The translations under genes were made by a program, and so were the position numbers. From contig CAYYKJ010000003.1 of assembly GCA_964441265.1 (NCBI GenBank), positions 23,428-87,427 of the forward strand: a DNA stretch of 64,000 nt, read 5' to 3'. How positions within the stretch are numbered: position 1 is the first letter of the stretch; every line of letters begins with the position of its first letter. This document shows positions 1 through 64,000 of the stretch, piece after piece. The DNA is from an uncultured archaeon (GTDB lineage: Archaea; Aenigmatarchaeota; Aenigmatarchaeia; QMZP01; QMZT01). The notes under the pieces were generated by a model, which saw only the letters and a program-made list of their open reading frames with translations, was not told the DNA's origin and ran no database searches.

Positions 1-1834
1 AAACCCCTATGGTCTGGGAAGTGTGGATTTCGGTCAGCGGCGTTCCGGAGTCGGTTGTATAACTGGTGTTGCCGGTGAAGTTGTACGTGTCTCCGGTGGT
101 CATGCTAGAATGGGATATGCAGTCGTATGTCAGCTTTATCAGCTCGTTGCTGTCCCTGGCGCCGAGGGAATCGCCCACCGTTCCCCCTCCGCTTAAATCG
201 GCCGCGGAGAAGTCCGGTATGGTGATGTTCACGAGTCCATCTGAGGTCCCGTCACCGGCGGGATCGGTCACCGTGACCGATATGTCCGTGTCGGATGTGT
301 CCAGTTCGTAAGAGCCGGTGTTGTTCACGAAGTAAAGCTGCACAGAGCTCGTATTGGCGTCGAAAGCGCCGTGGAAAAGCCCCGCCGTCGTGTTCGCCGG
401 GACGACCGAAAGCAACACCACCTTTTCGGCGGCGGCGGAGGTGCTTCCCATGTGCGTGGAGTTGTCGTTTATGGTGATTACATCGCCTCCGCTATCCGGG
501 TTTATGGTACCGGATATGGATTTGACGTTGGCCATGTCCACCTTGTAGAGTATGGGCATGTCCAGGGTGGTGTTCACGAAGCCATGGTAGTTGTCCGAAC
601 CGGTGTCGTTCCACTCAGCGTGCCATGCCAAATATACAGTGAAATACGGCTTGCTCGTGGAGCCGGTATTGAACCAGGAGGTGTTCGAAGACCTGTCCTT
701 CTCGGTGGTGTATATCCTCCCGTCTGAGGGCGTCAGAAGCTCGTCGTTGGCGCTCTGGTTGAACTTCCCGCTCTGGTTCGCGGTACCGTAAGGCGCCCCT
801 GTGGAGGGATTTATCTCGTATATCCTCCATTCCGTGACATTGTACGTCAGGGAATGCCCGCTGGAAGGGCTTTCGTTGGCCATGTTCCTCATGAATCCCC
901 TCACCGACCACTCGTTGCTGGAATCCTGGGACATGTCTATGCCCTGCCTCACCGGTCCCTTGGCCGACTTGCTGGAAATGGTGAGCCCGGTCAGAGTTCC
1001 TGACTGGGAATAATCCGCGCTCACTCCGGCCCCCGCCGAATCCGTGTCAATGCTGTTGACGCCAAGACCTATGTGAGTCCCTTCCTCCAGTGTGGCATTC
1101 CAGGTGACGTAGACGATCGATCCCGCGTTCAGGTCTCCTGTCCATACGATCCTGTCGTCGTCAGAGTCTCCTCCGTCTGAGTTGGATACCACGGTCGAGC
1201 CGCTGGTCGAGGAATTGGTGTCTGTATCTATGGACATCACATCATTCGAGCCGCTCGTGTCGGTGCTGAACTGGATCGTGACCTGGGAACTGGGAAGATC
1301 GACAGAAGAGCTTGGGTTCTCGAGGCTCAGGTTGAACTCCAGAGTGTTTTCACTGTTCCCCATGTTATCCGCGTCGAAAATGTCATACCCTCCCTCGCTG
1401 TTGTTGTATATCATCTTAAGCTTTATGACTGGGGCGGCGGTGGTGTTGGTGACATTGTAATAATCGCCGTCGGTCGTTTTGTTGCAAGTAAGCTTGCTCC
1501 TGGAATAGGCGGTGGGATAAGAAGTTATCACGTTCTTGTATGCAGTGGCGTCCTCAAGGTTGGTTTCGTCCGTGGAGGAAAGTGTCACCCTTACCTGCTG
1601 GAGGGTGTCCCAGTCGTTGGGAACGGAAGCCTCCACGTATCCGTAGCGGCAGGGGTTCGCCGCAGGACTGCATTCGGAATACGTGTTGGCGCCCTCTGAC
1701 CCCCATGTACTGTAATTCGCCTTTACCTGCTCCACCACGAAGGCCCTGGGCCCCCAGGCGGCGGAAGAAAAATTAGCCATCAAAATCAAACTTATAACGA
1801 AAACTAGAACACCACAAACGACATTCAACCTCAT
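1..1834 (-). CDS. Secreted or surface glycoprotein-like protein, partial (continues beyond the window start). N-terminal signal/TM segment followed by a long Asn/Ser/Thr-rich region with many N-x-S/T sequons.
   Basis: Manual translation of the minus strand from the ATG at 1834..1832 gives MRLNVVCGVLVFVISLILMANFSSAAWGPRAFVVEQVKANYSTWGSEGANTYSECSPAANPCRYGYVEASVPNDWDTLQQVRVTLSSTDE... as one open frame for the first ~106 codons; beyond that the open frame was not verified codon by codon. Only short plus-strand ORFs are listed for 66..1776. The ORF track does not list it, presumably because it is partial. Confidence 0.5.
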   Translation of the reverse strand, partial: MRLNVVCGVLVFVISLILMANFSSAAWGPRAFVVEQVKANYSTWGSEGANTYSECSPAANPCRYGYVEASVPNDWDTLQQVRVTLSSTDETNLEDATAYKNVITSYPTAYSRSKLTCNKTTDGDYYNVTNTTAAPVIKLKMIYNNSEGGYDIFDADNMGNSENTLEFNLSLENPSSSVDLPSSQVTIQFSTDTSGSNDVMSIDTDTNSSTSGSTVVSNSDGGDSDDDRIVWTGDLNAGSIVYVTWNATLEEGTHIGLGVNSIDTDSAGAGVSADYSQSGTLTGLTISSKSAKGPVRQGIDMSQDSSNEWSVRGFMRNMANESPSSGHSLTYNVTEWRIYEINPSTGAPYGTANQSGKFNQSANDELLTPSDGRIYTTEKDRSSNTSWFNTGSTSKPYFTVYLAWHAEWNDTGSDNYHGFVNTTLDMPILYKVDMANVKSISGTINPDSGGDVITINDNSTHMGSTSAAAEKVVLLSVVPANTTAGLFHGAFDANTSSVQLYFVNNTGSYELDTSDTDISVTVTDPAGDGTSDGLVNITIPDFSAADLSGGGTVGDSLGARDSNELIKLTYDCISHSSMTTGDTYNFTGNTSYTTDSGTPLTEIHTSQTIGV

Positions 1835-1927
1835 AAGCCACCCCAAATATTCATAGGCCGAAAAACGACCGGAATACATTCAAACATTTATATAGAATAA
1901 TTGGAGCATTAGCTATAAAAATATTCA

Positions 1928-2854
1928 TTGTCTCAAAAGCACCCTCCGGGCCACAAAGGCGGGGAAAATCATATTTATATGTCCTTCGCACAAAAGATTT
2001 CCATGGCACCTGGCATCGAGACTCTGCTGCAGACCGTGTATGCATGGATAATGGGCTTCATTGAGGGCTTTCTGCCCAAATATGTTCTGCCCAACCTGCA
2101 GCTCATAATACAGATAATACTGATACTTCTGGTAGGGTACATAATAGGTAAGGCGGCCAAGGCGATCGCCAGGAAGATACTCAACGTGGCCGGTCTCAAG
2201 CGCATAACCTCCAAGAGCCTGACGGAAGATATACTGAAGATAACCGGATACAAGGGAAACATAGTGGAGCTGATAGGTGACCTGGTCAAATGGACCATAT
2301 ACATAATCACGCTCGCAGTGGTGGTCCAGGTCCTCGGATTCACCACCGTCTCCCTCATATTCAACCAGATACTCATCATAGTTCCCAGGTTCATAGTGGC
2401 CATACTGGTCATCGTCATAGGGTTCATAATAGCCGATTTCTTCAGCAAGATATTCGAGGAGGCCGCCTCGAGGATGCTGGGAGAGGAAACCCTGAGCAAG
2501 TTCTCCGGGGGGCTGATAAAATACAGCGTCTCCATGATAGCCATAGTAATCGCCCTGGCCCTGATAGGGCTGGACATCACCGCCATCGTCATACTCTTCG
2601 GGGCCATACTGGTGATAGTGATAATCATAACCACCTTCGGAATGAAGGACCTCATCCCCAACTTCACCGCAGGGCTTTCCCTGAGGGGGGACTTCAGGGT
2701 GGGCGAAAAGGTAAAGATCAGAAACTGCTCCGGGAAGCTGGTGAAGATCGGCCCGTATTCGGCCGAGCTTACGGACGGGAAGAGGACTTTCAGGGTGCCG
2801 AATTCGGTCCTCTACAACGAGATATCCGAAAAGGGTGTCAGCGGAAAGGAATAG
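1928..2854 (+). CDS. MscS-family small-conductance mechanosensitive channel
   Basis: 308 aa with three N-terminal TM helices and the MscS-like core ...LSLRGDFRVGEKVKIRNCSGKLVKIGPYSAELTDGKRTFRVPNSVLYNEIS (beta-domain pattern). Confidence 0.7.
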   Translation: MSQKHPPGHKGGENHIYMSFAQKISMAPGIETLLQTVYAWIMGFIEGFLPKYVLPNLQLIIQIILILLVGYIIGKAAKAIARKILNVAGLKRITSKSLTEDILKITGYKGNIVELIGDLVKWTIYIITLAVVVQVLGFTTVSLIFNQILIIVPRFIVAILVIVIGFIIADFFSKIFEEAASRMLGEETLSKFSGGLIKYSVSMIAIVIALALIGLDITAIVILFGAILVIVIIITTFGMKDLIPNFTAGLSLRGDFRVGEKVKIRNCSGKLVKIGPYSAELTDGKRTFRVPNSVLYNEISEKGVSGKE

Positions 2855-3112
2855 ATTCGCCCCGCAAAGAAAATCCTATTTCTTCTTGAGTAATTTGTCA
2901 AGCTTCTTGTCTATCCGGTTCATCCTTTCCTTCATGTCATCCCACGCCTCCAGCATTATCCGTGGGGCGGCTTGGGCCGGAACCTCGCAGGGACGGGCTT
3001 CCTGTCCCTCAGAAAATGGACGATCTCCCTGTTTATCAGCCTGTAATATTTCTTCCCCTGCTTCCATTCGGATTCCACGAGGCCTATTTCCTGAAGGAGA
3101 TTCAGGTGAAAG

Positions 3113-3532
3113 TCAATCGTCTGCGGTCTCTTTCCCCGTTCTATCGTAGTATTGCAGATTTTTTATGACATTTTCGGCACAACCCCGTATGAGTTCCCTT
3201 GCTATTCTCAACCTCTTCCCGTGATCGGTGTAATGCCCCACTTGCTTTATCAAAAGATCCCCCGACAAAAGCTTTTCGCGGGGATAATAACTGCCTTCGT
3301 AATTTTCATACTTGCCAAAAAAATGTATGGGCACGCCATGCTTTGAGAGGTACGAAACGACACCAGAGGAAAAACTCAGTCGACCATGGGCATATATTGA
3401 ATATATCTTCTCTATGGGGAGGATTCTCCTTTCCATCTTCCCCTCTTCGTTGTTTCTGACAAAATAAACTGTGTTCTGCTTTCTTTTGAGTATGCCGTCC
3501 TTTGTTATGAAAAAATTGACCTTCATTTCCAT
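3113..3532 (-). pseudogene. cas1: cas1 N-terminal fragment, 139 aa, truncated before the catalytic domain
   Basis: YFVRNNEEGKMERRILPIEKIYSIYAHGRLSFSSGVVSYLSKHGVPIHFFGKYENYEGSYYP...LLIKQVGHYTDHGKRLRIARELIRGCAENVIKNL matches the Cas1 N-terminal beta-sandwich domain and the first helices. The ORF stops about 190 aa short of a full Cas1, and no cas2 follows. Confidence 0.7.
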
Positions 3533-3551
3533 ACCACCGATTATGTGACAA

Positions 3552-4952
3552 CTAAAGCTTATCCATAGCTATTATTTCTACCCCGAACTTCTCTCCGGCT
3601 TTCCCGGGCCCATCAAAACCAGAGCACACTATTATGAATTTCTCCGAGAAGTTTAAGCTGGCATTTATTTTTGATGATTTCTCCTTAAGGGATTTGGATA
3701 TCCTTTCAATGTCCCTGTCTTTGAGGCGACCAAGTTTGGCTTCGCCAATCAGAAGCTTCCTGCCTATCCTGTCTATGCCCAGTATGTCCACCTCAGACTT
3801 CCTGTCCCACCAGCGGCCGAATATGTAGTCCTTATATTTGTCCATATGAACAAGTTCAGATATTGCTACTTCTTCAAACGCATGCCCTGCGAATGAACCG
3901 AGTTCCATTAATATCTTATTATCCACAAGGTTTTCCTGCCGGCCCTGTTCGACATATTCCAGATTTTCAAAAACAAACCTGAACCAGAATCTGAAGAAGT
4001 TGTCCTTTATGACATATATGCCATTCCTCGAGCGGGAAGCGTTTTTTTCTGTTACCGGAACCCTTCTTTCAATAATGTGTAGGTTTGACAGCGTATCCAA
4101 ATATTTGTTGACAAAAGACTTCTCAAAGCCCGTGTCGTTAACTATCTGGCCGGGCCTTGTATTTCCCTTTGATATCGAGTATAATATGGAGAAATAGTTT
4201 TTTGGCTCTTTCAGTTCCTCTCTCAGGGTGAAGAGGACGTCCTGGAAAAGGAACCTGTTTTTCATCAGTACATTCCGAAGGATATTCTCCCTTATGCCTT
4301 TGTCGAAGTTAAACTCAAGCAGGTATGCCGGCATGCCGCCGAGCACGGCGTAATTCATCACCTTTTCCCTGAAGGGCATTCTTTCCGGGAAAAAGCGGCA
4401 CGCGTCCCTGAAATTAAGCGGCTCCAGCAGCATCTGCTCAGTTCTCCTGCCATATATGGGGCTTTTATGTCCGAGGAGCCTCTCCATCATCGACATTGAC
4501 GAGCCGCACAGCACGATAAATGCATTTTTTTCCGAAAGGTTATTATCCCAATGGTCCTGAAGTATGGAAGTCACCTTCTTCGAGGACTGTACCATGTAGG
4601 GAAATTCATCGAAAACAACCGGCATCCTGGGTTTTGACGCAATATAAGCGAAAAGTGCGTCCCAACTGGAGAAGGGGCTCAGCCTGAGCACGTCATCATT
4701 GAAAAACTCCGCCACCGAGCGACTGGCGCTCCTCAGTTGTTCCCTCTCTGATTCCTGCCTGGCAAGTATGTACAGCCCTTTATGTTTTTTGAGGAATTCC
4801 TTCAAGAGTTCTGTCTTCCCGACCCTTCTTCTCCCGTAAAGTATTATGAGCTTTGGGGCACCTTTTTCATAAAGTCCGTTCAAAAGCTTCAGTTCAGATA
4901 CCCTGTTTTTGAAATTTGCGCCCTTTGCTCTGTTGGATTTAGTATACTTCAT
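3552..4952 (-). CDS. AAA+ ATPase of the archaeal-ATPase type with a C-terminal DUF234-like PD-(D/E)xK nuclease-fold domain
   Basis: Walker A motif LILYGRRRVGKTELL. The C-terminus ...SEVDILGIDRIGRKLLIGEAKLG... shows a D...EAK nuclease-like motif. It lies 40 bp downstream of cas4 and 20 bp upstream of the cas1 fragment. Confidence 0.7.
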   Translation of the reverse strand: MKYTKSNRAKGANFKNRVSELKLLNGLYEKGAPKLIILYGRRRVGKTELLKEFLKKHKGLYILARQESEREQLRSASRSVAEFFNDDVLRLSPFSSWDALFAYIASKPRMPVVFDEFPYMVQSSKKVTSILQDHWDNNLSEKNAFIVLCGSSMSMMERLLGHKSPIYGRRTEQMLLEPLNFRDACRFFPERMPFREKVMNYAVLGGMPAYLLEFNFDKGIRENILRNVLMKNRFLFQDVLFTLREELKEPKNYFSILYSISKGNTRPGQIVNDTGFEKSFVNKYLDTLSNLHIIERRVPVTEKNASRSRNGIYVIKDNFFRFWFRFVFENLEYVEQGRQENLVDNKILMELGSFAGHAFEEVAISELVHMDKYKDYIFGRWWDRKSEVDILGIDRIGRKLLIGEAKLGRLKDRDIERISKSLKEKSSKINASLNFSEKFIIVCSGFDGPGKAGEKFGVEIIAMDKL

Positions 4953-4991
4953 AGTAGTATAATGTATAATATACTATTTAAAGGTTTTTCC

Positions 4992-5543
4992 TCACTTCAC
5001 CCAGCAAAATTCAAAATAGCTGCATTTTCTACACATTTTCCTCTTTTCTGGTTCCGGTGGCTTCTCCATTGAAACTATATCACTTATATTTCTCAGGATG
5101 TCTTTTATTCTAGTTTCATTGTCCTCGGTAAGAATGATGGATTTTGTCTTCCTTAATTTGGGGTAATCTATCACCCCCTCAGCATCTACGCCTTTCTGTT
5201 TGAGATAATAAAGGTAATACAGGAGCTGGCAGACGTGGGCGTCTTCCATCTTGTTTGACTTCTTGATGTCGTGGAGCAACAGCTTGCCGCCTCTTTTCAT
5301 GAAATCTATGGATATCCTGGAATCTATCATTATTTCTTTCTTGGCGCCGGCATAGCTTGCTTCATGAATCACCCTGCCCATGGCCACGGCATCGGATTCG
5401 CGCTCCTGCCTTATGAAATGCGAGAAATACCAGAGTTTGGTGGGGCATATCACGTAATAGTTTACCTGCGTCCCTGTGAAGACACATTGCTTCGAAATCA
5501 TACGAATGGCCTCAGAACTCAAGAATCTCATCAACAAATGCAC
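4992..5543 (-). CDS. cas4: Cas4 RecB-like nuclease, apparently intact
   Basis: N-terminal FTGTQVNYYVICPTKLW, a QLLYYLYYLKQKG (QxxxY) motif, an IDF...LLHDIKK (D...DxK) motif, and a C-terminal CRKCSYFEFC cysteine cluster. All four Fe-S cluster cysteines are present. Confidence 0.8.
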   Translation of the reverse strand: MHLLMRFLSSEAIRMISKQCVFTGTQVNYYVICPTKLWYFSHFIRQERESDAVAMGRVIHEASYAGAKKEIMIDSRISIDFMKRGGKLLLHDIKKSNKMEDAHVCQLLYYLYYLKQKGVDAEGVIDYPKLRKTKSIILTEDNETRIKDILRNISDIVSMEKPPEPEKRKMCRKCSYFEFCWVK

Positions 5544-6882
5544 AGAAGACCAATGCAGGAATCAGCATTATATTGATGTTCTTGTCTTTAACTATCCTGA
5601 AATCGCTCTTTGTTATTATGAATCCACTGCTGCATCCGATCTTCCTCATCTCTTCTTTTACTTTCTTGATGTCCTTTTTTGTTACCCTTTCCCTGTATTT
5701 GACCTCGATTAACGTCGTCTTTTCGCCTTTGACCACAAAATCTATCTCACCGTTGCTTCTGAGATACGTCATCCTCTTTCCATGCTTCGAACAACTGATG
5801 AAACAGTGAACTCCCACTATGTTTTCAATGACAAACCCTTCGTTGTCTTCCTTTATCTCATAGTCCCTGAGCAATGAGTTCCTTATGCCCTGGTCCACGC
5901 ACAGGAATTTCTTTTTGGATTTCAGCTGCTCCTTAACCGTTTTGGCAAGCTTCAGTATTTCGATTATGAGATAGGATGATTTCAAATACTCTATATAATT
6001 TGTGAGTATCTCATGCTTCAGCCTTGCCGCCTCGTTTATTTTTTCATAGCTTAATATCCTTGACTGGTTTGCAATGATGAAAACGAAAATCTGCTCCAGA
6101 ATCTTTGCATTCCTTATTCTGAAAGTAGTCGTTATGTCCTCGTATATCGCCTTGTTTGAAATTGAGTTTTTCAGTATTCTGAACCAGTCCCTGAAGTCTT
6201 TCACCTCAAAGAATTCGGGAAATCCTCCTGCAAGCATGTACTGCCTGAAATCCTTTTTGTACGCATCAAGGATTTTATCAACCGAAACGGCATCTGTTTT
6301 AAAATGAGTGACCTCCGTCCCCTTAAGCTCCATGAACTGCCTGAAGGACAAGGGCCATACCTCATGCAGAATGTATCTGCCCCTCAGGTACCTGTTGGCT
6401 TCTTTTTGCAGGGTCAGGCTTGACGAACCCGAAATGAATATCTTTATGTCTTTGTGTCTGTCGTATGCAACCTTAAGCCATTTGTACCACTCACTAACAA
6501 AATGTACCTCATCGAAAAACACGTATTTTTTACCTTCTTCCGCTATATTTTCCAGCCAGTAATCAAAAATGTCCTTGATAAGGTTATCAGAATATATCTT
6601 AAGATATGGATCCTCAAGAGAATAGTACAGAATGTTCCTGGGCTTTGCTCCCTGCTTGATGAGCCTCGCCATGATGTGCTTCATCAGGACGCTCTTGCCA
6701 ACCCTCCTCGGCCCGGTAATTATGGATATCTTTTTCAGCCGGGCGTCGCTGTGAATCTCCTCGACCTCGTCCCTCTCCAGGGGGTAATCCTCCTTCTCCT
6801 CAACCTTCCCGGTAAGCCAGAACCTGTTCGCCTTCTCAAGCTCCTGCCTGAAGACCCCCCTGTCCTTTATCATATTAACCAT
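5512..6882 (-). CDS. AAA ATPase of the AAA_14/DUF4143 type with a C-terminal PD-(D/E)xK-like domain
   Basis: Walker A motif ISIITGPRRVGKSVLMKHI, Walker B motif VFFDEVH, and a C-terminal GEIDFVVKGEKTTLIEVKYRE nuclease-like motif. Its 3' end overlaps the cas4 start, which suggests an operon. Confidence 0.7.
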   Translation of the reverse strand: MVNMIKDRGVFRQELEKANRFWLTGKVEEKEDYPLERDEVEEIHSDARLKKISIITGPRRVGKSVLMKHIMARLIKQGAKPRNILYYSLEDPYLKIYSDNLIKDIFDYWLENIAEEGKKYVFFDEVHFVSEWYKWLKVAYDRHKDIKIFISGSSSLTLQKEANRYLRGRYILHEVWPLSFRQFMELKGTEVTHFKTDAVSVDKILDAYKKDFRQYMLAGGFPEFFEVKDFRDWFRILKNSISNKAIYEDITTTFRIRNAKILEQIFVFIIANQSRILSYEKINEAARLKHEILTNYIEYLKSSYLIIEILKLAKTVKEQLKSKKKFLCVDQGIRNSLLRDYEIKEDNEGFVIENIVGVHCFISCSKHGKRMTYLRSNGEIDFVVKGEKTTLIEVKYRERVTKKDIKKVKEEMRKIGCSSGFIITKSDFRIVKDKNINIMLIPALVFCAFVDEILEF

Positions 6883-6984
6883 TATAGTGGAACATATTTA
6901 TATATTTTTATGCCAGTATAGTGGGAGAAAAGAAAAAGCAACGTCGAGCTCAAGACTTATAACTTTTGGTGATTTTTTAAGAAA

Positions 6985-7066
6985 GCCTGACCGGGCATAC
7001 AATGTAATGATTTACATGGGTTCCTGTGAAGAGATATTCCTTCGCCAGTAGGTCTTGCATAATACC
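6985..7066 (-). pseudogene. cas4: Remnant of a second cas4 gene (N-terminal 27 codons, then a stop)
   Basis: The minus strand translates to MQDLLAKEYLFTGTHVNHYIVCPVRLS*. Compare the intact Cas4 KQCVFTGTQVNYYVICPTKLW. DNA identity with the 5457..5489 region is about 75%. Confidence 0.5.
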
Positions 7067-7288
7067 TCACACAAGCAATAAAAATAACCAGGCAGGAACA
7101 AACATAATCCTTTTTTGTTTAACTCTTTTTTCTTCCAACCTTTCCCGCGTTCATAACGTATTTTATTTGTATTATGGCACAAGTAACCTTTAAGTCTACT
7201 TGTAGAATCATATAAGTAAATTTTGGCGAGTTTTTGGCACGGCTGTTAGGAAAGCGGGTTTAAGACGGGATCTGATTCGGGTTTTGGG

Positions 7289-8506
7289 TTAGATGATGTT
7301 ATTTCCAAATTGATTTATTTCCTCTTTGTCTATATCTTTTATAACATCGATTCCCTTTTCTCTTATACTGTCCATGGTTTCTTTTTTCTGCTTTTTCATG
7401 ACAAAAAATCCTTTGAATTCATGGGAGACTAATCCCCACTTAAGCCAGGGCTTTGCCAGATAAAATTCTGGCAAATTCACTGAATATTCATACAGTATTT
7501 TCTTTAATTTCCATCTTAGGTTTTTTCTTTCTTGATTATTCTCACTTATTTCGATTCCATCTTTTTGTAACTTGTCTAGTATCTCATTCCAAGAAATATT
7601 ATTATTTTCTCTATCATTAATTATTTTAGCAAATGTTTTTCTCAATTTCACATCATCCTCCTCTTTTTCATTTTCTTCTTGCTCTTCAATCTCCATCAAT
7701 TGAGGAATAACCATTTGCATTCCACCAAGTCTTCTGAAAATTCTTTGGGCGTCACTTCTTTTTTCAGCTGTAAGGTACTTTAAATAATCTAGATTTTTCT
7801 TTATCTCTAGTATGTATTTTGAAGTTAGCGAATTTCCATCCTCCTCCTTTCCAAAAACATCATCGATCAGCTCTCTTTCTTTTTCATAATTGAGCGGTTG
7901 ATTCTCAAATTTCTTTAGAATTTTCACAGTGGATTCCATTACTTCTTCATCATAAATTGCCTTGCTTCCCCTGTCTTTACTGAAATTTGAAAAGACAATT
8001 ATGTTTGGTTCAACGACTTTATTTTCCTTATTCCTATTTATTCTCCCCCATCTCTGAATTTGGCTATCAATAGGGGAAACCTCCGTGATCATAAAATCGA
8101 AGTCTACATCTACAGATGCCTCAACCATCTGAGTAGATACCAAGATTACTTTTTTGCCTTCATCCAACCTCTCTTTAATTTTCTCTATTCTTTTACCTTT
8201 TACTTTCTCTGTTAGCCGTGAATTTAGCAAGAAAAAGCCGTCTTCTTCATTTTTTCCAAATTTTTCATAAAGTTCTATTGATTTTTTTACATTGTTTACT
8301 ATTATCATGGTACTGACTTCGTTTTCTTTAAAATCCTTCACCGGGAATATATTGGAAAAGCAGAAGTATTTGTATGTCCTTTTGTCGTGAAGCTCATCAT
8401 AGGCACTGCCCTTCAATAATTTATAGAAAAAACCCTGCAATTTTTTATAATACAACATATCATAAACACAATCCTTCTCAACATTGAAATTCAGGAGAAT
8501 TCTCAT
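7289..8506 (-). pseudogene. cas3: In-frame fusion of a Cas6 N-terminus (about 58 aa) to the Cas3 helicase C-terminal half. This is a remnant of a type I-B-like cas operon.
   Basis: The N-terminus MRILLNFNVEKDCVYDMLYYKKLQGFFYKLLKGSAYDELHDKRTYKYFCFSNIFP looks like a Cas6 N-terminus with the F-x-F-S motif. It is followed by MIIVNNVKKSIELYEKFG...FFLLNSRLTEKVKGKRIEKIKERLDEGKKVILVSTQMVEASVDVDFDFMITEVSPIDSQIQRWGRINR, which matches Cas3 helicase motifs IV to VI plus the Cas3 C-terminal domain. The HD domain, Walker A and DEAH motifs are absent. Confidence 0.65.
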
Positions 8507-8619
8507 TCAATCGCTTGATTTTTGGATTATTATTATAAAAGTTTTCTATGGGAAAAACAGAAATATTACGGCGCCGTATTATTTCGAAATACAGCCCGCA
8601 AATAAACGTTAGTTGCCGC

Positions 8620-9918
8620 CTATCCCTTCAGCCTCTTCATCAGTTCCCCGGCCGGGAGCATCTCTTCCCTTCCCGACTTCATGTCCCTGAGCTTGACCTT
8701 GTTTTTCTTCAGCTCCTTCTCCCCCAGAAGGATCACGTAAGGGATTCCCAGGGAATTGGCGTAGCTCAGGTTCTTTGATATTCCCCTTCCCATCAGGTCG
8801 ATTTCGCAGGGTATGCCGCCCTCCCTGATCTTCCCGGCAACCGGAAGGGCCTTTTCGAACGTGTCACCGATAGGGATCACCAGAACCCTGCTGACGGTCC
8901 TACCTTCCCCGGCCCTCTTCTCCAGCTTGAGGGCCTCGAATATGGGCTCTATCCCGAAGGAGACGCCCGTTGCCGGGAAATCTCCCTTACCCAGGTACAT
9001 TCCGATCATCCTGTCGTATCTCCCCCCGCCGGCGAGGGACGAGGTGATCCTGGACTTCCTGAGATAGACCTCGAAGACGGGCCCCGTATAATACTCCAGC
9101 CCTCTCGCCAGGGAGACGTCCAGCTCTATGTTATCTATCCCCATTTTCTTACAGTATCCGAGCAGCTCCTCCAGCTCCCCGATGCCCTCCTTTCCTTCAC
9201 CGCTTTTGACGTATTTCTTTATCTTTGAAAGTATCTCGGAGTTCTTCCCTTTGATCTTCAGAATTTCGAAGACCTTGTCCACCTCTTCCTTCTCAAACCC
9301 CAGCGTCAGTAGCTCCTCGCGTACCCCCATCGTGCCTATCTTCGATAGCTTGTCCACGGCCAGTATGGCCTTCATCTTGTACTCCCCGAACCCGGCGTAA
9401 TCCATTATGCCGTTCAATAACTTTCGGGAGTTGACCTTTATCACGAAATCGAACCCAAGCTCCCTGAATGCAGTATCTACCACCGAAAGTATCTCGGCAT
9501 CCGCGACCATGGACCTTACCCCGACCACGTCGACGTCGCACTGGAGAAACTCCCTGTATCTGCCCAGCTTTATGGGCCCGTCCCTCCAGACCGGCTGTAT
9601 CTGGTAGCGGCGGAATGGCTTGGGGAGGTTGGGATTCATGCCCACCACCTTGCACATGGGGACGGTGAGATCATAACGGAGCCCGAGCTTCCTGTCGCCC
9701 TGGTCACTGAAGCTGAATATCTCCTTCATTATCTCCTCCCCGCCGGCGAACTTGGCCGCCAGAACGTCCATGCGCTCGACCGCAGGGGTCTCCAGCGGGG
9801 AATAGCCGTAGGTCTCGAATATCCTCCGGAGCGTATCCACTATCATTTTCCTGGGGATCTCCTCCTCCGGGAGGAAGTCCCTCACTCCCTTCGCGTTCAT
9901 CAGCCTGACATCTGCCAT
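8620..9918 (-). CDS. hisS: Histidyl-tRNA synthetase
   Basis: 432 aa class II aaRS with HisRS-type motifs (FRRYQIQPVWR, GGGRYD) and a C-terminal anticodon-binding domain. Confidence 0.85.
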   Translation of the reverse strand: MADVRLMNAKGVRDFLPEEEIPRKMIVDTLRRIFETYGYSPLETPAVERMDVLAAKFAGGEEIMKEIFSFSDQGDRKLGLRYDLTVPMCKVVGMNPNLPKPFRRYQIQPVWRDGPIKLGRYREFLQCDVDVVGVRSMVADAEILSVVDTAFRELGFDFVIKVNSRKLLNGIMDYAGFGEYKMKAILAVDKLSKIGTMGVREELLTLGFEKEEVDKVFEILKIKGKNSEILSKIKKYVKSGEGKEGIGELEELLGYCKKMGIDNIELDVSLARGLEYYTGPVFEVYLRKSRITSSLAGGGRYDRMIGMYLGKGDFPATGVSFGIEPIFEALKLEKRAGEGRTVSRVLVIPIGDTFEKALPVAGKIREGGIPCEIDLMGRGISKNLSYANSLGIPYVILLGEKELKKNKVKLRDMKSGREEMLPAGELMKRLKG

Positions 9919-9950
9919 TCTATCACTTTAATATTGTTTTACCTGTTATT

Positions 9951-10661
9951 TTAATTTCCGTCTCCGGACATAACCCGGTTAACCGATGCCTCCGCAAGTA
10001 TTTTTATCGTATTGAGTGTTTTTATTCCGAAATCCTCCTCCTTAACAAGTACAGGCAAATCAGTACATCCAAGTATAATGCATCCCGCCCCTTCTTTCAT
10101 AAATCTTTCAGCGATTTTCATTATTCTTCTTTTATCATCCGGCTCCTTTTCTCCGTTCAGTATTTTCATTATTGCTCCTGAAACCTCTCTCATTTCGTTT
10201 TTATCGGGTTTTACAATTCCTATTCCGTATTTTTCCAGATATTTACCATATAATCCGCTTTTTATCAGCGTTTCAGTCGCCAGCAGACCAACTTTCTTGA
10301 AACCTAAAGACTCTATTTTCTTTTCGGTTTCCTTTATTATATTCAGAACCGGGACGGAAACGGCTCCCTGAATAGAATCGAAAAACAAATTCACGGTATT
10401 GCAGGGAACCGCTATGAAATCCGCTCCCAGCCATTCGAGTTTTTTCGAGGTAACTGACAGCATTTCCCTGATCCTCCCGCTATCATTAATGCCTTTTACT
10501 ATGTCGGGAATTGGGAAATTGCATATCCACATTTCCGGATAATCGGAATCGTATTTGGCTCCGTATTCCTCCTGGAATATCCTTATTATTTCCTTGTAGA
10601 ACATTACAGTGGATTCCGGTCCCATTCCTCCGATAATTCCGATTTTTTTCATCCGGATCAT
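9951..10661 (-). CDS. Aspartate/glutamate racemase family protein
   Basis: 236 aa with MKKIGIIGGMGPEST and two conserved Cys regions typical of Asp/Glu racemases. Confidence 0.75.
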   Translation of the reverse strand: MIRMKKIGIIGGMGPESTVMFYKEIIRIFQEEYGAKYDSDYPEMWICNFPIPDIVKGINDSGRIREMLSVTSKKLEWLGADFIAVPCNTVNLFFDSIQGAVSVPVLNIIKETEKKIESLGFKKVGLLATETLIKSGLYGKYLEKYGIGIVKPDKNEMREVSGAIMKILNGEKEPDDKRRIMKIAERFMKEGAGCIILGCTDLPVLVKEEDFGIKTLNTIKILAEASVNRVMSGDGN

Positions 10662-10894
10662 CCCCCAGTCTCACAATGTCGGATACCTTCCCCGAAATTC
10701 TCGGGAACGAGGATCAGGCAGTTTTCCTTCAGGTTGAAAACAAGACTTATATCTGACTCTTTACCCATGTTAAAGTTCTTCCGTATTTCCGAGGGTATCG
10801 AAATCCTCCCTTTGGAGTCTATTCTTACTTTCCTGGATTTGAACTCTTTTCCAAAAATAGTCTCAGGGCTGACATTGGAGATGAACTGCATCAC
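10658..10894 (-). CDS. AbrB/SpoVT/MazE-family swapped-hairpin DNA-binding protein
   Basis: KVRIDSKGRISIPSEIRKNFNM is a SpoVT/AbrB-like motif. 78 aa, overlaps the racemase start by 4 nt. Confidence 0.5.
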   Translation of the reverse strand: MMQFISNVSPETIFGKEFKSRKVRIDSKGRISIPSEIRKNFNMGKESDISLVFNLKENCLILVPENFGEGIRHCETGG

Positions 10895-11043
10895 CGATGA
10901 ACGTATTCACCCTTCATCTTGATCACTTAAAGATAGTCATTTAATGTTATATAAAGATTCGGTGGGACGGAGGAGATTTTATTTCTGGGAACCGGGAAAA
11001 TATAATAAATTCTTATTTAAATTCTTATTTACTATCAATATTC

Positions 11044-11664
11044 ATGTTCGCAATAATCGCTCTTGGGGACAGCATCACCTTCGGGAAGGGGGCTGAACCG
11101 GGGAAGGGATGGGCCGACCGGATGAGGGCATTTTTCGAGCCGAAGGGGGAAAACAACGCGCTTTATAATCTGGGGATTCCCGGAAATTCTTCGACGGAAC
11201 TGCTGGAGAGGGCCGGGAAGGAGCTGGAGGCAAGGGTAAGTTACGTTTATCCGGAAGACAGATTCGTCATACTCATCGCGATCGGCACGAACGACTCGAG
11301 GGGACTGGGGAGCCCGGAAAACATCCAGACAAAACCGGAAAAATACAGGGAGAACATCGAAAGGATAATTGATCTCGCGAAGGATCACACAGAGCACGTC
11401 GTCCTCATAGGGCTGACCCCGGCCGATGAAGGTCTCATGCCTTTCGAGGACACGTATTTCAACAAACAGACAATCGAAAAATTCAACGGAATCCTGAAAG
11501 GCATCGCAAAGGACAAGGATGTCCCGTACTGCGAAATATACGAAGAATTCTCCCGGAATGATCACAGGAAACTGCTCGCGGACGGGCTGCACCCGAATAA
11601 TAAGGGCCACGAACTGATTTACGAAAAAATCAGGGATTTTCTGAACACTGAAAGACTTATGTAA
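11044..11664 (+). CDS. SGNH/GDSL hydrolase family protein
   Basis: N-terminal IIALGDSITFG (GDSL block I), a GxND block, and a C-terminal DGLHP block. The overlapping minus-strand ORF is judged spurious. Confidence 0.7.
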   Translation: MFAIIALGDSITFGKGAEPGKGWADRMRAFFEPKGENNALYNLGIPGNSSTELLERAGKELEARVSYVYPEDRFVILIAIGTNDSRGLGSPENIQTKPEKYRENIERIIDLAKDHTEHVVLIGLTPADEGLMPFEDTYFNKQTIEKFNGILKGIAKDKDVPYCEIYEEFSRNDHRKLLADGLHPNNKGHELIYEKIRDFLNTERLM

Positions 11665-11681
11665 ACACCTTCCGCCCGGAC

Positions 11682-12290
11682 TCACACCTTTATCTCCTTC
11701 ACCGATCTCTTCGGGAGGGTGACCATGTATGCCCTCCTCCTCTCCACCACGGCGGCGTTGATGAAAAGCGTCCTGCCGTGCTCCAGCACCCCCGCTGATT
11801 CGTGGATGTGGCCGAAGACGTGGAGTACCGGGCCCTTGGTCTCGGCGAACTCCCGGAACTCGAGGAGTCCTGCATTGTTCCCGAAAAAGGACAGGTCCAG
11901 TATCCCGTAGGGCGGCTCGTGGGTGATCAGGATCAGTTTCTTGGGGTCGATATCCTTGGTTATCTCATACATTTCCTTGCCCAGGAAATACCTGGAGTCC
12001 ACCCCCAGGAAATGGTATCCTCCGTATTCCTCCATCATGTTGTTCATTACGGTGACCTTCCCGTTTTTGGTCTTCAGGTTCACGTCCCAGTTCCCGTGGA
12101 CGAAGAATGTCTTTATGTTCGCTCTGTCGAATGCTTTCCTGGCGTCCCCCCTGTCCATGAAGTCGCCGGCGTTGATCAGGACGTCAGGCTTGTGCTTTTT
12201 CACGGCGGATTCTATGTTCTCCCATATCTCCTTCTCCTGGTGGATGTCCGCGACGCAGAGTATTTTCAGTGCCATTTTCAACAACTTCAC
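11682..12290 (-). CDS. Calcineurin-like metallophosphoesterase
   Basis: ILCVADIH...GDFMDRG...GNWD...HEPP...GHIH metallophosphoesterase motifs. Confidence 0.75.
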   Translation of the reverse strand: MKLLKMALKILCVADIHQEKEIWENIESAVKKHKPDVLINAGDFMDRGDARKAFDRANIKTFFVHGNWDVNLKTKNGKVTVMNNMMEEYGGYHFLGVDSRYFLGKEMYEITKDIDPKKLILITHEPPYGILDLSFFGNNAGLLEFREFAETKGPVLHVFGHIHESAGVLEHGRTLFINAAVVERRRAYMVTLPKRSVKEIKV

Positions 12291-12502
12291 AGGTTTTTAT
12301 CAATGAGGCCGTCCAGAAGATCGGACATGATCTCTCCCTTCTCCTTCGAACTCCTTTTTAACTTATTCACATTCGCTCTTTTTAAGGTAAAGCTGCGCCT
12401 GATCTTTTCCAGGGGGAACTCCCCTGTCCTTTCGTATTCCTCCAGCATATCCGTATATTTCTTGTTCTCTCTCATTATTCTCTCAATGTCCTTCAATCGC
12501 AT
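12287..12502 (-). CDS. Small hypothetical protein immediately downstream of the Doc-like gene (possible partner)
   Basis: 71 aa, no recognisable motif. A 4-nt overlap with the metallophosphoesterase start suggests co-transcription. Confidence 0.3.
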   Translation of the reverse strand: MRLKDIERIMRENKKYTDMLEEYERTGEFPLEKIRRSFTLKRANVNKLKRSSKEKGEIMSDLLDGLIDKNL

Positions 12503-12525
12503 ACCTCACCAACCTCTCTATTCTG

Positions 12526-12804
12526 TTAATCTCGGTTATGTTTTCGGATGATATTTTCGTTTGCGGCCATCTTGGAATTTCCAAGAATGGTCAGTGCAAC
12601 CACAAGCGCCGTTCTTTTGTTAACATCCGTGAATGGGTGTCCCGAGAGTATGGACCTCCACAAATATGCAATCTTCCTGTATACTGACTTTCCTTTGCCC
12701 GTATCCAAAGCAGTTTCGATTTCCGCATCGGTTCTCAGACTCCCGCCGTATTTATCGTTTATCCATTTTATTCTTTCCTTTCCTATGACATATTCCGAAT
12801 TCAT
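12526..12804 (-). CDS. Fic/Doc-family protein (Doc toxin-like)
   Basis: GHPFTDVNKRTALVVALTIL matches the Doc-type H-x-F-x-D-x-N-K-R motif. At 92 aa it is shorter than P1 Doc. Confidence 0.6.
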   Translation of the reverse strand: MNSEYVIGKERIKWINDKYGGSLRTDAEIETALDTGKGKSVYRKIAYLWRSILSGHPFTDVNKRTALVVALTILGNSKMAANENIIRKHNRD

Positions 12805-12847
12805 ATGTATTATTTTGTAGATTTCCGAACACGGAGGTATCGAAAAA

Positions 12848-14008
12848 TCATGCCAAAAGCTCTTCCGAGGTCATGCAGAAAATCTTGGCGAGGTCGAGCA
12901 GATCCCGGACATCCACGCATTCATTGGCCTTGTGGGCCATTTCCTTTCCCGGGGAAAACATCGCTGTTACTATCCCGTGCTCTGCGAGGGGCTTGGCGAC
13001 CGTCGTGGCGGGAGAACCGTACGTCTCCGGTGTGATTCCCCTCACTTTATTGAAGCTCTTCCGAAGGGAACTTACAAGCTCGTTCTTCCTTTTTTGTATG
13101 AATGGTCTCTGGTCATCTATGATCTCTGTCTCGAACCTGGCATTTTTGTTCCTCTTTTTGACCCTCTCCAGCATCCCCTTCACGTCCTTCAATATCTTTT
13201 CCATGTTCATGGAGGGAAGGTAGCGGAAATCTATGGCGCACTCACACCTGGCGGGGACAGTGTTCACCGAGGATCCTCCCTTTATGGTACCTATGTTCCT
13301 GGTGGGGTCCGAGAACATCGGATTCGGGCTGTAGTTGTATCTGTACTTCCTGAATTCTTGCAGAAAATCCAGCATGTTCTCGATGGCGTTGACCCCCTTG
13401 TGGGGCCTTGAGCCGTGCGCCTGCTTCCCGTGGGAGATGACCCTGAGGAAGAGCAGCCCCTTCTCTCCGACGGATATCCTCTTCATGTCCGTTTCCACGT
13501 CAGGGACTATTGCATAATCCCCGGATATCTTCTTTTCGTCCAGGAGATATCTCAGTCCAAATTTAGATCCCAGCTCTTCATCAGCAACGCAGGCAATCAC
13601 CAGGGATCCCTTCATCTCCCTTTCCATGGATTTCATGATCTTGCCGCAGATCAGGGCAGAGGCCAGCTGACCCTTGTTGTCCATGACCCCCCTCCCGAAG
13701 GCCTTCCCGTCCCTGACGACCATTCTGAAGGGATCGGTCTTCCAGCCCTCTCCCGGAGGGACGACATCCATGTGAACCGCTATTATCACGGAAGGATTAC
13801 CCTTTCCTATGTATCCTATGACGTTCGTTCTTCCCTTCTCCCTCTCGAAAACTCGGTACCTGATGCCATTTTCCCGGAAAAAGCGCTTTATCACCTCCGC
13901 GGCCATGTGTTCGTTGCCGGGAGGGTTGGTGGTGTCCTTTTCCACCAGTTTGCCCAGAACCGATAAAAGTTCGTTCTTCTCCTTTTCGACATCAGCAGAA
14001 AAATCCAT
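12848..14008 (-). CDS. M20 family metallopeptidase (ArgE/DapE-like deacylase)
   Basis: HMDVVPPGEGW, GRGVMDNKGQ and DEELGS motifs. 386 aa. Confidence 0.75.
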   Translation of the reverse strand: MDFSADVEKEKNELLSVLGKLVEKDTTNPPGNEHMAAEVIKRFFRENGIRYRVFEREKGRTNVIGYIGKGNPSVIIAVHMDVVPPGEGWKTDPFRMVVRDGKAFGRGVMDNKGQLASALICGKIMKSMEREMKGSLVIACVADEELGSKFGLRYLLDEKKISGDYAIVPDVETDMKRISVGEKGLLFLRVISHGKQAHGSRPHKGVNAIENMLDFLQEFRKYRYNYSPNPMFSDPTRNIGTIKGGSSVNTVPARCECAIDFRYLPSMNMEKILKDVKGMLERVKKRNKNARFETEIIDDQRPFIQKRKNELVSSLRKSFNKVRGITPETYGSPATTVAKPLAEHGIVTAMFSPGKEMAHKANECVDVRDLLDLAKIFCMTSEELLA

Positions 14009-14041
14009 AATAAATTTTAAACCCGCATCTAATTAATTGTT

Positions 14042-14458
14042 ATGATCGAGCACGAGACCATCCGGGTCTCCACCAGGGGGCACTGCGATATAATAAACAT
14101 AACACCCCAGGTGGAGGGAATCCTCTCCAAATCCAAGATCAAGGAAGGTCTGGTAAACGTATTCATCTCCGGTTCCACCGCCTCCGTATCGACCATAGAG
14201 TACGAGCCCAATCTGGTGAAGGACATGCAGGAGGCACTGGAGAAGATCGCCCCGGAGGACAAGGCGTACCACCACAAGGAGACCTGGAACGACGACAACG
14301 GATTCTCCCACGTGAGGGCGACACTGATGAAGCCCGGAATCACGGTGCCCTTCAGGAACAAAAAACCCTTACTGGGGACATGGCAGCAGATCGCCTTCCT
14401 GGATTTCGACAACAGACCCAGGGACAGGGAGATAAAGGTGACTGTGAGCGGGGAATGA
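14042..14458 (+). CDS. YjbQ/UPF0047 family protein
   Basis: 138 aa with GHCDIINIT...FISGSTASVST...HHKETWNDDNGFSHVRATL, typical of the YjbQ family. Confidence 0.7.
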   Translation: MIEHETIRVSTRGHCDIINITPQVEGILSKSKIKEGLVNVFISGSTASVSTIEYEPNLVKDMQEALEKIAPEDKAYHHKETWNDDNGFSHVRATLMKPGITVPFRNKKPLLGTWQQIAFLDFDNRPRDREIKVTVSGE

Positions 14459-14460
14459 AG

Positions 14461-15270
14461 TCATTCCGAATACTTCCACAGGAGATTGAACCATTTGACG
14501 TAGGAATCCGCGATTTTCCTGTTTATTATCATGAAACAGGTAGGATTGTCGCCATCCCACAGGACGTTCACTACCCTGTCGGCATAGATGTTGATTATGG
14601 CAGGCGTGGAGAACTCCTTCGGCAGGAACTTCACTTCCATGAGTTTGAGTCTGGATATGTTCTTCCCCTTCACCTCGTGATCGTACAAAACCCTCCATTT
14701 GATGTTGTTCTTTATCCTCTCCCGGTTGAAGCCGGGGAAGAAGTATTTCAGGAATCTGTCCTCCTTCCCCACTCCCCCTATCAGGTATATGTCCTCCCCC
14801 TGCCGTAGTATGTCCCTCCGTACTGCCTTGAACCCATCCTTCCCCGCAAAAACGTGCGCCTCTGAGCGGTGTCTCCTGGCAGACGGCATTTTCTCGAGTT
14901 CGGGTATGATTTTTTTGATCTTTTTCTTCTTTTCCTCCAGCTTCTCCTTCTCCTCCTCGATGTATAACACAAGATTGTTGGGATCGGACGCCTCGAAGAA
15001 TTTGACGTTTTTCACTATCACGTATGAAACCAGTCCCTTGTCGGAAAGCTTGTTCACCGCCTCGTACACCCTGCTCCGGTGAAGCCCGACCTCCTTGGTC
15101 AGCTCGCCTATCTTCGTGGATCCCGTCCGTATCAGCGCCAGATATACCTCGACCTCGCTCTTTGTGAGGTTGGTGTTTTCGAGCACGCCCGGACTGAGGG
15201 GCAGTTCTTCGGATTCCATGACCATTAAAGGCGACAAATCTTGGATCCTTCGATTCCATGCTTTTTTCAA
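14461..15270 (-). CDS. TrmB-family transcriptional regulator
   Basis: N-terminal wHTH LTKSEVEVYLALIRTGSTKIGELTKEVGLHRSRVYEAVNKLSDKGLV, a coiled-coil linker, and a C-terminal TrmB-like sugar-sensor domain. Confidence 0.65.
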   Translation of the reverse strand: MKKAWNRRIQDLSPLMVMESEELPLSPGVLENTNLTKSEVEVYLALIRTGSTKIGELTKEVGLHRSRVYEAVNKLSDKGLVSYVIVKNVKFFEASDPNNLVLYIEEEKEKLEEKKKKIKKIIPELEKMPSARRHRSEAHVFAGKDGFKAVRRDILRQGEDIYLIGGVGKEDRFLKYFFPGFNRERIKNNIKWRVLYDHEVKGKNISRLKLMEVKFLPKEFSTPAIINIYADRVVNVLWDGDNPTCFMIINRKIADSYVKWFNLLWKYSE

Positions 15271-15411
15271 AATGGGATCTCGTCACGTTATTTCCTTTGA
15301 GCGTCAGCGGTTTTATGCCATTCTTTTCAGCTTTTTTAATAATTTTTCTGCTCCATCTGCTTGCATACTGAACGGTGGAATCAGAATTGGGTAACGTTAT
15401 CAACATGTTCT

Positions 15412-15779
15412 TCACTGTTTTTTAAATGATCTCAAATAAGAAAGCTGCATTTCGATTATACTTTCCCCTATGGAATCACCTTTCCTGACGTGTTCTATTA
15501 ACTCGTCCCTGCTCATCGGCTTGCCTGAAAATCCAATAGAAAGCAAAGCGTTATCGGGTATTGCCCTCAGACGGGCGATAACAAGCTCGATCTCGTCTTT
15601 CCCCATATTGATCATATTATCCCAAGTTTTATAAGTTTTTCAATTATTTTCTTTCCCTTCTCAGTTTTGTGATTGATTTCCTTATACGCGACGTTCCAGC
15701 TAACGGGTTCTCCGTCGATGACAACTACTATTTCCTGCCTTGTCTTTAATGGCAAATTAGAATAAACCCGCATGAACCT
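15412..15779 (-). CDS. Two small overlapping ORFs of 54 aa and 67 aa. The upstream ORF's stop (ATAATATGA) overlaps the downstream ATG. Function unknown.
   Basis: Upstream ORF MRVYSNLPLKTRQEIVVVIDGEPVSWNVAYKEINHKTEKGKKIIEKLIKLGII (15618..15779). Downstream ORF MINMGKDEIELVIARLRAIPDNALLSIGFSGKPMSRDELIEHVRKGDSIGESIIEMQLSYLRSFKKQ (15412..15615). Confidence 0.3.
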
Positions 15780-15861
15780 TGACGTGCTCATATCAAACCA
15801 CAGGGATTCCTGTAATATATAATTATCACCGGTGTGATAAAAAGTTGTTCGTGTTTCTTTG

Positions 15862-16278
15862 TTATCCGTCCAGAATATCCATTACGTCGTCTTTCATCTT
15901 CTTCAGAAGATGGATTTTAAGGCCCTTCTCGATCCTCCTGAGCGTCTTGTCGTCCGGGCGGAAACCCTGGGACTCGATCCTCCTGAGCACTGATTCCTGT
16001 ATGCCGATCTTACTGGCAGCGTCCTTCTGCCTGAGACCGAGCTTTTCCCTGGCGCACCTGACCCTTCCGGCCAGATCGGAGACCACTTCCCTCTCCTCTA
16101 TTTCGGGGATGAAATCCCCCTTCGGGACATGGTGGGGGACATTGACCCCCCTCCTTTGTATCTCCTCGCCCAGGGAGGAGCATTCACTGCACACCTCAAG
16201 CTCGCTCCTGCCCATCCTGATCCTCCGGGTTTCAGAAACCTCTTTCCCGCAAATCTCGCACTCGGGCATGCCAATCAC
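15862..16278 (-). CDS. mbf1: Archaeal multiprotein-bridging factor 1 (Zn-ribbon plus HTH XRE)
   Basis: N-terminal CEICGKE...CSEC zinc ribbon and a C-terminal HTH LRQKDAASKIGIQESVLRRIE. Confidence 0.7.
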   Translation of the reverse strand: MIGMPECEICGKEVSETRRIRMGRSELEVCSECSSLGEEIQRRGVNVPHHVPKGDFIPEIEEREVVSDLAGRVRCAREKLGLRQKDAASKIGIQESVLRRIESQGFRPDDKTLRRIEKGLKIHLLKKMKDDVMDILDG

Positions 16279-16292
16279 TCAGAATTCTATAA

Positions 16293-17429
16293 TCAAAATA
16301 TGGTCATGTTGACCTCGGATATGTCCCAGCTACCGCTTCCCATGAAGGAGACGGTATTGCCCCCTTCAACGAGGTCGGATTTCTCGAAGGAAACCGTGTT
16401 GTTACCCTCCCTCACCGACTGGACACCCATCTCGTTGCCGTTGATCCTTATCTTCAGTATACCGTCCTTGTGTATCTCATCGACTATGAAGATTATGTTT
16501 CCCTCTGTGAAAGCGTCCATGTCTTCCTGCGTGACCTGGAAATCCTTCTCCTGCACCACGTCGTTGGTGGAGAGGTAAAGCTCAAGAACCGCGTTGTCCA
16601 CGGCGAAAACGTCGTTGGACTTGAAGGCGAGTATGTTATTCCCCACCTTCATTGTGTCGGAGATGTCCGAGTATTCGAGCTCTATGGTCTCCAGGTTCTC
16701 GGGATCGGTCTCGCTGTATATCTCCCTGCCGTTAAGGAGTATGGTCATTTTACCCTCCTGGCTGGTGGTGGTGTAGAATTTCAGCCTCCCCATATCCCAT
16801 GACTCCAGCTCGTTGGAATATATGTCGAAAGCGAGCAGCTTCTCCGGTCCGTATTCCGCGGTGACCTCCATGTCGTCCAGGGTGTACATGGTGTTCCAGC
16901 CCCAGCAGGTGATGGGCGGGGTACCTCCCAGGAACTCCAGGGTGTTGGAGGTCTTTACGTAATCGGGTTCCACGGCCACGTCGTAATGATAAAGCTTGGG
17001 GACCTTGCTGAAGAACGACCTGTCGTTCCACCTCATTATCAGGTTGGAACACTCGGACATCTTGCCCGGATCGTCGTTTATGTTGAATCCCACGTTCACC
17101 TTCCTGAGGCCGCTCAGTATTCCCTGGTCCACGTCAATCCTGAATTTCTTGGAGTCCTCTCCCCCCAGAAGGGAAGTGCTCACGGTGAAAGAGGGCATGG
17201 TCTCAAGGGTCTGGGTGTTGGTCTCCCCCACGGCGAAGGATCCGAAGGTTATGGTCCTGGAGACCTCGTCGGCCTCGGCCAGCCCCACCCTTCCCAGGGA
17301 TTCGAAGTGGGCGATCTGGTTGTCCGCCGGCTGGAGCACGCCCGTCCACTCCCCGAGGGGGATACCTACGAGGAGCATGACCCCCACTATAACAATCCCG
17401 GCTATCAGGACCAGAAGGAATTCGTCCAT
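16293..17429 (-). CDS. Membrane-anchored extracellular protein of unknown function
   Basis: N-terminal TM segment LLVLIAGIVIVGVMLLVGI, then 350 aa of acidic, Thr/Ser/Asn-rich sequence with no recognisable catalytic motif. Confidence 0.45.
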   Translation of the reverse strand: MDEFLLVLIAGIVIVGVMLLVGIPLGEWTGVLQPADNQIAHFESLGRVGLAEADEVSRTITFGSFAVGETNTQTLETMPSFTVSTSLLGGEDSKKFRIDVDQGILSGLRKVNVGFNINDDPGKMSECSNLIMRWNDRSFFSKVPKLYHYDVAVEPDYVKTSNTLEFLGGTPPITCWGWNTMYTLDDMEVTAEYGPEKLLAFDIYSNELESWDMGRLKFYTTTSQEGKMTILLNGREIYSETDPENLETIELEYSDISDTMKVGNNILAFKSNDVFAVDNAVLELYLSTNDVVQEKDFQVTQEDMDAFTEGNIIFIVDEIHKDGILKIRINGNEMGVQSVREGNNTVSFEKSDLVEGGNTVSFMGSGSWDISEVNMTIF

Positions 17430-17490
17430 ATTTAATTTATCTCGGAGCTAAATTTTATATGTATAGGTTAAACAAGGCATAAAACCGGAT

Positions 17491-18516
17491 TTGAACGGAT
17501 TCGAGGCGATAAACTTGAAAATGCTCAGAAAGGACCTGAAGAACGACACGGTGAAAATATTAGTCGAATCTCCGGATGATTTATGGCACCTCTCCAACAT
17601 AATCGGGAAGGGAGACCTGGTCAGACTGAGGACCTTCCGGAAGGTCATAGTCAAATCCGGCGGGGACTTCAAGTACGGGGATAAGAAGCCCATGGTTCTT
17701 ACATTAAGGACAGACACGGCGGATTTCCAGAAGGATACGGGAGTTTTCAGGCTGGGAGGGGAGATAGTCGAGGGCCCGGACTCGGCAAAGAAATCCGCCC
17801 ATCACTACGTGAACTTGGAGGAGGGGACACGGCTCTCCATAATCAAGAAATGGAAACCTTACCACCTGGAAAGGATAAAGAAGGCGGGAAAGAGGAAGCC
17901 CGCCCTTTTGGTGTGCGTTATAGACAGAGATGAGGCAGACCTAGCCGCCGTGATGGAATCCGGTGTGGAAATGAAGACCAGCATAGTCAATCAGGACGCT
18001 GAGAGGATGGAGGAGTTCTATGACAGGGTCATCAAGTGCATGGAAGGAGAGAAGGGATACGAGAGGATAATCCTTGCCGGTCCCGGTTTCGAGAGGGAGA
18101 ACCTCCTGAAATACATGAAGCAGAAGAAATCCCTTCTGGTAAAGGACATCATACTCGAGAAATCATCCTCCACCGGCATAAACGGAGTGAACGAAGTGAT
18201 CAGGAGCTCCTCGGTTCGCATCCTGAAGGATACCAGAATATCAAAGGAGAGCAGGCTGGTGGAGGACGTTCTGGGACGGATAAAGAGCGGAGGGATGGCA
18301 GTCTACGGCCCCGAGGAGACCAGGAAAGCGGTGAAGTCCGGGGCGGTGGAGAAACTCATGGTCTCGGATAAGAAGGTCTACGAGAACGAGGGGCTCATGG
18401 AGGAAGCCGAGAAGCAGGCCGGAGAGGTGGTCATAATCGGCTCGGACCACGAGAAGGGCGAGCAGTTCCTCCACCTGGGAGGGATCGCCGCGTTCACCAG
18501 GTACAAGCTGGATTAG
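17491..18516 (+). CDS. pelA: Pelota (Dom34) mRNA surveillance protein
   Basis: 341 aa with the eRF1-like three-domain pattern of aPelota, including the central-domain motif LAGPGFERENLLKY. Confidence 0.8.
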   Translation: MNGFEAINLKMLRKDLKNDTVKILVESPDDLWHLSNIIGKGDLVRLRTFRKVIVKSGGDFKYGDKKPMVLTLRTDTADFQKDTGVFRLGGEIVEGPDSAKKSAHHYVNLEEGTRLSIIKKWKPYHLERIKKAGKRKPALLVCVIDRDEADLAAVMESGVEMKTSIVNQDAERMEEFYDRVIKCMEGEKGYERIILAGPGFERENLLKYMKQKKSLLVKDIILEKSSSTGINGVNEVIRSSSVRILKDTRISKESRLVEDVLGRIKSGGMAVYGPEETRKAVKSGAVEKLMVSDKKVYENEGLMEEAEKQAGEVVIIGSDHEKGEQFLHLGGIAAFTRYKLD

Positions 18517-19157
18517 AGTCTCTTCTTGCAGAATCCTTCCAGCGGGCATTCGCCGCAGAGGGGCCTAGGCCTGCACACGTCTTTTCCCAGTTCGACTATG
18601 AGGGCGTGGAACTCCTTATAAATCCCGATGTCTCCCGGAATCCTCTTCTCGAAAAATCCCCTTATTTTCTCATAACCGATATCCTTTCCAAACAGACCCA
18701 TCCTGGAGAATATCCTCCTTGTGTAGGTGTCGGCCACGAATAACGGCCTACCTGCGGCATAAAGGAGTATCGAATCCGCCGTCTCGGGTCCGATACCGTT
18801 CACTTTCAGCAAAAGGTCTCTTTCTATCTTTTTCAGGAAATTGTTTACACCACCATAACCCTTCACAAAATTCGCGAATCCCCTCAGCTTGACCGCTTTC
18901 TGGTTGTAATAACCGCTGGGCCTGATCAGTTCCGCCAGTTTGTTTTCATTCATCTCAAGAAGTTTTTCGAGGTCGGTTATTTTTTCCCTTTTCAGGTTCT
19001 CAAGGGCCCTCTCCACGTTCTTCCAGCTGGTGTTCTGGGTCAAAATCGCCCCTATACAGACTTCCCATTCCTTAGGGACGAACCCACCTTCCATGGGCCA
19101 CCATTCCTGCGGTCCGAAATGATTAAGAAGCTTGCGGTAAACCTCGATGATTCTCAT
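18513..19157 (-). CDS. nth: Endonuclease III-like HhH-GPD DNA glycosylase with a 4Fe-4S cluster
   Basis: GAILTQNTSWKNVERAL (HhH-GPD) and a C-terminal CRPRPLCGECPLEGFC cysteine cluster. Confidence 0.75.
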   Translation of the reverse strand: MRIIEVYRKLLNHFGPQEWWPMEGGFVPKEWEVCIGAILTQNTSWKNVERALENLKREKITDLEKLLEMNENKLAELIRPSGYYNQKAVKLRGFANFVKGYGGVNNFLKKIERDLLLKVNGIGPETADSILLYAAGRPLFVADTYTRRIFSRMGLFGKDIGYEKIRGFFEKRIPGDIGIYKEFHALIVELGKDVCRPRPLCGECPLEGFCKKRL

Positions 19158-19186
19158 AAGATTATTAAGAAAACAATGATTAAAAA

Positions 19187-19501
19187 TCAGTCTCCCGGGG
19201 GGAAATCCGGAATGACGCTGTCAAAGAATTTCCTGACGGGCTCAAGTTTCACTTCGACCACTTTTCCCGTGTAATGCCGTTTGATGGCCTGCCTCAGTCC
19301 GTTGAGGCTTTTGTATCCGAACTCGCTGGGATGATAGCCTGTCTTGCTCTCGTGTCCTTTCTCTCCTATTATTTTAACCATGACATAACGGGGCGTCAGT
19401 GAAGTCTCAAATCTTTTGGGATTGTGTCCGTGACGTTCAATAAAACCGTCCCATGGCCGATCAAGACTTTCATATAAGCCCGGTTCTTTTCCTTTTCCCA
19501 T
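19187..19501 (-). CDS. Hypothetical protein, 104 aa
   Basis: ORF only, no recognised motif. Confidence 0.3.
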   Translation of the reverse strand: MGKGKEPGLYESLDRPWDGFIERHGHNPKRFETSLTPRYVMVKIIGEKGHESKTGYHPSEFGYKSLNGLRQAIKRHYTGKVVEVKLEPVRKFFDSVIPDFPPGD

Positions 19502-19548
19502 GAACAGGATTTGTCCGTGAGCTTTTTAAAAACTGTCTTTCCCGAAAA

Positions 19549-20949
19549 TCAGACCCGCTTCCACTTGAAGGACTTGGCGAGGGTGTAGACAAGGACCAGG
19601 AAGGGAAGTATCTCCAGCCGGCCCAGCAGCATGCAGACCATGAGCACGACCTTGCCGGCCAGCGGGACCAGGGCGACGTCGATGGTGGTGAGCCCCACCG
19701 TCCCTTCCGCGGAGGCGGAGACGAAAAGCGAATCCACCGGGGCGTATCCCATGGCGCTGAAGATCAGTGTGGAAAGCACCAGTATGAGTATGTAAATGAA
19801 CGAGAACAGGGATATGATGGTGAGCTCCTCCTGCTGTATGGCCTTGCCGTGGAACTTGAAGGGCAGAACCGCGGACAGCGGATAGGTTATCTTCTTGGAG
19901 AGCCAGGGTATTGCCTTGGCTATTATCCCCACCCTCACCAGCTTGATGCCCCCGGCAGTCGAGCCCGCGAATCCCCCCACGGTCATGAGTATTATTATCA
20001 GTATCTTTGAGACCGCTGGCATCTCCATGCCCATGGTCGTGAACCCGGTGGTGGTGATGGCGGAGAAGGCGTGAAATATACCGATCCTGAAAGGCTCGAG
20101 CGTGCCAAGGAATGAAAGGGAGAGGAACAGGGAAAAAACTATCGCTATTATCCAGAACAGCTGGGTCTCCCCGTTCTTCAGGTATTCCACGAATTTCTTC
20201 TTGAACATCTTGTCATGCACGAAAAAGGAGGTGGCTCCCAGAACCATGAGCAGCACTATCACTGCCTCTATCCCGACGTTCGAATACGAACCTATGGAGC
20301 CCGCCGCAGGGGAAAAGCCTCCCGTGGAAAGGGAGGTGAAGGTGTGGAGTACGGAATCGAAAACCGGCATGCCCGCCAGGGAAAGGAGGAGGAATCCCGC
20401 GAATGTATATATACCGTATATCATGAATATCCTCTTGACCGTGTGGTGTATGCCTGCCTCGATCCTCTGGGACCGTCCTTCCGCCTTGTAGATATAATAT
20501 GAGGACATACCGGGCGAGGAGAGGAGCAGGAGGAATATGACCAGTATCCCGACCCCCCCTATCCACTGGGTGAAGGACCGCCAGAACAGTATGGAATTGG
20601 GCAGTGTCTCGGGATTTACCACGGAAAGTCCGGTGGTGGTGAATCCGGAAACGGATTCGAACAGGGCGTCAGCCGGGGCCATGTGGTCCAGATAGGCGAC
20701 CGACCCGAAGGCGGATATCACTATGAAGGTGACCGCGGAAAGCACCATGGCGGACCCCAGGGAAAGCGGGGACCTCTGGAACCTCCTATCCAGCAGGAAT
20801 CCTATGACGAGGGAAACCGACGCCATGGTGAAGAACGGGATGTACACCGCCTCCTGAAAGGCCCAGGAAACTATGAGCGGAATGAGTGACAATATGCCGA
20901 ATATCTCCAGTATGAGCCCAAGGTAGGAAAGCAACGAACGAAACTCCAT
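19549..20949 (-). CDS. trkH: TrkH/KtrB-family K+ transporter. The start was moved to MEFRSLLSYL, so the 92-aa low-complexity extension in the ORF track is not counted.
   Basis: Multiple TM helices and selectivity-filter-like GFTTTG/GFSPAAGS/TTTGFT motifs. ATG at 20949. Confidence 0.8.
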   Translation of the reverse strand: MEFRSLLSYLGLILEIFGILSLIPLIVSWAFQEAVYIPFFTMASVSLVIGFLLDRRFQRSPLSLGSAMVLSAVTFIVISAFGSVAYLDHMAPADALFESVSGFTTTGLSVVNPETLPNSILFWRSFTQWIGGVGILVIFLLLLSSPGMSSYYIYKAEGRSQRIEAGIHHTVKRIFMIYGIYTFAGFLLLSLAGMPVFDSVLHTFTSLSTGGFSPAAGSIGSYSNVGIEAVIVLLMVLGATSFFVHDKMFKKKFVEYLKNGETQLFWIIAIVFSLFLSLSFLGTLEPFRIGIFHAFSAITTTGFTTMGMEMPAVSKILIIILMTVGGFAGSTAGGIKLVRVGIIAKAIPWLSKKITYPLSAVLPFKFHGKAIQQEELTIISLFSFIYILILVLSTLIFSAMGYAPVDSLFVSASAEGTVGLTTIDVALVPLAGKVVLMVCMLLGRLEILPFLVLVYTLAKSFKWKRV

Positions 20950-21022
20950 ATCTTTTATAATAATATTATTTAATATAAAATCAGGTGTTGCAGCCTTCTT
21001 CCGGTCAGCGGGTGTCTTTGAA

Positions 21023-22072
21023 ATGAAAAAAGGATTCATGCACATAATAGAGATCGTACTGGTGACTCTCCTCCTCTTCTTCATATTCTCACAGTTCGTC
21101 AGCATACCCAAGACGGCGACGGACTGGCCGGAAACCAAGCTTTTCCTGATGGCGAGGGACGTACTTGAGGTACTCGACGAAAGGGATGTGGACTGGCTCA
21201 ATGAGACCGAGGTCAAAGGCAACATAACCGAACTTCAGGACAAGGGGATGATACCGGGCAACATCATATATTCCCTCAGGGCAGAGAACGTGATTAAGCC
21301 GGATATGAGGGTCGCCTGTGCCGGGTGCACTGAGGAGGACTACGGGAACCTGACCTCCGTGCTGGAGGGCTTTGAATGGAACGGGAAGGAGATCAACTTC
21401 ACGGTCCAGAGGGAAGAGAACTTCGGGAGCTCCTTCTATCCGTATTACGACGTGGTTGTGATCATGGACGGATCGCTCCCCCAGGACACGGATAGCATGG
21501 AGAATTTCCTGGGGATGGACAAGGGAATCGTTGGTATATTCGAGCCTTCCTTCACCCCCTCACAGGAGAAGTACTTCGGAGTGATGGAAGGCGGCACGAC
21601 GGCGGGCACAGGCGAAGTGCGGTTCTCCCCCGAGGCCAGGAGGGCGGGAAGCCAGATATACGGAATATACAAGGTCTTCACCAACATGGGAGCGGACGGG
21701 GAGGAATTCCCACTGGAATACGGATTCAGCAACACCGAACGGGATTTTCTTGAATCTGGAGAAAAAACTATATGGGACGAGGGAAGGAGCGAGGTGGTTC
21801 TAATCCAAGAAGGGAGCGGAGTTGCCGCCTGCATCTCCAGATATTACGTATCTGACGGCAAGGGCAGAATCGCTTGGGTCTCCGGGGGAAACTTCTCCAG
21901 AACGGATTACTCCTCGCTGGTGAAATCCCTGGTGTGCTGGGCGGCCGGGGACGAGGTTAATGTCATTGAATCAAAGATATCCGAACCCGTTTCCGCCTCC
22001 ATATACAGGAGCATGAACCAGGACGCCTTCCAGGGGGCCAGGATAACGCTAACCGTGGGATACCCTTTTTAA
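21023..22072 (+). CDS. Membrane-anchored protein with a type IV pilin-like (class III) signal peptide. Function unknown.
   Basis: MKKGFMHIIEIVLVTLLLFF resembles prepilin leaders (KG|F followed by a hydrophobic stretch with Glu). The rest is a soluble domain of about 320 aa. Confidence 0.4.
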   Translation: MKKGFMHIIEIVLVTLLLFFIFSQFVSIPKTATDWPETKLFLMARDVLEVLDERDVDWLNETEVKGNITELQDKGMIPGNIIYSLRAENVIKPDMRVACAGCTEEDYGNLTSVLEGFEWNGKEINFTVQREENFGSSFYPYYDVVVIMDGSLPQDTDSMENFLGMDKGIVGIFEPSFTPSQEKYFGVMEGGTTAGTGEVRFSPEARRAGSQIYGIYKVFTNMGADGEEFPLEYGFSNTERDFLESGEKTIWDEGRSEVVLIQEGSGVAACISRYYVSDGKGRIAWVSGGNFSRTDYSSLVKSLVCWAAGDEVNVIESKISEPVSASIYRSMNQDAFQGARITLTVGYPF

Positions 22073-22094
22073 TATTCCCCTTCAATCTTATTGT

Positions 22095-22388
22095 ATGGAA
22101 CACAACCAGGAAATAGTGAGGGTAAGGACCCCCAGGGGAAGAGAGGTAATCGGAGTGATAGAAGAGATGCTCGGGGGCGGAAGGTTCAGGGTCAGCTGTA
22201 CGGACAACAACAGCAGGATATGCAAGGCAGCGGGGAGATTCAAGAGGAAGCGCTGGATAAAGCCCGGGAACGTCGTCATAATCGAACCGTGGGAAATCGA
22301 GAGCGACGAGAAAGGGAACATAATATGGAAATACACCAAGGCCCAGACCAGATGGCTGCAAAAAAAGGGATTTCTTGAAGGGCTCTGA
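22095..22388 (+). CDS. eif1a: Translation initiation factor aIF-1A
   Basis: 97 aa with an OB fold: RVRTPRGREVIGVIEEMLGGGRFRVSCTDNNSRICKAAGRFKRKRWIKPGNVV. Confidence 0.8.
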   Translation: MEHNQEIVRVRTPRGREVIGVIEEMLGGGRFRVSCTDNNSRICKAAGRFKRKRWIKPGNVVIIEPWEIESDEKGNIIWKYTKAQTRWLQKKGFLEGL

Positions 22389-22452
22389 TGCCCGGATTCA
22401 AACTATATTTAAGTTTTCAGCCAACTTATAATATAACCCGGGGGATCTTCTC

Positions 22453-22935
22453 ATGGATATCGTAAACATACCGGAAAGAAGAAAGGGCGTGCTGATTGGA
22501 AAGGACGGGAAAGTCAAAAGGGGCATAGAAAAGGCCACCGGCACGACCATAGAGATAAACAGCGGTGTCGAGATCGAGGGAAATAGTCTCGGCGTGCTGA
22601 AAGCCAGGGATATAGTAAAGGCGATAGGAAGGGGATTCTCTCCGGAAAAGGCGATGCTCCTTCTGAAAGAGGAGAACCGGCTGATAATAATATCCATGGA
22701 GGGGAAGAGCAGGAAGACCATAAAGAGGCTCTTCGCCAGGGTCATAGGGACCAATGGAAGGACGAAGAGGATAATAGAGAGGAACACGCATACCTGCCTG
22801 TCCGTGTTCGGGAAGACGGTCTCTGTTATAGGAAAATGGGACTCCGCGGAAAGGGCGGAGGAGGCAGTGGAGATGCTGCTTCAGGGAAAAACCCATACCT
22901 ACGTCTATAAATTCCTTGAAGGAGGGAAAAAATGA
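22453..22935 (+). CDS. KH-domain RNA-binding protein
   Basis: VLIGKDGKVKRGIEKATGTTIEI and a second KH-like repeat (GxxG loops). Confidence 0.65.
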   Translation: MDIVNIPERRKGVLIGKDGKVKRGIEKATGTTIEINSGVEIEGNSLGVLKARDIVKAIGRGFSPEKAMLLLKEENRLIIISMEGKSRKTIKRLFARVIGTNGRTKRIIERNTHTCLSVFGKTVSVIGKWDSAERAEEAVEMLLQGKTHTYVYKFLEGGKK

Positions 22936-24626
22936 GGGCTGAGGACCTCGCGAAAAGGCAGAGATCAATAAGCATTTCCGAATTCTTCGAGAAGAACCGC
23001 CATCTGCTCGGTTACGACAACAAGACCAAGGCGCTGCTGGTTATAGTCAAGGAAGGGGTGGACAACGCCCTGGACGCCGCGGAAGAGTCGGAAATACTAC
23101 CTGAGATCTACGTGAGGGTGTCGGAGGCCGGAGAGGAAAAATACGAAATCGTCATCAGGGACAACGGCCCGGGTATCGTCAGAAAGCAGATACCCCGGAT
23201 ATTCGGCAAGCTACTTTACGGGTCGAAGTTCCACCGTCTGAAGCAGAGCAGGGGCCAGCAGGGCATAGGCATCTCAGCGGCGACACTTTATTCCCAGCTG
23301 ACCACGGGAAATCCTCTGAAAATCACGACATCCACCGGGAACGGAAAGACCCATGTTTACAGCATAAAGATAGACGTGAAAAAGAACGAGCCTATAATTC
23401 ACGAAAGCGAAACGAGGGAGGGAGAGCAATGGCACGGCGTCGAGCTCAGGTTCCTTGTGGAGGGATTATACAGGGAGCACAGGCAGTCAATACTGGAGTA
23501 CCTGAAAGAGACCGCCATATCCAACCCCCACGCAAACATAGTCTTCTCTTCTCCCAACGGGAAGCACGAGTTCAGGAGGGGTGTGGATGTTCTCCCCAAG
23601 GAACCGAGGGAAATAAAGCCGCATCTGGAAGGCATCGAGATGGGCATACTCCTGAGGATGATGAGGGACACAAAGGCCAAGACACTGTCCGGCTTCCTGA
23701 CAACCGAATTCACAAAGGTGGGCAGGAAGAGCGCCAAGGAGATATGCAGAATCGCCGAAATAAAGGAAAGTACCAGGCCGAAAAGGACAAAGGACGAGGA
23801 GGCAAAAAGGATATTGGATGCCGTCAAGAAGGTCAAGCTCCTAAAGCCTCCGCTGGACTGCCTCTCACCGCTGGGCAGTGATTTCATATCCAAGGGAATG
23901 GAAAAGGAGCTGAACCCGGAATGGGTCGGGGCGGTTACCAGGCCCCCGGCCGTTTACAGGGGATGGCCGTTCCAGATTGAAGTAGGAATAGCGTACGGGG
24001 GATCAATAGAGTCCTCAAAATTGATGAGGTTCGCCAACAGGGTGCCACTGCTCTACCAGGCAGGGGACTGCGCCATAACCAAATCGGTCAACGGGACCGA
24101 ATGGAGAAGGTACGGGCTCAGCAAGAAGCTCGAGGAAGACCCGGTGGTCATGTTCGTTCACATGGTTTCCGTATGGGTTCCCTTCACCTCCGAATCCAAG
24201 GAGGCTATCGCCTCCTATCCGGTGATAGTCAAGGAGATGAAGCTGGCGCTCCAGGAATGCGCCAGGAAGCTCTCCAGATTCCTTTCCGGTAAGAGGAAGG
24301 AAGCCCACCGAAAGGAGAGGATCAGGATATTCGACAAATACGCTGAAGAGACCGTCGACGCCCTCTCCGAACTCACCGGAAGGGAGAGGACAGAGGTGGA
24401 GAGGGAAATGAAGAAGCTCATAGAAAAAATGAAGGGCGGGACCGGTAATAAAAATCAGGCAAAGGATTACGAGATAATAACCACAGGAGAAGGAGAGGAT
24501 TCGAATGGAGAAGAGGGAAGAGGGAAAGCTGAAGGGAATGGGCCGGAAGGTTCTGGAACAGATATCAAAGGAAAAGAACCCAAAGATAGACCTTCCCATC
24601 AGGTCACTCTCAAACATCTACTTTGA
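22932..24626 (+). CDS. top6B: DNA topoisomerase VI subunit B
   Basis: GHKL ATPase N-box VKEGVDNALDAAEE, G-boxes DNGPGI and GQQGIGIS, H2TH and transducer domains. Confidence 0.9.
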   Translation: MRAEDLAKRQRSISISEFFEKNRHLLGYDNKTKALLVIVKEGVDNALDAAEESEILPEIYVRVSEAGEEKYEIVIRDNGPGIVRKQIPRIFGKLLYGSKFHRLKQSRGQQGIGISAATLYSQLTTGNPLKITTSTGNGKTHVYSIKIDVKKNEPIIHESETREGEQWHGVELRFLVEGLYREHRQSILEYLKETAISNPHANIVFSSPNGKHEFRRGVDVLPKEPREIKPHLEGIEMGILLRMMRDTKAKTLSGFLTTEFTKVGRKSAKEICRIAEIKESTRPKRTKDEEAKRILDAVKKVKLLKPPLDCLSPLGSDFISKGMEKELNPEWVGAVTRPPAVYRGWPFQIEVGIAYGGSIESSKLMRFANRVPLLYQAGDCAITKSVNGTEWRRYGLSKKLEEDPVVMFVHMVSVWVPFTSESKEAIASYPVIVKEMKLALQECARKLSRFLSGKRKEAHRKERIRIFDKYAEETVDALSELTGRERTEVEREMKKLIEKMKGGTGNKNQAKDYEIITTGEGEDSNGEEGRGKAEGNGPEGSGTDIKGKEPKDRPSHQVTLKHLL

Positions 24627-25590
24627 CGAGAAAAAGGGACTCATAAAGCTGGGAGACAAGTCCAGCCAGAGGTATTACTTCAACACCGCCCACACCAAGA
24701 AGTTCATGCAGACGCTCATGGTGGCGGCGGAGTGCAAGAAGATAATGGATCAGAAGGTAACCACATCCATCAGGGACCTTTATTACGCCCTTAAGAGGAC
24801 GCTCGCGGGAACCAAGGAGAACACCTTCGACGAGCAGAGCGAATCAGACCCGATAATCGAGGACGTCGAGGCGGCCCTCAACATGATAAGGGAAAAGCTC
24901 CACCTGAAGGCGGACAGGAAGGGGTACATGGCCGGCGACATAATCATAAGGGACTCCGGCGACCGAATCGATTGCTCCATGATGGGCTCGAGTGGGTGGG
25001 CCATACCCAGCAACGTGGAGCCCGAAGTGATAGAATTCGAAAAGGTGGATACCGATTTCGTGCTGGTCATAGAGAAGGACGCGGTGTGGCAGCGCCTGAA
25101 CGAGGACAAATTCTGGAAGAAGCAGAACTGCATCATACTCACGGGAAAGGGACAGCCTGCGAGGGGCTGCAGGAGGCTGATAAACAGGCTGCACAAAGAG
25201 CGGGGGCTTCCCGTATACGTCCTGGCGGACGCGGATCCGTGGGGGTATTACATCTATTCCGTGATCAAGCAGGGATCGATAACCCTCTCCTTCCTATCCG
25301 ACAGACTGGGGACACCGGATGCGAAGTTCATAGGCCTGACCACCAGGGACGTGGATAAGTTCGGGGTAAGCAGAAACGTGACCATCCGGCTGAGCGACAA
25401 GGACAAGAAGCGCGCAAAGGAGATGATGAAATACAGGTGGTTCAAACCCAAGGAATGGCAACGCGAAATCAAGCACATGCTCAAGATGGGTTACAAGCTC
25501 GAACTGGAGGCCCTTTCCTCCAAGGGAATCAGGTTCATCTCCGAAGAGTACCTCCCGAAGAAGCTGGCCGAGAAGGATTTCCTGGGATGA
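24505..25590 (+). CDS. top6A: DNA topoisomerase VI subunit A (Spo11-like)
   Basis: Winged-helix region with catalytic Tyr (YYALKR) and a Toprim domain (VLADADPWGYYI). Overlaps the top6B 3' end. Confidence 0.9.
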   Translation: MEKREEGKLKGMGRKVLEQISKEKNPKIDLPIRSLSNIYFDEKKGLIKLGDKSSQRYYFNTAHTKKFMQTLMVAAECKKIMDQKVTTSIRDLYYALKRTLAGTKENTFDEQSESDPIIEDVEAALNMIREKLHLKADRKGYMAGDIIIRDSGDRIDCSMMGSSGWAIPSNVEPEVIEFEKVDTDFVLVIEKDAVWQRLNEDKFWKKQNCIILTGKGQPARGCRRLINRLHKERGLPVYVLADADPWGYYIYSVIKQGSITLSFLSDRLGTPDAKFIGLTTRDVDKFGVSRNVTIRLSDKDKKRAKEMMKYRWFKPKEWQREIKHMLKMGYKLELEALSSKGIRFISEEYLPKKLAEKDFLG

Positions 25591-25625
25591 TCCAAGGTTT
25601 TATTTCTTTCCGGGAAAACCTAAAC

Positions 25626-26135
25626 ATGAAGATCCATGGAGCCGAAGAAAGGGCCAGGAAAATCATTAATTATATAGGTTCGCAGGACTCCTCCGTTAGA
25701 AGCATAAGTATATCATACGATGAGTTGAACAATGAAGTCTGGAAATCACAAATAGAATACAAAATCATTTACGAAAACAATTATCTCCAAAAGGAGGCAT
25801 TCCCATTTAACAAAAAAATGAAGAAGGTAAAGGTCCTGAAGAATGAGCTTTCAGCCCTTAAGAAGATTCTGTCGGAAAAGATGAAATATTCCGGTTCCTT
25901 TAACCTCAATGTATTCAAAGGTTCCGAAAACGAATTTGTGAAAATATCCTTCTGCCCGGAGAAGGTCGAACCCGATTATGAGAAGCTGAGGAAAACGTTC
26001 AGGGTTGATTACGGAAATGCCGACACGGACGGGTGGAGGAAGAAATACGTTCCCCATACATCACCAGAGATGAAGGTCGTAAGAACGAACAAAAATGACC
26101 ACGAGATCACGGACGGGAAAGAGCAATTTATTTAA
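25626..26135 (+). CDS. Hypothetical protein (start adjusted to MKIHGAEE)
   Basis: ORF only. Confidence 0.3.
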   Translation: MKIHGAEERARKIINYIGSQDSSVRSISISYDELNNEVWKSQIEYKIIYENNYLQKEAFPFNKKMKKVKVLKNELSALKKILSEKMKYSGSFNLNVFKGSENEFVKISFCPEKVEPDYEKLRKTFRVDYGNADTDGWRKKYVPHTSPEMKVVRTNKNDHEITDGKEQFI

Positions 26136-26160
26136 ATTACTGCAGTATAATTAAGCTTAT

Positions 26161-26394
26161 GCCCCGGTAGCTCAGTGGTAACCTTTTTACCCAAAAAGGT
26201 CAATCAAACCAGCAGCTAACGCTTGCGGAGGTTACTAAAGAGCGCTCGGCTGTTAATGAAGGACAACAAGACCAGATGAGTAGCAGGCACCGAAAGGCCG
26301 CACGCGGGATGGGAAACCAATCCGTGGGCCAAAGGTTCAAAGGAGTATTTGACGCAGATTTTATCCGCGTCCTTTGAAATTCCTGCCCGGGGCG
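26161..26394 (+). tRNA. Heavily interrupted tRNA-like gene, 234 nt. The 5' part is a canonical tRNA-Asn(GUU)-like sequence with a 59-nt D-loop insertion. The 3' structure is unresolved.
   Basis: GCCCCGG-TA-GCTC-AGTGGTA-[59 nt]-GAGC-G-CTCGG-CTGTTAA... The 3' end ...GAAAT-T-CCTGC-CCGGGGC-G complements the acceptor stem, with a T-stem partner GCAGG at 26283, followed by a T-tract. No 3' anticodon-stem strand (CCGAG) was found, so the gene may have several introns or be a pseudogene. Confidence 0.4.
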
Positions 26395-26406
26395 CTTTTT
26401 TATTTT
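26395..26406 (+). terminator. T-tract (CTTTTTTATTTT) immediately after the tRNA-like gene
   Basis: Archaeal oligo-T terminator signal seen in the sequence. Confidence 0.4.
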
Positions 26407-26428
26407 AAGCAACTCGCCAAAAATAATC

Positions 26429-27448
26429 ATGGGATTAACGAGGAAGGAAAGCGAAATACTCGATTCGATAAAGGTGCCCTCTGAAGACAACCCGGAAATG
26501 CCAGAGTTTCCCCCGGGAAACCCCGAATGGCCTTCAACTCCCATAAAAAAGATAGATGTGAAGGGATTTCCTAACGTCTTTCTCAAGGATGAGAGCGTCA
26601 ATCCGACGGGTACCCACAAGGACAGGATGGCATGGGAAATAATAGTCACATACAGGCAGCTTCTGCTTTCGAAGAAACGGGGCAATCTCAAAAAATTACC
26701 CCAGATGTCGATAATATCCTCAGGTTCTGCGGCATTCGCCATCCAGACCCTCCTAAAAAAACATGGCCTGCCTAATCTCAAGGTGCTGGTTGATCATAAT
26801 CTGGACGGGTCCGTCAAGAAATCCCTCGAACGGATAGGATGTGAACTGTATGAAACCGATCTTTCGAAAAAGGAGCTTTTCACCGATGACATACTTAAAC
26901 TTACTAATAATGCGGACGGGATCGATATCACGTCTGATGACTCCCTGGGACCATTCACTGTGTTTTACGACTGGATGGCTTATGACATCATCAACCAGAG
27001 CGCGGATTACGTTTTCATTCCATACGGGACAGGCCATCTGTATGAAAACATAGTGAACGTCGCGGTCAGAGAAGGAAAGACAAAGAACCACGACAAAAGA
27101 TTCAGCGGCAATCCTAAAAAAATCAGGAAATGCAATTTCATCGGGGCAACCACGAACAACCCTCTCACAAAGGCGGACAAACTCTATTCTCCTCACCTGC
27201 CTTTCGTGCATTTCGATAAAAAATGGATAAAAATGGCCATAAGTAACGGTTTCATAGGCCCGAAATCGGACGTGTGTGTCGTGAGGGAGAGATTCCTCGG
27301 GAAAGCGATGAAAACAGCTGAAAGCAACGGGATAGATTGCGAAGCTTCTGGGATAGCCGGACTGGCGATGATGCTCCAGATGAGGGGGCAGATCAACAGG
27401 AACAAAAAGATGCTTATAATAAACACGGGAAAAACAAAATACAGATAA
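26429..27448 (+). CDS. PLP-dependent fold-type II enzyme (threonine synthase/cysteine synthase-like)
   Basis: LKDESVNPTGTHKDRMA PLP-lysine motif and ISSGSAAFA. 339 aa. Confidence 0.65.
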   Translation: MGLTRKESEILDSIKVPSEDNPEMPEFPPGNPEWPSTPIKKIDVKGFPNVFLKDESVNPTGTHKDRMAWEIIVTYRQLLLSKKRGNLKKLPQMSIISSGSAAFAIQTLLKKHGLPNLKVLVDHNLDGSVKKSLERIGCELYETDLSKKELFTDDILKLTNNADGIDITSDDSLGPFTVFYDWMAYDIINQSADYVFIPYGTGHLYENIVNVAVREGKTKNHDKRFSGNPKKIRKCNFIGATTNNPLTKADKLYSPHLPFVHFDKKWIKMAISNGFIGPKSDVCVVRERFLGKAMKTAESNGIDCEASGIAGLAMMLQMRGQINRNKKMLIINTGKTKYR

Positions 27449-27482
27449 GTATTATTTTAAACAAAGCTATGAATAATTTATC

Positions 27483-28277
27483 ATGGTCTTAGACGCCGCC
27501 CTTTTCGGGATAATCCAGGGGATTTTCGAATGGCTGCCCGTATCCAGCCAGGGCAACCTCGTGCTCCTGATGGTCTCCCTGTTCGGCTATTCCTCCGGAG
27601 AGGCGGTATCATATTCAATCTTCCTGCATACCGGAACCATGCTGGCGGCGTTGGTCTACTTGAGGAAGGACGTGAGAAATATACTGGAATCGCTGCCAAG
27701 ATACAGGGTAAACTACGAGGGAAAGAACGGCCTGGTCAGCTTCCTGATCATGGCGACCGTAATAACGGGGATAGTGGGTTATCCGATATATATTTATCTG
27801 GAAGCGAGCCCCTTCGCGGGAGAAATGTTCATAGGATTGGTAGGGGCGGCCCTCATATTCACCGGTCTGGTCCAGAGGACGGTCAAGGGGTCGGGGAGCA
27901 AGACCGGAAAAGACCTGAACCTGAAGGACACCGTCCTCCTGGGTATAGCACAGGGTCTTTCCGTCATCCCGGGGGTCTCCAGATCCGGTATAACGACATC
28001 CTCCTTCCTGTTCAGAAATTATGACTCCTCGAGCGCCCTGAAGCTCTCGTTCCTGATGAGCATACCGGCCATCATCATCGCCGAGATAGGGATGGGCCTG
28101 ACCGGGGGGATCCCTTCCATTGGGATTGCAGATGCGCTTACTGGAATTGCCTTTTCATTCGCATTCGGTATGCTGACCATTCACGCGCTGATAAGGATAG
28201 CGAGAAGGTTCGCCTTCTGGAAATTCTGCATAATACTGGGTATTATCGCTTTGGTTCCGCTCGCCTTTTACGCCTGA
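27483..28277 (+). CDS. uppP: Undecaprenyl-diphosphatase (UppP/BacA family)
   Basis: GIIQGIFEWLPVSSQGNL and PGVSRSGITT motifs. 8 TM helices. Confidence 0.75.
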   Translation: MVLDAALFGIIQGIFEWLPVSSQGNLVLLMVSLFGYSSGEAVSYSIFLHTGTMLAALVYLRKDVRNILESLPRYRVNYEGKNGLVSFLIMATVITGIVGYPIYIYLEASPFAGEMFIGLVGAALIFTGLVQRTVKGSGSKTGKDLNLKDTVLLGIAQGLSVIPGVSRSGITTSSFLFRNYDSSSALKLSFLMSIPAIIIAEIGMGLTGGIPSIGIADALTGIAFSFAFGMLTIHALIRIARRFAFWKFCIILGIIALVPLAFYA

Positions 28278-29142
28278 TCTTCCTCTTTCTGACCTCCTTC
28301 TCCACCATCAGGTTCGCTATGATGAGCAGCACGCCCCCCGCGAACACATGGGGGGTTATGACCTCGGAGAGGACCAGCCACGCCAGAACGACTGCAGTGA
28401 CCGGCTCGGCGATGAGTAGTATTATTGGTGCGTTGTGGGCACGTACTGTCTTGAGACCCAAGGCATAGAACGTGTACATGAGAAAGCTCGAAACCACCAG
28501 GCAGGAAACGAAGAGAAGGACGGGACCGTCCGGCAAAAAGACGACCGGCTCCAGGGGTATGAACAATATGCTGATCAGCCCGCCGATGAAGAACACCCAG
28601 AAAACGACCTTCCAGTACGGCTCCCCGTGCCTCTCGAAATATCTTGTGGTGACCATGAAGCTCGCGTAGAAAAGGCCCGAAAGCAGTGCCAGCACGTTTC
28701 CGAGCATGTGCCCGCCGGCGAATTCGAACCCGTATATTATCCACACACCGGCTACCGCCAGCACTATGGCGAACGCCTCCCATTTCTTTATTCTCTCCTT
28801 CAGAAAGAACCAGGAAAGCACAGCGGCGAAAACTGGATAGAAATACAGGAGTATGACCACATTTGAAACGGGGGCGAGAGTCATTGCCTTGACGTAAGAG
28901 ATGATGCTCAGTGTCCCTCCCAGGAATCCCGCCGCGAGGAAGGGCAGGACCTCTTTCCTCTTTATCATGAGTTTTTCGATGTCTCGCCTGAAGGCTACCA
29001 GAAAGAACATGAGCACCGCCACGAAGAATATTCTGAAGAAGGAGAGGAGATAAGGGGAAACGCCGCCCCCTATAAGCTTGACCCATATGCCGATTGTCCC
29101 GGCGAAGAATCCCCCCAGAACTAGGTAGGTGAAGCCCTTCAT
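28243..29142 (-). CDS. EamA/DMT-superfamily transporter
   Basis: Ten TM helices with two EamA-like repeats. 299 aa. Confidence 0.7.
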   Translation of the reverse strand: MKGFTYLVLGGFFAGTIGIWVKLIGGGVSPYLLSFFRIFFVAVLMFFLVAFRRDIEKLMIKRKEVLPFLAAGFLGGTLSIISYVKAMTLAPVSNVVILLYFYPVFAAVLSWFFLKERIKKWEAFAIVLAVAGVWIIYGFEFAGGHMLGNVLALLSGLFYASFMVTTRYFERHGEPYWKVVFWVFFIGGLISILFIPLEPVVFLPDGPVLLFVSCLVVSSFLMYTFYALGLKTVRAHNAPIILLIAEPVTAVVLAWLVLSEVITPHVFAGGVLLIIANLMVEKEVRKRKIRRKRRAEPKR

Positions 29143-29204
29143 GGATAACTCTTGTTTCCGCTAGTATAAATCCTGTTTAAAAATATGGAATACAAACCAT
29201 TCAC

Positions 29205-29477
29205 ATGAACATTCTCGAGGTCCTCCCGGAATACGAGGTGAGGAGAATGAGGTCCAGATGCAACTACGGGAACTGCCGGAAGAAGCCCGGAAAGAAGCTC
29301 ACCCTGTTCGAGAAGGACCGCATATCCGGGGAGGAGAGGGATCTCATATCCCTTTTCCTCTGCACAGAACACTACAGGAAGACCATAGATGAACTCCCGA
29401 AGAGGATGGAGCCCATAAGGGATGGCAGGAAATCAATAAAGGGTAGGGTCGCCAACACAGGAATGGTGACACACTGA
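29205..29477 (+). CDS. Small hypothetical protein with a Cys/His cluster
   Basis: RCNYGNC...LCTEHY. 90 aa. Confidence 0.3.
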   Translation: MNILEVLPEYEVRRMRSRCNYGNCRKKPGKKLTLFEKDRISGEERDLISLFLCTEHYRKTIDELPKRMEPIRDGRKSIKGRVANTGMVTH

Positions 29478-29537
29478 CGGAAAACCTATTTAAATTATTA
29501 AAGACAATAGCAAAAATAATCTCATGGCCGCCTGAAC

Positions 29538-29647
29538 GGGACGGTAGCTCAGTTCGGGAGAGCACATGGCTGAAGACCATGGAGTCGTGGGTTCAAAAAC
29601 GCTTGAAGCCGAATGGTCGGCTTCCGTCGAAATTCCCACCCGTCCCA
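29538..29647 (+). tRNA. tRNA-Phe(GAA) with a roughly 36-nt intron in the T-loop at position 59/60
   Basis: GGGACGG-TA-GCTC-AGTTCGGGA-GAGC-A-CATGG-CTGAAGA-CCATG-GAGTC-GTGGG-TTCAAA-[intron 29598..29633]-T-CCCAC-CCGTCCC-A. All stems pair, and a T-tract follows. Confidence 0.7.
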
Positions 29648-29681
29648 CTACATTTTTTAATCATCGGGCTCAATTAGTAGT

Positions 29682-30818
29682 ATGCTTTCTGAAAGAGCGA
29701 AAAACTGCAGTCCTTCCCCGACACTCGCCATTTCCGCGAAGGCTAAGGCCCTGAAGTCTCGGGGGGAGGATGTGGTCGACCTGGGGGCAGGCCAGCCGGA
29801 TTTCGACACTCCGGAACACGTAAAGAGGGCAGCCATAAGGGCAATACAGGAGGGGTTCAACAAATATACCTCCGCCTCGGGCATGCCGGAACTGAAGAAG
29901 GTCATATGCGAGAAATTCAGAAGGGACAACGGGATATCCTACAGGCCGGAGCAGATAGTGGTATCCTGCGGGGCGAAGCATTCCATACACAACATCATCC
30001 AGGCAATGATAGGTCCCGGAGACGAGGTAATGATTCCCAGACCATACTGGGTCACTTACCCGGAGCAGGTCCGACTGGCGGGAGGGAAACCAGTAGTCAT
30101 CGAAACCGGTGAGGATTTCAAGCTGAGATCCGAAAACGTGAAAGACGGTATAACCAACAAAACGAAACTGCTTCTGATGAACTCACCTAACAACCCCACG
30201 GGAGCGGTTTACGAGAAGGGGGAGATGATGAAGATAGCAGAGATCGCCCTGGAAAACGACTTCATGATAATTTCAGACGAGGTGTACGAGAACATAATCT
30301 TCGATGCTGAGCACTTCAGCGTGGCATCCATGGGGAACAAGATAAAGAACATCACCTTTACAGTGAATGCGATAAGCAAGACCTACTGCGTGACCGGTTG
30401 GAGGCTGGGATATACTGCAGGTCCTGCGAAGGTAATGAAAGCTATAGGAAACATCCAGAGCCACACCACCTCCAATCCCGCATCCATGGTCCAGAAGGCA
30501 GCCCTGGAAGCGATTTCCGGGCCGCAGGACTTTCTGAAAGGCATGAAAGATAGATTCAGGGAAAGGAGAGACTACATACTCAAGAGGATGGACGAGATGG
30601 GGCTGGAATGCCCCGAACCGGAGGGCGCTTTCTACGTCTTCCCCGGAATCCCCGACAATTCCAGCAAGTTCTCAGAAGAGCTCCTGGACACCGAAAGGGT
30701 GGGAGTTGTTCCGGGTATCGGATTCGGCATGGAAGGTCACATCAGAATCAGTTACGCAGCTTCTCTGGAAAGGATAAGGGAAGGCATGGACAGGATGGAG
30801 AGGTTCCTGAAGAAATAA
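29682..30818 (+). CDS. aspC: Aspartate aminotransferase (class I aminotransferase)
   Basis: 378 aa with the PLP-lysine region SKTYCVTGWRLGY and class-I aminotransferase blocks. Confidence 0.8.
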   Translation: MLSERAKNCSPSPTLAISAKAKALKSRGEDVVDLGAGQPDFDTPEHVKRAAIRAIQEGFNKYTSASGMPELKKVICEKFRRDNGISYRPEQIVVSCGAKHSIHNIIQAMIGPGDEVMIPRPYWVTYPEQVRLAGGKPVVIETGEDFKLRSENVKDGITNKTKLLLMNSPNNPTGAVYEKGEMMKIAEIALENDFMIISDEVYENIIFDAEHFSVASMGNKIKNITFTVNAISKTYCVTGWRLGYTAGPAKVMKAIGNIQSHTTSNPASMVQKAALEAISGPQDFLKGMKDRFRERRDYILKRMDEMGLECPEPEGAFYVFPGIPDNSSKFSEELLDTERVGVVPGIGFGMEGHIRISYAASLERIREGMDRMERFLKK

Positions 30819-30819
30819 T

Positions 30820-32286
30820 TCATCCCAGAAATCCGCGTATCCAAGCGGCCTGGGTCACATGGTCCTTTATGGATTCCATGCGGTTCTTCCCGAGATCGGA
30901 TATTATCTCCCCGGTGACCTTCCTGTGTTTTTCGTTTTCGCTGAACTCGACCAGCTCCAGGGACCTTTTCATGTTCTTCTCCAGGCCCGGAGGGAGGATT
31001 TTGAAAACCTCCTTGTTGAAGTAGGGGAACGAGCATTTCAGGTCGTTGTCAAACCCCCTATATACTTCCCTCACATATTCCAGATCCTTCTCGCTGAGGG
31101 CGTGGAGTCCCAGCATCTCCGGGGGTAGGCCTATCGAATAAAGGGAGGCGCAGAATTTGATTGCCCTCGGAAGGGAAATCCCCTTCGTGCTCCTTGAATA
31201 GCCGAAAAGTCCTATATGGAGCTTCCTCTTCCTTCTGGGGGGCACATTTCTCGAGACCATGTTTATGAGGGGGGCGAGTGCCTGTATCTGTTTCTGATAC
31301 TCTCCTGAAACCTTGTCTATTATTGCCCTGCATCTATCGACGTCCATCATCGTGGGCCTGCCCCTGTTCGTGGAGTTGAGCGTATCGATCGCCCTGGTCA
31401 CGTCCCTTTCCGCGTGATCGTACTTGAAGGAGGACTGGGCGGAAAAGGTCTGGACGCTGGGGTATTCCCTGAGGGTGTTGTTGAGATTGGGAGGATTGAA
31501 GTTTCCCCTGAAAGGAACGGAACCCACCCCTATTACAGGGAGAATCGGGATTGACAGCTCCTCCTCCAGGGAATGCAGCTTGCTGAGAGCTATCTTGTTG
31601 ATCAGGACCGCGTTCATGAGACCGTAGTTGAGCGCGGGATCGCTTCTGGCCAGGAACACCCTCTGATAGTCGGGATCCTTCCCCTCAAGATATTTCCTTA
31701 CCAGGTCGTCCGAGTTTATCATGCTCTCCCTGTTTTCCACCAGGGGAGTCACTTTGATCTCTTCGGGTCTGAAATCCCCTATCCATTCGGAAATGCGCTT
31801 CCCGCCCGGAAGCGATTTCTGCTTCTTCCCGACCACGAAATCCCTGTAGTAATTGTATATCATCTCCAGCGACTCGTAGTTTGTGGTCATTGGCAGGAAC
31901 ACCTCGAATATGGGAGGTATGTCGTCTCCGTAGAATAACTTCGCTATGTCATAGCTCCTGGGTATGCTTTCCAGCGTTTCCAGGAGTATCTTGGCCTCGG
32001 GCTTCTCGACCTCCGGGTTGGGAACCCTCAGTGTGAGGAAGAAATCCCTGCCCAGTATGTTTTTTCGGAAGAACGACTCGTACTTGGAGACCAGCTTCTT
32101 CACAACGAAGGAATCCACTTCCTTCCCCTCGGCGTCCCACATCTGCTCCCTGGCTCCCAGATGGGAGAAAACGAAGAATGCCTCCTTTATCTCGTCCTCC
32201 CCTCCCATGACCTCGTTCTCCGCGAAGAAGGGCGTGTTCACGTTGTCCGGGTGCTGGGTGCTCATGACCCGTGATACCTTGATCAT
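30820..32286 (-). CDS. ppcA: Archaeal-type phosphoenolpyruvate carboxylase (start adjusted to MIKVSRVMSTQHPDN)
   Basis: VMSTQHPDN, the N-terminal hallmark of archaeal-type PEPC. About 489 aa. Confidence 0.7.
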   Translation of the reverse strand: MIKVSRVMSTQHPDNVNTPFFAENEVMGGEDEIKEAFFVFSHLGAREQMWDAEGKEVDSFVVKKLVSKYESFFRKNILGRDFFLTLRVPNPEVEKPEAKILLETLESIPRSYDIAKLFYGDDIPPIFEVFLPMTTNYESLEMIYNYYRDFVVGKKQKSLPGGKRISEWIGDFRPEEIKVTPLVENRESMINSDDLVRKYLEGKDPDYQRVFLARSDPALNYGLMNAVLINKIALSKLHSLEEELSIPILPVIGVGSVPFRGNFNPPNLNNTLREYPSVQTFSAQSSFKYDHAERDVTRAIDTLNSTNRGRPTMMDVDRCRAIIDKVSGEYQKQIQALAPLINMVSRNVPPRRKRKLHIGLFGYSRSTKGISLPRAIKFCASLYSIGLPPEMLGLHALSEKDLEYVREVYRGFDNDLKCSFPYFNKEVFKILPPGLEKNMKRSLELVEFSENEKHRKVTGEIISDLGKNRMESIKDHVTQAAWIRGFLG

Positions 32287-32329
32287 ATCATTCGCCTTGG
32301 AGTTATATTGCAAGAAAAGCAATAAAAAG

Positions 32330-33427
32330 ATGAAATATTCATTTAAACCCATGAGAAAAACCAGAGAGGGCGGGGTAGAATTCTTCGTGCCCGATGAATC
32401 TCTGACCAGGAAGTCAAGGGTTTTCTACAACCCCGCCATGGAATACCAGAGGGACGTGACCATATCCTGCCTGAAGGTCTCGAAGCCCTCGGAAGCTCTC
32501 CTCCCTCTGGCAGCCTCCGGGGTCCGGGGGATCAGGATACTGAAGGAGGTCCCGGATGCTGAAAAGGTCACCTTCAACGACGCCAACCCCAGCGCATGCA
32601 GGCTGGCGGAGAGGAATCTCATGCTGAACAGGATCCCGAAGAAATCCTTCGATATAAGGAATGAAGACGCCCGGAAAGTGTTGCTGGAGGGGAGATACGA
32701 CTACGTGGACATCGATCCCTTCGGGTCGCCGATAGACTTCCTCAGAAATGTGGGATCGTGTGTGAAGGACGGGTCGCTTCTCGGGGTCACGGCCACCGAT
32801 TCCGGCGCCCTCGCGGGTAAATTCACCAAAGCCTGTCTCCGCAGATACGGTGTCAGGGTGATCAGGACGGATTTCCCCAAGGAGCTGGGCGTGCGGGTAC
32901 TCATAACCTCAATAATGCAGAATCTATCCTCCAGCGACATGACCTTCATCCCCCTTTATTCCCACGGGAACCATTACTTCAGGGTGATCGGGAGGATTGA
33001 GAGGGGAGCAAAAAAATCAGACCGGGACCTGAAAAAAATACGGATGGTGTCCTACTGTCCCAAATGCATGAGGAGAGAGATAGGGATCAGGGAAACATGC
33101 GATTGCGGATCCCCTTATTCGCACATAGGGCCCATATGGACCGGGCCCACGAAGAGCACGGATTTCGTGAAAAAGGCATTGCAGGAATTCCTGAACTCCG
33201 GTTTCAGAAAACCGAAGGAACTGCAGACCTGCTCCGAGGAGATCGACCAGCCGTTCTATTATGATCTCCACTCAATATCCAAGAAACTGAGAAAGGGACC
33301 GCCCAAGCTGGACCACCTCATGTCGGAACTGAAAAACAAGGGCTTCAAATGCTCAAGGACCAGGTTCCTACTGAACGGCTTCAGAACGGATGCTGGCATC
33401 GGGACGATAAATAAGATAATAGGATGA
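32330..33427 (+). CDS. trm1: tRNA (guanine26-N2)-dimethyltransferase Trm1 (start adjusted to MKYSFKPMRK)
   Basis: FYNPAMEYQRD...DPFGSP motifs and a C-terminal Cys4 zinc finger. Confidence 0.8.
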   Translation: MKYSFKPMRKTREGGVEFFVPDESLTRKSRVFYNPAMEYQRDVTISCLKVSKPSEALLPLAASGVRGIRILKEVPDAEKVTFNDANPSACRLAERNLMLNRIPKKSFDIRNEDARKVLLEGRYDYVDIDPFGSPIDFLRNVGSCVKDGSLLGVTATDSGALAGKFTKACLRRYGVRVIRTDFPKELGVRVLITSIMQNLSSSDMTFIPLYSHGNHYFRVIGRIERGAKKSDRDLKKIRMVSYCPKCMRREIGIRETCDCGSPYSHIGPIWTGPTKSTDFVKKALQEFLNSGFRKPKELQTCSEEIDQPFYYDLHSISKKLRKGPPKLDHLMSELKNKGFKCSRTRFLLNGFRTDAGIGTINKIIG

Positions 33428-33432
33428 GGAAT

Positions 33433-34395
33433 TCACTCTTTTATTTCCTCTTCGTCTTCCTTGACCTTTTCCTCGACCTCGTCCTTTATCCCCAGCTTCT
33501 CCACCACCTCTTTGTACCTGTTGCGGATGGTGACCTCGGTGACGCCTATGGCGTCCGCCACCTCCCTCTGGGTCTTCTTCTTTCCCTCGAGGACGGCAGA
33601 TATGTAAAGTGCAGCGGCCGCGACCCCGATCGGACCCTTTCCGGAGGTCACGTCATAGCTGGTGGCCTTGTCGAGTATCTTTACAGCCCTGACCTGGACC
33701 TTTTCGTCCAGACCGAGCAGCGAACCGAATCTAGGGATGTAATCCTGGGGCTTTGCGGGCAGTATCCTTATGCCCAGCTTTCTCGCTATGTATCTGTATG
33801 TCTTGCCTATGTCCCTCTTGGATATACCGGATGCGTTGGAAATCTCGTCCAGCGTCCTGGGAGCTCCCTCCTCCCTGCAGGTGGTATAAAGCAGGGCGGC
33901 AATTATGGACTCGGTCGATCTTCCCCTCACCAGACCCCTTTCCACTGCCTTTTCGTAGAGCTTGGCCACCCTCTCGTGTATGGCCTGGGAAAGGTTGAGA
34001 TAGGATATGAGCCTCTGAAGTTCTGAGAATGCGAATGAAAGGTTTCTGTCTTTTGATTTTATGAGCCTCTTGTGCCACTTGGAGAGCCTGTAATACTGGG
34101 CCCTTTTCTTGGCGGCTACCTTGAAGAGTTCACCCCGTCCCTTTCCGATCTCGGTGGTGATCCCCTGGTCGTGCTTGGTGACGGTCAAGGGGGCTCCTGT
34201 CCGGACCCTTCTCGACCTCTGGTTGTCGTCGAAGGCCCTCCATTCCTGGCTTGTGTCTATTACCGACTGGTTTATGACCAGCCCGCACTTGGAGCAGACC
34301 ATCTCCCCCCTCGAAGAATCATAACGTATGTTTTCGCTCTTGCATTCCGGACAAACTGTCTTTCTTTCCTCTTTCTTTTTGATTTTTTGGGTCAT
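33433..34395 (-). CDS. tfb: Transcription initiation factor TFB
   Basis: N-terminal Zn ribbon CPECKSENIRYDSSRGEMVCSKCG and two cyclin-like repeats. 320 aa. Confidence 0.9.
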   Translation of the reverse strand: MTQKIKKKEERKTVCPECKSENIRYDSSRGEMVCSKCGLVINQSVIDTSQEWRAFDDNQRSRRVRTGAPLTVTKHDQGITTEIGKGRGELFKVAAKKRAQYYRLSKWHKRLIKSKDRNLSFAFSELQRLISYLNLSQAIHERVAKLYEKAVERGLVRGRSTESIIAALLYTTCREEGAPRTLDEISNASGISKRDIGKTYRYIARKLGIRILPAKPQDYIPRFGSLLGLDEKVQVRAVKILDKATSYDVTSGKGPIGVAAAALYISAVLEGKKKTQREVADAIGVTEVTIRNRYKEVVEKLGIKDEVEEKVKEDEEEIKE

Positions 34396-34595
34396 TTTAC
34401 CCCCTTTTAGTGATTATAAACTCGTAAACGTTAATATAAATTTGCATAAGTTATATATAAAGATTTCTATACTCAAGTAGCGGTTTGGGACGGGCAGGAA
34501 AAACGGAACAAATCATGAAGGAACAAAACCCTTTATTAATCACCATGACAAATTACTAAGATAAGGATTTTCTCAACCAGAAACTGCTGATCACC

Positions 34596-34985
34596 ATGGC
34601 GAACAAAGTTGGCGAAATAAAGGATCTGAAACCGGGGGCTTACGTCATGATGGACGGGGAGCCCTGTAGGGTGACCAAGATCACCAAATCGAAGCCGGGA
34701 AAGCACGGCTCCACCAAGGCCAGGGTCGAGGCCGTGGGCATCTTCGACGACAAGAAGAGAACCCTGCTGAAGCCGACTTCCGCATCATGCCAGATACCAA
34801 TCATACTCAAGAAGGGCGCCCAGGTTGTCAGCATAAGCGGAGGGACAGCCCAGCTGATGGACCTCGAGGACTACTCCATGTTCGACACGGTCATCCCGGA
34901 AGGGCTCAAGAGCAAGATAGCGGCCGGGAAGGAAGTGGAATACTGGAAGATCGGTGACAGGGTAATGATAAAGACGGCCAAGTAG
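34596..34985 (+). CDS. eif5a: Translation initiation factor aIF-5A
   Basis: Hypusination loop TKSKPGKHGSTKARV. 129 aa. Confidence 0.85.
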   Translation: MANKVGEIKDLKPGAYVMMDGEPCRVTKITKSKPGKHGSTKARVEAVGIFDDKKRTLLKPTSASCQIPIILKKGAQVVSISGGTAQLMDLEDYSMFDTVIPEGLKSKIAAGKEVEYWKIGDRVMIKTAK

Positions 34986-35281
34986 AACGAATTTCTAAAT
35001 TTGCGTAATCCCCAGTTTCTCGCGATAAATTTTATCGGTCATGGCTTTCGATGCCGATTGAAAAAGGATTTCCATCGGATCCTTCCCGGTCTTTTCGCAT
35101 GGTGTTTTGAAATGCTCGACATAAGTGGGCCAGAGGGTGCCGCCCCATGCCTTTATATCTTTTTCCATGAGATAATTTTTTCCGATTTTTAAGGCATCCT
35201 CCAAAAGCTGCTGCATCGAATGTTCCGGGGTATAATTCCTGTTTCCCATGAAAAAAGAAAGAATCTAAATGTTTTAAATCA

Positions 35282-36106
35282 TTGTTTTATCCTAAATCTA
35301 TGCTCTACAGCAAAAAGACCTTCGAATACGAACATCCCCCGGAAGAGGCGGATGTCGTTCTTATCGGGATTCCATGGGACTTCTCCCAGACCGGCTACCC
35401 GACCAGGTACGGCCCGCTTTTCATCCGGGAGGCGATCAGGGGAATGATCGGGTATGACCCGGAGACCGGGACCAGCATATTCAAGAAATACAAATTCGCT
35501 GATCTGGGTGATGTGGAGGTTGTCCCGGGAAACTGGAAGCTCACAGAGGAGAGGATACTGGATACTGTCAAATCAGTTTTCGAAAAAAACCCGAAAATAT
35601 TCCCTGTTTTTCTCGGAGGTGACCATCTCATCACTCTGGGAATACTCAATGCAATGAAAGACACAGTGAAGGATAAAATCACGGTCGTGGATTTCGACGC
35701 CCACAGGGACCTTCTCCCGGAATTCATGGGGGAGAAATTCTCCCACGTCACCTGGATCAGCCACGCCCTGAAGCATTCCGACGTGGTCCAGATAGGGACG
35801 AGGGCATGGTCGGAGGAGGAGAACGGGATCCTCAAAGGATCGGGGATAAAGGACGGCTTCGAAAAGACCGACAGGCCAGTTTACCTGACCGTGGACATGG
35901 ACGTCTTCGATCCGGGTATCGCCCCGGAGGTCGGAACCCCGGAGCCCAATGGAATGGATCTCAAGGGTTTTCTGAAGATTCTCAGAAGGGTGGCCGGTTC
36001 AAACGTGATCGGTATGGACATAACGGAATGCGGCTCCACCGGAGTCAACTCGCCGACAGCGACGCTGGCGGCAAACATTTTCAAGAAGTTCTTCTGTTAT
36101 AAATGA
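35282..36106 (+). CDS. speB: Agmatinase (arginase/ureohydrolase family)
   Basis: GGDHLIT, DFDAHRD and VDMDVFDP Mn-binding motifs. Confidence 0.8.
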   Translation: MFYPKSMLYSKKTFEYEHPPEEADVVLIGIPWDFSQTGYPTRYGPLFIREAIRGMIGYDPETGTSIFKKYKFADLGDVEVVPGNWKLTEERILDTVKSVFEKNPKIFPVFLGGDHLITLGILNAMKDTVKDKITVVDFDAHRDLLPEFMGEKFSHVTWISHALKHSDVVQIGTRAWSEEENGILKGSGIKDGFEKTDRPVYLTVDMDVFDPGIAPEVGTPEPNGMDLKGFLKILRRVAGSNVIGMDITECGSTGVNSPTATLAANIFKKFFCYK

Positions 36107-36483
36107 AGCCCGCTGTTCCCCGGCATGAAAGGTCTGTGAAGCCGAAAATACATATAGGAAGAAGCTCCCGGGGCATTGCTTCAGCCTCAGCTCACAGGGA
36201 ACAGCCAACTTCAAAGGAATCCCGCCGAAAAGTGTGGTCATCCAGCCGGTTCGCACCGGACAGGGAATCATCCCAACAGACAAGACTTCATCCTGACTGT
36301 CGAGACGGTGAGATAGCTGACAATATCCCAGAAATTGCACGCCCAAACATGGATATTGCTTTTCATGCTATCCCAATCCATATTTTGTCAGGGATTTTTA
36401 TATATCTGATCTCCAGATTTTTCCGGAGTAAAATCCCTTATTTAAACCAATCTTTCAAAATAAAAACATGAAGAAAACAAGGA

Positions 36484-36642
36484 TGGTCCTGTGCCCTCAC
36501 TGCGATCAGGAGCAGAGGGTCAAACTCAACGCATCAAAGGTGAAATGCAAGAAATGCGGGAAGACCTTCCAAGCGGGCAAGGAGGAGTACAAGCACCCCA
36601 ATCACTTCTGGCACAACCCGGACACTTCTCACCATTTCTAGA
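36484..36642 (+). CDS. Small zinc-ribbon protein, 52 aa
   Basis: MVLCPHCDQEQRVKLNASKVKCKKCGKTF... (Cys4 ribbon). GGA-rich RBS-like sequence upstream. Below the ORF-track size cutoff. Confidence 0.35.
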
Positions 36643-36660
36643 GAAACATAATCACGATCA

Positions 36661-37065
36661 TCATTTCTTTTTACTGAGAATTTTGCTCACCGAATAGCCC
36701 TTCTTCCTTCTTCTGAGCCTGACCACCCTGCAGATCAGTCTCCTTTTCCTGAGCTCTTCCTCAAGCCTCTTCTTGCTCATCTTCTGGTCCTTGCCGAGAA
36801 CGATCACATCGGGGTCCTCCCTCTCCACCACTTTCATGAAGTCAGTGTCGTCCCCCATCACCACCTTGTCGGCGATTCCGGTCTTCTCCAGGGCCTTCTT
36901 CCTCTTCTCCGCGGAGAACAGGGGATAGGTCTTGGTCAGCACCGCGGTCCTGTCGCTGGCCACAACCACCACCAGCTTGTCCCCGCGCTTCCTGGCCTCC
37001 TTCAGGAAGAAAAGGTGGCCCGCATGGACTATGTTGAACACACCTCCGACAAGTACCTTGGTCAT
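36661..37065 (-). CDS. Cytidylyltransferase-like nucleotidyltransferase (RibL/FAD-synthase-like)
   Basis: GGVFNIVHAGH (HxGH motif). 134 aa. Confidence 0.55.
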   Translation of the reverse strand: MTKVLVGGVFNIVHAGHLFFLKEARKRGDKLVVVVASDRTAVLTKTYPLFSAEKRKKALEKTGIADKVVMGDDTDFMKVVEREDPDVIVLGKDQKMSKKRLEEELRKRRLICRVVRLRRRKKGYSVSKILSKKK

Positions 37066-37142
37066 GAATAGATTTGGGAACGAATGAATATATTTTTAAG
37101 ACAAAAACATAACAATAATTATAAAAGAAAGGCGGTGATCTT

Positions 37143-38081
37143 TTGATTAAAAACATTGGATACGGAAAGACTATACTTTTCGGTGAGCATTTCGTGGTTT
37201 ACGGGCTGCCAGGTATAGCAGCCGCACTGGAAGACTACAATGTTGCTAAAATCGAGAAGGGAGAAGGAAGCGGGTTCGTCCTTGTTGACAACAGGAAGGA
37301 GACCCCGGGATACAAGGAGAAGAAGAAAGATGAAATCCATAAAGCGATTGATCTCATGATAAAATTTCTGAAAATCGACACTGAAAAGAATCCGATAAAG
37401 ATCACTCTTGAGGGCACGCTCCTCTGCACGAGCGGGAACGGCTCCTCCTCTGCGATGTCGACTGCCATTGCCCGTGCCCTCTCGGAATATTTCGGCCTCG
37501 GGCTGGACGAAGACCAGATAAACGAGGTTTCCTACGAGGGAGAGAAGGCGTCCGCGGGAACGCCCTCCGGGATCGACAACTCCTGCGCCACATACGGGGG
37601 AATCATCATCTTCAAAAAGAACCTAAAAGTCGGCCCCAATTTCATCGACCAGTTCAAGATAAAGGAGCCGTTAAGTATCGTGCTCGCAAATACGGGAATA
37701 ACACAGAGCACCGCGGAGGTCGTGGGGGACGTGAGGAAGGAAAAGGAGGCGAATCCGGAGAAATACGAAAGGATATTCAGGGAATACAATGAGATGTTCG
37801 AGAGAGGAAAGAAGGCACTTGAGGATTACGACCTGGAAGAAATCGGAAAACAGATGGAAAAGAACCAGGATCTCCTCAGGGAAATCACGGTGTCCTGCCC
37901 TGAAATCGAGAAAGTGATCAAGGTTGCCAAGGCCAATGGCGCGATAGCAGCAAAACTGACCGGTACAGGAAGGGGCGGCAACGTCCTGATTCTTGTCAGG
38001 GACGGCGAAACCCAGGACAGGGTGGCGGAATCGATTGAAGGGGAAGGGTTCAAGACGGTTAAGACAAGGATAGGGGTTTAA
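37143..38081 (+). CDS. mvk: Mevalonate kinase
   Basis: GKTILFGEHFVVYG and GNGSSSAMSTAIARAL GHMP-kinase motifs. Confidence 0.8.
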   Translation: MIKNIGYGKTILFGEHFVVYGLPGIAAALEDYNVAKIEKGEGSGFVLVDNRKETPGYKEKKKDEIHKAIDLMIKFLKIDTEKNPIKITLEGTLLCTSGNGSSSAMSTAIARALSEYFGLGLDEDQINEVSYEGEKASAGTPSGIDNSCATYGGIIIFKKNLKVGPNFIDQFKIKEPLSIVLANTGITQSTAEVVGDVRKEKEANPEKYERIFREYNEMFERGKKALEDYDLEEIGKQMEKNQDLLREITVSCPEIEKVIKVAKANGAIAAKLTGTGRGGNVLILVRDGETQDRVAESIEGEGFKTVKTRIGV

Positions 38082-39193
38082 ACGACCCCTTTCTTCGCCA
38101 TTTTGACGTCCAGCAGGTGTATTCCCTGCTCTTCCCAGGAATTCCTGATTTTTCCGGCGGTTTCCTCGTCAAAGCATATCGCTATTCCGCAATCCCCTCC
38201 GCCGGCTCCGGAGAGCTTTCCTGCACCGCCGTTGTCCTTTGCGAGTTCGCTGAGTTTTCTGAGGTCATCGGTTTCGATATTGACTCCTGTTTTTTCACCC
38301 AATTCCCTCAGGTAATCCTCGTTCCTGCTCAGTAGTTCGAGTATTTTTTCCTTATTCCTCTTCTTCCAATCAGTAATCAAGTCTCTGACAAGGTTAGCGA
38401 TCTGTTCGAAGAGGCGATTGTATTCCTCCCGGTTGTCCTCTGCCCATGCATTGAGCTGCTTGACCATGGCAGAGGTGGACGCGGATTTCTTTGTCCATCC
38501 GACGAGCATTATCAGGTCGTCAGAAACTTCAAGCTCCTCGACCATGTAACTCGGCCATTCCTGTTCAGCGACCTCTTTCACCGATGCTCCGCTTTCCAGC
38601 CTCTCCATTAGCCACTTCGGATCGAAACGCTGGTAGACGAATACCCCTCCGAACGTGGAAGCGGCTACGTCGAAGGCCGAGCCGACCTTTCCCTGCGCGA
38701 AATAATGGGTCATTGCGGAGAGCTTGTATATCAGGTCCTTGGTCTCCCTCTTGGAAATGTCCCTTCCTTGGAATGCAAGGATCCCGGAAACTGCAGCCAC
38801 GACCGCCGCAGCAGAGCTCCCGAAACCGATCTTCCTCATTTCCCCGTCAACCTCTATCTGGGACATCTCGCCCCAGGAACGGATCGAAAATGGCATGAAA
38901 TCCCCCAGATATCGAAGGGTGGTCTCGATGGAACCCTTGACGAATTTCAGGTATTCCTTTTCCTCTTCGGATATATCTCTTGACCATTTGAGCTCCGATC
39001 CGTCGAACTCACCCTCCAGATTCTCGATCTTGAAATCATCCAGAGTTATCCGTATCTTATCGCTTTCCTCGACCTTTGCGTGGACCCTCTTGTCCACCGC
39101 AGTAACTATTCCGGGGTTCCCTACCTCCAGAACGCTCCATTCCCCAGAAAGGAACAGCTTCCCCGGGGCGCTTACCTCAACCATCCATAACAC
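38078..39193 (-). CDS. pmk: Phosphomevalonate kinase, ERG8/bacterial-type GHMP kinase
   Basis: APGKLFLSGEWSVLE, GFGSSAAAVVAAV, LVGWTKKSASTSAMV and KLSGAGGGDCGIAICFD match bacterial PMK block for block. Confidence 0.75.
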   Translation of the reverse strand: MLWMVEVSAPGKLFLSGEWSVLEVGNPGIVTAVDKRVHAKVEESDKIRITLDDFKIENLEGEFDGSELKWSRDISEEEKEYLKFVKGSIETTLRYLGDFMPFSIRSWGEMSQIEVDGEMRKIGFGSSAAAVVAAVSGILAFQGRDISKRETKDLIYKLSAMTHYFAQGKVGSAFDVAASTFGGVFVYQRFDPKWLMERLESGASVKEVAEQEWPSYMVEELEVSDDLIMLVGWTKKSASTSAMVKQLNAWAEDNREEYNRLFEQIANLVRDLITDWKKRNKEKILELLSRNEDYLRELGEKTGVNIETDDLRKLSELAKDNGGAGKLSGAGGGDCGIAICFDEETAGKIRNSWEEQGIHLLDVKMAKKGVV

Positions 39194-39196
39194 CTC

Positions 39197-39724
39197 CTAT
39201 TTACGGCCCTTTGCTTTCAAGTATTCATTCAATGATCTCTCGAAATGCTCTGTCAGCTTCATCTCACCGGATTTCTCCTTTTCGAGCAGTTCTTCCATGG
39301 GGATGAATTTCGCCTCGTCCGCCTCCTTCCTGTCAACCCTGAAAGGTCCCTCTTGCCTCGCTTCCATCACAGCGACGAATTCCCTCTCGTCGAACGTCTC
39401 TAACATGTATTTGGTCACGAAAATCGGATTGATCTCGACTCCCAGTTCCTCCCTGCACTCCTTTTCCGTCGCCTGTTCATAAGTATCCCCGGACTTGACG
39501 TGGCCTGCGGCAGAGGACTGCCAGTAACCGGGCCGCTGCTTTCTCTTCATGGACCTCCTCTGCACGAATATCTCACCCTTTGAATTGAATACGAGCACAT
39601 GGATCTTACGGTGGATTTTCTTTTTTCCTGTATGGGCCTCGCCCCTCCTCATTTTACCGATCACTTCATCATTCTCATCCACCACGTCGAACATCTCTTC
39701 CGGGTTGTCAACCTTCTCTTTCAT
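39197..39724 (-). CDS. Nudix hydrolase
   Basis: Nudix box GHVKSGDTYEQATEKECREELGV. No IDI-1 catalytic Cys is present. Confidence 0.65.
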   Translation of the reverse strand: MKEKVDNPEEMFDVVDENDEVIGKMRRGEAHTGKKKIHRKIHVLVFNSKGEIFVQRRSMKRKQRPGYWQSSAAGHVKSGDTYEQATEKECREELGVEINPIFVTKYMLETFDEREFVAVMEARQEGPFRVDRKEADEAKFIPMEELLEKEKSGEMKLTEHFERSLNEYLKAKGRK

Positions 39725-40464
39725 ATCAATTCCATCAACTGCTGCTTTAAATTATTCAGGGAAAGCAAACGGATTCCTATCTCCTTGGCCTTCATTCGCT
39801 GCTCTTCAGTCGAATAACCCCAGTCCGCGAACAGAATGTTGGCGCCTGAATTGAGGACGGATTCGATCTGGAAGAAAACATCATCGATGAAGTAAATGTT
39901 CTCCATTGGGACGTTGAATCTCTTTGAAAACTCACTCAGGTGTTCGTTCTTGTCGGTAGAAAAGTCCTTGTCCAGGACCCTTTCTTCGGGCATCTTCACG
40001 CCGTGCTTTTCCAAGAATAAGATTGTCGCTTCCCGGTTCTTTGCCGTGCTTATGGCGACCACACACCTTTTCTGAAGGCTCTTAATCAGATCGATCAGAC
40101 AGGGATAAACCTTTATAAGACTAAATAATCTGGAATAGTTCTTTTCTGTGATCATCTTCCTCGTTTCGAAAAATATGTCCCGGAACTCCTCTGCTTTCCC
40201 CCCTGATTCCGAAATCAAAAGATTGAGATCCTTTGCTCCCATGACCCGAAAATCTTTTCCTTCCAGTATGGTTTTAATTAAAACATAAATATCCTGGGCC
40301 ATCCTCACGTAGGGTCTTGCATCAATCAATTTTTGGTAAAAATCCTTATCTACTGAAAGGTCTCTGCCCTCCATTCTGTCGAAGGCTTCCAGTGCCACAT
40401 GATATGTCTCGTGCTTGGTATCAGCTATAACACCGTCAAAATCGAAAACGAACATCTTCATCAC
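39721..40464 (-). CDS. HAD-superfamily hydrolase
   Basis: Motif I FVFDFDGVIADT, and FIDDV toward the C-terminus. Confidence 0.65.
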   Translation of the reverse strand: MMKMFVFDFDGVIADTKHETYHVALEAFDRMEGRDLSVDKDFYQKLIDARPYVRMAQDIYVLIKTILEGKDFRVMGAKDLNLLISESGGKAEEFRDIFFETRKMITEKNYSRLFSLIKVYPCLIDLIKSLQKRCVVAISTAKNREATILFLEKHGVKMPEERVLDKDFSTDKNEHLSEFSKRFNVPMENIYFIDDVFFQIESVLNSGANILFADWGYSTEEQRMKAKEIGIRLLSLNNLKQQLMELI

Positions 40465-40470
40465 ACCACT

Positions 40471-41463
40471 TCAGAAAAGGTGTTCATCCGTCATTTTCGC
40501 CGGCCCGCCGACCTTGCAGATGTGGGTGTCCTCCACTACCCCGAGGTCTTTCAGCCGCTTCTCGATTTCTTCCGAATCCTTGGACCAGCAAAGCACCTTT
40601 ACCTGGGGACCTCCATCTATGGTGAAATAGCATTCCAGACCACCGTCCCTCCATTCCATTACCGAATGTATTATCTTTATCGTGGAGGGGTTCCAGTATA
40701 TTATAGGCGGTGTCGTGGTCATCATTACCGCGTGCATCTTCAGGCAGTTCATTTCAACCGTTTCCCCGAGAAGCTTGAAATCCTTCTCGGTGATCGCCTT
40801 CCTCACGTTTTCGATGTCCTTCCCGCACTCTTCTACCCATTTCCGGTAATATGGGCAGTTATCCACGCTCATGGCCATACCGGCCCTGCTCTTGATTTTC
40901 TTCTCCTCCTTGGTTGTCACCGCAACGACCATGTCGAGGTCCCAGTGATCAGGAGAAGCGATCTGCTCCGCAAAGGAGTCGGTACCGTCCTCCTTCTCCC
41001 CCCGGTGCCACCATACGAAGCCGCCTGCTATGGACCTGGATGCGGATCCCGATCCCCTTCTGGAGAGCATGGACAGCTCTTTCTCGCCGAGATCGAGGCC
41101 GGCGGCCTTCGCACCTGCCATGCTCAGGGCAGCAAATCCTGAAGCGGAAGATGCCAGCCCGGCGGCCGTGGGAAAATTATTCACCGACATCACCTTGGCC
41201 TTCTCGGATATTCCTGCCATCTCCCTGATCAGGTCGATGTGCTTGATCACCTTGGAGAGCTCCTTTCCCTCTGTCAGCTCCTCCCCGTTCAGAATTACAA
41301 TGTCCTCATCATACTTTGAATCGAATTCCACCGTGGTGGTGGTTGTCATCCCGTCCAGAGTCATGGACGTGCTCCCGGCCTGCGGGAGCATGAGCTTCTT
41401 GTCTCTCTTGCCCCAATATTTGGTGAGGGCAATGTTAGCATTGGCAATGGCTGTCGCCTTCAT
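40471..41463 (-). CDS. mvaD: Diphosphomevalonate decarboxylase family protein
   Basis: NIALTKYWGKRD, AAGLASSASGFAAL and RRGSGSASRS motifs. Confidence 0.75.
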   Translation of the reverse strand: MKATAIANANIALTKYWGKRDKKLMLPQAGSTSMTLDGMTTTTTVEFDSKYDEDIVILNGEELTEGKELSKVIKHIDLIREMAGISEKAKVMSVNNFPTAAGLASSASGFAALSMAGAKAAGLDLGEKELSMLSRRGSGSASRSIAGGFVWWHRGEKEDGTDSFAEQIASPDHWDLDMVVAVTTKEEKKIKSRAGMAMSVDNCPYYRKWVEECGKDIENVRKAITEKDFKLLGETVEMNCLKMHAVMMTTTPPIIYWNPSTIKIIHSVMEWRDGGLECYFTIDGGPQVKVLCWSKDSEEIEKRLKDLGVVEDTHICKVGGPAKMTDEHLF

Positions 41464-41518
41464 GGAAAATCACCTCAGGATTTTATAATCTAAGAATTGG
41501 AAGGGAAATATAAAAAGA

Positions 41519-42706
41519 CTAGAGTGCCTCTTTCATCAAACCGTCAAGAATCTTAACGTCTTTAATTGTTTCGCCGCTATTGTATTGCTCTTCAAATGTC
41601 TTCCTATGTCTATCGGCCTCTTTCGGATCTATTATTGTGACATTATGCGCGATCTTGCTTTTTTGTTCCTTGTCCCTCACGGAATAAACCACACCTATAT
41701 CTCCGACTAGTGTCGCCTTTCTCATCCTCGGGTCCTGTTCGCCCAGTCTGATCTCGAAACTCTTTCCCAGATCGATATAACCTCTGAGTATGTCTTTTGC
41801 CGCCTCCAGCAGCTGTGGGTATGCCTGCAGATTTTTTGCGGTTCCCTTCCTGTTCGCTGAATATCTCCGCTTTCTTTCGGGATCCAGATCTATAGCATGC
41901 CTGAGCATCTCGAAATAGGTCGGCCGGAGAAGATTTTTCTTCAGTATATCCACGCTGTCCTTGTACTTCAACGGATCGGCCTCGGTAGGAAGAATTACTC
42001 CGGGAGACGTGGATGTCACATCCACAGTCTTGTTTGAAGGGAACAAATGAAATATCCCGAAAAGTTCATATGCCTGGGTAGAACCGACCGCGGGATAAGC
42101 GGATTCGATCTGCGCCGCATCTTCACCGATTTCACCGAGCAGTCTGAACCTTTCAATGAGCTCTGCGGGATCTTTCAGAATGTCCGACGCCTGTGCAAAA
42201 TAGATATCCCGGAGCTCTTTCAGCTCATCCGGTGAGTATTGAAGCAAATTGGGATCAGTGTAAATAGCCAACTCTTCAGTATCTGTCGGATAATTTTCGA
42301 TATAACCGTCAATCATTCTCGGTATCGTGAACATTCTCGCTAAAATGTGATTGAAAGGTCCGATGATTTTTTTCCCGTCCTCTGCTCCAATCATTTTGAA
42401 GAACCCGGTCTTTAGCTTATCCTTGGGCGCTTCAACACAGGAATCAATCATGTCTCTGTGATCAGTAACATCGTGCATGCTGTCAGGCACGGGCATGCGC
42501 AGAGGATAAACATCTTGTTTCTCCATATAATACTGAGAAAGCCTTCCCGCTTCCTCCACAATTGAATCACTATACAAACCGGAAAAGAGTTCCGTGACTT
42601 TATCCCCGAATTTTTTCATCAGCATCACTTCTTTTGCGTTATTATTCGGTGAAAGACATTTATCTCTTCTGGGCGAATCCAGGAGGAAAATTATCATCCA
42701 AAACAT
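41519..42706 (-). CDS. Hypothetical protein embedded in the mevalonate cluster. The start may be the internal MLMKKFGDK.
   Basis: 395-aa ORF with no recognisable motif. Confidence 0.35.
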   Translation of the reverse strand: MFWMIIFLLDSPRRDKCLSPNNNAKEVMLMKKFGDKVTELFSGLYSDSIVEEAGRLSQYYMEKQDVYPLRMPVPDSMHDVTDHRDMIDSCVEAPKDKLKTGFFKMIGAEDGKKIIGPFNHILARMFTIPRMIDGYIENYPTDTEELAIYTDPNLLQYSPDELKELRDIYFAQASDILKDPAELIERFRLLGEIGEDAAQIESAYPAVGSTQAYELFGIFHLFPSNKTVDVTSTSPGVILPTEADPLKYKDSVDILKKNLLRPTYFEMLRHAIDLDPERKRRYSANRKGTAKNLQAYPQLLEAAKDILRGYIDLGKSFEIRLGEQDPRMRKATLVGDIGVVYSVRDKEQKSKIAHNVTIIDPKEADRHRKTFEEQYNSGETIKDVKILDGLMKEAL

Positions 42707-42758
42707 TTAAATACCCATTAAATAACTACTATTAGATAACAAAATAATTAGTGATTAT

Positions 42759-43898
42759 ATGACATTGTACATACCAAAATTCGATGTAAAGGGGATTCCA
42801 GCAGCTTTCCCTTTATACAGGGTTCCGCTTCAAGAAACCGGTAAATGGGGAATCAGATATGATAACGCAAGTGATCTGAAGAAGCTTCTGGAGATGGACA
42901 GGAGTCTTTACAAAAAGGAATGGGAAATGGGGAAAGGTGCCCAGATGGACAATGTGACAAAGGCTTCTGAAGAGGCCGGGTTCGGACCCATGACAAAGGT
43001 CCTGCAGAAGGCAGGCGGTGCGCTGTGTTCATATTTATGTGATAAGATCGACGGTGAAATCGTAATACTGGACAACGGAGCGGGTCCCGGTCAGTCAGCG
43101 AGGAAAGTAGCTGATTCACTGACCAATAGGGAAAAATCAAGGGTCAAGATCCTTCTTCTGGACCCATCGGGAGAGAAGCTCGCTGAAGCGAAAAGGGCAT
43201 TGGGAACCGAAATAGAATATGAAGCTCTTCCCCCATGCAGTGATTACGAGGCTCTGGAAAAAACCAATTTAAAACCGGGGGAAGTCGACATCGTGCTCAA
43301 CGTGGCCGGGGGGAAACATCACAACATGCTGGCCCCATGGGGTTTGTACAAAGACATATTGAAACAAAACGGTTACTTTGTCGACATAGACTGGAACACC
43401 GACTGCTGGAGGCCGGCGATAGTATACGACATGATGGATTCCTGGGAGTGGGAAGACAAGGAGGAAATCCTGAAAGGATTCGCTGACATGTTCATACCTG
43501 AACTGACGGGAAACAAAGAGATGGATCTGGAACTGGCAAGAAAAAGGGATTACTCCGAGAACGAACTGGACGCACAGGCAGTGAAGGACATGATTTCTTT
43601 CTGGACCGGTTACGGACGGTTTGAACTGAAGAGCGGTGCCCAGGGAAAACACGCAATCTTCTGGCCGGAAGGCCACATGAACAGCAAAAAGATATTGGAA
43701 TATATGACTACAGCAGGGCTTAACCCCAATTCCGATGATTTGAAAAGAATGAAATCCGAGGGGCTGGAGATAGACTACAGCGTCATAAGGGGCGGGAGTT
43801 TGAAAGAGGGAAAGACGAAAATAAAGGATTTCCCCCACAACATATGTCCTGACACATCGCTCTGGTCTATAAACATCGGTCAGAAAGAATCGAAATGA
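42759..43898 (+). CDS. Putative class I SAM-dependent methyltransferase-like protein
   Basis: VILDNGAGPGQSA (motif I-like) and DIVLNVAGGKHH. Confidence 0.45.
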   Translation: MTLYIPKFDVKGIPAAFPLYRVPLQETGKWGIRYDNASDLKKLLEMDRSLYKKEWEMGKGAQMDNVTKASEEAGFGPMTKVLQKAGGALCSYLCDKIDGEIVILDNGAGPGQSARKVADSLTNREKSRVKILLLDPSGEKLAEAKRALGTEIEYEALPPCSDYEALEKTNLKPGEVDIVLNVAGGKHHNMLAPWGLYKDILKQNGYFVDIDWNTDCWRPAIVYDMMDSWEWEDKEEILKGFADMFIPELTGNKEMDLELARKRDYSENELDAQAVKDMISFWTGYGRFELKSGAQGKHAIFWPEGHMNSKKILEYMTTAGLNPNSDDLKRMKSEGLEIDYSVIRGGSLKEGKTKIKDFPHNICPDTSLWSINIGQKESK

Positions 43899-43946
43899 AA
43901 TATCCCCTTCCAGCTTTTTATATGATCCGTTTCAATACTTATCATT

Positions 43947-44957
43947 ATGCAGGGAAAGATCACCGGTTCCAGGAAGGCTGATCACATAGACATCTGCCTC
44001 GGGAAGGACGTTGAGTACTCCAAGAGCAACGGCTTCGGGAGGTATGACCTTCCCCACAGGGCTCTGCCCGAGGTTGATCTTCAGGAGATAGACTGCTCGT
44101 GCAAGTTCTTCGGGAAGAAGCTGGGCTATCCATTGTTTGTGACTGGGATGACCGGAGGGACCGACCGGGCACTGGAGATAAACAGGAACATAGCCAGGGC
44201 AGCGGAGGTGCTGGGGATCGGCTTCGGAGTGGGTTCCCAGAGGGCAATGCTGGAGAATCCCTCGCTGACAAGAACTTACAAGGTCCGCAAGCTGGCGCCC
44301 AACGTCCTTTTTCTGGGCAACATAGGGGCGGGCCAGCTCCAAGAATATGACCCGGGGAAGATAAAGCTCATGGTGGAGAAGATCGAGGCGGACGGGCTGG
44401 CCCTGCACCTGAACCCCGCGCAGGAGATGGCCCAGGACGAGGGGGATTATTCATGGTCGGGGGTGCTGGACATGATAAAGAAACTTACCAGGTCAGTTGA
44501 TTTCCCGGTGATGGCGAAGGAGGTCGGGACGGGAATATCGGGAGACGTCGCCAGGATGCTTGCGGGTGCCGGCGTGAAAGCCATAGACGTGTCCGGGGCA
44601 GGCGGGACCTCCTGGATAAAGGTGGACTCCTACAGGAGCGGAAGGGAGATGGATTCCTTTTTGGAATGGGGCATCCCGACCGCGGAGGCCCTGAAAGATA
44701 CGGTTTCCAAGGTAAGGGTCCCGGTGATGGCGAGCGGGGGCATAAGGAACGGCATAGAGGCGGCGAAGGCCATTGCTATGGGCGCCTCTCTCGCGGGTTT
44801 CGCGCTCCCGGTGCTGGAGCCCGCCACGAGGGGATGGGAAGCGGTGAAGGAGAGGATGGAAAGGATCATCTTCGAGCTGAAGACTGCCATGTTCCTTTCG
44901 GGGGCGAAAAACCTCGCGGAGCTGCGAAGAAACAGGCTAACAGAAAGATATAAGTGA
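43947..44957 (+). CDS. fni: Isopentenyl-diphosphate isomerase type 2 (FMN-dependent)
   Basis: KADHIDICL...FVTGMTGG...MASGGIRNGIEAAKAIAMGA TIM-barrel IDI-2 pattern. Confidence 0.8.
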   Translation: MQGKITGSRKADHIDICLGKDVEYSKSNGFGRYDLPHRALPEVDLQEIDCSCKFFGKKLGYPLFVTGMTGGTDRALEINRNIARAAEVLGIGFGVGSQRAMLENPSLTRTYKVRKLAPNVLFLGNIGAGQLQEYDPGKIKLMVEKIEADGLALHLNPAQEMAQDEGDYSWSGVLDMIKKLTRSVDFPVMAKEVGTGISGDVARMLAGAGVKAIDVSGAGGTSWIKVDSYRSGREMDSFLEWGIPTAEALKDTVSKVRVPVMASGGIRNGIEAAKAIAMGASLAGFALPVLEPATRGWEAVKERMERIIFELKTAMFLSGAKNLAELRRNRLTERYK

Positions 44958-44976
44958 GCCCTTCCAATTATGAAAC

Positions 44977-45600
44977 ATGGTCAACAAGGAGCTTTTTGAC
45001 TACATAAAATCCCAGCTTGAGTCAGGGCAGAATCCGGACGAGGTCAGGAAGATCCTCCTCCAGGCGGGATGGACTTCAAACGACATCAGAGAAGCCGCCG
45101 AAACCGTCAGGAAGGTAATAGAGAACCAGAGAATCGCCAGGGAGAAAATGGCAGAGCAGAAGAAATCCGGGGAGAAGCGTCCTTCAGAAAGTAATTACAC
45201 ATATGGGCTTCTGCTTTCCATGCTGGGAGGCATGCTGATACTCATAAACGGCGTATACACCTCGGTCTTCAGGACAATGTCAATGGATTTCTTCTCAAGC
45301 ATCGGAATGGGTTTCTACCTGTTCTCAAACGAGGCCTCCGCCAACACGATTTTCGGGATAACAGGGGCGGTGATAGGGCTGATAATAATGGCTGTGAACA
45401 TCCATAAAATGAAACCGGGGGGTTCGCAGGGCGTGCACAGGAGGATAATAGACAGGATAGAGAACCTGCTGGAAGGCAGGACCGGATTCAGCGGATTGAT
45501 CACCTTCCTGCTATCGGTGCTGGGGTTGCTCTTCGGAGGACTTTACATCGGGCCGGCCATAGGGGTTATCGGCGGAATTCTCCGGTACCTCGGGAAATAA
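44977..45600 (+). CDS. Membrane protein of unknown function
   Basis: Soluble N-terminal part of 60 aa followed by four TM helices. Confidence 0.4.
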   Translation: MVNKELFDYIKSQLESGQNPDEVRKILLQAGWTSNDIREAAETVRKVIENQRIAREKMAEQKKSGEKRPSESNYTYGLLLSMLGGMLILINGVYTSVFRTMSMDFFSSIGMGFYLFSNEASANTIFGITGAVIGLIIMAVNIHKMKPGGSQGVHRRIIDRIENLLEGRTGFSGLITFLLSVLGLLFGGLYIGPAIGVIGGILRYLGK

Positions 45601-45875
45601 AATCTAGAGCGGATTCTCTATTTTGTCCCTGAAATATTCGCATTTGCCGCAGTAACTGCCGTCTCCCAGATTAGCAAGCACTCCCCGGGGGCAGGGCGAA
45701 AAAGTCTTCAATCCGCTCAGGGCTATAACATCCGGACTGCTGCAGAATATCCCGTCTGTGGGAAAATCCTCCCCGTGTTCTTTCGGGCGGTTTCCCCATA
45801 CGCATCTTTTATACGTCTGTGCCTGCGCTCCCATGGATTAGAATAGTGAGGAAAATCTTATAAGCGAGAGCGGGG

Positions 45876-46271
45876 TCATCTCATGCTGAAAGAATACCTT
45901 CCGGGAGCCCATTTACCTCCCGAGGCCCGGTAGCCACATTTGGGGCATTTAGCTCCGGATACGAGCTTACGGCCCTTCAGGTTCTTGGTGTAGAATCTTC
46001 GGAGGCCGTGGCCGCAGGAGGGGCATTTTTTTCGGGACTTTCCTTTTTTCGTGCGGATGATGACCCTGATTCCGCTGGCTTTCAGGCAGATTTTCCTTAT
46101 CCTGGAACCGGAAATGGTATATCTCGGCTCGACCTTCTTGAGGTCGGCATTCACCATCTCGCCCAGCTTCTTCTGTGAATCCACTTCCCTCTTCTTCAGG
46201 ATCTTTCTGAGAATGAAGACCACCACGTCCTCCTTGGGACGCTTGGAACCCTTAACTTTCGCCCTGGGCAT
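45876..46271 (-). CDS. Basic zinc-ribbon protein (putative nucleic-acid binding)
   Basis: C-terminal CPSCGH...CPKCGY ribbon. Lys/Arg-rich. Confidence 0.4.
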   Translation of the reverse strand: MPRAKVKGSKRPKEDVVVFILRKILKKREVDSQKKLGEMVNADLKKVEPRYTISGSRIRKICLKASGIRVIIRTKKGKSRKKCPSCGHGLRRFYTKNLKGRKLVSGAKCPKCGYRASGGKWAPGRYSFSMR

Positions 46272-46308
46272 GATTAAGATTTAAATCGCGGATTTTTAAG
46301 TAAAATTT

Positions 46309-46611
46309 ATGGGCTTTGATTCGGAAGTGATGTTCCTTGTCAAGAAAATACCCAGGGGGAAGGTCACCACATACAAGGAGATGGGCAGGGCGCTCGGCAG
46401 CAGGGGCTACCGCTCGGTGGGGCAGGCGCTGAAAAGGAACCCGAGGCCGGTGGTGATACCCTGCCACAGGGTCGTTAATTCAGACGGCAGTATAGGGGGG
46501 TACCACGGAAAATCTGACAGCGATGAAAAGGAGAGAATCCTCAGGGAGGAAGGGGTGGAGATAAGACAGGGAAAAATAAACCTCAAAAAACACTTCTTCC
46601 GGATGGTTTAG
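46309..46611 (+). CDS. ogt: MGMT-family (O6-alkylguanine-DNA alkyltransferase C-domain) protein
   Basis: Active-site IPCHRVV motif. 100 aa. Confidence 0.65.
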   Translation: MGFDSEVMFLVKKIPRGKVTTYKEMGRALGSRGYRSVGQALKRNPRPVVIPCHRVVNSDGSIGGYHGKSDSDEKERILREEGVEIRQGKINLKKHFFRMV

Positions 46612-46769
46612 GTCCAGAGTTCGGCCTTCTCCTCGTCTGTTTCTGTCTCCAGGATAAGGCCGTATCTGCTGAAAAAAGTGGAGCACTTGGGACACATGAA
46701 AGCCTCCGGCCTTCTGTTCCAGAGCTTCCCCACAGTACCGCAAACAGGACATTTATTAGTGCAAATCAT
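46608..46769 (-). CDS. Small zinc-ribbon protein, 53 aa
   Basis: MICTNKCPVCGTVGKLWNRRPEAFMCPKCSTFFSRYGLILETETDEEKAELWT. Its stop codon overlaps the stop codon of the convergent MGMT gene. Confidence 0.35.
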   Translation of the reverse strand: MICTNKCPVCGTVGKLWNRRPEAFMCPKCSTFFSRYGLILETETDEEKAELWT

Positions 46770-46788
46770 GAAAAGACACCAGTGATAT

Positions 46789-47157
46789 TTATTTGTTCTT
46801 GACTCTTATATCCCTTTTTTCGGCGTTCTCGAGAATTTCGAGCCTTTTCTTCTTCCCGACGGTTCCGGAAATAACCGCGATTTCTTCGTCTTTTTTTATT
46901 CCTTCCAGTCCGGAGGGGTTGTACACGAGGACCTCTTTCATGCCTTCCCTGTCGAGCCCCCTAACACCGGAAGGGCTTCCGTAACCGGGATTTGGCGGGC
47001 TGGATTTGCCCTTGAGCCGCATCCTCATCTTGGAGCGTATTCCCCTGGGCTTCCTCCACTTGTCCTTGAGTCCCTTCCTCTTGTATTCCTGCCTCTTGAA
47101 CCGGGGCTTCTTCTTCTTTATCTCTTTCCTTATCTCAATCTTTTCCTTCATTTTCAT
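46789..47157 (-). CDS. rpl32e: Ribosomal protein L32e
   Basis: RQEYKRKGLKDKWRKPRGIRSKMR...GYGSPSGVRGL...EVLVYNPSGLE...VGKKKRLEIL. Confidence 0.7.
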   Translation of the reverse strand: MKMKEKIEIRKEIKKKKPRFKRQEYKRKGLKDKWRKPRGIRSKMRMRLKGKSSPPNPGYGSPSGVRGLDREGMKEVLVYNPSGLEGIKKDEEIAVISGTVGKKKRLEILENAEKRDIRVKNK

Positions 47158-47683
47158 CCTCTGTGTATGGCTTTCTGACTATGTAGCATCCGTCCTGGAA
47201 CACCCTCTTGTCGTATCCCTTTATTTTGGTGCTGTGTTCTATCCTGGCGCACAGCTGGCCCACCCTTTCCTTGTCAGTCCCTGACACACGGATGGTGCTC
47301 TTGTCTATGTCAACCTTCAGGTCTTCCGGTATGGAAACGTACCTGGGATTCTTCTGCCCCAGGAAGTTTTCTATCACCAGCTTCCCCTGATCGGACTTCA
47401 TCTTGACCGGGAAATGGGAATAGACCATCTTCACTTCCCCATTCCATCCCTTGGTCACGCCGAGAATCATGTTGTTTATGACCGCCTTCCAGGTTCCCAT
47501 GACAGCCCTGACTTTTTTCCTCTCGTTTTTCGAGGAAAGGGTTATCTTGCCGTTTTCTATTTTCACCTCTACGAACGGGTTGGAGAACCTCCTGGAGAGT
47601 TCTCCCTTGCTGCCGCTGATTTTAAGATTTCCGTTTTCTTCTTTCACATCGGCCCCTTCAGGGATCTCGATTTCATGCATCAT
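47135..47683 (-). CDS. rpl6: Ribosomal protein L6 (uL6)
   Basis: Two-domain L6 pattern with C-terminal RVGQLCARIEHSTKIKGYDKRVFQDGCYIVRKP. Confidence 0.75.
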   Translation of the reverse strand: MMHEIEIPEGADVKEENGNLKISGSKGELSRRFSNPFVEVKIENGKITLSSKNERKKVRAVMGTWKAVINNMILGVTKGWNGEVKMVYSHFPVKMKSDQGKLVIENFLGQKNPRYVSIPEDLKVDIDKSTIRVSGTDKERVGQLCARIEHSTKIKGYDKRVFQDGCYIVRKPYTEDENEGKD

Positions 47684-47758
47684 GATTTACCTTCCGGAAT
47701 CAAACGCGTAATAGTGAAATTGTTATTAAAGGTATTTAAAAGTTTCAGAACGCAGGTT

Positions 47759-50590
47759 TTACTTCTTTCCTCTCTTTTTCTTTCCCGATTTTTTCCCGGA
47801 TTTCTTCTTCTTTGTGGTACCTTTCTTGCCAGCGGATTTTGTTTTCCCGGTCTTCTCCCCGGTTTTACTGCCGGCCTTCTTTCCGGAAGACTTCTTTTTC
47901 TCGGATTTTGTCCTGGCTGATTTCTCTCTCTTGGACTTCTTTGTTTTCTTCCTGCCGGAGGACTTGGGTTCCCCGGCCTTCTTTTTCGTTTTCTTTTCAG
48001 TTTTTTTCTTCTTGCTTCTCTTTCCGGAGCCCGGCCCCTTCATACCCTTCATTCCGCTTATCTTCCCGCTTTCCTCCGGTTTCTCCCTTTCTTCTCTGGG
48101 AATCTGCTCCCCGGGGAACCTTCCGATCAGCCTGAAAGCCCCTGTCCCCAGGGGTATGACCTGATTCATTATTATGTTCTCCACCTGCCCTCGAAGGGAA
48201 TCCCTTTCACCGTTTATTGAGGCGTTGATTATGTGCTTTTTTGTCTCCTCAAAAGACATCCTGGCGATCACAGAGGGCTTGCTCCCTGCGATTCCGTACC
48301 TCCCAATCCCCATTATATTACCCGAATACGTCATCAGGTCGGCCAGAAGGGAGACGTATCTCGGGTCGACCCCCAGCCCCTGCTCCTCTATGGTGTGGAC
48401 GGCCTCCTGTATTATCGCATTCCTGGCCGCCTCTATGCCGAGAACACTACATATCTCAAATATGTTGTTGCAGGTGGTCTTTGTCGGATCCACCCCTTCC
48501 ACAGCCAGTATCTTCTTGAGGTTGGAACCGAGGGTGCTTATTATCCATCCCTCATCCTCTTTGCTCACAATAACGTGGGAAATGCCCTTTACTCCCTCTA
48601 TATGGGACTCCATGACCTTGTATTTCAGCTTGTGGAGGTTGATGTTCTCGGTCTTCTTGGAGGTCACGGATATCTCGGAACCCTGGACATCGACATCCAC
48701 GTTCTTTATCTTTATGTGCTTCTTCAGGTCTTCCACGTCCAGATTGAAATCCCTGAGCTTTTTCTTGTTGAGCTTGAGCCTTATGACCAGGTTTATGAGA
48801 TCTATAACGTCACCCACCACGAAGTCCCTGAGCTTGACCTCCTTTATTTTCTTTGCTACCTTGAGCGCCTTTTCCTCGCTCTGGTAGTCCTTCATAAGGT
48901 GTATGGTCATGCTGGGCGTTTCCGGCTTTTTCTTCGCGTCGTATATCTCGATTAGACGTGGCAGACCCAGGGTTACCTGTATGCCTGCGACCCCTGCGAA
49001 ATGGTAAGTCCGCATCGTATTGTGGGTTACGATCCCGTCGAAAGTAGTGAACGTTTCCGTCCCCTCCACGGTGAAATCATATACATAATCATTGGACGGC
49101 CTTACGCGGGAAATCTCGGTTATCTTATCCCAGACCACGTCCGAATTGAGCATTGTCTTCATGACCTTCAGTTCATTTTCTATGTCGATGCCCTTTGATT
49201 CGGAGAGTCTTTCAAAAATACCCACGTATTTGGCAAGGGTCGATCTTCCTATTCTCTGTCTCCCGGTGAAATTGTTGACATATCTCGTGGGGTAGCCCAG
49301 CTTTTTCGCCGTCCTTAGGAACAAATCCCCGAATCCTCCCACCATGTCGGTGAAGTCCTGGAATTTACCATTCTTCCCAAAAAACCCGCATAGCCTCTCG
49401 AGTCTCTCCTTCTTTTCGTCAACGGAAAATCCTATATTCTCCCTGAACAGACCGGCATATTTATAGGGTATCGCCAAATTGAACTGTTTGTCAATGCTCT
49501 TGTTTGCAAATATCCCGAACCTTGTCAGCAAGAGCTTGATACCGTCAATGAGCTCCTCCGAATTGGACGATGCCCTTATCATCCCCCTGTCCACTGAGAC
49601 ATTGCCGTCCCCGTCGAAATACCCCTTCAGCAGCCCGGACACGAACTCCTTCTTTGCGCCATATGAGAAATATGGAACCCTTTTCGAGCCCGAGCCGGTA
49701 CCGCAAACCGCCTTCATCAGTCTGCTCAGGATAATGGAGTTTATCCTTATGTCATGTCCCTTTGAGAAACCGCGGAAATTGTCATATTCATTGAAGGTGA
49801 ATCCGTGCGATCTGGCGAACTTCCTGATTTTTGAAAGGAATTCACTGTCTACGTTGGAGAAGGAAACGTAATATTTCGTGGATTGACCTTCGGAAAGGTA
49901 TGCCCCGAAAATCCATCCCAGGGACTTGTCAAGGTCGATTTTTTCGGGGAGGGGCTTCCTAATGAAAGAATCGGTTTCCCCTATGGCATCCTTCAAATCA
50001 AGGGACTGGAGACAATTTTCAGACAGAAATTTCATAGAGGGAATCCTGCTACCGATTTTCAGTTGTTTTCCAGATATCGGGACTATTTTGTTGTTTTCCC
50101 TGACAACGAAAGAATGGGAATCGGTGGCCGTTATTTCTCTTCCTGAAAGGGTTCTGATTTTTATCAGTTCTTCGGGTGCCTTGTGCCTGCTGCATGAAGA
50201 AACCCTTTTCCACTCAATCTTCTCCTTGCCAGTTATGCTGGGGACAAAAACTTCCCCATCAGAAAAATCGAATATCTCCCAGCCGTTCTCTTCTTTCTTC
50301 CCGAAGACATCCATAACACTGTCCACGAATTCCCCGATTTTAGGTGTTATTATGCATCCATTATTCTTCAGTATTACCCTTTCGTTGTGATCTAGGGACA
50401 TCTGGGTGGCCGGCTCGGATAGCGACTGGGCCGCAACGACGCCCATGGCCTCCTCCGGATAATAGAGCGCCTTGTTGTAAAGCACCCTGACCCTTCCGAT
50501 CAGTTCTGCGGAGTCCATGCCATTCTCTTTGGCGTATTCCTCCACTTCCTTCCTTATCTTCAAAGGCAGTTCTCTCATTTTATCATCCAT
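47759..50590 (-). CDS. rpoA2: DNA-directed RNA polymerase subunit A'' carrying an intein and a C-terminal Lys-rich tail
   Basis: Exteins ...VVAAQSLSEPATQM | TMRTYHFAGVAGIQVTLGLPRLIEI... match conserved A'' blocks. The 943 aa total breaks down to a normal A'' of about 360 aa, a 460-aa intein, and a tail of about 120 aa. Confidence 0.9.
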   Translation of the reverse strand: MDDKMRELPLKIRKEVEEYAKENGMDSAELIGRVRVLYNKALYYPEEAMGVVAAQSLSEPATQMSLDHNERVILKNNGCIITPKIGEFVDSVMDVFGKKEENGWEIFDFSDGEVFVPSITGKEKIEWKRVSSCSRHKAPEELIKIRTLSGREITATDSHSFVVRENNKIVPISGKQLKIGSRIPSMKFLSENCLQSLDLKDAIGETDSFIRKPLPEKIDLDKSLGWIFGAYLSEGQSTKYYVSFSNVDSEFLSKIRKFARSHGFTFNEYDNFRGFSKGHDIRINSIILSRLMKAVCGTGSGSKRVPYFSYGAKKEFVSGLLKGYFDGDGNVSVDRGMIRASSNSEELIDGIKLLLTRFGIFANKSIDKQFNLAIPYKYAGLFRENIGFSVDEKKERLERLCGFFGKNGKFQDFTDMVGGFGDLFLRTAKKLGYPTRYVNNFTGRQRIGRSTLAKYVGIFERLSESKGIDIENELKVMKTMLNSDVVWDKITEISRVRPSNDYVYDFTVEGTETFTTFDGIVTHNTMRTYHFAGVAGIQVTLGLPRLIEIYDAKKKPETPSMTIHLMKDYQSEEKALKVAKKIKEVKLRDFVVGDVIDLINLVIRLKLNKKKLRDFNLDVEDLKKHIKIKNVDVDVQGSEISVTSKKTENINLHKLKYKVMESHIEGVKGISHVIVSKEDEGWIISTLGSNLKKILAVEGVDPTKTTCNNIFEICSVLGIEAARNAIIQEAVHTIEEQGLGVDPRYVSLLADLMTYSGNIMGIGRYGIAGSKPSVIARMSFEETKKHIINASINGERDSLRGQVENIIMNQVIPLGTGAFRLIGRFPGEQIPREEREKPEESGKISGMKGMKGPGSGKRSKKKKTEKKTKKKAGEPKSSGRKKTKKSKREKSARTKSEKKKSSGKKAGSKTGEKTGKTKSAGKKGTTKKKKSGKKSGKKKRGKK
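49019..50398 (-). mobile_element. Intein with a LAGLIDADG homing-endonuclease domain inserted in rpoA''
   Basis: Begins SLDHNERVIL right after TQM and ends ...FDGIVTHN followed by the extein T. Two LAGLIDADG motifs (LGWIFGAYLSEGQS and LLKGYFDGDGNVS). Confidence 0.8.
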
Positions 50591-53076
50591 TAAATATTCA
50601 TCTTCCAGTTGAGTTGTCCCCAGTCGGTCTTCGATGGGTCCATCCCGTCCTCGCCAGCAAAGAACTGTATGACATTGTTATTGGAATCCCTGACCGCCAT
50701 GTCCTCGCAGACCTTGAGGTCCTGAAGAGAATTCATGAGCCTTCTCTGCATGTAACCGGACTTTCTGGTACGGAGCGACTTGTCCATGAGCCCCTCCCTG
50801 CCGTTCATCACGTTCCAGAAGAACTCGAAAGGGGTGAGCCCCTGTTTGAATCCCCTCGAAACGAAGCCGTGCGCCTCTGCCGAAAGGTCTCCCTTGGCGA
50901 AATGGGGAAGTATCCTATCCATGTAGCCTCTCTCTATCCTCTGACCAAGTATGGTTTCCGATCCGACGCAGGCGGACATCTGGGTAGTGTTTATGTTAGA
51001 ACCCTTGGCTCCGGAAGAGGACATCACGAGTATGTCGCTGGGGCTTATCTTCTCAACCATTATCTCGCTGACCCTGTTCAGCCCCTCCGCAAGCGCGGAG
51101 AGTATCTGGGTCTCCAGTGACTCCTTGGGGGTCATCCCGGGAAGCACTTTTATCTTCTTATTCTTGTATTCCCCGATGAGCCTGTCCGCATCCACCTTCG
51201 ACTTGTCTATTTCCTTTTTTATGTCCGAGAGAGTCCTCTTGGGAAGGTCAAGGTCTGTCAATCCTATGGAAAATCCCCTTTCCATGAGATAGGAAACCGA
51301 AATTCTTCCGAGATGGTCTATGAAATTCTTGAGTTCCTCGTTGTTGACGTTCCTCCTCACCTTGTTTATCATCTTCCCCTTGAAGGCTCCCACTGCAGAA
51401 CTGTCCAGAACTCCGCTGACAAGCTCCCCGTTCTTGATTGACACCCATGCATCATAGGGACATTTTTCCCTCGTACACTTTTCGCATTCCCTGCATATCC
51501 CCGCCTTGTATTCCATGTTGAGCCCCTTCGGCAACAGGAGGCTTATGACTTCTTTCCCGGTGAACTTCTCCTTGTCGGGAATCTCGGCTTCAATTCTCGC
51601 CCGGGCGAAGAGTTCAGATGCCTCCTCTTTCGTGAAAACATTTCCCTTCTGGCTAAGCAGGAATATTCCTGATATCTGGTCCAGGTCCAGCCCCACCAGG
51701 GGCCCCCCGAATCTGGGTGATATTATATTGTTCTTGACGTCCATGAGCTCCAGTGCCTCCACCTGGGCCTCTTCGGACTGCAGGGCATGTATGTTCATCT
51801 CGTCCCCGTCGAAATCCGCGTTGTAAGGGGCACAGACGCTCGGGTTCAGCCTGAATGTCCTGTGGGGAGTCACCTTTACACGATGGGCCATTATGGACAT
51901 CCTATGAAGGGAGGGTTGCCTGTTGAACAGAACCACGTCCATGTCCTTCAGCTGCCGGTCTATTATCCATCCTTTCTCGAGAGAGGAAAGTATTTCCTTC
52001 TTGTTTTCCTCGGTCACCTTTATCTTCCTGCCATCGAGCCTGGTGACGTAGTTGACCTTGCCGTCTTTCAGCATGCTCTTGACGTCCTTCATGTTTAGCG
52101 AGGTTATGGTCTGGGGTATGGTCAGCTCGCTGGCCACTATGTCCGGTATGCCCACCTCGTTTATGGAGAGCGTAGGGTCGGGGCTGATAACGGTCCTTGA
52201 CGAATAATTCACCCTCTTTCCGAGAAGGTTGCCCCTGATCCTTCCCTCCTTGGCCTTGAGCCTCTGTATCATTCCCTTCAGCGGCCTCCCTGACCTGTGT
52301 CTTGCCTGGGGAACACCCGTCAGCTGGTTGTCGAAATAGGTGGCCACGTGATACTGGGAAAGCTCCCATAGGTCATTGAGTATGAATTCGGGCGCTCCTA
52401 TGTCTATGTTCTCCTTCAGGGACTGGTTTATCCTCACTATGTCCACCAGCTTGTGTGTCAGGTCGTCCTCTGACCTCTCCCCCGTCTCCAGCGTGATGCT
52501 GGGCCTCATGGTCACGGGGGGTATCGGGAACAGCGTGAGTATGAGCCACTCCGGCCTGCCTCCCCGGAAACCCAGCTTCTCCAGGTCATCTTTGGATATC
52601 CTTTCCATCCATTCCCGGATAAATATGGGATTGAGCTCCTCTTTTCCGGCGTAATAGGTGAATGGCTTGGAAAACTTTATCTTCTTCTGTTGCTTGCCGC
52701 AGTGGGGACACCTCTTGGTAGCGCTCTTGGAGGCCTGCTTGAGGGAGACCGGATTCTTGGATAGTATCTTACCGCACTTCATACAGGTCGCCTTCATGAG
52801 CTGGTAAATCTGCTTCGTGTAAAGTACGTGGACCACCGGCCTGGCCAGTTCCAGATAACCGAAATGCCCGGGGCAGTCCCCTATGCTTGCCCCGCATGTC
52901 CTGCACCTTATACCGGGATCAACGACTCCCATCCTCGGGTCCATCACTCCGCCGTCTACGGGGTAACCGTCCGCATCGTAAAGGTCGGAAGTGACGATCC
53001 TGACGGTAGCCAGCGATTTGATTATTTCCGGGGACAATATTCCGAAACCCATGGCTTCTATTTTTGCAGTGTTCAT
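50590..53076 (-). CDS. rpoA1: DNA-directed RNA polymerase subunit A'
   Basis: N-terminal Zn motifs (CRTCGASIGDCPGHFG), NADFDGDEMN and other RNAP largest-subunit blocks. 828 aa. Confidence 0.9.
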   Translation of the reverse strand: MNTAKIEAMGFGILSPEIIKSLATVRIVTSDLYDADGYPVDGGVMDPRMGVVDPGIRCRTCGASIGDCPGHFGYLELARPVVHVLYTKQIYQLMKATCMKCGKILSKNPVSLKQASKSATKRCPHCGKQQKKIKFSKPFTYYAGKEELNPIFIREWMERISKDDLEKLGFRGGRPEWLILTLFPIPPVTMRPSITLETGERSEDDLTHKLVDIVRINQSLKENIDIGAPEFILNDLWELSQYHVATYFDNQLTGVPQARHRSGRPLKGMIQRLKAKEGRIRGNLLGKRVNYSSRTVISPDPTLSINEVGIPDIVASELTIPQTITSLNMKDVKSMLKDGKVNYVTRLDGRKIKVTEENKKEILSSLEKGWIIDRQLKDMDVVLFNRQPSLHRMSIMAHRVKVTPHRTFRLNPSVCAPYNADFDGDEMNIHALQSEEAQVEALELMDVKNNIISPRFGGPLVGLDLDQISGIFLLSQKGNVFTKEEASELFARARIEAEIPDKEKFTGKEVISLLLPKGLNMEYKAGICRECEKCTREKCPYDAWVSIKNGELVSGVLDSSAVGAFKGKMINKVRRNVNNEELKNFIDHLGRISVSYLMERGFSIGLTDLDLPKRTLSDIKKEIDKSKVDADRLIGEYKNKKIKVLPGMTPKESLETQILSALAEGLNRVSEIMVEKISPSDILVMSSSGAKGSNINTTQMSACVGSETILGQRIERGYMDRILPHFAKGDLSAEAHGFVSRGFKQGLTPFEFFWNVMNGREGLMDKSLRTRKSGYMQRRLMNSLQDLKVCEDMAVRDSNNNVIQFFAGEDGMDPSKTDWGQLNWKMNI

Positions 53077-54884
53077 ATCTCATCAACCGTAAGTCTGGGG
53101 TATACCCCCATGGACTTGAACTCGTCAAGTGTGAGCTTGAAAGCATAAGATGTGTTGACCCAGAGGACCTTTGAGTTTTTGCAAAGCAGGCAACGGGCCG
53201 AATTCTTTGCCCTGTCGTAAATGGCTATCAGGCCGCATTTCTGGCATATGGGAATGACAGTCTCGTCCGAGCTGAACCTCTCCTTCAGCGTCATCGCGGC
53301 TCCGTGCCCCACCAGGCACTGCTGCTCCATCTCTCCCAGACGAAGGCCTCCCCTCTTGGAGCGCCCTTCCGTGGGCTGCCTCGTAAGTAGGGTCACGGGT
53401 CCCTTCGACCGGGCGTGTATCTTGTCAGCGACCATGTGGTCGAGCTTCATGTAATAGGTTATACCGGTAAATATCATGACTTCATATTTCTTTCCACTCC
53501 TCCCGTCGTAGAGGGTCTCCTTCCCGTCATCTCTGAAGCCGAGCTTGAGCATCTCTTTCCTTATGTCATCTTCCTTCGCGCCTGAGAACGTGGATCCGTC
53601 GACTATCTCCCCGGAGTAAGCGGAATACTTCCCGGTGAGCACCTCCATCAGCTGGCTCACGGTCATCCTGGAGGGTATGCCGTGGGGATTGAAGACCACG
53701 TCAGGGACCACGCCGTCCTTGGTGAAGGGCATGTCCTCGTGGGGCACCAGAAGAGAGGTGACCCCCTTCTGCCCGTGCCTGGTGGCGAACTTGTCACCGA
53801 GTTCCGGAATCCTCTGGTCCCTTATCCTCACCTTGAGCATGTGCTCTCCGTTTGTGGTTTCGCTTATGAGGACCTTGTCAACTACTCCCCTTTCCCCGTG
53901 CCTCACCGTGACGGAGGACTCCCGCTTGTTCTCTATGTCCATGGTGAAATCCCCCCCGGTCAGGAACCTGAGAGGAGAAACCTTACCCACGATTATGGAA
54001 TCAGATTCAACCGGGGTCTCGACGTTTATTATCCCGTCCTCGGCCAGGTCTTCGTAGGCATCGTCCCCCCTGTATCCCTTTATGCCTGGCTCGGGAACAC
54101 AGATGCTGTCCTCCTGGCCGCCCCAGTACCTTTTCTTTGAAGTCTGATATGTCCTGAAGTAAAAAGACCGGAACATTCCCCTCTCCACTGAACTCCTGTT
54201 CAGAACCACGGCGTCGTTCATATTGAAGCCGTCCCAGCACATTATAGCTATCACAACGTTCTGGCCGTAGGGATGATATTTGAGTATGTCGTCCGTTTTG
54301 GTCCTGACCAGCGGACGCTGAGGATAGGAAAGCACGTTGAACTTCGTGTCGCTCCTTATGAGGAAGTTGTCCACCGGGGCGCCTATCGCCTGCCCCACCA
54401 TCTTGGCGCCGTAGTTTACCCTGTCGCCCCTGTTATACTCCGAATACGGAGTCAGGCTTGCGGATATTCCCAGGACAAGTATGGGATTGAGCTCCAGGTG
54501 GGTGTGGTCCTTGGTGACCTCAGAGGGGTCAATCGCTATGTATGCGTTCTCCTCCTCCTCCGCGTCCAGGTATTCTATTATCCCGTGCTTTATCAGGTAT
54601 GTCCAGGTGATCTTGCCTGACATGAGCTTTTTTACCAAGGAATCGGTAAGTTTGGGCTTCCCGTTGCTGACTATTATTAGCGGCCTCCTTGCCCTACCGG
54701 AGTCGCAGTTTACCCGTATTTCGGAGAACCTTTCGTTGTACGCAACGTTTATCTGGTCCGGCAGTATGCTGTGCCTTCTCCTTTTCTTTATGTTGCCTAT
54801 GAAGGCCGAGGCGTCCCTTACAGAACCCATGTAATTGCCGTTGAAATACACGTCTACCGGTTCCCTCGAAGATTTTTTCGTCAT
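53073..54884 (-). CDS. rpoB1: DNA-directed RNA polymerase subunit B' (C-terminal part of a split RpoB)
   Basis: GDKFATRHGQKG...PSRMTVSQL and a C-terminal Zn motif CQKCG...CLLC. 603 aa. Confidence 0.9.
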   Translation of the reverse strand: MTKKSSREPVDVYFNGNYMGSVRDASAFIGNIKKRRRHSILPDQINVAYNERFSEIRVNCDSGRARRPLIIVSNGKPKLTDSLVKKLMSGKITWTYLIKHGIIEYLDAEEEENAYIAIDPSEVTKDHTHLELNPILVLGISASLTPYSEYNRGDRVNYGAKMVGQAIGAPVDNFLIRSDTKFNVLSYPQRPLVRTKTDDILKYHPYGQNVVIAIMCWDGFNMNDAVVLNRSSVERGMFRSFYFRTYQTSKKRYWGGQEDSICVPEPGIKGYRGDDAYEDLAEDGIINVETPVESDSIIVGKVSPLRFLTGGDFTMDIENKRESSVTVRHGERGVVDKVLISETTNGEHMLKVRIRDQRIPELGDKFATRHGQKGVTSLLVPHEDMPFTKDGVVPDVVFNPHGIPSRMTVSQLMEVLTGKYSAYSGEIVDGSTFSGAKEDDIRKEMLKLGFRDDGKETLYDGRSGKKYEVMIFTGITYYMKLDHMVADKIHARSKGPVTLLTRQPTEGRSKRGGLRLGEMEQQCLVGHGAAMTLKERFSSDETVIPICQKCGLIAIYDRAKNSARCLLCKNSKVLWVNTSYAFKLTLDEFKSMGVYPRLTVDEI

Positions 54885-56350
54885 TTCACGCCCATCTCCT
54901 TTATGCTGCCCAGCAGGTCTTCTTCGTCCTTGGCGGAAAGGCCGGAGGTGATTTCCGTCAGAAGCGCCAGGTGCTTTCTGAGGCCTATCGAGGATCCCTC
55001 AGGGGTCTCGGCGGGGCAAAGCCTCCCCCACTCCGTGGGATGTACCTGCCTTGCCTTGAAATGCTCCTGAGTGGAAGTCAGCGGCGAGAGCACGGATCTC
55101 AGGTGAGAGACCGATTTTATGAATGAGCTCCTGTCCAGCCTCTGGGACACCCCCGTTCTCCCTCCTATCCAGGCCCCCGTAGCCAGTGAGGAGAGTATCT
55201 GTTTGGTTACCGTATTGGCCTCTATAATGGACTGGACTGAAGGGAATTTTCCCCTCTTGACCAACTTCTGGTAATTATAAGTCATCTTGGCTATCAGGCC
55301 CCATCTCCCCAGGAGTATGGATCTGAATAACTGCTCGAAAAGTTCCCCGGACATGAGAAGTCTCTTGTTGGAATAGTGATCTATGTCGTCGTCGGGGGAG
55401 ATGCCCAGCTTAACCGCTATGCATTTCCTTATCACCCTTGCCAGGTATTTGTCCTTCTTGGGCCTGTCACCTATCTCCTGGCCCAGATGAGGGAAAAGGT
55501 ACCTGTCCAATATCTGGTTTACCCTCTCTTCCACGTAATCCTTGCTGACCTTGAGCTTCCTGCCCATGAAAGCCTTGGCTTCCTCTGTGGTTATGACGTC
55601 CGTCTCGTAGAGGTTGGTGTAGAATTCGTTGAGTATCTTGCTGTCGTTGGAAATCATGGAGCAAAGCTCCTTGTCGTTCTCCTGTCCGAGCGCCTTCAGA
55701 AGAACCACTATGGGAAGGCGCTTTATGTTGGCGAAAGATATGGTAAGCTCGCCGTCGGGCTTCATCTCGATGAGGTGCCTCTGCTTGAAACCCGATTTTT
55801 CGGAATTTATCCTTATCATCACCCCGTCATCCGGGGTCTTCTCGAATATGGGCTTGTTGGAGGTGATTTCTTCTATGAGCACGAGCACCCTCTCCGTGCC
55901 GTTTACTATGAAATATCCACCGGGATCCATGGGATCCTCGCCCACCTCCACCATATCCTTGTCATCGAGGTCTGAAAGGTTGCAGACCTTCGAGCGGACC
56001 ATTATGGGAAGGTTTCCTATGTGGACCCTCTCTACCTTCTCCTGGACGCCGTTGAAAATGGGGATTATGTTAACGTAAAGAGGGGCCATGTAAGTGAGGT
56101 CGCGTATCCTTGACTCGTTGGGGTAGATCGTCCTGGTGGAGCCGTCCGCCTCGTGTATTGTGGGGACACCCACCTCGACCTTGCCGAACTTCAGCTTCAG
56201 ATCCTCCGCCTCCTGGATGACCCTGACGGTTCCCACCTCGTCTATTATTTTCTGGAGGCCGAAATCTATGAAATTGTTGAATGACTCGATCTGGTATTTG
56301 ACCCATTCCTTTTCCTTCTCGAAGCCCTTGACTAGAGACACGAATGACAT
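54881..56350 (-). CDS. rpoB2: DNA-directed RNA polymerase subunit B'' (N-terminal part of a split RpoB)
   Basis: 489 aa matching the N-terminal protrusion/lobe blocks of RpoB. A 4-nt overlap with B' confirms the split. Confidence 0.9.
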   Translation of the reverse strand: MSFVSLVKGFEKEKEWVKYQIESFNNFIDFGLQKIIDEVGTVRVIQEAEDLKLKFGKVEVGVPTIHEADGSTRTIYPNESRIRDLTYMAPLYVNIIPIFNGVQEKVERVHIGNLPIMVRSKVCNLSDLDDKDMVEVGEDPMDPGGYFIVNGTERVLVLIEEITSNKPIFEKTPDDGVMIRINSEKSGFKQRHLIEMKPDGELTISFANIKRLPIVVLLKALGQENDKELCSMISNDSKILNEFYTNLYETDVITTEEAKAFMGRKLKVSKDYVEERVNQILDRYLFPHLGQEIGDRPKKDKYLARVIRKCIAVKLGISPDDDIDHYSNKRLLMSGELFEQLFRSILLGRWGLIAKMTYNYQKLVKRGKFPSVQSIIEANTVTKQILSSLATGAWIGGRTGVSQRLDRSSFIKSVSHLRSVLSPLTSTQEHFKARQVHPTEWGRLCPAETPEGSSIGLRKHLALLTEITSGLSAKDEEDLLGSIKEMGVK

Positions 56351-56359
56351 TTCAAAACC

Positions 56360-56605
56360 TCACACCACAATCCTGTAATAAACCGATTCCCCGGCCATGG
56401 GAGAACGCCTCATGATTTCCAAAAGGTCGCCTGGTTTCGCTTTCAGTATTTTTACGACCGGGTCGTCAGACAGTATCTTCGGGAGTTTGTCTTCGGTGGT
56501 ATTGAACTTTTCAATGACCTGATTCTTTTCTTCTTCCGATAGAATTCGGAACTTCGGTACGAGTTCATGTATTAGTTTTTCAATCGATTTGATCACCTTT
56601 GACAA
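56360..56605 (-). CDS. rpoH: RNA polymerase subunit H (Rpb5-like)
   Basis: 81 aa ending ...KPGDLLEIMRRSPMAGESVYYRIVV. Confidence 0.8.
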   Translation of the reverse strand: MSKVIKSIEKLIHELVPKFRILSEEEKNQVIEKFNTTEDKLPKILSDDPVVKILKAKPGDLLEIMRRSPMAGESVYYRIVV

Positions 56606-56685
56606 CTCTCGTGGCTAAACAGCCCAACGGAGTCGTTAGGCCCTTTCCGGCGGGATTTCCACAGATAATAATCACGGGCGTTAAC

Positions 56686-56695
56686 ATAACTATAT
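56686..56695 (-). promoter_or_regulatory. Candidate TATA box (TTTAAATAC on the minus strand) for the rpoH-B-A operon
   Basis: Archaeal box-A-like TTTAAATA located about 80-90 bp upstream of the rpoH ATG. Confidence 0.3.
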
Positions 56696-56828
56696 CTAAA
56701 TTAAGTATTTAAAGTTTATGGTTGAGACGGTATAAATATCCGTTTTAAAGCTATTTTTTTAGTATTTTGACGAAAAAAACACTAAAAAGGACATGATGAG
56801 AGAAGAAAAACCGGATGGAGATCGCATT

Positions 56829-56940
56829 TCCCTTTTGGTCCCACGCTTTTGTCGGGAAAAGGAAAAGCGTGGAGTGGAAGCGGTCAGCTCCCTTTTGGTC
56901 CCACGCTTTTGTCGGGAAAAGGAAAAGCGTGGAGTGGAAG
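56829..56940. repeat. Two identical tandem copies of a 52-bp unit (period 60 bp, 8-bp spacer). Each unit contains a 10-bp-stem hairpin.
   Basis: tcccttttggtcccacgcttttgtcgggaaaaggaaaagcgtggagtggaag occurs twice. The internal palindrome is CCACGCTTTT/AAAAGCGTGG. Confidence 0.6.
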
Positions 56941-56946
56941 AATGAA

Positions 56947-57181
56947 TGGGCCCGACGGGAATTCCGAACAGCGGATCCCTTCTTTTGGGATCTCCTTCCT
57001 TTCGGAAGGGCTGATTCGAACCCGCGACTCCCGGATGTCTTTCTGTCATCCGCCCGTGAGGGCGTCAGCATACTTTTATGCCCAGATAAAAGTTTCACAC
57101 GTCCAGGAAAAACCCGAGTTTCCTTGGAAACCGGTGCTCTAATCCCCATCCTCGGGGGATTCCAGGCTGAGCTACGAGCCC
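56947..57181 (-). tRNA. tRNA-Trp(CCA)-like gene, 235 nt, with predicted introns in the D-loop (20 nt), the anticodon loop (about 90 nt) and the T-loop (about 53 nt)
   Basis: GGGCTCG-TA-GCTC-AGCCTGG[AATCCCCCGAGGATGGGGAT]TA-GAGC-A-CCGGT-TTCCAA|...|TCCGG-GAGTC-GCGGG-TTCGAAT|...|CCCGT-CGGGCCC-A. Removing the 20 nt restores a canonical D-arm. The T-stem pairs GCGGG/CCCGU. The acceptor pairs GGGCTCG/CGGGCCC. The 31:39 pair is U-U, so the anticodon-stem junction is uncertain. Confidence 0.4.
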
Positions 57182-57183
57182 AA

Positions 57184-57255
57184 CGCCTCGGCCGGGATTT
57201 GAACCCGGGTCCTGGGAGTGACAGTCCCAGATGATAACCACTACACTACCGAAGC
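57184..57255 (-). tRNA. tRNA-Asp(GUC), 72 nt, no encoded CCA
   Basis: GCTTCGG-TA-GTGT-AGTGGTTA-TCAT-C-TGGGA-CTGTCAC-TCCCA-GGAC-CCGGG-TTCAAAT-CCCGG-CCGAGGC-G. Only 2 nt separate it from the downstream Trp-like gene. The D-stem has one mismatch. Confidence 0.75.
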
Positions 57256-57327
57256 ATTAATTCCGGACTGACTGATGTCTTCTTTATTTATTTACAAATT
57301 TAAATATATTCTTATTCGTGGTTTCTT

Positions 57328-57678
57328 ATGGAAGACAGGCTGGAGACGATGTTCAGGGAACAGGAAAAACTGGACGATTACATAAGAAAATCAAGGGAAA
57401 AGCAGGGATCAGGATACCAGTATTCGGAGAAGGAATGGATAGACAGGCTCACCACCGCCATGATAGAGGAAGCGATGGAGATAAAGGAACATTCCGACTG
57501 GAAATGGTGGAAGAAGCCCATGGATTTCAGCAGGGAGGATCTCAAGGAGGAACTGGCCGATCTCCTCCATTTCTGGCTGTCCCTGTGCCTGAAGCTGGGA
57601 TTGACCCCCGAAGAAATGTTCGAGAAGTACATGAAAAAGAACCGCAAGAACGCCGAGAGGCAGGACAGGGGGTATTGA
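57328..57678 (+). CDS. MazG-like nucleotide pyrophosphohydrolase (dimeric dUTPase-like)
   Basis: EEAMEIKE...E...EELADLLHF all-alpha NTP-PPase motifs. 116 aa. Confidence 0.65.
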   Translation: MEDRLETMFREQEKLDDYIRKSREKQGSGYQYSEKEWIDRLTTAMIEEAMEIKEHSDWKWWKKPMDFSREDLKEELADLLHFWLSLCLKLGLTPEEMFEKYMKKNRKNAERQDRGY

Positions 57679-57712
57679 CAATATCTCTTGGTTCACGAAG
57701 ATATTTATCAAA

Positions 57713-59434
57713 TTATCCGTGTTTTTCGTGCTTTGGGTGCTCATGTTTCATTTTGGTTCTCGTTTTCAAATGATTGATGTGATTCGTTTTCTCTTTAAGA
57801 AATCCATTTAAATTCATACCGTACTTGGATATAAGCGTTGAAGCATGCTGACCTCCTAAAAAATACGGCATTAAAACGTACGTTGCCCCGTTTTCGTACA
57901 ATTTAAGTGCCTCGTCAATTTGATGGCACACGATTATTACTATTGAGTCTTTGTTGGATTCTCTCACCTTTTTTATCAGCAGCAAACTGGTTTCAACGTC
58001 GGGGATTGTTGAAATTATCATTTTTGTTCTTGAGAAATCCAGTTTATTCAACAAATCTATGTCATTAGCATCGCCATATCTGCATTCATAACCCTCACTC
58101 GCAAGCTTGGTGATCACTTCGGGATCATAATCGACAATGAGAAACTTCTTCTTGAGATTCTTGATGGAACCCAGCAGGCTGAAACCTATCCTGTCATATC
58201 CGAACAAAATGATGTTATATTTTTTGCCCTCGTGGTGAATATGTTCATCGATTTTTCTTCCTCTTCTTTCAAAAATACCAAGATATTTGGAAATATGAGA
58301 ATATAATTTGTTTGAGTGCATTATCATATATGTGGAGCCAAGGATTGTCATCAGTCCTATCGCAGTCACCATCGACAGTATTTCATTTGAAACATGGCCC
58401 ATTTTCACTCCCAGGGCCACCACTATGAGGGAAAACTCGCTTATTTGGGCCACGGTCAATCCGGCCATAAACCCGTTCCGTTTCGTGTATTTGAGCAGGC
58501 CCATCAGAATCATCACTATGAGCGGGTTTCCCACCAGAACGAATGCTGAAAAAACCGCAACAGGGAGCAGAAACTCTGAAATGTTCACGAAAATCATCTG
58601 GGACCCGAGCAAAACAAAAAAGAAAAGGATGAAGAAGTCCCTGAGCACGTTCATTTTTAATTTAATTTCATAGTGGTAGGGAGATATGGACAGTGATATT
58701 CCCGCAAGCAACGCCCCGATTTCTATTGACAGGTTCAAATAATCGAAAGCAACAGCCAGCAATAACAGCCATCCTATAGAAAAGAGTAATAAAAATTCCT
58801 GATATCTGCTGATTGCTTCAGTAATTCTGGGCAAGACAAAAATGCTGAACACTGAAATGAATGCCAATATCCCTGCTCCGATGAAAATATTCTCTACGGT
58901 AAGCGTTAGAATATCAAATCCGCTTGTGAAAGAGGATATCATCATTAAAATTATTATTGCGGTCACATCCTGCACAATGAGAAAACCCACTGATATCCTG
59001 CCGTAAAGGGTCTGCAGATCGCCTTTGTCCGAAAGGAGTTTCACGATAATTATAGTGCTGCTGAAGGTCAGAGCTATAGCAACATAGAGGGCAGTGATAT
59101 CAGAAAAACCAAAGAATTTTGAAATAAAAAAACCTATAATGGTGGTGAATAATATTTGACCTACTCCCGTTATGAGAGAAACCTTTCCAACGTTCTTCAT
59201 CACCTTCGGGTTCAGGCTGAGCCCTGCAATAAACAAAAGGAAAACCACCCCGAACTGGGAAAGAGTCGCTACTATGTCAGCGGACTTGACAATATTCAGA
59301 AACAGGGGCCCCGCAACAATACCTGTGATTATGTAACCTACTATGAGGGGTTGTCTAAGCAGTTTCATAAGTCCGGAGACAAAAACAGCAAGAATGATAA
59401 TTAAGCTTATCTCGATAAACATGCTTTCAATCAT
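57713..59434 (-). CDS. CPA2-family K+/H+ antiporter (Kef-type) with a C-terminal RCK/KTN domain
   Basis: About 12 TM helices and a TrkA-N-like domain (ILFGYDRIGFSL...DANDIDLLNKL). Confidence 0.75.
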   Translation of the reverse strand: MIESMFIEISLIIILAVFVSGLMKLLRQPLIVGYIITGIVAGPLFLNIVKSADIVATLSQFGVVFLLFIAGLSLNPKVMKNVGKVSLITGVGQILFTTIIGFFISKFFGFSDITALYVAIALTFSSTIIIVKLLSDKGDLQTLYGRISVGFLIVQDVTAIIILMMISSFTSGFDILTLTVENIFIGAGILAFISVFSIFVLPRITEAISRYQEFLLLFSIGWLLLLAVAFDYLNLSIEIGALLAGISLSISPYHYEIKLKMNVLRDFFILFFFVLLGSQMIFVNISEFLLPVAVFSAFVLVGNPLIVMILMGLLKYTKRNGFMAGLTVAQISEFSLIVVALGVKMGHVSNEILSMVTAIGLMTILGSTYMIMHSNKLYSHISKYLGIFERRGRKIDEHIHHEGKKYNIILFGYDRIGFSLLGSIKNLKKKFLIVDYDPEVITKLASEGYECRYGDANDIDLLNKLDFSRTKMIISTIPDVETSLLLIKKVRESNKDSIVIIVCHQIDEALKLYENGATYVLMPYFLGGQHASTLISKYGMNLNGFLKEKTNHINHLKTRTKMKHEHPKHEKHG

Positions 59435-59448
59435 TCACAAACCTCAAA

Positions 59449-59868
59449 TTACTTTTTTGCTTTAACCAGTCCGTACACCAATTCGAATGCATCAAGCTCA
59501 CCGACAAGTTTCCCCTTTTCGCACACAGGTATGTCCTGAATCTTGAAAACCTTGGCTACCCTCAGAGCGTCCTCCAGATCATCATCCAGCGTTACAGTTT
59601 CAGGCTCAATCATCACATCTTTTGCCGTTTTTATGGCCTTCTTTCCGAGAAAAAAAATAATCTTATTCGGACCTATGTCAGGTCTTACGCATTTAAATAT
59701 TTCATTGGTCGTTATTACGCCGATTAGTTTATTGGAATTGCCCACTACGTATACGTTTCTCCTTCCTCTGTCTTTAATGAAAATATCTATAACTTTGTCT
59801 ATTGGTTTGTCCGGATTTACTGTTTTTACTTTATCTGAAAACGCCCTATAAACATCCCCCACTTTCAT
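59449..59868 (-). CDS. CBS-pair domain protein
   Basis: Two CBS motifs (VYVVGNSNKLIGVIT...; VCEKGKLVGELD). 139 aa. Confidence 0.7.
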   Translation of the reverse strand: MKVGDVYRAFSDKVKTVNPDKPIDKVIDIFIKDRGRRNVYVVGNSNKLIGVITTNEIFKCVRPDIGPNKIIFFLGKKAIKTAKDVMIEPETVTLDDDLEDALRVAKVFKIQDIPVCEKGKLVGELDAFELVYGLVKAKK

Positions 59869-60504
59869 ATTTTTTTCTCCCCTAAGGTATGATTTATTAT
59901 TTGAAGGCGTCTGTATATAAGTTTACGAGTTTCCCGATTGTCCAATTAAGAAATACCGAACATCCGCAGAAAATGTCATATAACTTTCAAACAAAATATC
60001 GTTGTGTCAGATGAAAAATTTGCCAGGGCAATGAGAACATAATTGAGAGGGGATGTTCTGCACACACTGGATGAAAAAGGATCCGTTTCGGTGCATGAAA
60101 TAAAAAATGAACTGGGAATAGCAGAATCCCGTCATCAAGAAATCTTAAATTTCTCCATGATCTGGGTTCAGCGTATTTTGGAAAAAACATCCTGAAAAGC
60201 TCTACTCCCTGAAGCTTAAAGAAATCGGTGAATTGTTCAGGGTTTTATGACAAAATTGCTGAAAGAATGGAAAATAAACAAAGCTGCGTTTTAAATCAAC
60301 GATGATCATCACAAAAAAACCCAAAACAATAATAACATGGTGATTTGTCACCGGAACCGGTCACACGGTCACAATTACATCCGTTACCAAAACAGTCACA
60401 GAGATACTGTTTTTTTTATCGCTGTCGGGAACAGAAAATAGTCTAGATGAATTTTGGATTTTATTCCCACTCAAGCATGGAACAAAATACCACGTTAAGC
60501 TGTT

Positions 60505-60534
60505 TGAAAACTAAAATGAAGCGGGTAACCCCGC
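60505..60534 (-). terminator. Hairpin (GCGGG-GUUA-CCCGC) plus U-tract downstream of the 5S rRNA
   Basis: The minus strand reads ...CAGGCGGGGUUACCCGCUUCAUUUUAGUUUUC immediately after the 5S 3' end. Confidence 0.45.
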
Positions 60535-60544
60535 CTGAAAATTA

Positions 60545-60712
60545 GGGAGCAGCGTTCTGGATTTCCCACCTATCACCGCCGAAAGAAACAGGCACGCCTG
60601 TTTCCTGCGAAACCCGAAACCTCCGGTTTCGGCAGTAATTCCCAGACCGCGGGGAGTCTTAACTTCTGTGTTCGAAATGGGAACAGGTGATCCCTCCCGC
60701 TTTGGCCGCTCG
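60545..60712 (-). rRNA. rrf: 5S rRNA, orphan gene, with an extended helix IV region (about 165-170 nt)
   Basis: Minus strand GAGCGGCCAAAGCGGGAGGGAUCACCUGUUCCCAUUUCGAACACAGAAGUUAAGACUCCCCGCGGUCUGGGAAUUACUGCC... aligns to archaeal 5S helices I-III, loop C and loop E (compare GCGGCCAUAGCGG...CCCAUCCCGAACACGGAAGAUAAGCC...AGUACUG). Helix V closes as GCGGUCUGG/CCAGAACGC and helix I as GAGCGGC/GCUGCUC. About 45 extra nt lie between the loop E strands. Confidence 0.6.
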
Positions 60713-60734
60713 ATATTCTAATTGCCGGGCAAGG

Positions 60735-60742
60735 TTTATAAA
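60735..60742 (-). promoter_or_regulatory. TATA box (TTTATAAA) about 25 bp upstream of the 5S rRNA 5' end
   Basis: Seen in the sequence and correctly spaced for an archaeal promoter. Confidence 0.45.
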
Positions 60743-61344
60743 TCTTATTCCTCCATCAGAAGAGCGGCCTTCATGGTCCCCTGTGGCATGAATCCATCGC
60801 GGAGTTATAGGTCTTGAAGTCGATTTCATCCATCCCGATGGTACCGGGATTGGGTCTGAAAGAGCTTCCGTATATGTTTTTTTCGATTTGGGACTCGAAT
60901 CCGCGATTCCAGATTCCCCCCACGTAGCTTTTCTTTGTTACTGTCATTTTTTTCACCTCCTTTTTTCGAAACACGTTTGCAGGGAGATCATACCGGATCT
61001 AGAATCAGCGCCCCTCCAGACCCGGGTAACCCCCTGGATCTAGATGAGCAGTATGATAACGACTAGGATAAGCAGGAGCAGCATCACCGGGATTTCTTTT
61101 ACTTGATCCATAGCCGTTACCTCTTGAGAGCAGAAGAGAAACCGTAGAATTCCAATCCGCGGCATCCCTTCCGCGGATTTATGCGAGCAGTATGATGCCG
61201 AGGACAGGGCTGGCCATGACATCTTCAAAATGCATGTTTAGCGAACCGTCCCCGCGCATGATTACCTGAAAAACATTACGTTGCGCACTTATTTAAACAT
61301 TTTCTCCAGAAAAAACTGGACATTCCGGGGGAAATTAACAAAAA

Positions 61345-62067
61345 ATGTTTTTAGATATATTTTTTAAGGTTTTGCATAGAAGACTATTAATGGTACAGGT
61401 GGCCGTGAAAAAACGTGCCGGTAAGGCGGAAACGGGAATGGAACACTTGACCCGGAGAATAAGCTACCTCAGGGGAACGGAGATCGGCAACATAATTTCT
61501 GAGCGAATGAATCATTTCAGGGAGAAGAGCGAAAAGGAGAACGAGGAATGGTTCTCCGAGATGTGCTTCTGCCTTCTAACTGCCAACTCCACCGCCAGGC
61601 TGGGAATATCCATACAGAACGACATCGGTTTCGACGGGTTCTTCCACATGCCCCAGGGACACCTTTCATCCTATCTGAAGGGAAGGGGCCACAGGTTCTG
61701 GGGGAAGAGGGCGGAATTCATCGGGTGCGCCAGGGAGCACAGGAACGTGAAGGACACCCTCAGCGAAATGAACGATCCAGTAATGATGAGGGACTGGGTG
61801 GTCCAGAACGTCAAGGGACTCGGATTCAAGGAAGCGAGCCATTTCCTGAGAAATGTGGGACAGAAGGATCTCGCCATAATAGACAGGCACGTCCTCGACG
61901 TTATGCAAGGATTCGGGATGATAGAGGAGAAGCCAAAGACGCTGACCCCGAAAAGGTACGTTGAATTAGAAAACAAGCTCAAGGTCCTCGCCGAAAAGGT
62001 GGGAATGAGCATGGCGGAACTTGATCTCTATTTGTGGTACATGAAAACCGGAGAAATACTGAAATAA
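61345..62067 (+). CDS. ogg: HhH-GPD N-glycosylase/DNA lyase (archaeal Ogg2-like 8-oxoguanine glycosylase). The true start is probably the internal Met MEHLTRRI.
   Basis: VKGLGFKEASHFLRNVG...IIDRHV helix-hairpin-helix plus the catalytic Lys/Asp pattern. Confidence 0.55.
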   Translation: MFLDIFFKVLHRRLLMVQVAVKKRAGKAETGMEHLTRRISYLRGTEIGNIISERMNHFREKSEKENEEWFSEMCFCLLTANSTARLGISIQNDIGFDGFFHMPQGHLSSYLKGRGHRFWGKRAEFIGCAREHRNVKDTLSEMNDPVMMRDWVVQNVKGLGFKEASHFLRNVGQKDLAIIDRHVLDVMQGFGMIEEKPKTLTPKRYVELENKLKVLAEKVGMSMAELDLYLWYMKTGEILK

Positions 62068-62075
62068 TAAAAAAT

Positions 62076-63557
62076 CTATCTGAGGAACTCGGCCAGTAGG
62101 CGCACACCGAAGCCGGTCGCGTTCTTGGGCTGATAGCTCCTCTGTTTCTCATACCATGCGGTCCCGGCTATGTCCAGGTGAACCCACTTCTTTGATTTTA
62201 TGAACTTCTTCAGGAACATTCCGGCGGTTATCATCCCCCCGTATCTGCCCCTCTTGTAGCCGAGGTTCTTGACATCGGCTATTTCCCCCTTCATCTCGTC
62301 CGAATATTCCTTGTAAGAGGGCATCCTCCATACCCTCTCGTAGGTCTCCTCTCCTGCCTTGGACATTTTCTCCGCGATTCCGTCGTCATTTGATAGCATC
62401 CCGGCAGCATATTCCCCGAAGGAAACCATGCAGGATCCGGTCAGCGTGGCCATGTCTATTATGGTATCCGCCTTCATGTCTTTCTCCGCATAGGCCATTG
62501 CATCCGCGAGTATGAGCCTCCCTTCCGCATCGGTATCGACTATCTGGACCGTTTTCCCCGAATAGGACTTGATCACGCTGCCCTGCTTGAACGACTTGGG
62601 CCCCACCATGTTCTCCGCCAGGGGCATCAGGCCTATCACGTTCTTCCTGATCTTCAGATCGGCTACGGTCTTCATTATGCCGAGTACTGTGATAGCTCCG
62701 GCCTTGTCCATGCGCATGTTCTCCATGTAGGGAGACGGCTTTATGTCCAGGCCGCCGGAATCGAAGGTGACCCCCTTGCCGACCAGAGCTGTCTTCTTTT
62801 TAGTCTTTGATCCGGTGTACTCAAGGACCACCAGCTTGGTCCCGTATCTGGAGCCCTTGCCGACCGCAAGCAGAAGGTTCATACCCTTTTTTCTCAGTTT
62901 TTTCTCGTCGAGTATGCTTATCCTGAGCTTTGTCTTCCCGGCCAGTCCTTCCGCTATCCTGGCTATCCTGTCCGGGTTCATGACGTCGCTGCCCTCGTTC
63001 ACCATGTCCCTGACCCAGTTCGTGTTCTCGCATGTTACCTTGGCGTCACGAGCGGCCTTCTTGACCCTCTCTATGTCCGGAAAGTTGTAGTATATTGTGA
63101 ACTCCTTGATATCTTTCTTTTTCTTCTTCTCCTCCTTCTTGTATTTGTCGAAGGAGTAATCTCCCAGGATTATTCCCTCCACAATCGCGGTTACTGCGCT
63201 CTTCTTCTGTATCTTACCGGACTTCTCGAAGAATACGGAAAAACCGTTCAGCTTGAGGGATTTTGCGACTCCCAAGGCAAGACAGGAGATTTTGCGTATG
63301 ACTTCCGGATCGAGCTTCTTTTCCTTTCCCAGCCCGATCAGAAGTATCCTCTTCTTACCGCCGACGTTTCTGAGAAGCGCGGTTTTCCCCTCCTCCCCGG
63401 TGAAGTCCTTTGAATTGACCAGATCGGAAATCTCCTTGTACTGGTGGCTCTTGTCCTTCATCTTCTTCACCTCTTCCTCGGTGAAGAAGAGAGCAAGCAT
63501 GCCGGATCTTATTCTGGAAAGACTCTGTTTCTCTATGAACATCCTCATGGAAATCAC
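62076..63557 (-). CDS. pepA: Leucyl aminopeptidase (M17 family)
   Basis: NTDAEGRL and VGKGVTFDSGG motifs. Confidence 0.85.
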   Translation of the reverse strand: MISMRMFIEKQSLSRIRSGMLALFFTEEEVKKMKDKSHQYKEISDLVNSKDFTGEEGKTALLRNVGGKKRILLIGLGKEKKLDPEVIRKISCLALGVAKSLKLNGFSVFFEKSGKIQKKSAVTAIVEGIILGDYSFDKYKKEEKKKKKDIKEFTIYYNFPDIERVKKAARDAKVTCENTNWVRDMVNEGSDVMNPDRIARIAEGLAGKTKLRISILDEKKLRKKGMNLLLAVGKGSRYGTKLVVLEYTGSKTKKKTALVGKGVTFDSGGLDIKPSPYMENMRMDKAGAITVLGIMKTVADLKIRKNVIGLMPLAENMVGPKSFKQGSVIKSYSGKTVQIVDTDAEGRLILADAMAYAEKDMKADTIIDMATLTGSCMVSFGEYAAGMLSNDDGIAEKMSKAGEETYERVWRMPSYKEYSDEMKGEIADVKNLGYKRGRYGGMITAGMFLKKFIKSKKWVHLDIAGTAWYEKQRSYQPKNATGFGVRLLAEFLR

Positions 63558-63698
63558 ACGTTATTTCGGAAGACGGCTTTGTCCAATCGGTTCAATCCGC
63601 CACCTGCTATTTCGGAAGACGGCTTAATGCACCCGGTTCAGGCCGTCATGCGCTACGTTATATTATAATATTCTTTTTGGAATATTAATGTTCCTGCA

Positions 63699-64000
63699 TC
63701 AGCCACCCATTTTCCTGAATTTATTCTGCATGAGAATTGCGTCCTGCTCTATGTTCGGGCTCTCGGAAATGACGACTCCCCTTATCCCGAATTCCTTCCA
63801 GGCCCTGAGCATCTCCATGTAATTTAATCCCGAATCCCCGAGGGGAAGGTGGTTCCTTTCACCCTTAGGTCCGTACCTTATTCCCGACATGTGGATGTGC
63901 ATATTGCGTATCGCCTCTTTTCCGAGACCCCTTTCTATTTTCCCGAGCACCCCGCAAAAACCATCGTAACTGTTGATCTTCCCTGTGCTCCTCGCGTGGA
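63699..64000 (-). CDS. nfo: Endonuclease IV (Nfo, AP endonuclease family 2), C-terminal part. The gene continues beyond the window end.
   Basis: ...HARSTGKINSYDGFCGVLGKIERGLGKEAIRNMHIHMSGIRYGPKGERNHLPLGDSGLNYMEML... The frame stays open to position 64000. Confidence 0.6.
   Translation of the reverse strand, partial: HARSTGKINSYDGFCGVLGKIERGLGKEAIRNMHIHMSGIRYGPKGERNHLPLGDSGLNYMEMLRAWKEFGIRGVVISESPNIEQDAILMQNKFRKMGG

What the first reader, a model, noticed from the sequence alone, without database searches (positions are those of the whole stretch)
3113..6882. Compact operon: AAA+/PD-(D/E)xK ATPase, solo cas4, a second AAA+/PD-(D/E)xK ATPase, and a Cas1 N-domain-only ORF
Four minus-strand genes are packed with overlaps or gaps of 40 bp or less. 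The first is an AAA_14/DUF4143-type ATPase. The second is an intact Cas4 with all four Fe-S cysteines and RecB motifs. The third is an Arch_ATPase/DUF234-type ATPase. The fourth is a 139-aa ORF that is just the Cas1 N-terminal domain. Both ATPases end in PD-(D/E)xK nuclease-like motifs (D...EVK and D...EAK), so three of the four products carry restriction-endonuclease-fold nuclease domains next to P-loop ATPases. No cas1 catalytic domain, cas2, effector genes or CRISPR array is present. The tight spacing argues that this arrangement is maintained and expressed rather than random decay. It may be a Cas4-centred, array-less defense or DNA-processing module. Two unrelated AAA+/nuclease 'orphan ATPase' families are not, to my knowledge, described as Cas4 partners.
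Basis: partly seen in the sequence, partly recalled or inferred. Interest (0 to 1): 0.85.

Follow-up and report, generated by a model that had tools for sequence, protein, structure and literature searches.

The report
Decayed CRISPR locus hosting two ATPase-nucleases

Summary
The four ORFs are real and their domain calls are correct. Directly upstream lie a cas6(N-terminus)::cas3(C-terminus) fusion ORF (7289-8506) and a 27-codon cas4 stub (7060-6977). cas1 is cut at codon 139. No cas2 or array exists in the 64 kb. The locus is therefore a mosaic relic of a type I-B cassette.

Both ATPases belong to known families, PADLOC PDC-S01 and PDC-S27: AAA+ ATPases fused to PD-(D/E)xK nucleases, abundant in archaea and untested as defence genes. 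Each has its own TATA-like box and conserved catalytic motifs. Each has dN/dS of about 0.07 against close relatives (78-81% identity) that lack cas4.

ATPase 1 is more similar to its homologue in a syntenic relative than the flanking housekeeping genes are, and it sits elsewhere there. ATPase 2 survives in a second relic next to a 31-codon cas1 stub fused to a CRISPR repeat.

Among 53 informative Cas4 loci, 7 carry such an ATPase next to cas4. At least three of those are complete loci with arrays. The same junctions also hold toxin-antitoxin genes. The embedded ATPases are mutually only 22-46% identical.

Verdict: recurrent embedding of autonomous genes, not a Cas4 partnership.

The parts
7289..8506 (-). 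In-frame fusion ORF (405 aa). The Cas6b N-terminus (residues 1 to about 70) is joined to the C-terminal part of Cas3b (from about residue 60: RecA2 helicase lobe plus C-terminal domain). The junction lies near 8273-8324. This is the scar of a deletion of roughly 6 kb that removed the rest of cas6, cas8b, cas7, cas5 and the N-terminal part of cas3.
   Evidence: PADLOC Cas6b 1.8e-20 (residues 1-113) and Cas3b 1e-45 (model 399-640/676). Pfam Cas3-like_C_2 6.6e-26. TIGR01587 positions 220-357/358. tblastn to the L016 cas6 (residues 1-69, 46%) and cas3 (residues 61-405, 43%). GC is 32%, against 42-45% for the block downstream.
6977..7060 (-). cas4 5' stub (27 codons plus stop): MQDLLAKEYLFTGTHVNHYIVCPVRLS*. 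It is the remnant of a second cas4 and probably marks a recombination scar at the junction of the effector and adaptation modules.
   Evidence: Read directly from the sequence. It matches the conserved Cas4 N-terminus FTGTQVNYYxICPTKLW of alignment A1. No such stub lies upstream of the embedded ATPases in L016, L038, L053, L060, L061 or L079.
6883..6924 (-). Promoter-like leader of ATPase 1, with an A/T-rich TATA-like box (AAAAATATATAAATA, 6895-6909). It is part of the transferred promoter-plus-ORF unit.
   Evidence: Nucleotide homology to L004 (79.5% over 1384 nt) spans window 6924..5543. The box is identical in L004. Promoter function is inferred, not shown.
5512..6882 (-). ATPase 1: AAA+ (AAA_14) ATPase, a winged helix, and a C-terminal DUF4143 PD-(D/E)xK nuclease domain. 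It is a member of the PADLOC candidate family PDC-S01.
   Evidence: Pfam AAA_14 2.7e-35 and DUF4143 5e-23. PDC-S01 1.8e-75. Walker A GPRRVGKS, Walker B DE, and E...D...EVK conserved 99-100%. dN/dS is 0.066 against L004. The AF2 model has pLDDT 93 and an ORC/STAND-like fold.
4992..5501 (-). cas4 (169 aa from the ATG at 5501; the ORF extends to a GTG at 5543). It is a sequence-intact, CRISPR-associated (type I-B-like) Cas4.
   Evidence: Pfam Cas_Cas4 7.8e-60. TIGR00372 4e-27, above cut-off. PADLOC Cas4b 5.2e-60. All invariant residues, including the 4 Cys, are retained. The closest relatives examined (59-62% identity) all lie in cas3-cas4-cas1-cas2 operons.
4953..4986 (-). Promoter-like leader of ATPase 2, with a TTTAAATA box at 4975-4982 (23-30 nt upstream of the ATG).
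   Evidence: It is conserved with L008/L009, where no cas4 precedes it. Nucleotide homology starts at 4986, directly after the cas4 stop. Function is inferred.
3552..4952 (-). ATPase 2: AAA+ (ATPase_2, archaeal ATPase) ATPase, a winged helix, and a C-terminal DUF234 PD-(D/E)xK nuclease domain. It is a member of the PADLOC candidate family PDC-S27.
   Evidence: Pfam ATPase_2 1e-27 and DUF234 1.1e-17. PDC-S27 8.6e-44. Walker A GRRRVGKT, Walker B DEFP, and E...D...GEAK conserved 93-100%. dN/dS is 0.069 against L008. The AF2 model has pLDDT 87; the top structural hits are the archaeal AAA+ ATPases 2QEN and 2FNA, then ORC/Cdc6.
3113..3532 (-). cas1 pseudogene fragment: the N-terminal beta-domain only (139 codons). 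The catalytic alpha-helical domain is deleted.
   Evidence: It covers TIGR03641 positions 2-127 of 324 and Pfam Cas_Cas1 2-125 of 283. It is 63-66% identical to full-length Cas1 of L016, L018 and L021 up to the stop. No Cas1 homology exists in any frame downstream. Every Cas1 in the survey loci that is not cut by a contig end is a single ORF of 266 aa or more, apart from one split gene in L052.
2965..3123 (-). Possible pseudogene remnant in another frame after the cas1 breakpoint: IDFHLNLLQEIGLVESEWKQGKKYYRLINREIVHFL... By eye it resembles the end of an ArsR-type winged helix.
   Evidence: Translation. There is no significant Pfam match (protein 9), so this is an unsupported impression only.

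Best explanation
The region 2965-8506 is a mosaic relic of a type I-B CRISPR-Cas cassette in an archaeal chromosome. It can no longer perform CRISPR immunity.

Gene order on the minus strand is: cas6'::'cas3 fusion, cas4 stub, [ATPase 1, PDC-S01], cas4, [ATPase 2, PDC-S27], cas1 fragment.

The two ATPase genes are autonomous single-gene units, each a promoter plus an ORF. They are embedded at the cas3|cas4 and cas4|cas1 junctions, which recur as permissive slots in type I adaptation modules.

Each ATPase encodes an ORC/STAND-like AAA+ NTPase, a winged helix and a C-terminal PD-(D/E)xK nuclease. Their likely action is inferred, not shown: ATP-dependent binding or oligomerisation on nucleic acid that licenses the nuclease against invading DNA, acting independently of Cas proteins.

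Deletions and an inter-cassette recombination then removed the effector genes, most of cas1, cas2 and the array. Selection kept the two ATPases. cas4 is a stranded CRISPR-associated gene that has not yet decayed.
For: Relic status:
- The cas6'::'cas3 fusion.
- The cas4 stub.
- cas1 limited to model positions 2-127 of 324.
- No cas2, array or repeat remnant.
- A GC step from 32% (cas6/cas3) to 42-45% (the ATPase1-cas4-ATPase2-cas1' block), against 56% for the neighbouring hisS.

Autonomy of the ATPases:
- The closest homologues (81, 67, 59 and 47% for ATPase 1; 78, 67 and 66% for ATPase 2) lie in non-cas contexts.
- Nucleotide homology is confined to the promoter plus ORF, with conserved TATA-like boxes.
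- L004 is syntenic with window 19.5-25.6 kb. Housekeeping proteins there are 50-73% identical, yet its ATPase 1 homologue is 81% identical and sits at a different site and orientation.
- L008/L009 retain an intact ATPase 2 homologue followed by a 31-codon cas1 stub. That stub is fused to the last 20 nt of a type I-B CRISPR repeat, and no cas4 is present. This is a second, independent relic in which only the ATPase survived.
- dN/dS is about 0.07 for both, and catalytic motifs are conserved.

Recurrent embedding:
- 7 of 53 informative Cas4 loci have a PDC-S01 or PDC-S27 gene beside cas4, and 1 of 52 has one between cas4 and cas1.
- Embedded copies are 22-46% identical to each other, apart from the related pair L060/L061 at 87%.
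- The same slots hold AbiE, MNT-HEPN, HEPN and ParB-methylase genes.

Literature:
- They are abundant in archaea and described as ATPase plus PD-(D/E)xK fusions (PMC12988326).
- DUF234 and DUF4143 are classified as PD-(D/E)xK (PMC3424549).
- Adaptation and effector modules are shuffled as units (PMC5704561).
Against: - Seven of 53 is far above a rough chance expectation. With about 1.7 such genes per archaeal genome and an assumed 2000 or so gene junctions per genome, the expectation is about 0.05 in 53 slots. Some specific affinity for, or functional benefit from, the cas4 neighbourhood therefore cannot be excluded.
- The ATPase1-cas4-ATPase2-cas1' block is compositionally uniform and tightly packed. 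This is compatible with the four genes having travelled together for some time.
- No experiment shows that either ATPase family defends against viruses or cuts DNA.
- Promoters are inferred from sequence only.
- The rest of the source genome was not examined, so cas4 could serve another CRISPR locus in trans.
- dS (1.6-1.8) is near saturation, so the dN/dS values are rough.
Confidence: 0.72

Rival explanations
1. One reading: a maintained, array-less module centred on Cas4. In it Cas4 and the two ATPase-nucleases cooperate in defence or DNA processing, perhaps with the Cas1 N-domain as a fourth component.
For: Spacing is tight. Cas4 and both ATPases are sequence-intact. The block from ATPase 1 to the cas1 fragment has uniform GC. 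L038 repeats the ATPase-cas4-ATPase order.
Against: - The flanks show decay: the cas6'::'cas3 fusion, the cas4 stub and a cas1 cut with no conserved counterpart.
- ATPase 2 persists without cas4 in L008/L009.
- The closest relatives of ATPase 1 lack cas4.
- L038 and L016 are complete CRISPR-Cas loci with arrays, not array-less modules.
- The dead cas1 fragment is as well conserved as cas4.
- Both ATPases have their own promoter-like boxes.
Confidence: 0.06
2. The ATPase-nucleases are accessory components of Cas4-containing adaptation modules. They might generate or process DNA fragments for Cas4-Cas1-Cas2, or act as a back-up that fires when CRISPR is inhibited. The window would then be a decayed example of such an augmented type I-B locus.
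For: The ATPases are strongly enriched right next to cas4 in complete loci (7 of 53). Both unrelated ATPase families use the same slot. They usually run in the same direction as the cas genes. The nuclease plus ATPase chemistry fits DNA processing.
Against: - The embedded copies are not a clade and are no closer to each other than to solo copies.
- The nearest relatives are solo.
- The same slots hold unrelated toxin-antitoxin and methylase genes.
- One copy is on the opposite strand (L032).
- The ATPases outlive the cas genes in two relics (window and L008/L009).
- The great majority of Cas4 loci lack them (27 of 53 have cas3 directly adjacent).
Confidence: 0.14
3. The ATPase genes are selfish mobile cassettes, or plain paralogous genome 'weeds', with no defence role. 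They land in dispensable DNA such as dying cas loci.
For: They transfer as single genes with their own promoter. Copy numbers in archaea are very high. They occur next to a transposase and other variable genes (L104). No antiviral activity has been demonstrated for them.
Against: - Strong purifying selection (dN/dS about 0.07) and conserved catalytic motifs argue for a function that benefits the carrier.
- They sit in intact, array-bearing cas operons, not only dying ones.
- No recombinase, terminal repeats or target duplications were seen around them.
Confidence: 0.08

Closest known systems
Type I-B CRISPR-Cas cassette (cas6-cas8b-cas7-cas5-cas3-cas4-cas1-cas2-array), e.g. loci L018/L019 and L016 found here
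   Same: The gene order of the remnants is the same (cas6, cas3, cas4, cas1). Best profile matches are the I-B variants Cas6b, Cas3b, Cas4b and Cas1b. Cas4 and the Cas1 N-domain are 61-66% identical to those of intact loci.
   Different: cas8b, cas7 and cas5 are gone. So are most of cas6, the N-terminal part of cas3, the catalytic domain of cas1, cas2 and the array. An extra cas4 stub and two foreign ATPase genes are present.
PADLOC phage-defence candidates PDC-S01 (AAA_14 + DUF4143, COG1373) and PDC-S27 (ATPase_2 + DUF234, COG1672)
   Same: Both window ATPases match these models over their full length (1.8e-75 and 8.6e-44). They have the described ATPase plus PD-(D/E)xK architecture.
   Different: [quoted passage not shown] Here, and in at least 7 other loci, they are embedded in CRISPR-Cas adaptation modules beside cas4. 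I found no description of that setting in the searchable literature.
Embedded defence genes in multi-gene immune systems (guilt-by-embedding; PrrC in type I RM, BrxU in BREX) and toxin-antitoxin insertions in cas loci
   Same: A small autonomous gene is nested between the genes of a larger defence operon. Several unrelated gene types use the same slot.
   Different: The host system is CRISPR-Cas, and in this window it has decayed around the embedded genes. No functional coupling, such as PrrC-type guarding, is shown.
Solo-Cas4 (Hudaiberdiev et al. 2017, PMC5704561)
   Same: A cas4 gene without a working cas1-cas2 partner nearby.
   Different: Solo-Cas4 proteins form their own, mostly vertically inherited clades. 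This Cas4's relatives whose contexts were examined are all CRISPR-associated. It is a stranded CAS-Cas4, not a member of the solo lineages.
ORC/Cdc6 and STAND NTPases (CED-4/Apaf-1, Avs4, NRC) and the archaeal AAA+ ATPases PAB2304 (2QEN) and SSO1545 (2FNA)
   Same: The predicted folds of both ATPases match these over the NTPase and winged-helix parts (Foldseek E 7e-08 to 2e-12).
   Different: Sequence identity is 11-22% and TM-scores are 0.3-0.5. The window proteins carry a C-terminal PD-(D/E)xK domain. They lack the large sensor repeats of Avs/NLR proteins.

Membership tests
Functional type I-B CRISPR-Cas system | Effector complex genes cas8b, cas7 and cas5, and a complete cas6 | tested here: not met
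   Only Cas6 residues 1 to about 70 remain, fused to Cas3. phmmer with the Cas5/7/8/11 references from L016, L018 and L021 finds nothing else in the window.
Functional type I-B CRISPR-Cas system | Complete Cas3 (HD nuclease plus both helicase lobes) | tested here: not met
   Only model positions 399-640 of 676 (PADLOC Cas3b) and 220-357 of 358 (TIGR01587) are present.
Functional type I-B CRISPR-Cas system | Cas1 with its catalytic C-terminal domain, plus Cas2 | tested here: not met
   Cas1 covers model positions 2-127 of 324 only. There is no further Cas1 match and no Cas2 match in any frame.
Functional type I-B CRISPR-Cas system | CRISPR array next to the cas genes | tested here: not met
   There is no tandem or direct repeat array in the 64 kb. 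No Rfam CRISPR repeat family reaches its gathering score. There is no degenerate copy of the repeats used by L016, L021 or L038. The rest of the genome was not examined.
Cas4 (PF01930 / TIGR00372), CRISPR-associated clade | RecB-type motifs (D, (D/E)xK, QhxxY) and four Fe-S cysteines | tested here: met
   All 24 invariant columns of a 28-sequence alignment are kept: C19, D66, K80, H89, Q92, Y95, Y96, C157, C160, C166 and others. The HDIKK variant is shared with P0244, P0245 and P0247. TIGR00372 scores 95.2 bits, above the 65-bit cut-off.
Cas4 (PF01930 / TIGR00372), CRISPR-associated clade | Nuclease activity and a role in spacer acquisition with Cas1-Cas2 | not testable with these tools
   No intact Cas1 or Cas2 is in the window. 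Activity would need biochemistry.
Solo-Cas4 lineages | Membership of clades distinct from CRISPR-associated Cas4, with mostly vertical inheritance | tested here: not met
   All relatives whose contexts were examined lie in cas operons. The best PADLOC model is Cas4b. The definition is from PMC5704561. No formal tree was built.
PDC-S01 (PADLOC candidate; AAA_14 + DUF4143) | Full-length match to the family model, with P-loop ATPase and C-terminal PD-(D/E)xK motifs | tested here: met
   PDLC04787 1.8e-75, residues 36-441 against model 12-402 of 412. Motifs are conserved. There is a weak Mrr_cat hit at residues 372-428.
PDC-S01 (PADLOC candidate; AAA_14 + DUF4143) | Antiviral activity | not testable with these tools
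PDC-S27 (PADLOC candidate; ATPase_2 + DUF234) | Match to the family model, with P-loop ATPase and C-terminal PD-(D/E)xK motifs | tested here: met
   PDLC04984 8.6e-44 and PDLC04985 6.5e-27 (residues 13-422). Pfam ATPase_2 and DUF234 are both above cut-off. Motifs are conserved.
Single transcription unit (operon) of the four genes | One promoter and no internal starts | tested here: inconclusive
   TATA-like boxes lie 13-30 nt upstream of both ATPase start codons and are conserved in homologues from unrelated contexts. That argues for at least two promoters. The available promoter tool covers only sigma-70 sites, and no transcript data exist.

The most novel reading that the evidence does not exclude
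AAA+/PD-(D/E)xK ATPase-nucleases of the PDC-S01 and PDC-S27 families are preferentially recruited next to cas4 because they work with Cas4-containing adaptation modules. They might produce or trim DNA substrates for spacer capture, or guard the adaptation module. The stranded ATPase-cas4-ATPase block of this window may then retain a Cas1-independent DNA-processing or defence activity.
Probability: 0.12. Interest if true: 0.75.

Novelty: new member of a known kind. Interest (0 to 1): 0.35.

Why it matters
The locus itself is an ordinary decaying CRISPR-Cas cassette built from known families.

Two side results have some value. First, PDC-S01 and PDC-S27 genes are the most common archaeal defence candidates and have no proven function. 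They recur at the cas3|cas4 junction of complete type I loci, in 7 of 53 here. This extends the 'embedded defence gene' pattern from BREX, DISARM and RM systems to CRISPR-Cas, and it points to concrete intact loci (L016, L038, L079) for testing.

Second, in two independent relics (this window and L008/L009) the embedded ATPase stayed intact under purifying selection while the CRISPR locus around it was deleted. That is natural evidence that these genes function on their own. It could also help annotators recognise CRISPR relics.

Tried and rejected
- The listing of cluster members gave no names or accessions, so the organism stays unidentified. It is an archaeon with split rpoB and rpoA and topoisomerase VI.
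- Sequence search of solved structures found nothing for ATPase 1 and only 2QEN (1.1e-05) for ATPase 2.
- Full-length fold searches hit only the NTPase and winged-helix part. The nuclease fold of the C-termini therefore rests on motifs, Pfam and the literature, not on a structural match.
- Pfam does not support the impression that a winged-helix pseudogene follows the cas1 breakpoint.
- No direct or inverted repeats, target duplications or recombinase genes flank either ATPase. A transposon-like mechanism was considered and dropped.
- No cas4 stub lies upstream of the embedded ATPases in six other loci. The stub is therefore a feature of this locus, not of the insertion mechanism.
- Literature searches pairing DUF4143, DUF234, COG1373, COG1672 or AAA_14 with CRISPR or Cas4 found no description of this linkage. 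The CRISPR-linked-genes preprint does not mention these families in its main text.
- The idea that L008/L009 show a mobile 'ATPase 2 plus cas1 5' end' unit was rejected. The stub there is joined to a CRISPR repeat end, which indicates deletion in place.

Full report
**1. Observation**

The four minus-strand ORFs exist as described. They are 5512-6882 (456 aa), 4992-5543 (likely true start ATG 5501, 169 aa), 3552-4952 (466 aa) and 3113-3532 (139 aa). The gaps are 10, 39 and 19 nt.

Profile searches confirm every domain call:
- ORF1 is AAA_14 plus DUF4143.
- ORF2 is Cas4 (Pfam 7.8e-60; TIGR00372 above cut-off).
- ORF3 is ATPase_2 plus DUF234.
- ORF4 is Cas1 matching only positions 2-127 of the 324-position type I-B Cas1 model.

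Cas4 retains all invariant residues of 28 relatives, including the four cysteines. In alignments of more than 100 homologues, both ATPases keep Walker A, Walker B and an E...D...ExK nuclease signature at 93-100% conservation. DUF234 and DUF4143 are classified as PD-(D/E)xK domains (PMC3424549). The window holds no CRISPR array and no degenerate repeat.

**2.

The next ORF upstream on the same strand (7289-8506) is an in-frame chimera. Residues 1 to about 70 are the N-terminus of Cas6b. Residues from about 60 onward are the C-terminal part of Cas3b. In intact relatives, about 7.6 kb separate those two points (L016 898-8493). A deletion of roughly 6 kb therefore removed cas8b, cas7, cas5 and most of cas6 and cas3.

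Between this ORF and ATPase 1 lies a 27-codon stub of a second cas4 (7060-6977). cas1 homology runs right up to its stop codon and then ends in all frames.

Composition changes abruptly. The cas6/cas3 chimera has 32% GC (GC3 34%). ATPase 1, cas4, ATPase 2 and the cas1 fragment have 42-45% GC (GC3 50-58%). The adjacent hisS has 56%.

The stub and the GC step indicate that two cassettes recombined at the junction of the effector and adaptation modules. This fits the module shuffling described for Cas4-bearing adaptation modules (PMC5704561). The region is thus a mosaic relic of a type I-B locus.

**3. The ATPases are known, autonomous genes**

Both match PADLOC candidate defence families over their full length: PDC-S01 at 1.8e-75 and PDC-S27 at 8.6e-44. 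[quoted passage not shown] They are among the most common candidate systems in archaea and are described as ATPase plus PD-(D/E)xK fusions. Validation is pending for most of these candidates (PMC12988326).

The closest relatives of ATPase 1 (81, 67, 59 and 47% identity) and of ATPase 2 (78, 67 and 66%) lie in contexts without cas4. Nucleotide homology to those relatives covers only a short leader plus the ORF: window 6924..5543 for ATPase 1, and 4986..3441 for ATPase 2. The leaders carry conserved TATA-like boxes. dN/dS is about 0.07 for both, although dS is near saturation.

Locus L004 is syntenic with window 19.5-25.6 kb. TrkH, eIF-1A, a KH protein and topoisomerase VI B and A are 50-73% identical there. 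Its ATPase 1 homologue is 81% identical and sits at another position and orientation. The gene has therefore moved more recently than the two genomes diverged.

AlphaFold models are confident (pLDDT 93 and 87). They resemble ORC/Cdc6 and STAND NTPases, and for ATPase 2 also the archaeal ATPases 2QEN and 2FNA.

**4. A second relic**

In L008/L009, the 78%-identical ATPase 2 homologue is followed by the same 19-nt spacer and a 31-codon cas1 stub. The stub is joined to GACTATTGTAGGATTGAAAT, which is the last 20 nt of the repeat found in the arrays of L016 and other I-B loci.

No cas4 or other cas remnant precedes it. So an ancestral cas4-ATPase2-cas1-cas2-array arrangement was eroded independently in two lineages, at different breakpoints. 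The ATPase alone was kept intact in both.

**5. Neighbourhood survey around Cas4**

The closest Cas4 relatives whose contexts were looked up (59-62% identity) all sit in complete cas operons. One of them (L016/L017) has a PDC-S01 gene between cas3 and cas4. It is only 29% identical to the window's ATPase 1, while Cas4 and Cas1 are 62-63% identical.

I then fetched 80 metagenomic loci around Cas4 relatives. I annotated them with family HMMs and Cas references, and checked the ATPases against PADLOC. The results for non-redundant loci with at least 1.4 kb on the relevant side are these:

| Position | Informative loci | Main finding |
|---|---|---|
| Upstream of cas4 | 53 | 27 have cas3 directly adjacent |
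| Upstream of cas4 | 53 | 7 have a PDC-S01 or PDC-S27 gene beside cas4 (L016, L032, L038, L053, L060, L061, L079) |
| Downstream of cas4 | 52 | 47 have cas1 directly adjacent |
| Downstream of cas4 | 52 | 1 (L038) has an ATPase between cas4 and cas1 |

L045 is a further case, on a short contig. L032 carries the ATPase on the opposite strand.

L038 reads cas3, PDC-S01, AbiEi, AbiEii, cas4, PDC-S01, cas1, cas2, array. L016, L038 and L061 have arrays after cas2. The embedded ATPases are 22-46% identical to one another, no closer than to non-cas copies; the related pair L060/L061 (87%) is the exception.

Other inserts at the same junctions are AbiE, MNT-HEPN, HEPN, a ParB-methylase and a Fic fragment. 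The cas4 flanks are therefore recurrent permissive slots for small autonomous defence or addiction genes. The ATPases arrived there many times independently.

Seven of 53 is far above a rough chance expectation. With about 1.7 such genes per archaeal genome and an assumed 2000 or so gene junctions, about 0.05 would be expected.

**6. Interpretation**

The best explanation (confidence about 0.7) is a dead type I-B locus carrying two living, independently embedded ATPase-nuclease genes. What is shown:
- the anatomy of the relic;
- the family membership of all parts;
- the autonomy and mobility of the ATPase genes;
- their purifying selection;
- the recurrence of embedding.

What is inferred:
- the promoters;
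- the order of events;
- the mode of action, namely ATP-dependent nucleic-acid binding or oligomerisation of an ORC/STAND-like module that licenses the PD-(D/E)xK nuclease against foreign DNA.

The intact cas4 is most simply a stranded CRISPR-associated gene. The certainly non-functional cas1 fragment is equally well conserved relative to the same relatives, so intactness is no evidence of maintenance.

Three rivals remain:
- A true accessory role of the ATPases in Cas4-containing adaptation modules (about 0.14). The enrichment keeps this alive. The lack of co-divergence, the solo close relatives and the mixed cargo of the slots weaken it.
- Purely selfish cassettes without a defence role (about 0.08).

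**7. Novelty and score**

All components belong to known families, and decaying cas loci are common. The locus is a new member of known kinds.

I could not find the recurrent embedding of PDC-S01/S27 beside cas4 described in the searchable literature. The survival of the embedded gene after the loss of its host locus is a modest but useful observation. Interest is 0.35.

Noticed in passing
L008 1588-1702 and L009 2345-2459: A 31-codon cas1 stub downstream of the ATPase 2 homologue is fused to the last 20 nt of a type I-B CRISPR repeat (GACTATTGTAGGATTGAAAT). Unrelated genes (HIT, MFS) follow. This is a second, independent CRISPR relic in which only the embedded PDC-S27 gene survived.
   Followed up: yes
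window 19500-25600 versus L004 4400-11000: L004 (NCBI MAG GCA_053536695.1) is syntenic with this part of the window. TrkH, eIF-1A, a KH protein and topoisomerase VI B/A are 50-73% identical. Its ATPase 1 homologue (81%) lies next to a radical-SAM gene and TrkH rather than in a cas relic, which points to recent relocation or transfer of the gene.
   Followed up: yes
L010-L015 (5743-9371) and L104 (8001-12502): PDC-S27 and PDC-S01 genes lie within 1-2 kb of each other without any cas genes. In L010-L015 a Bro-N gene sits between them. In L104 a DDE transposase and an AbiEii gene are nearby. The two families may share insertion hot spots or variable islands.
   Followed up: partly
L038 3047-9151: A complete locus reads cas3, PDC-S01, AbiEi, AbiEii, cas4, PDC-S01, cas1, cas2, array. 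It is the closest intact analogue of the window's ATPase-cas4-ATPase order.
   Followed up: partly
window 47759-50590 (-): The RNA polymerase subunit A'' gene carries an intein with a LAGLIDADG homing-endonuclease domain. rpoB is split into two genes (53073-56350). Together with topoisomerase VI, this marks an archaeal chromosome.
   Followed up: no
window 1-1834 (-), continuing beyond the window (L001 13668-20191): This is the start of a 1124-aa ORF with no Pfam match. In the longer contig it is followed by two small ORFs and a HerA/DUF87-type ATPase. It may be another defence-type gene set next to the relic.
   Followed up: no
window 2876-3123 (-): Two overlapping short reading frames follow the cas1 breakpoint. 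One looks by eye like the end of a winged-helix regulator, and the other ends in a lysine-rich tail. Neither has a significant Pfam match.
   Followed up: partly
window 57184-57255 (-) and 60602-60713 (-): One tRNA gene and a 5S rRNA gene are the only Rfam matches in the window.
   Followed up: no

Follow-up and report, generated by a model that had tools for sequence, protein, structure and literature searches.

Degenerate or orphaned CRISPR-Cas loci and solo cas4 genes are established from comparative genomics of Cas4, and Campbell-type or site-specific integration is known to displace the ends of genes, as elements targeting tRNA genes do. We compare here with these systems a locus in a 64,000-nt stretch of DNA from an uncultured archaeon of the Aenigmatarchaeota (hereafter the window). 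Like other degenerate loci, it has an intact cas4 without complete cas1, cas2 and array, placed beside other defence candidates in a defence-island-like setting. It differs in that this cas4 lies between two intact ATPase genes with operon-like spacing (10 nt and 39 nt), and in that what appears to be the relic of an earlier ATPase-cas4 pair precedes it. This relic, a 5' stub of a second cas4, is probably the non-functional remains of a second, distinct ATPase-cas4 pair that once followed cas3 in a type I-B locus. In the literature searched, neither cas4 stubs nor ATPases placed at the cas3/cas4 boundary are described.

Judged from its sequence, the locus is a dead CRISPR-Cas system in which only a solo cas4 and two defence-candidate ATPases are intact, since it carries a cas6'::'cas3 fusion and stubs of cas4 and cas1, and has no cas2, cas5, cas7, cas8 or array. 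Beside hisS (8620-9918, minus strand) lies a chimeric ORF of 405 aa (7289..8506, minus strand) that joins in frame the N-terminus of Cas6 (~69 residues) and the C-terminus of Cas3' (~340 residues). Cas6 proteins match its residues 1-69 at 58% identity, Cas3 matches start at residue 67, and the junction falls on a shared 'xII' microhomology (residues 67-69); the ORF matches Pfam Cas3-like_C_2 at 6.6e-26 and positions 220-357 of TIGR01587 (cas3_core). For the fusion to form, the remainder of cas6, the genes cas8, cas7 and cas5, and most of cas3 would have been cleanly deleted. The 405 codons remain open in AT-rich DNA. Complete copies of cas3 and cas6, and cas8b, cas7 and cas5, are absent from the locus, where only this fusion stands for them; cas2 and a complete cas1 are absent as well, cas1 ending at codon 139. 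Searches of the 64 kb by tblastn with the ORFs of six related loci found no other cas genes, and TRF, a repeat finder and a search for the I-B repeat pattern found no CRISPR array. Among other repeats in the window are two perfect 52-nt copies at 56829-56940 (60 nt spacing; TCCCTTTTGGTCCCACGCTTTTGTCGGGAAAAGG...), each containing an inverted repeat, and a tandem 46-nt repeat at 63555-63646 (two copies, 76% identity).

The intact cas4 (4992..5501, minus strand; 169 aa) matches Pfam Cas_Cas4 at 7.8e-60 over positions 1-159 of 160, TIGR00372, and PADLOC Cas4b at 3.3e-60, and it keeps 12/12 invariant columns (Y15, C19, W24, G42, D66, K80, Q92, Y96, C157, C160, Y162 and C166). It starts 10 nt past the stop of the first intact ATPase gene, ATPase1. 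ATPase2 (3552..4952, minus strand), an intact COG1672-type gene with ATPase_2 and DUF234 domains (Pfam 1e-27 and 1.1e-17), sits exactly between cas4 and cas1, matches the PADLOC defence candidate PDC-S27 (8.6e-44) and is preceded by a 39-nt region with a TTTAAATA box of its own. The cas1 gene is a 5' stub of 139 codons (3113..3532, minus strand) of the type I-B Cas1 (Pfam Cas_Cas1 positions 2-125 of 283; TIGR03641 at 8.1e-43), joined to unrelated higher-GC sequence, with Cas1 homology stopping at ~3116-3146. Right after its stop, positions 2882-3112 (minus strand) are of higher GC, read ...LQEIGLVESEWKQGKKYYRLINREIVHFL... and resemble the 3' part of a winged-helix regulator with no Pfam match; the cas island probably has its right edge here.

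An earlier note on this DNA had placed a Cas4 N-terminus followed by a stop on the minus strand at 6985..7066. Such an N-terminus is there, in the strand and frame proposed; the coordinates were about 6 nt off, with two upstream codons (GI) added and the last two missed. The stub occupies 6977..7060 of the minus strand, with its ATG at 7060-7058, sense codons down to 6980 and a TAA at 6979-6977, and its 27 codons encode MQDLLAKEYLFTGTHVNHYIVCPVRLS before the stop. An in-frame TGA lies three codons 5' of the ATG, and a Shine-Dalgarno-like GTGAGGT stands directly 5' of it. Stub and intact cas4 share a 52-nt direct repeat (repeat family D2, no strand assigned), whose upstream copy at 6993..7044 lies inside the stub and whose downstream copy at 5443..5494 lies inside the 5' end of the intact gene, with 79% DNA identity and a spacing of 1550 nt. 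The DNA identity of about 75% previously claimed for 5457..5489 holds, since these positions match 7007-7039 in 25/33 nt (76%).

At the protein level, the stub shares 11/23 identities with the resident Cas4 (BLASTP, 36 bits). Against a Cas4 profile built from 122 database representatives, with the window's own Cas4 left out, it is the second-best match among the 2064 six-frame segments of the whole window (E = 0.018, aligned to profile positions 5-25), behind the intact cas4 only, and the Cas4 of an unrelated locus, L040, matches it at E = 8.6e-6 (tblastn). The local DNA alignment of stub and cas4 scores 49, a value that 0/1000 dinucleotide shuffles reach (mean 19.3, sd 2.2, maximum 29), so the similarity lies far above chance. 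It could still be thought that the resemblance to cas4 is fortuitous, or that the gap holds a small ORF or an RNA with a function that has nothing to do with cas4. At 27 aa the peptide is short, it has no Pfam or NCBIfam match at E <= 0.1, and it shares three 5-mers with none of the database proteins searched. Set against this are the profile rank and the shuffle result, the fitting strand, frame and position, and an ATPase tail in front of the stub as in the intact pair; moreover, the gap holds no Rfam family (best E = 0.33, 20 bits against a gathering score of 100), and the ORFs that overlap in it have no Pfam match. Non-coding RNAs and other ORFs in the gap find no support in these Rfam and Pfam searches, and the idea as a whole is extremely improbable and effectively refuted by profile, tblastn, shuffle test and ATPase tail.

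The stub is thus confirmed, as far as sequence can tell, as the real but decayed 5' start of a second cas4, an ordinary gene relic without function. It shares with the Cas4 family (PF01930/TIGR00372; PADLOC Cas4b, the type I-B form) the N-terminal motif xTGTxVNYYxxCxxKLW including the first Fe-S cluster cysteine, its own ribosome-binding site and ATG, and the orientation of the cas operon. It differs in keeping only 27 of ~170 codons: the ORF ends before the RecB-like nuclease core (D...ExK, QxxxY) and the three C-terminal cysteines, and no frame of 6883-6976 holds further Cas4 similarity. Among the positions it does keep, Y15, C19 and W24 do not vary across 30 aligned Cas4 proteins, and the stub has His, Cys and Ser there. 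Because the invariant Tyr and Trp are replaced and a stop follows, we regard the stub as a dead pseudogene fragment and not as a functional member of the family.

The 228-nt interval between the cas3 remnant and the stub harbours the 3' remnant of a second AAA_14/DUF4143 (COG1373-type) ATPase gene (7067..7162, minus strand), which reads NTL, an internal stop, then TRERLEEKRVKQKRIMFVPAWLFLLLV and the terminal stop. A COG1373-type profile made from 110 ATPase1 homologues and seven cas4-adjacent members matches a 27-aa segment at 7070-7150, with E = 4.1e-5 in a six-frame search of the window and 1.4e-7 in the gap alone. The alignment falls at the very C-terminal end of the family (profile positions 423-452 of 455, '...kkilfiPawlflll') and is followed by the stop. 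What is left is the last ~30 codons; the AAA_14 P-loop and the DUF4143 domain are absent, and the profile aligns to none of the other frames of 7061-7300. The remnant is not a copy of ATPase1, because its tail fits the family consensus whereas that of ATPase1 is longer and only ~29% identical to it (our own count). It ends 6 nt before the stub ATG, its TGA overlapping the GAGG of the stub's ribosome-binding site. The intact pair has the same layout, with an ATPase1 stop TGA-GG, 10 nt and then the cas4 ATG. The lost unit would therefore have been an ATPase-cas4 pair like the intact one downstream. For the earlier note this means that cas4 does follow the cas3 remnant downstream on the same strand, as it had stated, but not directly, since the ATPase remnant intervenes, and that the label of first ATPase does not belong to ATPase1, as the last ~30 codons of an earlier one precede the stub.

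ATPase1 (5512..6882, minus strand; start called at 6873 by the gene caller) has intact AAA_14 and DUF4143 domains (Pfam 2.7e-35 and 5e-23) and matches the PADLOC defence candidate PDC-S01 (4.2e-75); a PDB sequence search gave no match. Its promoter-like leader (6883..6925, minus strand) reads CCACTATAC..AAAAATATATAAATAT..CCACTATA, with a TATA-box-like core and a direct repeat on both sides, and has 76-88% DNA identity to the upstream regions of the orthologues in L086, L087, L088 and L089. Homology to all four of these loci begins at 6925/6924, 42 nt 5' of the ATPase1 start codon, and homology to L086, the closest orthologue, stops at the ATPase1 stop codon (~5519). The closest orthologues (81%, 67% and 67% identity) all lie in non-cas contexts, with radical SAM, TrkH, CobS, diphthamide synthase and an integrase as neighbours and no cas genes nearby. 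Sharp homology edges, from 6925 to ~5519, are therefore found around ATPase1, where the earlier note had proposed a search for insertion boundaries, and these data support the view that ATPase1 is a self-contained unit, as read from such comparisons. The 51-nt spacer between the stub stop and this unit (6926..6976, minus strand) has no similarity to any fetched locus.

The ~42-nt arrangement of CCACTATA, TATA-like core AAAAATATATAAATAT and CCACTATA is conserved 5' of AAA_14/DUF4143 ATPase genes (window 6883-6925, minus strand; L086 1361-1402; L087 2220-2262; L088 485-526; L032 2013-2038), and a similar core precedes distant ATPases, only ~28% identical, in L032, L027 and L037. It may be a shared promoter or operator. 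The C-terminal region of ATPase1 (5515-6897, minus strand) also gives a weak match to the Cas4 profile (E = 0.24) and weak Pfam matches to Mrr_cat and REase-ARP, which would be consistent with a PD-(D/E)xK-like fold in DUF4143. ATPase1 and ATPase2 resemble PDC-S01 (AAA_14 + DUF4143) and PDC-S27 (ATPase_2 + DUF234) in their strong model matches and in having a promoter-like TATA region each; the ATPase1 orthologues are likewise single genes in unrelated neighbourhoods. What sets the two apart is their placement exactly at the cas3/cas4 and cas4/cas1 boundaries in cas orientation, a placement that recurs in L003, L035, L078 and L084 and of which the literature searches gave no description.

Stub and intact cas4 begin differently. 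The stub starts MQDLLAKE (type MQxLLxKE), a type also found in L013 (MQLLNKE), L040 (MDLLNKD), L044 and L039, while the intact gene starts MISKQ, a type seen for instance in L009 (MLSKT). These differing N-termini argue that two distinct cas4 lineages were juxtaposed and that the gene was not duplicated in place; we infer that an origin from different lineages is to be favoured, even if the clade placement of the stub, on 22-27 codons, is weak. With L013 the stub shares 61.5% identity over 26 aa, with the resident Cas4 48%. Among the fetched loci, L040 has the closest full-length match to the Cas3 piece of the window (44.8%; short partial alignments reach 48%), and the Cas1 proteins of L040 (72.6%) and L013 are among the best matches to the Cas1 piece. 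The closest Cas3 overall is that of P0002/L005 (46%), whose contig ends soon after cas3, and a search of genome contigs with the Cas3 piece found only loci at 34-43% identity. All proteins of the window are singletons at 90% identity, the nearest relatives of every cas piece are distant (45-73%), and no 'before' state of the locus was found in these searches.

At the nucleotide level the picture is a different one, and here the comparison of N-termini suggested by the earlier note cuts both ways: the native types differ, but the resident cas4 is the stub's nearest relative, ranking 1 of 81 cas4 genes (69.7% over 66 nt). Their pS of 0.48 lies below that of 98% of 3240 independent cas4 pairs (null 0.88 +/- 0.18) and below 97.3% of GC-matched pairs. 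Such a low value counts against two lineages in that it also fits an old duplication in place; it is equally explained by shared codon usage in one genome or by recombination between fairly close lineages. In a duplication of this kind, the ATPase1 unit would have entered the only resident cas4 at its 5' end, with the older ATPase already upstream, and doubled the conserved ~65-nt block like a long target-site duplication, and the upstream copy would have drifted to 70-79% identity. The direct repeats, which lie 1550 nt apart on both sides of the ATPase1 unit, agree with this, as does the pN/pS of 0.53 (pN 0.25), expected with one drifting copy. The N-termini upstream of the block, however, differ in type and length, which would take a 9-nt indel and many changes, and a divergence of 20-30% implies a long time, yet the cas6::cas3 ORF is still open. 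We consider a duplication in place unlikely, and the comparison with other loci bears on it further.

In a sample of 80 cas4 loci from a metagenome search, a cas4 5' stub lies upstream of an intact cas4 in three independent loci. In L032 stub and intact gene match over 94 nt at 91% (pS 0.22, pN 0.04), the break follows KLWLF, and the cargo is an AAA_14/DUF4143 ATPase on the opposite strand. In L084 they match over 51 nt at 94% (pS 0.31, pN 0.02), the break again follows KLWLF, and the cargo is a 3' fragment of a Fic-like_C gene. In L042 the match extends over 254 nt at 80% (pS 0.62, pN 0.03 over 59 codons), with a break at codon ~75 and a DUF6036 nucleotidyltransferase as cargo. The stub directly follows a COG1672-type ATPase in L032 and L084, and arrays are retained in L084 and L042. 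A search of viral contigs for Cas4 relatives gave 2 loci, which were uninformative. As the differences in these three loci are mostly synonymous, their stubs derive from diverged, once-functional cas4 genes, which speaks against duplication in place; the higher pN of the window stub is explained by its further decay. L032 is moreover a mosaic, with 7/7 mismatches in the first 39 of the 94 nt and the last 55 nt identical, which is not uniform drift. The repeat in L084, on the other hand, is just the 51-nt block around a 517-nt insert, as a duplication would leave it.

The window, L032 and L084, three independent cases with a different cargo each, share a break at codon ~25-29, and this clustering right after the conserved block is suggestive. 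It could mean that recombination prefers the conserved block at the 5' end of cas4, where small units of a defence gene and a cas4 5' end enter, a single crossover per event leaving a stub that ends right after KLW(LF). The repeat of L032, identical over 55 nt beside the break and only 82% identical upstream, fits such an exchange, as do the live arrays of L084 and L042 and the frequency of ATPases near cas4 given below. None of the four inserts, however, has a recombinase gene; the L084 cargo begins in the middle of the truncated Fic-like_C gene and looks like an illegitimate junction, the L042 break lies much further in, and the ATPase1 orthologues elsewhere lack the cas4 block. Past the block the window, L032 and L084 share no clear homology, with only a ~10-nt resemblance between L032 and L084. 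The clustering itself may be an ascertainment effect, since stubs below block length are undetectable and long ones may be selected against, and has p ~0.15 under a 5'-biased distribution in a rough estimate. Taken together, we hold a preferred site of this kind to be quite improbable.

The direct repeats of a gene end around an insert, with one copy on the gene and the other a stub, recall Campbell-type or site-specific integration. The difference is that no integrase is present here, that the repeats are 51, 52, 94 and 254 nt long, and that one cargo starts inside a truncated gene; with no recombinase, repeat lengths of 51-254 nt and non-homologous sequences past the block, a site-specific mobile element at cas4 is not indicated by the four cases. 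Off-target integration by Cas1-Cas2 was considered as well and rejected, the 30-nt repeats of comparator loci being unlike the block and the duplicated lengths ranging from 51 to 254 nt.

On the reading that we prefer, a relic of a second ATPase-cas4 pair, a piece of ~185 nt would have survived across the gene boundary of the old pair, comprising the last ~30 ATPase codons, 6 nt and cas4 codons 1-27. Just past the conserved TGTxVNYYxxCxxKLW block, an illegitimate junction would have joined this piece, through the 51-nt spacer, to another unit made up of the ATPase1 promoter and then ATPase1-cas4-ATPase2-cas1. The stub would afterwards have drifted neutrally, losing the invariant Tyr and Trp and gaining its stop. 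The identities of the parts, the homology boundaries and the decay of the stub are read directly from the sequence, while the order of events is our reconstruction. The junction may have arisen either by foreign DNA replacing the resident adaptation genes or by a deletion that fused two modules lying side by side. A replacement or insertion rather than simple decay, as the earlier note had it, is therefore not established, because at least three more deletion junctions lie in the locus (the cas6::cas3 microhomology, the older ATPase that lost its 5' part, and the truncated cas1) and a deletion between adjacent modules fits too. Its picture of a divergent intact cas4 behind an inserted ATPase stands in so far as this cas4 is divergent and the self-contained ATPase1 lies in between, but the unit that was destroyed was an ATPase-cas4 pair.

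Base composition was also considered as a sign of mosaicism. GC3 rises from 0.32 in cas3C to 0.57 in cas4 (+0.25), and in 30 comparator loci the difference between cas4 and cas3 has the same direction (mean +0.14, sd 0.13, up to +0.45); the jump is ordinary by this measure and was rejected as evidence. Within a locus, cas4 and cas1 usually have a higher third-position GC than the cas3 3' region, a contrast that may reflect frequent exchange of the adaptation module or different constraints.

ATPases of these types are common neighbours of cas4. With two profiles, a COG1373- or COG1672-type gene was found near cas4 in at least 18/80 loci, about a fifth of those sampled, and in L003 too; these genes are mostly in cas orientation. 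The ATPase lies within ~1.2 kb upstream of cas4 in 17/18 loci, usually adjacent, and downstream in L009. ATPases or their remnants upstream of cas4 occur in L003, L006, L011, L012, L016, L023, L027/L032, L035, L037, L046, L049, L056, L065/L066, L074, L078 and L084, those of L006 and L012 being remnants. As in the window, a second ATPase sits exactly between cas4 and cas1 in L035. Toxin-antitoxin-like genes also occur between cas3 and cas4 (L035 4542-6022; L005 11956-12090; L042 2326-3143; L010 5465-5893), the kinds seen being AbiEi/AbiEii, a DUF6036 nucleotidyltransferase with a zinc-ribbon ORF, and a minimal nucleotidyltransferase; AbiE-type genes follow cas3 in L035 and L005.

A broader proposal, which we regard as rather unlikely, is that the cas4 5' end in this type I-B-like clade is a recurrent entry point for single-gene defence candidates that become tightly coupled ATPase-cas4 pairs, with successive arrivals recombining at TGTxVNYYxxCxxKLW and leaving stubs behind; the PDC-S01 and PDC-S27 ATPases and the AbiE-like and DUF6036 nucleotidyltransferases may be among these candidates. 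By itself the stub is a small pseudogene that matters only as a marker of the rebuilding of the locus, and the recurrent ATPase-cas4 pairing, together with the recurring stubs, is the more interesting lead. The pattern suggests either a functional link of defence-candidate ATPases to the adaptation genes or a cas3/cas4 boundary at which defence genes land preferentially. Should the coupling be functional, the ATPases would act as hitherto unrecognised accessories when Cas4 takes part in spacer acquisition. Either reading, if true, would add something testable to the picture of how parts move between CRISPR loci and defence islands.

Follow-up and report, generated by a model that had tools for sequence, protein, structure and literature searches.

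The window, which denotes the whole stretch of 64,000 nucleotides analysed here, contained a decayed cas island located between hisS and a mechanosensitive (MS)-channel gene in the genome of a small symbiotic archaeon of the Aenigmatarchaeota (Table 1). The GC content of the island was 32-45%, compared with 50-56% in hisS and the MS-channel gene on either side of it. The neighbouring HisRS was 81% identical to Aenigmatarchaeota proteins of the sister genomes L069 and L071. Both sister genomes had the same flanks as the window, with racemase and hisS genes on one side and genes for the MS channel, an 1127-aa protein and HerA on the other. Between hisS and the channel gene, they held two small ORFs and an HTH_20 gene and no cas genes. 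Blastn synteny with L069 stopped at window position 8657 and resumed at position 3133, corresponding to position 4058 in L069. The only intact genes of the island were one cas4 and two single-gene ATPase-nuclease defence candidates. Upstream of these in the direction of transcription, a single gene of 405 codons combined the N-terminal quarter of cas6 with the rear half of cas3 in one reading frame. Its 405-aa translation was identical to the one quoted in the original prediction for this locus.

Table 1. Coordinates of the cas-derived, host-derived and associated features in the window.
Feature	Position	Strand	Details and evidence
Decayed cas island, about 5.5 kb	3134..8619		Synteny with sister genomes, GC content
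TATA-box-like element TTTATAATAATAA	8527..8539	minus	Sequence reading; centre about 27 nt before the ATG
Chimeric cas6'-'cas3 ORF	7289..8506	minus	405 codons plus stop, ATG start
Cas6-derived part, codons 1-66	8309..8506	minus	Cas6 alignment; Cas6b profiles from position 1
Junction zone, codons 67-69 (M-I-I; atg ata ata)	8300..8308	minus	HMM alignments, DNA sequence
Cas3-derived part, codons 70-405, RecA2 lobe (motifs IV-VI) and C-terminal domain	7289..8299	minus	Profiles
cas4 5' stub, 27 codons (MQDLLAKEYLFTGTHVNHYIVCPVRLS) plus stop	6977..7060	minus	ATG at 7060
Intact AAA_14 + DUF4143 ATPase-nuclease gene (PDC-S01)	5512..6882	minus	Pfam E = 3e-35 and 5e-23; PADLOC
Intact cas4, probable ATG start at 5501	4992..5543	minus	PF01930 E = 8e-60, positions 1-159 of 160
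Intact ATPase_2 + DUF234 gene (PDC-S27)	3552..4952	minus	Pfam; PADLOC E = 8.6e-44
cas1 5' fragment with about 133 codons of Cas1, followed by about 6 foreign codons plus stop	3113..3532	minus	TIGR03641
Host HTH_20 (ArsR-type) remnant	2855..3133	minus	Synteny; comparison with HTH_20 proteins of L069 and L071

The larger part of the chimeric ORF was derived from Cas3. Curated profiles assigned approximately aa 61-405 to this protein: TIGR01587 cas3_core matched with positions 220-357 of 358 (E = 6e-33), PF22590 Cas3-like_C_2 with E = 7e-26 and the PADLOC Cas3b profile with E = 1e-45. PF00271 Helicase_C was matched as well. A custom Cas3 profile matched with positions 533-853 of 857, and the motifs TQxVEASVD and SQIQRWGR were conserved in the alignment with Cas3. 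Both the RecA2 lobe and the Cas3 C-terminal domain were present. Nothing in the ORF matched the HD domain or the RecA1 lobe with motifs I-III. Positions 1-219 of TIGR01587 and 1-532 of the custom Cas3 HMM found no match in it, and PF00270 and PF18019, both present in the Cas3 of the intact relative L008, were absent from the ORF. The Cas3-derived part retained 52 of the 56 alignment columns (93%) that were at least 90% conserved in relatives. Its conservation score was the sixth-lowest of 42 sequences and slightly below that of intact relatives. Four conserved positions were changed, including a histidine to asparagine exchange in the LLHSR motif. AlphaFold2, run with an alignment of 33 sequences, modelled a RecA2 lobe and a C-terminal domain from about aa 61 on, in a mediocre model with a mean pLDDT of 69. 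A Foldseek search of this model against the PDB gave no hit at E ≤ 0.001. The Cas3 structures 4qqy and 8wtk appeared in that search at E of about 0.1 only.

The first 66 residues were assigned to Cas6. A search with these residues in a database of 5.8 billion protein clusters returned one protein named Cas6 (E = 1.3e-16, 58% identity). The whole ORF retrieved 14 PF01881 Cas6 proteins, which aligned over its first 13-32%; the closest of them were 55-58% identical to the N-terminus. The alignment with the Cas6 homologues began at Met1. PADLOC Cas6b profiles matched from profile position 1, over aa 1-113 with E = 1.8e-20 and over aa 1-74 with E = 4.5e-16, and a custom profile built from the 14 Cas6 homologues matched with E = 7e-32. 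The isolated 66 aa had no match in Pfam and a weak match to the NCBIfam model cas_cas6 (E = 0.012), so that the assignment rests on the homologue searches, PADLOC and the custom profiles. The Cas6 piece corresponded to the start of the N-terminal RRM and contained the invariant residues Y28, H40 and K46 and the FCFSNIFP motif. The complete double-RRM fold of Cas6 was absent, with about 66-69 of about 250 residues left. Homology thus started at the native N-terminus of the family, whereas the C-terminal glycine-rich loop (GxGxxxxxGFG) was lacking: the block GERNSLGFGF, present in all Cas6 homologues of the alignment, was missing from the ORF, and Pfam Cas_Cas6_C did not match it. In the AlphaFold2 model, aa 1-32 and 42-57 had pLDDT values below 50, and the low confidence of aa 1-57 was the only feature of the model that was relied on. 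As a fragment of a fold, the Cas6 piece is predicted to be disordered.

These results agree with the original prediction of a Cas6-like N-terminus that runs into Cas3 motifs IV-VI and the Cas3 C-terminal domain, as seen in the Cas6b and Cas3b profiles. The possibility raised there that the N-terminal 60 aa belong to Cas3 itself was not borne out, since the first 66 or so residues matched Cas6b profiles and Cas6 proteins from residue 1. The transition from one family to the other, previously placed after about 58 aa, had to be moved to aa 67-69, as Cas6 homology reached aa 66-69. The Cas6 alignment was unbroken to about aa 69, with the consensus ..kkgdlrkLIIssPd opposite ..KENEVSTMIIVNNV in the ORF. 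Most Cas6 alignments of an exhaustive HMMER search ended at query residues 69-72. In the custom HMM, the Cas3 alignment began with ..niLIIvNnVkkAi. The residues M-I-I are compatible with the consensus of Cas6 (..k-L-I-I-s-s-P-d) as well as with that of Cas3 (..n-i-L-I-I-v-N-n-V), and the exact breakpoint is ambiguous because L-I-I occurs in both parent families. The closest relatives of the ORF were only about 46-58% identical to it, with best identities of 49% in genome contigs and 50% in metagenome contigs, and a search of viral contigs for a closer intact relative found nothing. At these identities, the breakpoint could be placed at profile resolution and not at the nucleotide level. Column-by-column BLOSUM scoring after mafft --add was tried for the same region and rejected owing to short chance similarities; mafft aligned aa 48-66 with YPLS.IVIDEIQA in the motif II region of Cas3, and aa 70-83 with the Cas6 segment NL.KKY.EFY.

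The two-part architecture was searched in two protein libraries. The whole ORF was compared with the 5.8 billion protein clusters, where no protein besides the window's own entry (P0002) combined Cas6 with Cas3. Nor did a second protein of this architecture emerge when 1.84 billion representatives were scanned exhaustively with HMMER, using a query of 110 aa across the junction. The other matches of the scan aligned through their own N-termini, and nearly all were of Cas6 length or shorter fragments. One of the proteins in the scan, P0174, consisted of a Cas6 N-terminal fragment and unrelated sequence. In the two libraries, the chimera is the only protein with a Cas6-Cas3 architecture. Full-length homologues of exactly this build, which according to the original prediction would speak for a genuine domain arrangement, were thus not found in either library, and the recurrence in independent genomes by which a conserved Cas fusion is recognised was likewise missing from both.

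The join could in principle be an artefact, formed when an assembler connects two parts of an intact operon or collapses a contig. The genome is metagenome-assembled, and the two assemblies that carry the locus may derive from the same reads. However, the second assembly, a Logan contig of run SRR7048220, was built independently, and the proteins of the two assemblies were identical across the whole island. The sequence common to both parents at the join is at most about 9 nt and so much shorter than the k-mers used by assemblers. Moreover, the join keeps the reading frame and lies within a continuous segment of low GC content, and the other, independent scars in the island indicate real decay. 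An assembly artefact is therefore most improbable.

The remaining genes of the island were in different states of preservation. The cas4 stub occupied the slot that cas4 takes after cas3 in intact loci. In blastx comparisons, it was 48-58% identical to Cas4 of L006, L037 and L008 (E of 5e-5 to 2e-3; tblastn E = 3e-5), and it shared 79% nucleotide identity over 52 nt with the 5' end of the intact cas4. Among the loci listed in a motif scan, the window alone held two Cas4 N-termini. The intact cas4 matched the PADLOC Cas4b profile with E = 5e-60 and was flanked by PDC-S01, which matched its PADLOC profile with E = 1.8e-75, and PDC-S27; both are PADLOC candidate defence genes. About 133 of about 330 codons were left of cas1. 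The fragment matched positions 2-127 of 324 of the Cas1b profile TIGR03641 (E = 8e-43) and was 73% identical to residues 9-143 of the L008 Cas1. At approximately codon 133, it was joined out of frame to about codon 42 of the host HTH_20 gene, which had lost its first 41 or so codons, contained a frameshift and formed the right-hand deletion junction with cas1. This junction with a host gene implies that at least one deletion took place in this genome lineage. Together with the chimera junction and the cas4 stub, the island held at least three scars.

No remnant of cas8b, cas7, cas5 or cas2 was detected when the L008 proteins were searched against the whole window with tblastn; nothing was found at E < 0.5. 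Tandem Repeats Finder (TRF) and a repeat search did not find a CRISPR array in the window, and the conserved repeat of the relatives (GTTAAAAT...ATTGAAAN) had no copy there. The window thus lacked all three marks of a functional type I-B system, namely the Cascade genes, a complete adaptation module and a CRISPR array. In the adaptation module, cas4 was intact, cas1 was incomplete and cas2 was absent. Insertion sequences or att-like repeats were not found at the island ends, where the only repeats were those of the cas4 stub with cas4 and small palindromes.

Intact counterparts were identified by scanning 185,579 species genomes, which yielded 56 related loci in which genes were mapped with tblastn. 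Co-oriented cas6, a stretch of approximately 5-6 kb, cas3, cas4 and cas1 were present in six of these loci (L007, L008, L010, L019, L022 and L038). In L030, cas6 was located upstream of cas3-cas4 in the same orientation and the contig ended past cas4. The complete order was read from L008, a locus of an uncultured archaeon: Cas6, a Cas8b-like protein of 570 aa, an ORF of 125 aa, Cas7, Cas5b, Cas3, Cas4, Cas1b and Cas2. Its Cas7 belonged to Cst2/DevR of type I-B and its Cas3 comprised 944 aa with HD and helicase domains. L006, from an Aenigmatarchaeota MAG, had the same layout as L008, followed by a CRISPR array. The postulated parental order cas6-cas8b-cas7-cas5-cas3-cas4-cas1-cas2 was therefore seen on one strand in intact relatives, and the N-terminal HD domain on their Cas3 supports the loss of HD and RecA1 from the chimera. 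The best relatives of both halves of the ORF occurred within the same intact loci, which points to one operon type as their origin. The distance between the two breakpoints was 5.8-7.1 kb in the intact loci and 8.5 kb in L019, which had an extra gene after cas6.

With canonical type I-B loci such as L008 and L006, the window shares the surviving order cas6'-'cas3-cas4-cas1', and its cas pieces matched best the I-B profiles Cas6b, Cas3b, Cas4b and Cas1b/TIGR03641. It differs from them in the absence of cas8b, cas7, cas5, cas2 and the array, in the fusion of Cas6 and Cas3 fragments, in the truncation of cas1 and in the extra cas4 stub.

Taken together, the ORF is very probably a non-functional chimeric pseudogene, a scar that records the loss of roughly 6 kb from a type I-B cas operon. 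Through this deletion, the sequence coding for the first beta-strand of the RecA2 lobe of Cas3 would have become attached to about codon 66-69 of cas6, the reading frame being preserved by a 1-in-3 chance, leaving the chimera behind. A microhomology of a few bases may have mediated the event, which is plausible from the L-I-I common to both parents. The studied model of type I-B systems is Haloferax volcanii. In a study on Haloferax type I-B self-targeting (PMC7521656), deletions by microhomology-mediated end joining are documented. The deletions in these survivors of self-targeting resemble the present case in the very short common sequence at the deletion junction in an archaeal type I-B context. 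They were experimental and affected the targeted gene, whereas the mechanism suggested here derives from an ambiguity of three codons in protein profiles. The original prediction held that one in-frame deletion had removed the rest of cas6, cas8, cas7, cas5 and the HD and RecA1 half of cas3. The gene content of this deletion is supported by the intact loci; a single event is the parsimonious reading for the ORF and is not proven. The further proposal that the same deletion explains why cas4 and the cas1 fragment lie just downstream gave an incomplete account, as the cas4 that follows cas3 is the stub of 27 codons. An inserted ATPase gene separates this stub from the intact cas4 and the cas1 fragment, whose segment has a higher GC content.

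The structure of the whole island could also have been produced by several deletions, or by mosaic formation through recombination between two type I-B loci. One source would have contributed cas6...cas3 and the cas4 stub and the other PDC-S01-cas4-PDC-S27-cas1; the deletion between cas6 and cas3 may then even have predated the arrival of the island and have taken place in a donor genome. In line with such a history, a second, complete cas4 follows the stub, the sister genomes lack the island, and relatives with cas3-AAA14-cas4-cas1 (L016 and L034) and cas4-ATPase2-cas1 (L044) exist. A GC step also separates the chimera, with 32% GC and a GC3 of 0.31 in the Cas3-derived part, from PDC-S01, cas4, PDC-S27 and cas1', with 42-45% GC and a GC3 of 0.50-0.58. 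Yet part of this step may be normal, since intact L008 shows a smaller one in the same direction, with a GC3 of 0.46-0.55 in cas6 and the adaptation genes and 0.39-0.41 in cas8-cas3. Only a single junction is visible inside the ORF, and the cas1/host-HTH junction records at least one deletion within this genome. A mosaic or multi-event origin is thus possible but rather unlikely, and it would alter the history of the locus and not the identity of the ORF.

The TATA-like element TTTATAATAATAA is probably the surviving cas6 promoter. With this element and the cas6 start codon kept, the ORF may still be transcribed and translated. Cas6 without most of the N-terminal RRM, the whole C-terminal RRM and the G-rich loop does not cut pre-crRNA. 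Likewise, Cas3 without Walker A/B, DExD and HD motifs does not hydrolyse ATP and does not unwind or nick DNA. From these established domain requirements, the chimera has presumably lost both functions; a product composed of half a helicase and roughly one quarter of the Cas6 fold with its two RRMs could not be expected to work. The partners that it would need, the Cascade genes, cas2, a complete cas1 and a CRISPR repeat, are also gone from the window.

The frame of 405 codons remained open in DNA of 32% GC, in which the other two frames contained 43-44 stops. If the ORF evolved neutrally, the open frame corresponds to a post-deletion divergence of at most about 0.04 substitutions per site. Either the deletion was therefore recent or some constraint acts on the ORF. 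The conservation of the Cas3 part and the open frame fit a recent deletion with relaxation just beginning, and weak constraint would be compatible with them too. An alternative reading is that selection maintains the chimera as a genuine protein. As a fragment made of the Cas3 RecA2 lobe and C-terminal domain, it could for instance serve as a decoy for, or a regulator of, a type I-B Cascade. This Cascade could be encoded at another site in the archaeon's own genome or, for this DPANN symbiont, belong to its archaeal host. The open frame, the preserved TATA box and the retention of 93% of the conserved Cas3 positions would suit such a role. It is nevertheless extremely unlikely: the protein was a singleton among the 5.8 billion clusters and the 1.84 billion representatives, its Cas6 piece is a fold fragment predicted to be disordered, the break cuts the helicase core midway, changes had already occurred at four conserved positions including the histidine of LLHSR, and neighbouring genes carry further scars.

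Homologues of PDC-S01 and PDC-S27 were found in the same slots, between cas3 and cas4 and between cas4 and cas1, respectively, in intact type I-B loci of unrelated phyla. The ATPase-nucleases could therefore be real accessories of the I-B adaptation module. It is very unlikely that cas4, PDC-S01 and PDC-S27 now form a selected, CRISPR-independent defence or repair module or that the chimera is expressed as a Cas3 C-terminal-domain decoy, with the decoy being the more remote of the two. If the module existed, the window would show DPANN archaea stripping a CRISPR locus down to single-gene defences.

Natural and conserved fusions of Cas proteins include Cas2-Cas3 of type I-F and Cas4-Cas1 of types I-G and V-B. 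The chimera resembles them in that two cas products are combined in one polypeptide. The natural fusions consist of complete domains and recur across many genomes, whereas both folds in the chimera are incomplete and no second protein of its kind was found in the two libraries. The chimera has arisen through ordinary decay of an immune locus and represents neither a new mechanism nor a new protein family. Read as a deletion scar, it illustrates the loss of a class 1 CRISPR-Cas operon, with the first and fifth genes fused by an internal deletion of about 6 kb. It is also a warning for annotation, as domain scans call the ORF Cas3 and would score the locus as a partial type I-B system.

To our knowledge, intermediate states in which the deletion junctions are preserved have rarely been described. 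CRISPR-Cas systems are under-represented in DPANN archaea, and single-gene candidate systems including PDCs are enriched (PMC12988326). DPANN genomes mostly lack CRISPR-Cas yet have kept Cas4 genes (PMC5704561). The island would represent a concrete intermediate for this reported scarcity. [quoted passage not shown] In contrast to other degenerate or partial CRISPR-cas loci, the window keeps the deletion junctions themselves in the form of an in-frame fusion, a gene stub and a junction with a host gene.

Base composition changed stepwise within the decayed cas island. The cas6'-'cas3 chimera (window 7289-8506) had 32% GC and a GC3 of 0.31-0.47, versus 42-45% GC and a GC3 of 0.50-0.58 for the genes downstream of it (window 3113-6882). 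The flanking hisS and MS-channel genes held 50-56% GC with a GC3 of 0.71-0.78. A palindrome, reading GAAATATTACGGCGCCGTAATATTTC on the gene strand, was located directly 3' of the hisS stop codon and upstream of the TATA-like box of the chimera. A T-run follows it, and it is probably the hisS terminator.

Features in and around the cas island, in distal parts of the window and in intact type I-B relatives
Feature	Position	Strand	Remarks
HTH_20 (ArsR-like) host gene remnant	window 2855-3133	-	cut at codon ~42
ATPase_2/DUF234 gene (PDC-S27)	window 3552-4952	-	slot cas4/cas1
AAA_14/DUF4143 gene (PDC-S01)	window 5512-6882	-	slot cas3/cas4
cas4 5' stub	window 6977-7060	-	27 codons, own ATG
Palindrome	window 8560-8585		26 nt, T-run after it
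Direct duplication	window 56829-56940		52 nt, perfect, 60-nt spacing
tRNA gene	window 57184-57255	-	
5S rRNA gene	window 60602-60713	-	
Small ORF between cas8b and cas7	L008 6125-6502; L007 5981-6337; L006 2157-2522		118-125 aa

The cas4 5' stub separated the chimera from the gene that follows it. Across 52 nt, it matched the intact cas4 at its 5' end (window 5443-5494) with 79% nucleotide identity. It may have originated from a second truncation or from recombination between two loci. At the cas1 end of the island, the truncation point of the HTH_20 gene was its junction with cas1, and the remnant also contained a frameshift. The gene was intact in both sister genomes without the island (L069 and L071). 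In the distal part of the window, about 250 nt separated the direct duplication from the tRNA gene, with the 5S rRNA gene located farther along.

The metagenomic protein P0174 (399 aa) comprised a Cas6 N-terminal portion of about 150 aa fused to unrelated sequence. Truncated chimeras of the same Cas6 family therefore exist outside the window; none of those found was fused to Cas3. The closest Cas6, P0019, was encoded in locus L003 (2843-9509) of Aenigmatarchaeota GCA_044343155.1, which is arranged differently. There, cas6 on the forward strand was followed on the opposite strand by cas5, cas7, a 98-aa ORF and a 417-aa ORF, and then by a 712-aa Cas3 that was no more than distantly related to the Cas3 part in the window. 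The same MAG held a second, canonical type I-B locus, L006.

The small ORF was conserved among the intact relatives L008, L007 and L006 and had no match in Pfam or NCBIfam. It may represent a separately encoded Cas11-like small subunit. Homologues of the two ATPase-nuclease genes, with 25-32% identity, occupied the same cas3/cas4 and cas4/cas1 slots in intact type I-B loci of Aquificota, Thermoplasmatales, Hadarchaeota and Micrarchaeota (L016, L034, L046, L019 and L044/L045). Such genes may be guests that recur in type I-B adaptation modules, or they may be accessory to these modules.

Follow-up and report, generated by a model that had tools for sequence, protein, structure and literature searches.

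A probable tRNA-Asn(GUU) gene with four bulge-helix-bulge introns in an archaeon of the Candidatus Aenigmatarchaeota

In the archaeal splicing motif, the bulge-helix-bulge (BHB), exon bases −6 to −3 at the 5′ splice site pair with intron bases −6 to −3 at the 3′ splice site, and the cuts fall after the second base of each of two 3-nt bulges that are separated by this 4-bp helix. Multiple-intron tRNA genes of the Thermoproteales (Crenarchaeota) were reportedly described by Sugahara et al. in 2007/2008. For this order a maximum of three introns per tRNA gene is stated, and similar introns in different tRNAs have been interpreted as the result of intron transposition (PMC8450103, PMC4033280). Among eukaryotes, a nuclear tRNA of the red alga Cyanidioschyzon merolae can be interrupted by as many as three BHB introns, located in the D-arm, the T-loop, and at 37/38; RT-PCR has confirmed that they are removed step by step (PMC3728597). 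For the Asgard lineages Atabeyarchaeia and Freyarchaeia, passages of Valentin-Alvarado et al. [quoted passage not shown]

Non-canonical tRNA introns have also been found in other DPANN archaea, together with an epsilon2 EndA in ARMAN-2 and an alpha4 EndA with an L3 loop (PMC3239211, PMC5829648), and incomplete tRNA sets are taken by the authors to indicate undetected disrupted genes (PMC5829648). The disrupted tRNA genes in these two accounts resemble the locus described here, with the differences that neither contains a four-intron gene and that the tRNA sets of Aenigmatarchaeota were outside their analysis. Our literature searches with both spellings of the phylum name combined with tRNA and intron returned no description of tRNA introns in Aenigmatarchaeota, and a search for "multiple-intron" with tRNA and DPANN returned no paper.

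Here, we describe an interrupted tRNA gene from a 64-kb stretch of DNA that was analysed as a whole (hereafter, the window, to which all coordinates refer unless another locus is named). The 234-nt locus at 26161–26394 on the forward strand is very probably a functional tRNA-Asn(GUU) gene of the Candidatus Aenigmatarchaeota (DPANN) with four protein-spliced BHB introns, as judged from its exon/intron map, the geometry of the BHB motifs, the identity of the predicted product to intron-free orthologues, and the covariation of the stems. Like the Thermoproteales genes, it is colinear and contains several short introns, both canonical and non-canonical (D-loop, T-stem, and T-loop), which lie at BHB or relaxed BHB motifs, are missed by standard detectors and, here presumably as well, are removed by EndA and a ligase. 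Unlike in the Thermoproteales, there are four introns rather than at most three, and the host belongs to DPANN rather than TACK. Cyanidioschyzon merolae likewise has several BHB introns within a single tRNA, at sites in the D-arm, the T-loop, and at 37/38. In the Asgard lineages, a different phylum, tRNA-Asn has two introns in the parts of PMC11291895 considered. Multi-intron archaeal tRNA genes are thus already known, and four introns is the upper end of the reported range.

The host is archaeal, with topoisomerase VI A and B, a split RpoB, and RpoH, and the nearest relatives of its topoisomerase VI-A come from Candidatus Aenigmatarchaeota MAGs (71–79% identity). Genes for topoisomerase VI-B and VI-A adjoin the tRNA-Asn gene, and in many relatives a tRNA-Asn gene likewise lies directly downstream of topoisomerase VI-A. 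The ORF of topoisomerase VI-A (24505–25590) has 361 aa from its first ATG and overlaps topoisomerase VI-B; its start codon is uncertain, since a public gene call on the same DNA (P0002) has 294 aa. As the source of the sequence is a MAG, an assembly artefact or chimera might be considered; such an origin is next to inconceivable, given that the independent Logan assembly SRR7048220 (L161) matches the window base for base over 6.9 kb including the gene, that two other species (L002 and L162/L163) have three of the introns in identical positions, and that the fourth occurs in L013 and L086.

The locus begins with G1 of the acceptor GCCCCGG and ends with a discriminator G; the tRNA-like ends and the T-tract behind them had already been placed exactly in a first-pass annotation made from the sequence alone. 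The 33 nt 5′ of G1 (TTATTTAAATTACTGCAGTATAATTAAGCTTAT), which include TTTAAAT, are identical in L002 and L162, unlike the introns and the 3′ flank, which have diverged in both; the 3′ flank of the window gene is unrelated to that of L002. No tRNA was called at the locus by ARAGORN on the genomic sequence, with or without intron mode. A covariance-model search with Rfam, at gathering thresholds and at E ≤ 10 over 26000–26550, left it equally unmatched, although ARAGORN does recognise the spliced product. Over the whole window, the sole tRNA call of ARAGORN was the tRNA-Asp at 57183–57256, and Rfam at gathering thresholds found this tRNA-Asp and a 5S rRNA. Spliced alignment of the predicted 72-nt product against the window scored 116 at the locus and 65 at the next-best tile; by this measure a second tRNA-Asn, whose discovery would have pointed away from a working gene at 26161–26394, is absent from the 64-kb window. 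The predicted features of the locus are collected in Table 1.

Table 1 Coordinates in the window of the predicted exons, introns, and flanking signals of the tRNA-Asn gene
Feature	Positions	Strand	Basis
TATA-box-like element TTTAAAT, putative promoter	26131–26137	+	By sequence; 24–30 nt upstream of the mature 5′ end
Exon 1: acceptor GCCCCGG, U8 A9, D-stem GCTC, D-loop AGTGGT (tRNA positions 1–20)	26161–26179	+	Spliced alignment; ARAGORN on the spliced product
Intron 1, 59 nt, D-loop 20/21	26180–26238	+	BHB scan; same-site introns in L002, L162/L163
Exon 2: A21, D-stem GAGC, G26, CTCGG, loop CTGTTA; anticodon GTT at 26252–26254	26239–26255	+	ARAGORN; spliced alignment
Intron 2, 33 nt, canonical 37/38	26256–26288	+	BHB scan; same-site introns in L001, L002, L016, L086, L088, L162
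Exon 3: A38, CCGAA at 26290–26294, variable loop AGGCC, G49 C50	26289–26301	+	ARAGORN; spliced alignment
Intron 3, 31 nt, T-stem 50/51	26302–26332	+	BHB scan; homologous 31-nt intron in L013, L086
Exon 4: T-stem A51 G52 G53 and T-loop TTCAAA (tRNA positions 51–59)	26333–26341	+	ARAGORN; spliced alignment
Intron 4, 39 nt, T-loop 59/60	26342–26380	+	BHB scan; same-site introns in L002, L003, L081, L162
Exon 5: T60, CCTGC, acceptor 3′ strand CCGGGGC, discriminator G73	26381–26394	+	By sequence; ARAGORN
Oligo-T tract TTTTTTATTTT, putative archaeal terminator-like signal (T-tract 26396–26401)	26396–26406	+	By sequence

The 5′ half of the locus reads GCCCCGG-TA-GCTC-AGTGGT[59 nt]AGAGC-G-CTCGG-CTGTTA and its 3′ end T-CCTGC-CCGGGGC-G. 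The five-exon model came from a comparison of the 3′ half with the consensus of archaeal tRNAs, and the introns of orthologues were mapped by spliced dynamic-programming alignment of the 72-mer to the loci of the relatives; the intron map is anchored in these orthologues and not in ARAGORN alone. Removal of the four introns yields the 72-mer GCCCCGGTAGCTCAGTGGTAGAGCGCTCGGCTGTTAACCGAAAGGCCGCAGGTTCAAATCCTGCCCGGGGCG, which ARAGORN calls as tRNA-Asn(gtt), in agreement with the Asn/GUU assignment of the first-pass annotation. The 72-mer retains U8, A14, G18G19, A21, U33, G53-T54-T55-C56, A58, and C61 as well as the G15:C48 pair and the G73 discriminator, so that the invariant bases are intact; CCA is not encoded by the gene. 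The identity elements of AsnRS are the anticodon GUU, placed in a loop of 7 nt that has U33 and a purine at position 37, and the discriminator G73. The predicted tRNA has the loop CUGUUAA and, at 26394, the discriminator G; all 16 orthologues agree with it in both respects. A split or permuted gene is at odds with the arrangement of the five exons, which are colinear on one strand within 234 nt.

A 59-nt insertion in the D-loop, as noticed in the first-pass annotation, corresponds to intron 1, for which the placement in Table 1 was chosen by BHB register (26181–26239 would give the same mature sequence). The 3′ part had been read differently, with two further insertions and no 3′ strand for the anticodon stem. 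Three more introns are present there, making four in total, and the 3′ anticodon-stem strand exists as CCGAA, which pairs with CTCGG except for a C27–A43 mismatch. This strand escaped the earlier reading because the T-stem had been assigned to a look-alike: the contiguous GCAGG at 26283–26287 is an exact copy of the 5′ strand of the T-stem and forms the 3′ end of intron 2, while the true strand, GC|AGG, consists of GC (26300–26301) and AGG (26333–26335) and is divided by intron 3. The earlier idea of a tRNA with several non-canonical introns holds, with four introns on BHB motifs, of which one is the canonical 37/38 intron.

The four junctions were fixed independently of BHB scoring, via the alignment to orthologues. 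In a BHB scan in which every position pair in the region was scored for a central helix and flanking helices, the four introns ranked at the top, with a 4/4 central helix in register at all four junctions and flanking helices (h, h′) of 4/6, 4/2, 0/6, and 3/3 for introns 1 to 4, respectively. Among position pairs taken at random from the window, only a fraction of 2.5 × 10−4 attains a 4/4 central helix together with 6 or more flanking base pairs. Intron 1 has the central helix AGUG/UACU with bulges GU|A and AA|A, the 4-bp D stem as exon helix, and a 6-bp intron helix, and intron 2 has CUGU/GCAG with bulges UA|A and GC|A, 4 bp of the anticodon stem as exon helix, and an intron helix of 2 bp. 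Intron 4 has UUCA/UGAA with bulges AA|G and AU|U, an exon helix formed by 3 bp of the inner T stem, and an intron helix of 3 bp. Intron 3 is a relaxed motif (HBh′-like): its central helix GGCC/GGCC with bulges GC|A and AA|A is followed by a 6-bp intron helix that extends into a GG/CC stem with a GAAA loop, and the outer exon helix is absent. Since intron 3 lacks this outer helix and the inner helix of intron 2 has only 2 bp, one or more of the sites must count as relaxed and would require a tolerant EndA. Furthermore, the two outer T-stem pairs must open during the cutting of intron 3, because its 5′ bulge includes G49 and C50.

The 234 nt fold with a minimum free energy (MFE) of −86.3 kcal/mol (z = −3.8 versus shuffles). 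All four BHBs can coexist in one conformer at −64.2 kcal/mol, i.e., 22 kcal/mol above the MFE; such a gap, though usual for BHBs that are stabilised by the enzyme, is a caveat to the model. The unconstrained MFE fold contains the 5′ bulge and the helices of intron 3. In the same fold, the GCAGG of intron 2 pairs with CCUGC and displaces the split T-stem strand; this pentamer might act as a decoy in folding or, alternatively, keep the 3′ half in place until the introns are spliced out. Intron 1 can adopt a continuous 11-bp helix in the MFE fold in place of its BHB, and the bulged register is preferred over this helix because its central helix changes from AGUG/UACU in the window to AGCG/CGCC in L002, including the replacement of U16:A by C16:G.

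Transcription, cleavage, ligation, and the type of EndA that acts on the transcript are inferred here from established archaeal tRNA splicing. Transcription from a TATA promoter located about 27 nt upstream would produce a pre-tRNA of roughly 234 nt, in which each exon–intron pair would form a BHB of two 3-nt bulges on opposite strands and a 4-bp helix between them, built from the last bases of the exon and the last bases of the intron; the motif of intron 4 would employ the inner three T-stem pairs. EndA would cleave each bulge past its second base, making eight cuts in total, an RtcB-type ligase would join the five exons to the 72-nt tRNA, and end processing would then be followed by the addition of CCA.

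The relatives have between zero and three introns in this gene, distributed over six sites. Intron-free orthologues were found in L010, L020, L095, L023, and L032, of which L010, at the same locus and uninterrupted, is identical to the spliced product of the window at 69 of 72 positions. One intron is present in L001 (37/38), L003 and L081 (59/60), L013 (50/51), and L006 (about 29/30), two in L016, L086 (37/38 and 50/51), L008, and L094, and three in L002, L162/L163 (20/21, 37/38, and 59/60), and L088. Only the window gene has four among the orthologues compared; it combines intron sites that are found separately in the relatives. The tRNA-Asn orthologues are between 72 and 247 nt long. Intron 3, the 31-nt intron in the T-stem, is distributed unevenly: it occurs in the window and in a more distant lineage with a GTCCCGG acceptor (L013 7703–7733, L086 3710–3740) and is missing from the two closest relatives, L162 and L002, which have the other three introns. 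This pattern reflects either repeated loss or lateral gain. The interrupted tRNA-Asn genes of L006 (7101–7193) and L016 (7105–7211) have a 19-nt intron in the 5′ strand of the anticodon stem, and these are wrongly typed by ARAGORN as tRNA-Gly(tcc) and tRNA-Trp(cca).

When the 16 orthologues are spliced, their cloverleaf is 97.6% paired and 12 of 21 pairs have changed on both sides, a degree of covariation that none of 500 shuffles reached and that collapsed in slid controls. Compared with L002, the exons are identical at 70 of 72 positions (97%) and the three shared introns at 44/59, 28/57, and 24/59 (41–75%); intron 1 is the best conserved of these (44/59), and conservation is poor in introns 2 and 4. 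Intron 3 is identical to the 31-nt intron of L013 and L086 at 23–24 of 31 positions (about 77%), and its central helix covaries, with GGCC/GGCC in the window versus GGUC/GACU in both relatives. The same is seen for the 29/30 intron of relatives (CGCC/GGCG versus CGCA/UGCG).

These data bear directly on the possibility, raised in the first-pass annotation, that the locus is a decaying pseudogene, i.e., a former tRNA-Asn gene that has gained insertions and whose transcript no longer matures into a working tRNA. The failure of ARAGORN and Rfam at the locus, the C27–A43 mismatch, and the difference between the all-BHB fold and the MFE could all be expected from such a remnant. However, every invariant tRNA base is retained, the exons have changed much more slowly than the introns, the stems covary, and the insertions lie exactly on BHB motifs with compensatory changes. 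The promoter stretch is conserved, and neither the conserved locus nor the window as a whole has any other tRNA-Asn. The mismatch is a lineage trait, since CTCGG/CCGAA with C27–A43 is also present in the uninterrupted genes of L010 and L020; pair 27:43 is unpaired in 8 of the 16 orthologues. We therefore regard decay as very improbable.

An even more improbable reading is that of a three-intron gene with a different mature tRNA, in which either 26311–26378 would be spliced out as a single 68-nt intron or the T-stem strand would be the contiguous GCAGG. The first variant draws on a BHB-like pair at 26311/26378 (central helix 4/4, h = 1, h′ = 3) and a 74-nt product that ARAGORN also calls as tRNA-Asn, and the second on the pairing of GCAGG 26283–26287 with CCUGC in the MFE fold. 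The product of the first, however, lacks the GCAGG-TTCAAAT-CCTGC T arm that is kept in 16 of 16 orthologues, and the second leaves the anticodon stem without its 3′ strand. The four-intron product, on the other hand, has its 69/72 match in L010, and intron 3 (L013/L086) and intron 4 (L003/L081) occur without each other in relatives, which proves that each is a unit of its own. Blind enumeration of BHB-like deletions in combination with ARAGORN proved too permissive and was not used as evidence: for the tRNA-Asn gene there were 21 listed ARAGORN-positive solutions, Val calls among them, and for the gene at 56947–57181 over two dozen contradictory ones.

With the four-intron tRNA-Asn gene as the preferred reading, the question arises of whether the introns have a role or a mobility of their own. 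A sequence family with two hairpins (AACCTTTTT..AAAAGGTT ... GGAGC..GCTTCC) includes intron 1 and has further members at L162 5583–5641, L166 713–763, L085 1627–1678, and L109 754–799. Significant similarity (z = 14) links intron 1 of the L162 tRNA-Asn gene to the 37/38 intron of the L166 tRNA-Asp, and both stem from sample SRR21285597. In L085 and L109, the intron 1-like sequence is an intergenic element outside tRNA genes, immediately past the stop codon of topoisomerase VI-A, and the element of L085 resembles the L166 intron (z = 18). To judge from sequence similarity, its members may be either mobile introns or instances of a structural element held in common. A search of the window and 160 loci found no paralogues of introns 1–4, a degenerate intron-1 pattern had no match in viral contigs, and the hairpin motif CCTTTT..AAAAGG does not form a dispersed repeat in the window.

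That one or more introns are also functional in their own right, as stable circular RNAs, guide RNAs, or mobile intron copies, is suggested by the conservation of intron 1 and by its resemblance to the L166 tRNA-Asp intron and the L085/L109 element. We consider this unlikely: besides the lack of paralogues in the window and of matches in viral contigs, conservation is poor in introns 2 and 4, none of the four introns matches an Rfam family even at E ≤ 10, and canonical C/D boxes were not seen by eye in them. A box C/D guide RNA of the kind that resides in tRNA-Trp introns would have C (RUGAUGA) and D (CUGA) boxes as well as guide complementarity to the tRNA; no CUGA D box was seen, and intron 2 contains only the partial C-like strings AUGAAGG and AGAUGAG. 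The broader proposal that the Aenigmatarchaeota undergo active BHB intron gain and loss driven by a mobile intron family is put forward tentatively, as a possibility that is still rather on the unlikely side.

Other tRNA genes of the window and its relatives are interrupted as well. A tRNA-Phe(GAA) gene at 29538–29647 (+), 3.1 kb downstream of tRNA-Asn, has a 36-nt T-loop intron at 59/60 (29598–29633) and is missed by both ARAGORN and Rfam; its BHB has a central helix of 3/4 with h = 5 and h′ = 3, and ARAGORN calls the spliced 74-mer as tRNA-Phe. In relatives tRNA-Phe is likewise found downstream of tRNA-Asn, directly adjacent in L010. The tRNA-Asp of the window is intron-free, whereas copies in relatives carry one to three introns at 20/21, 37/38, and 59/60 (L166 632–895 with all three sites, L167 1455–1677, L164 1616–1724). 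The 59/60 site is used in tRNA-Asn and tRNA-Phe of the window and in tRNA-Asp of relatives, and 20/21, 37/38, and 59/60 look like hot spots of the clade because they recur in Asn, Asp, and Phe genes.

Two nucleotides past tRNA-Asp starts a Trp-like gene (56947–57181, −) with good acceptor, D, and T arms, a plausible 54-nt intron at 59/60 (57014–56961), and a likely 18-nt intron in the D-loop. BHB rules and four orthologues, including L164, L166, and L167, gave no solution for its anticodon region, which contains a block conserved in all four; the conserved blocks of alignment A1 are GGANGTGTGARACTTTTATCTG...ATAAAAGTRTGNTGA and ATGACAGARAGACATCCGGG. For an invariant TCCGGG there are two possible pairing partners on the 5′ side (CCGGT; CCTGG/TCCGG/CCCGG), and conservation does not extend to the CCA that follows CCGGTTT (CCT in L164, TCG in L167). 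The first-pass annotation had found it curious that this gene and tRNA-Asn are almost equal in length, which is a coincidence: orthologues of the Trp-like gene measure 221–322 nt, compared with the range given above for tRNA-Asn. Immediately 3′ of the Trp-like gene (−) lie two 51-nt direct repeats (56830–56880 and 56890–56940), 60 nt apart, each of which contains a 10-bp hairpin (CCACGCTTTT...AAAAGCGTGG). They were not reported by Tandem Repeats Finder over 56830–56940 and may be tandem terminators or something else.

In total, three of the four tRNA genes recognised in the window, namely Asn, Phe, and the gene beside tRNA-Asp, are invisible to ARAGORN and Rfam. Because interrupted genes go undetected, tRNA counts for DPANN archaea, as they enter into estimates of completeness and coding capacity, would be too low, and automatic annotation of this clade will give wrong isotypes in addition to missing tRNA genes. 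A BHB-aware search guided by orthologues recovers such interrupted genes. The series of orthologues with zero, one, two, three, and four introns over six sites provides data on how fast introns are gained and lost, and it bears on the question of which EndA variants accept relaxed motifs. If the members of the intron 1 family all derive from a single element that transposes, the clade would offer a natural system for studying the mechanism by which archaeal tRNA introns spread.
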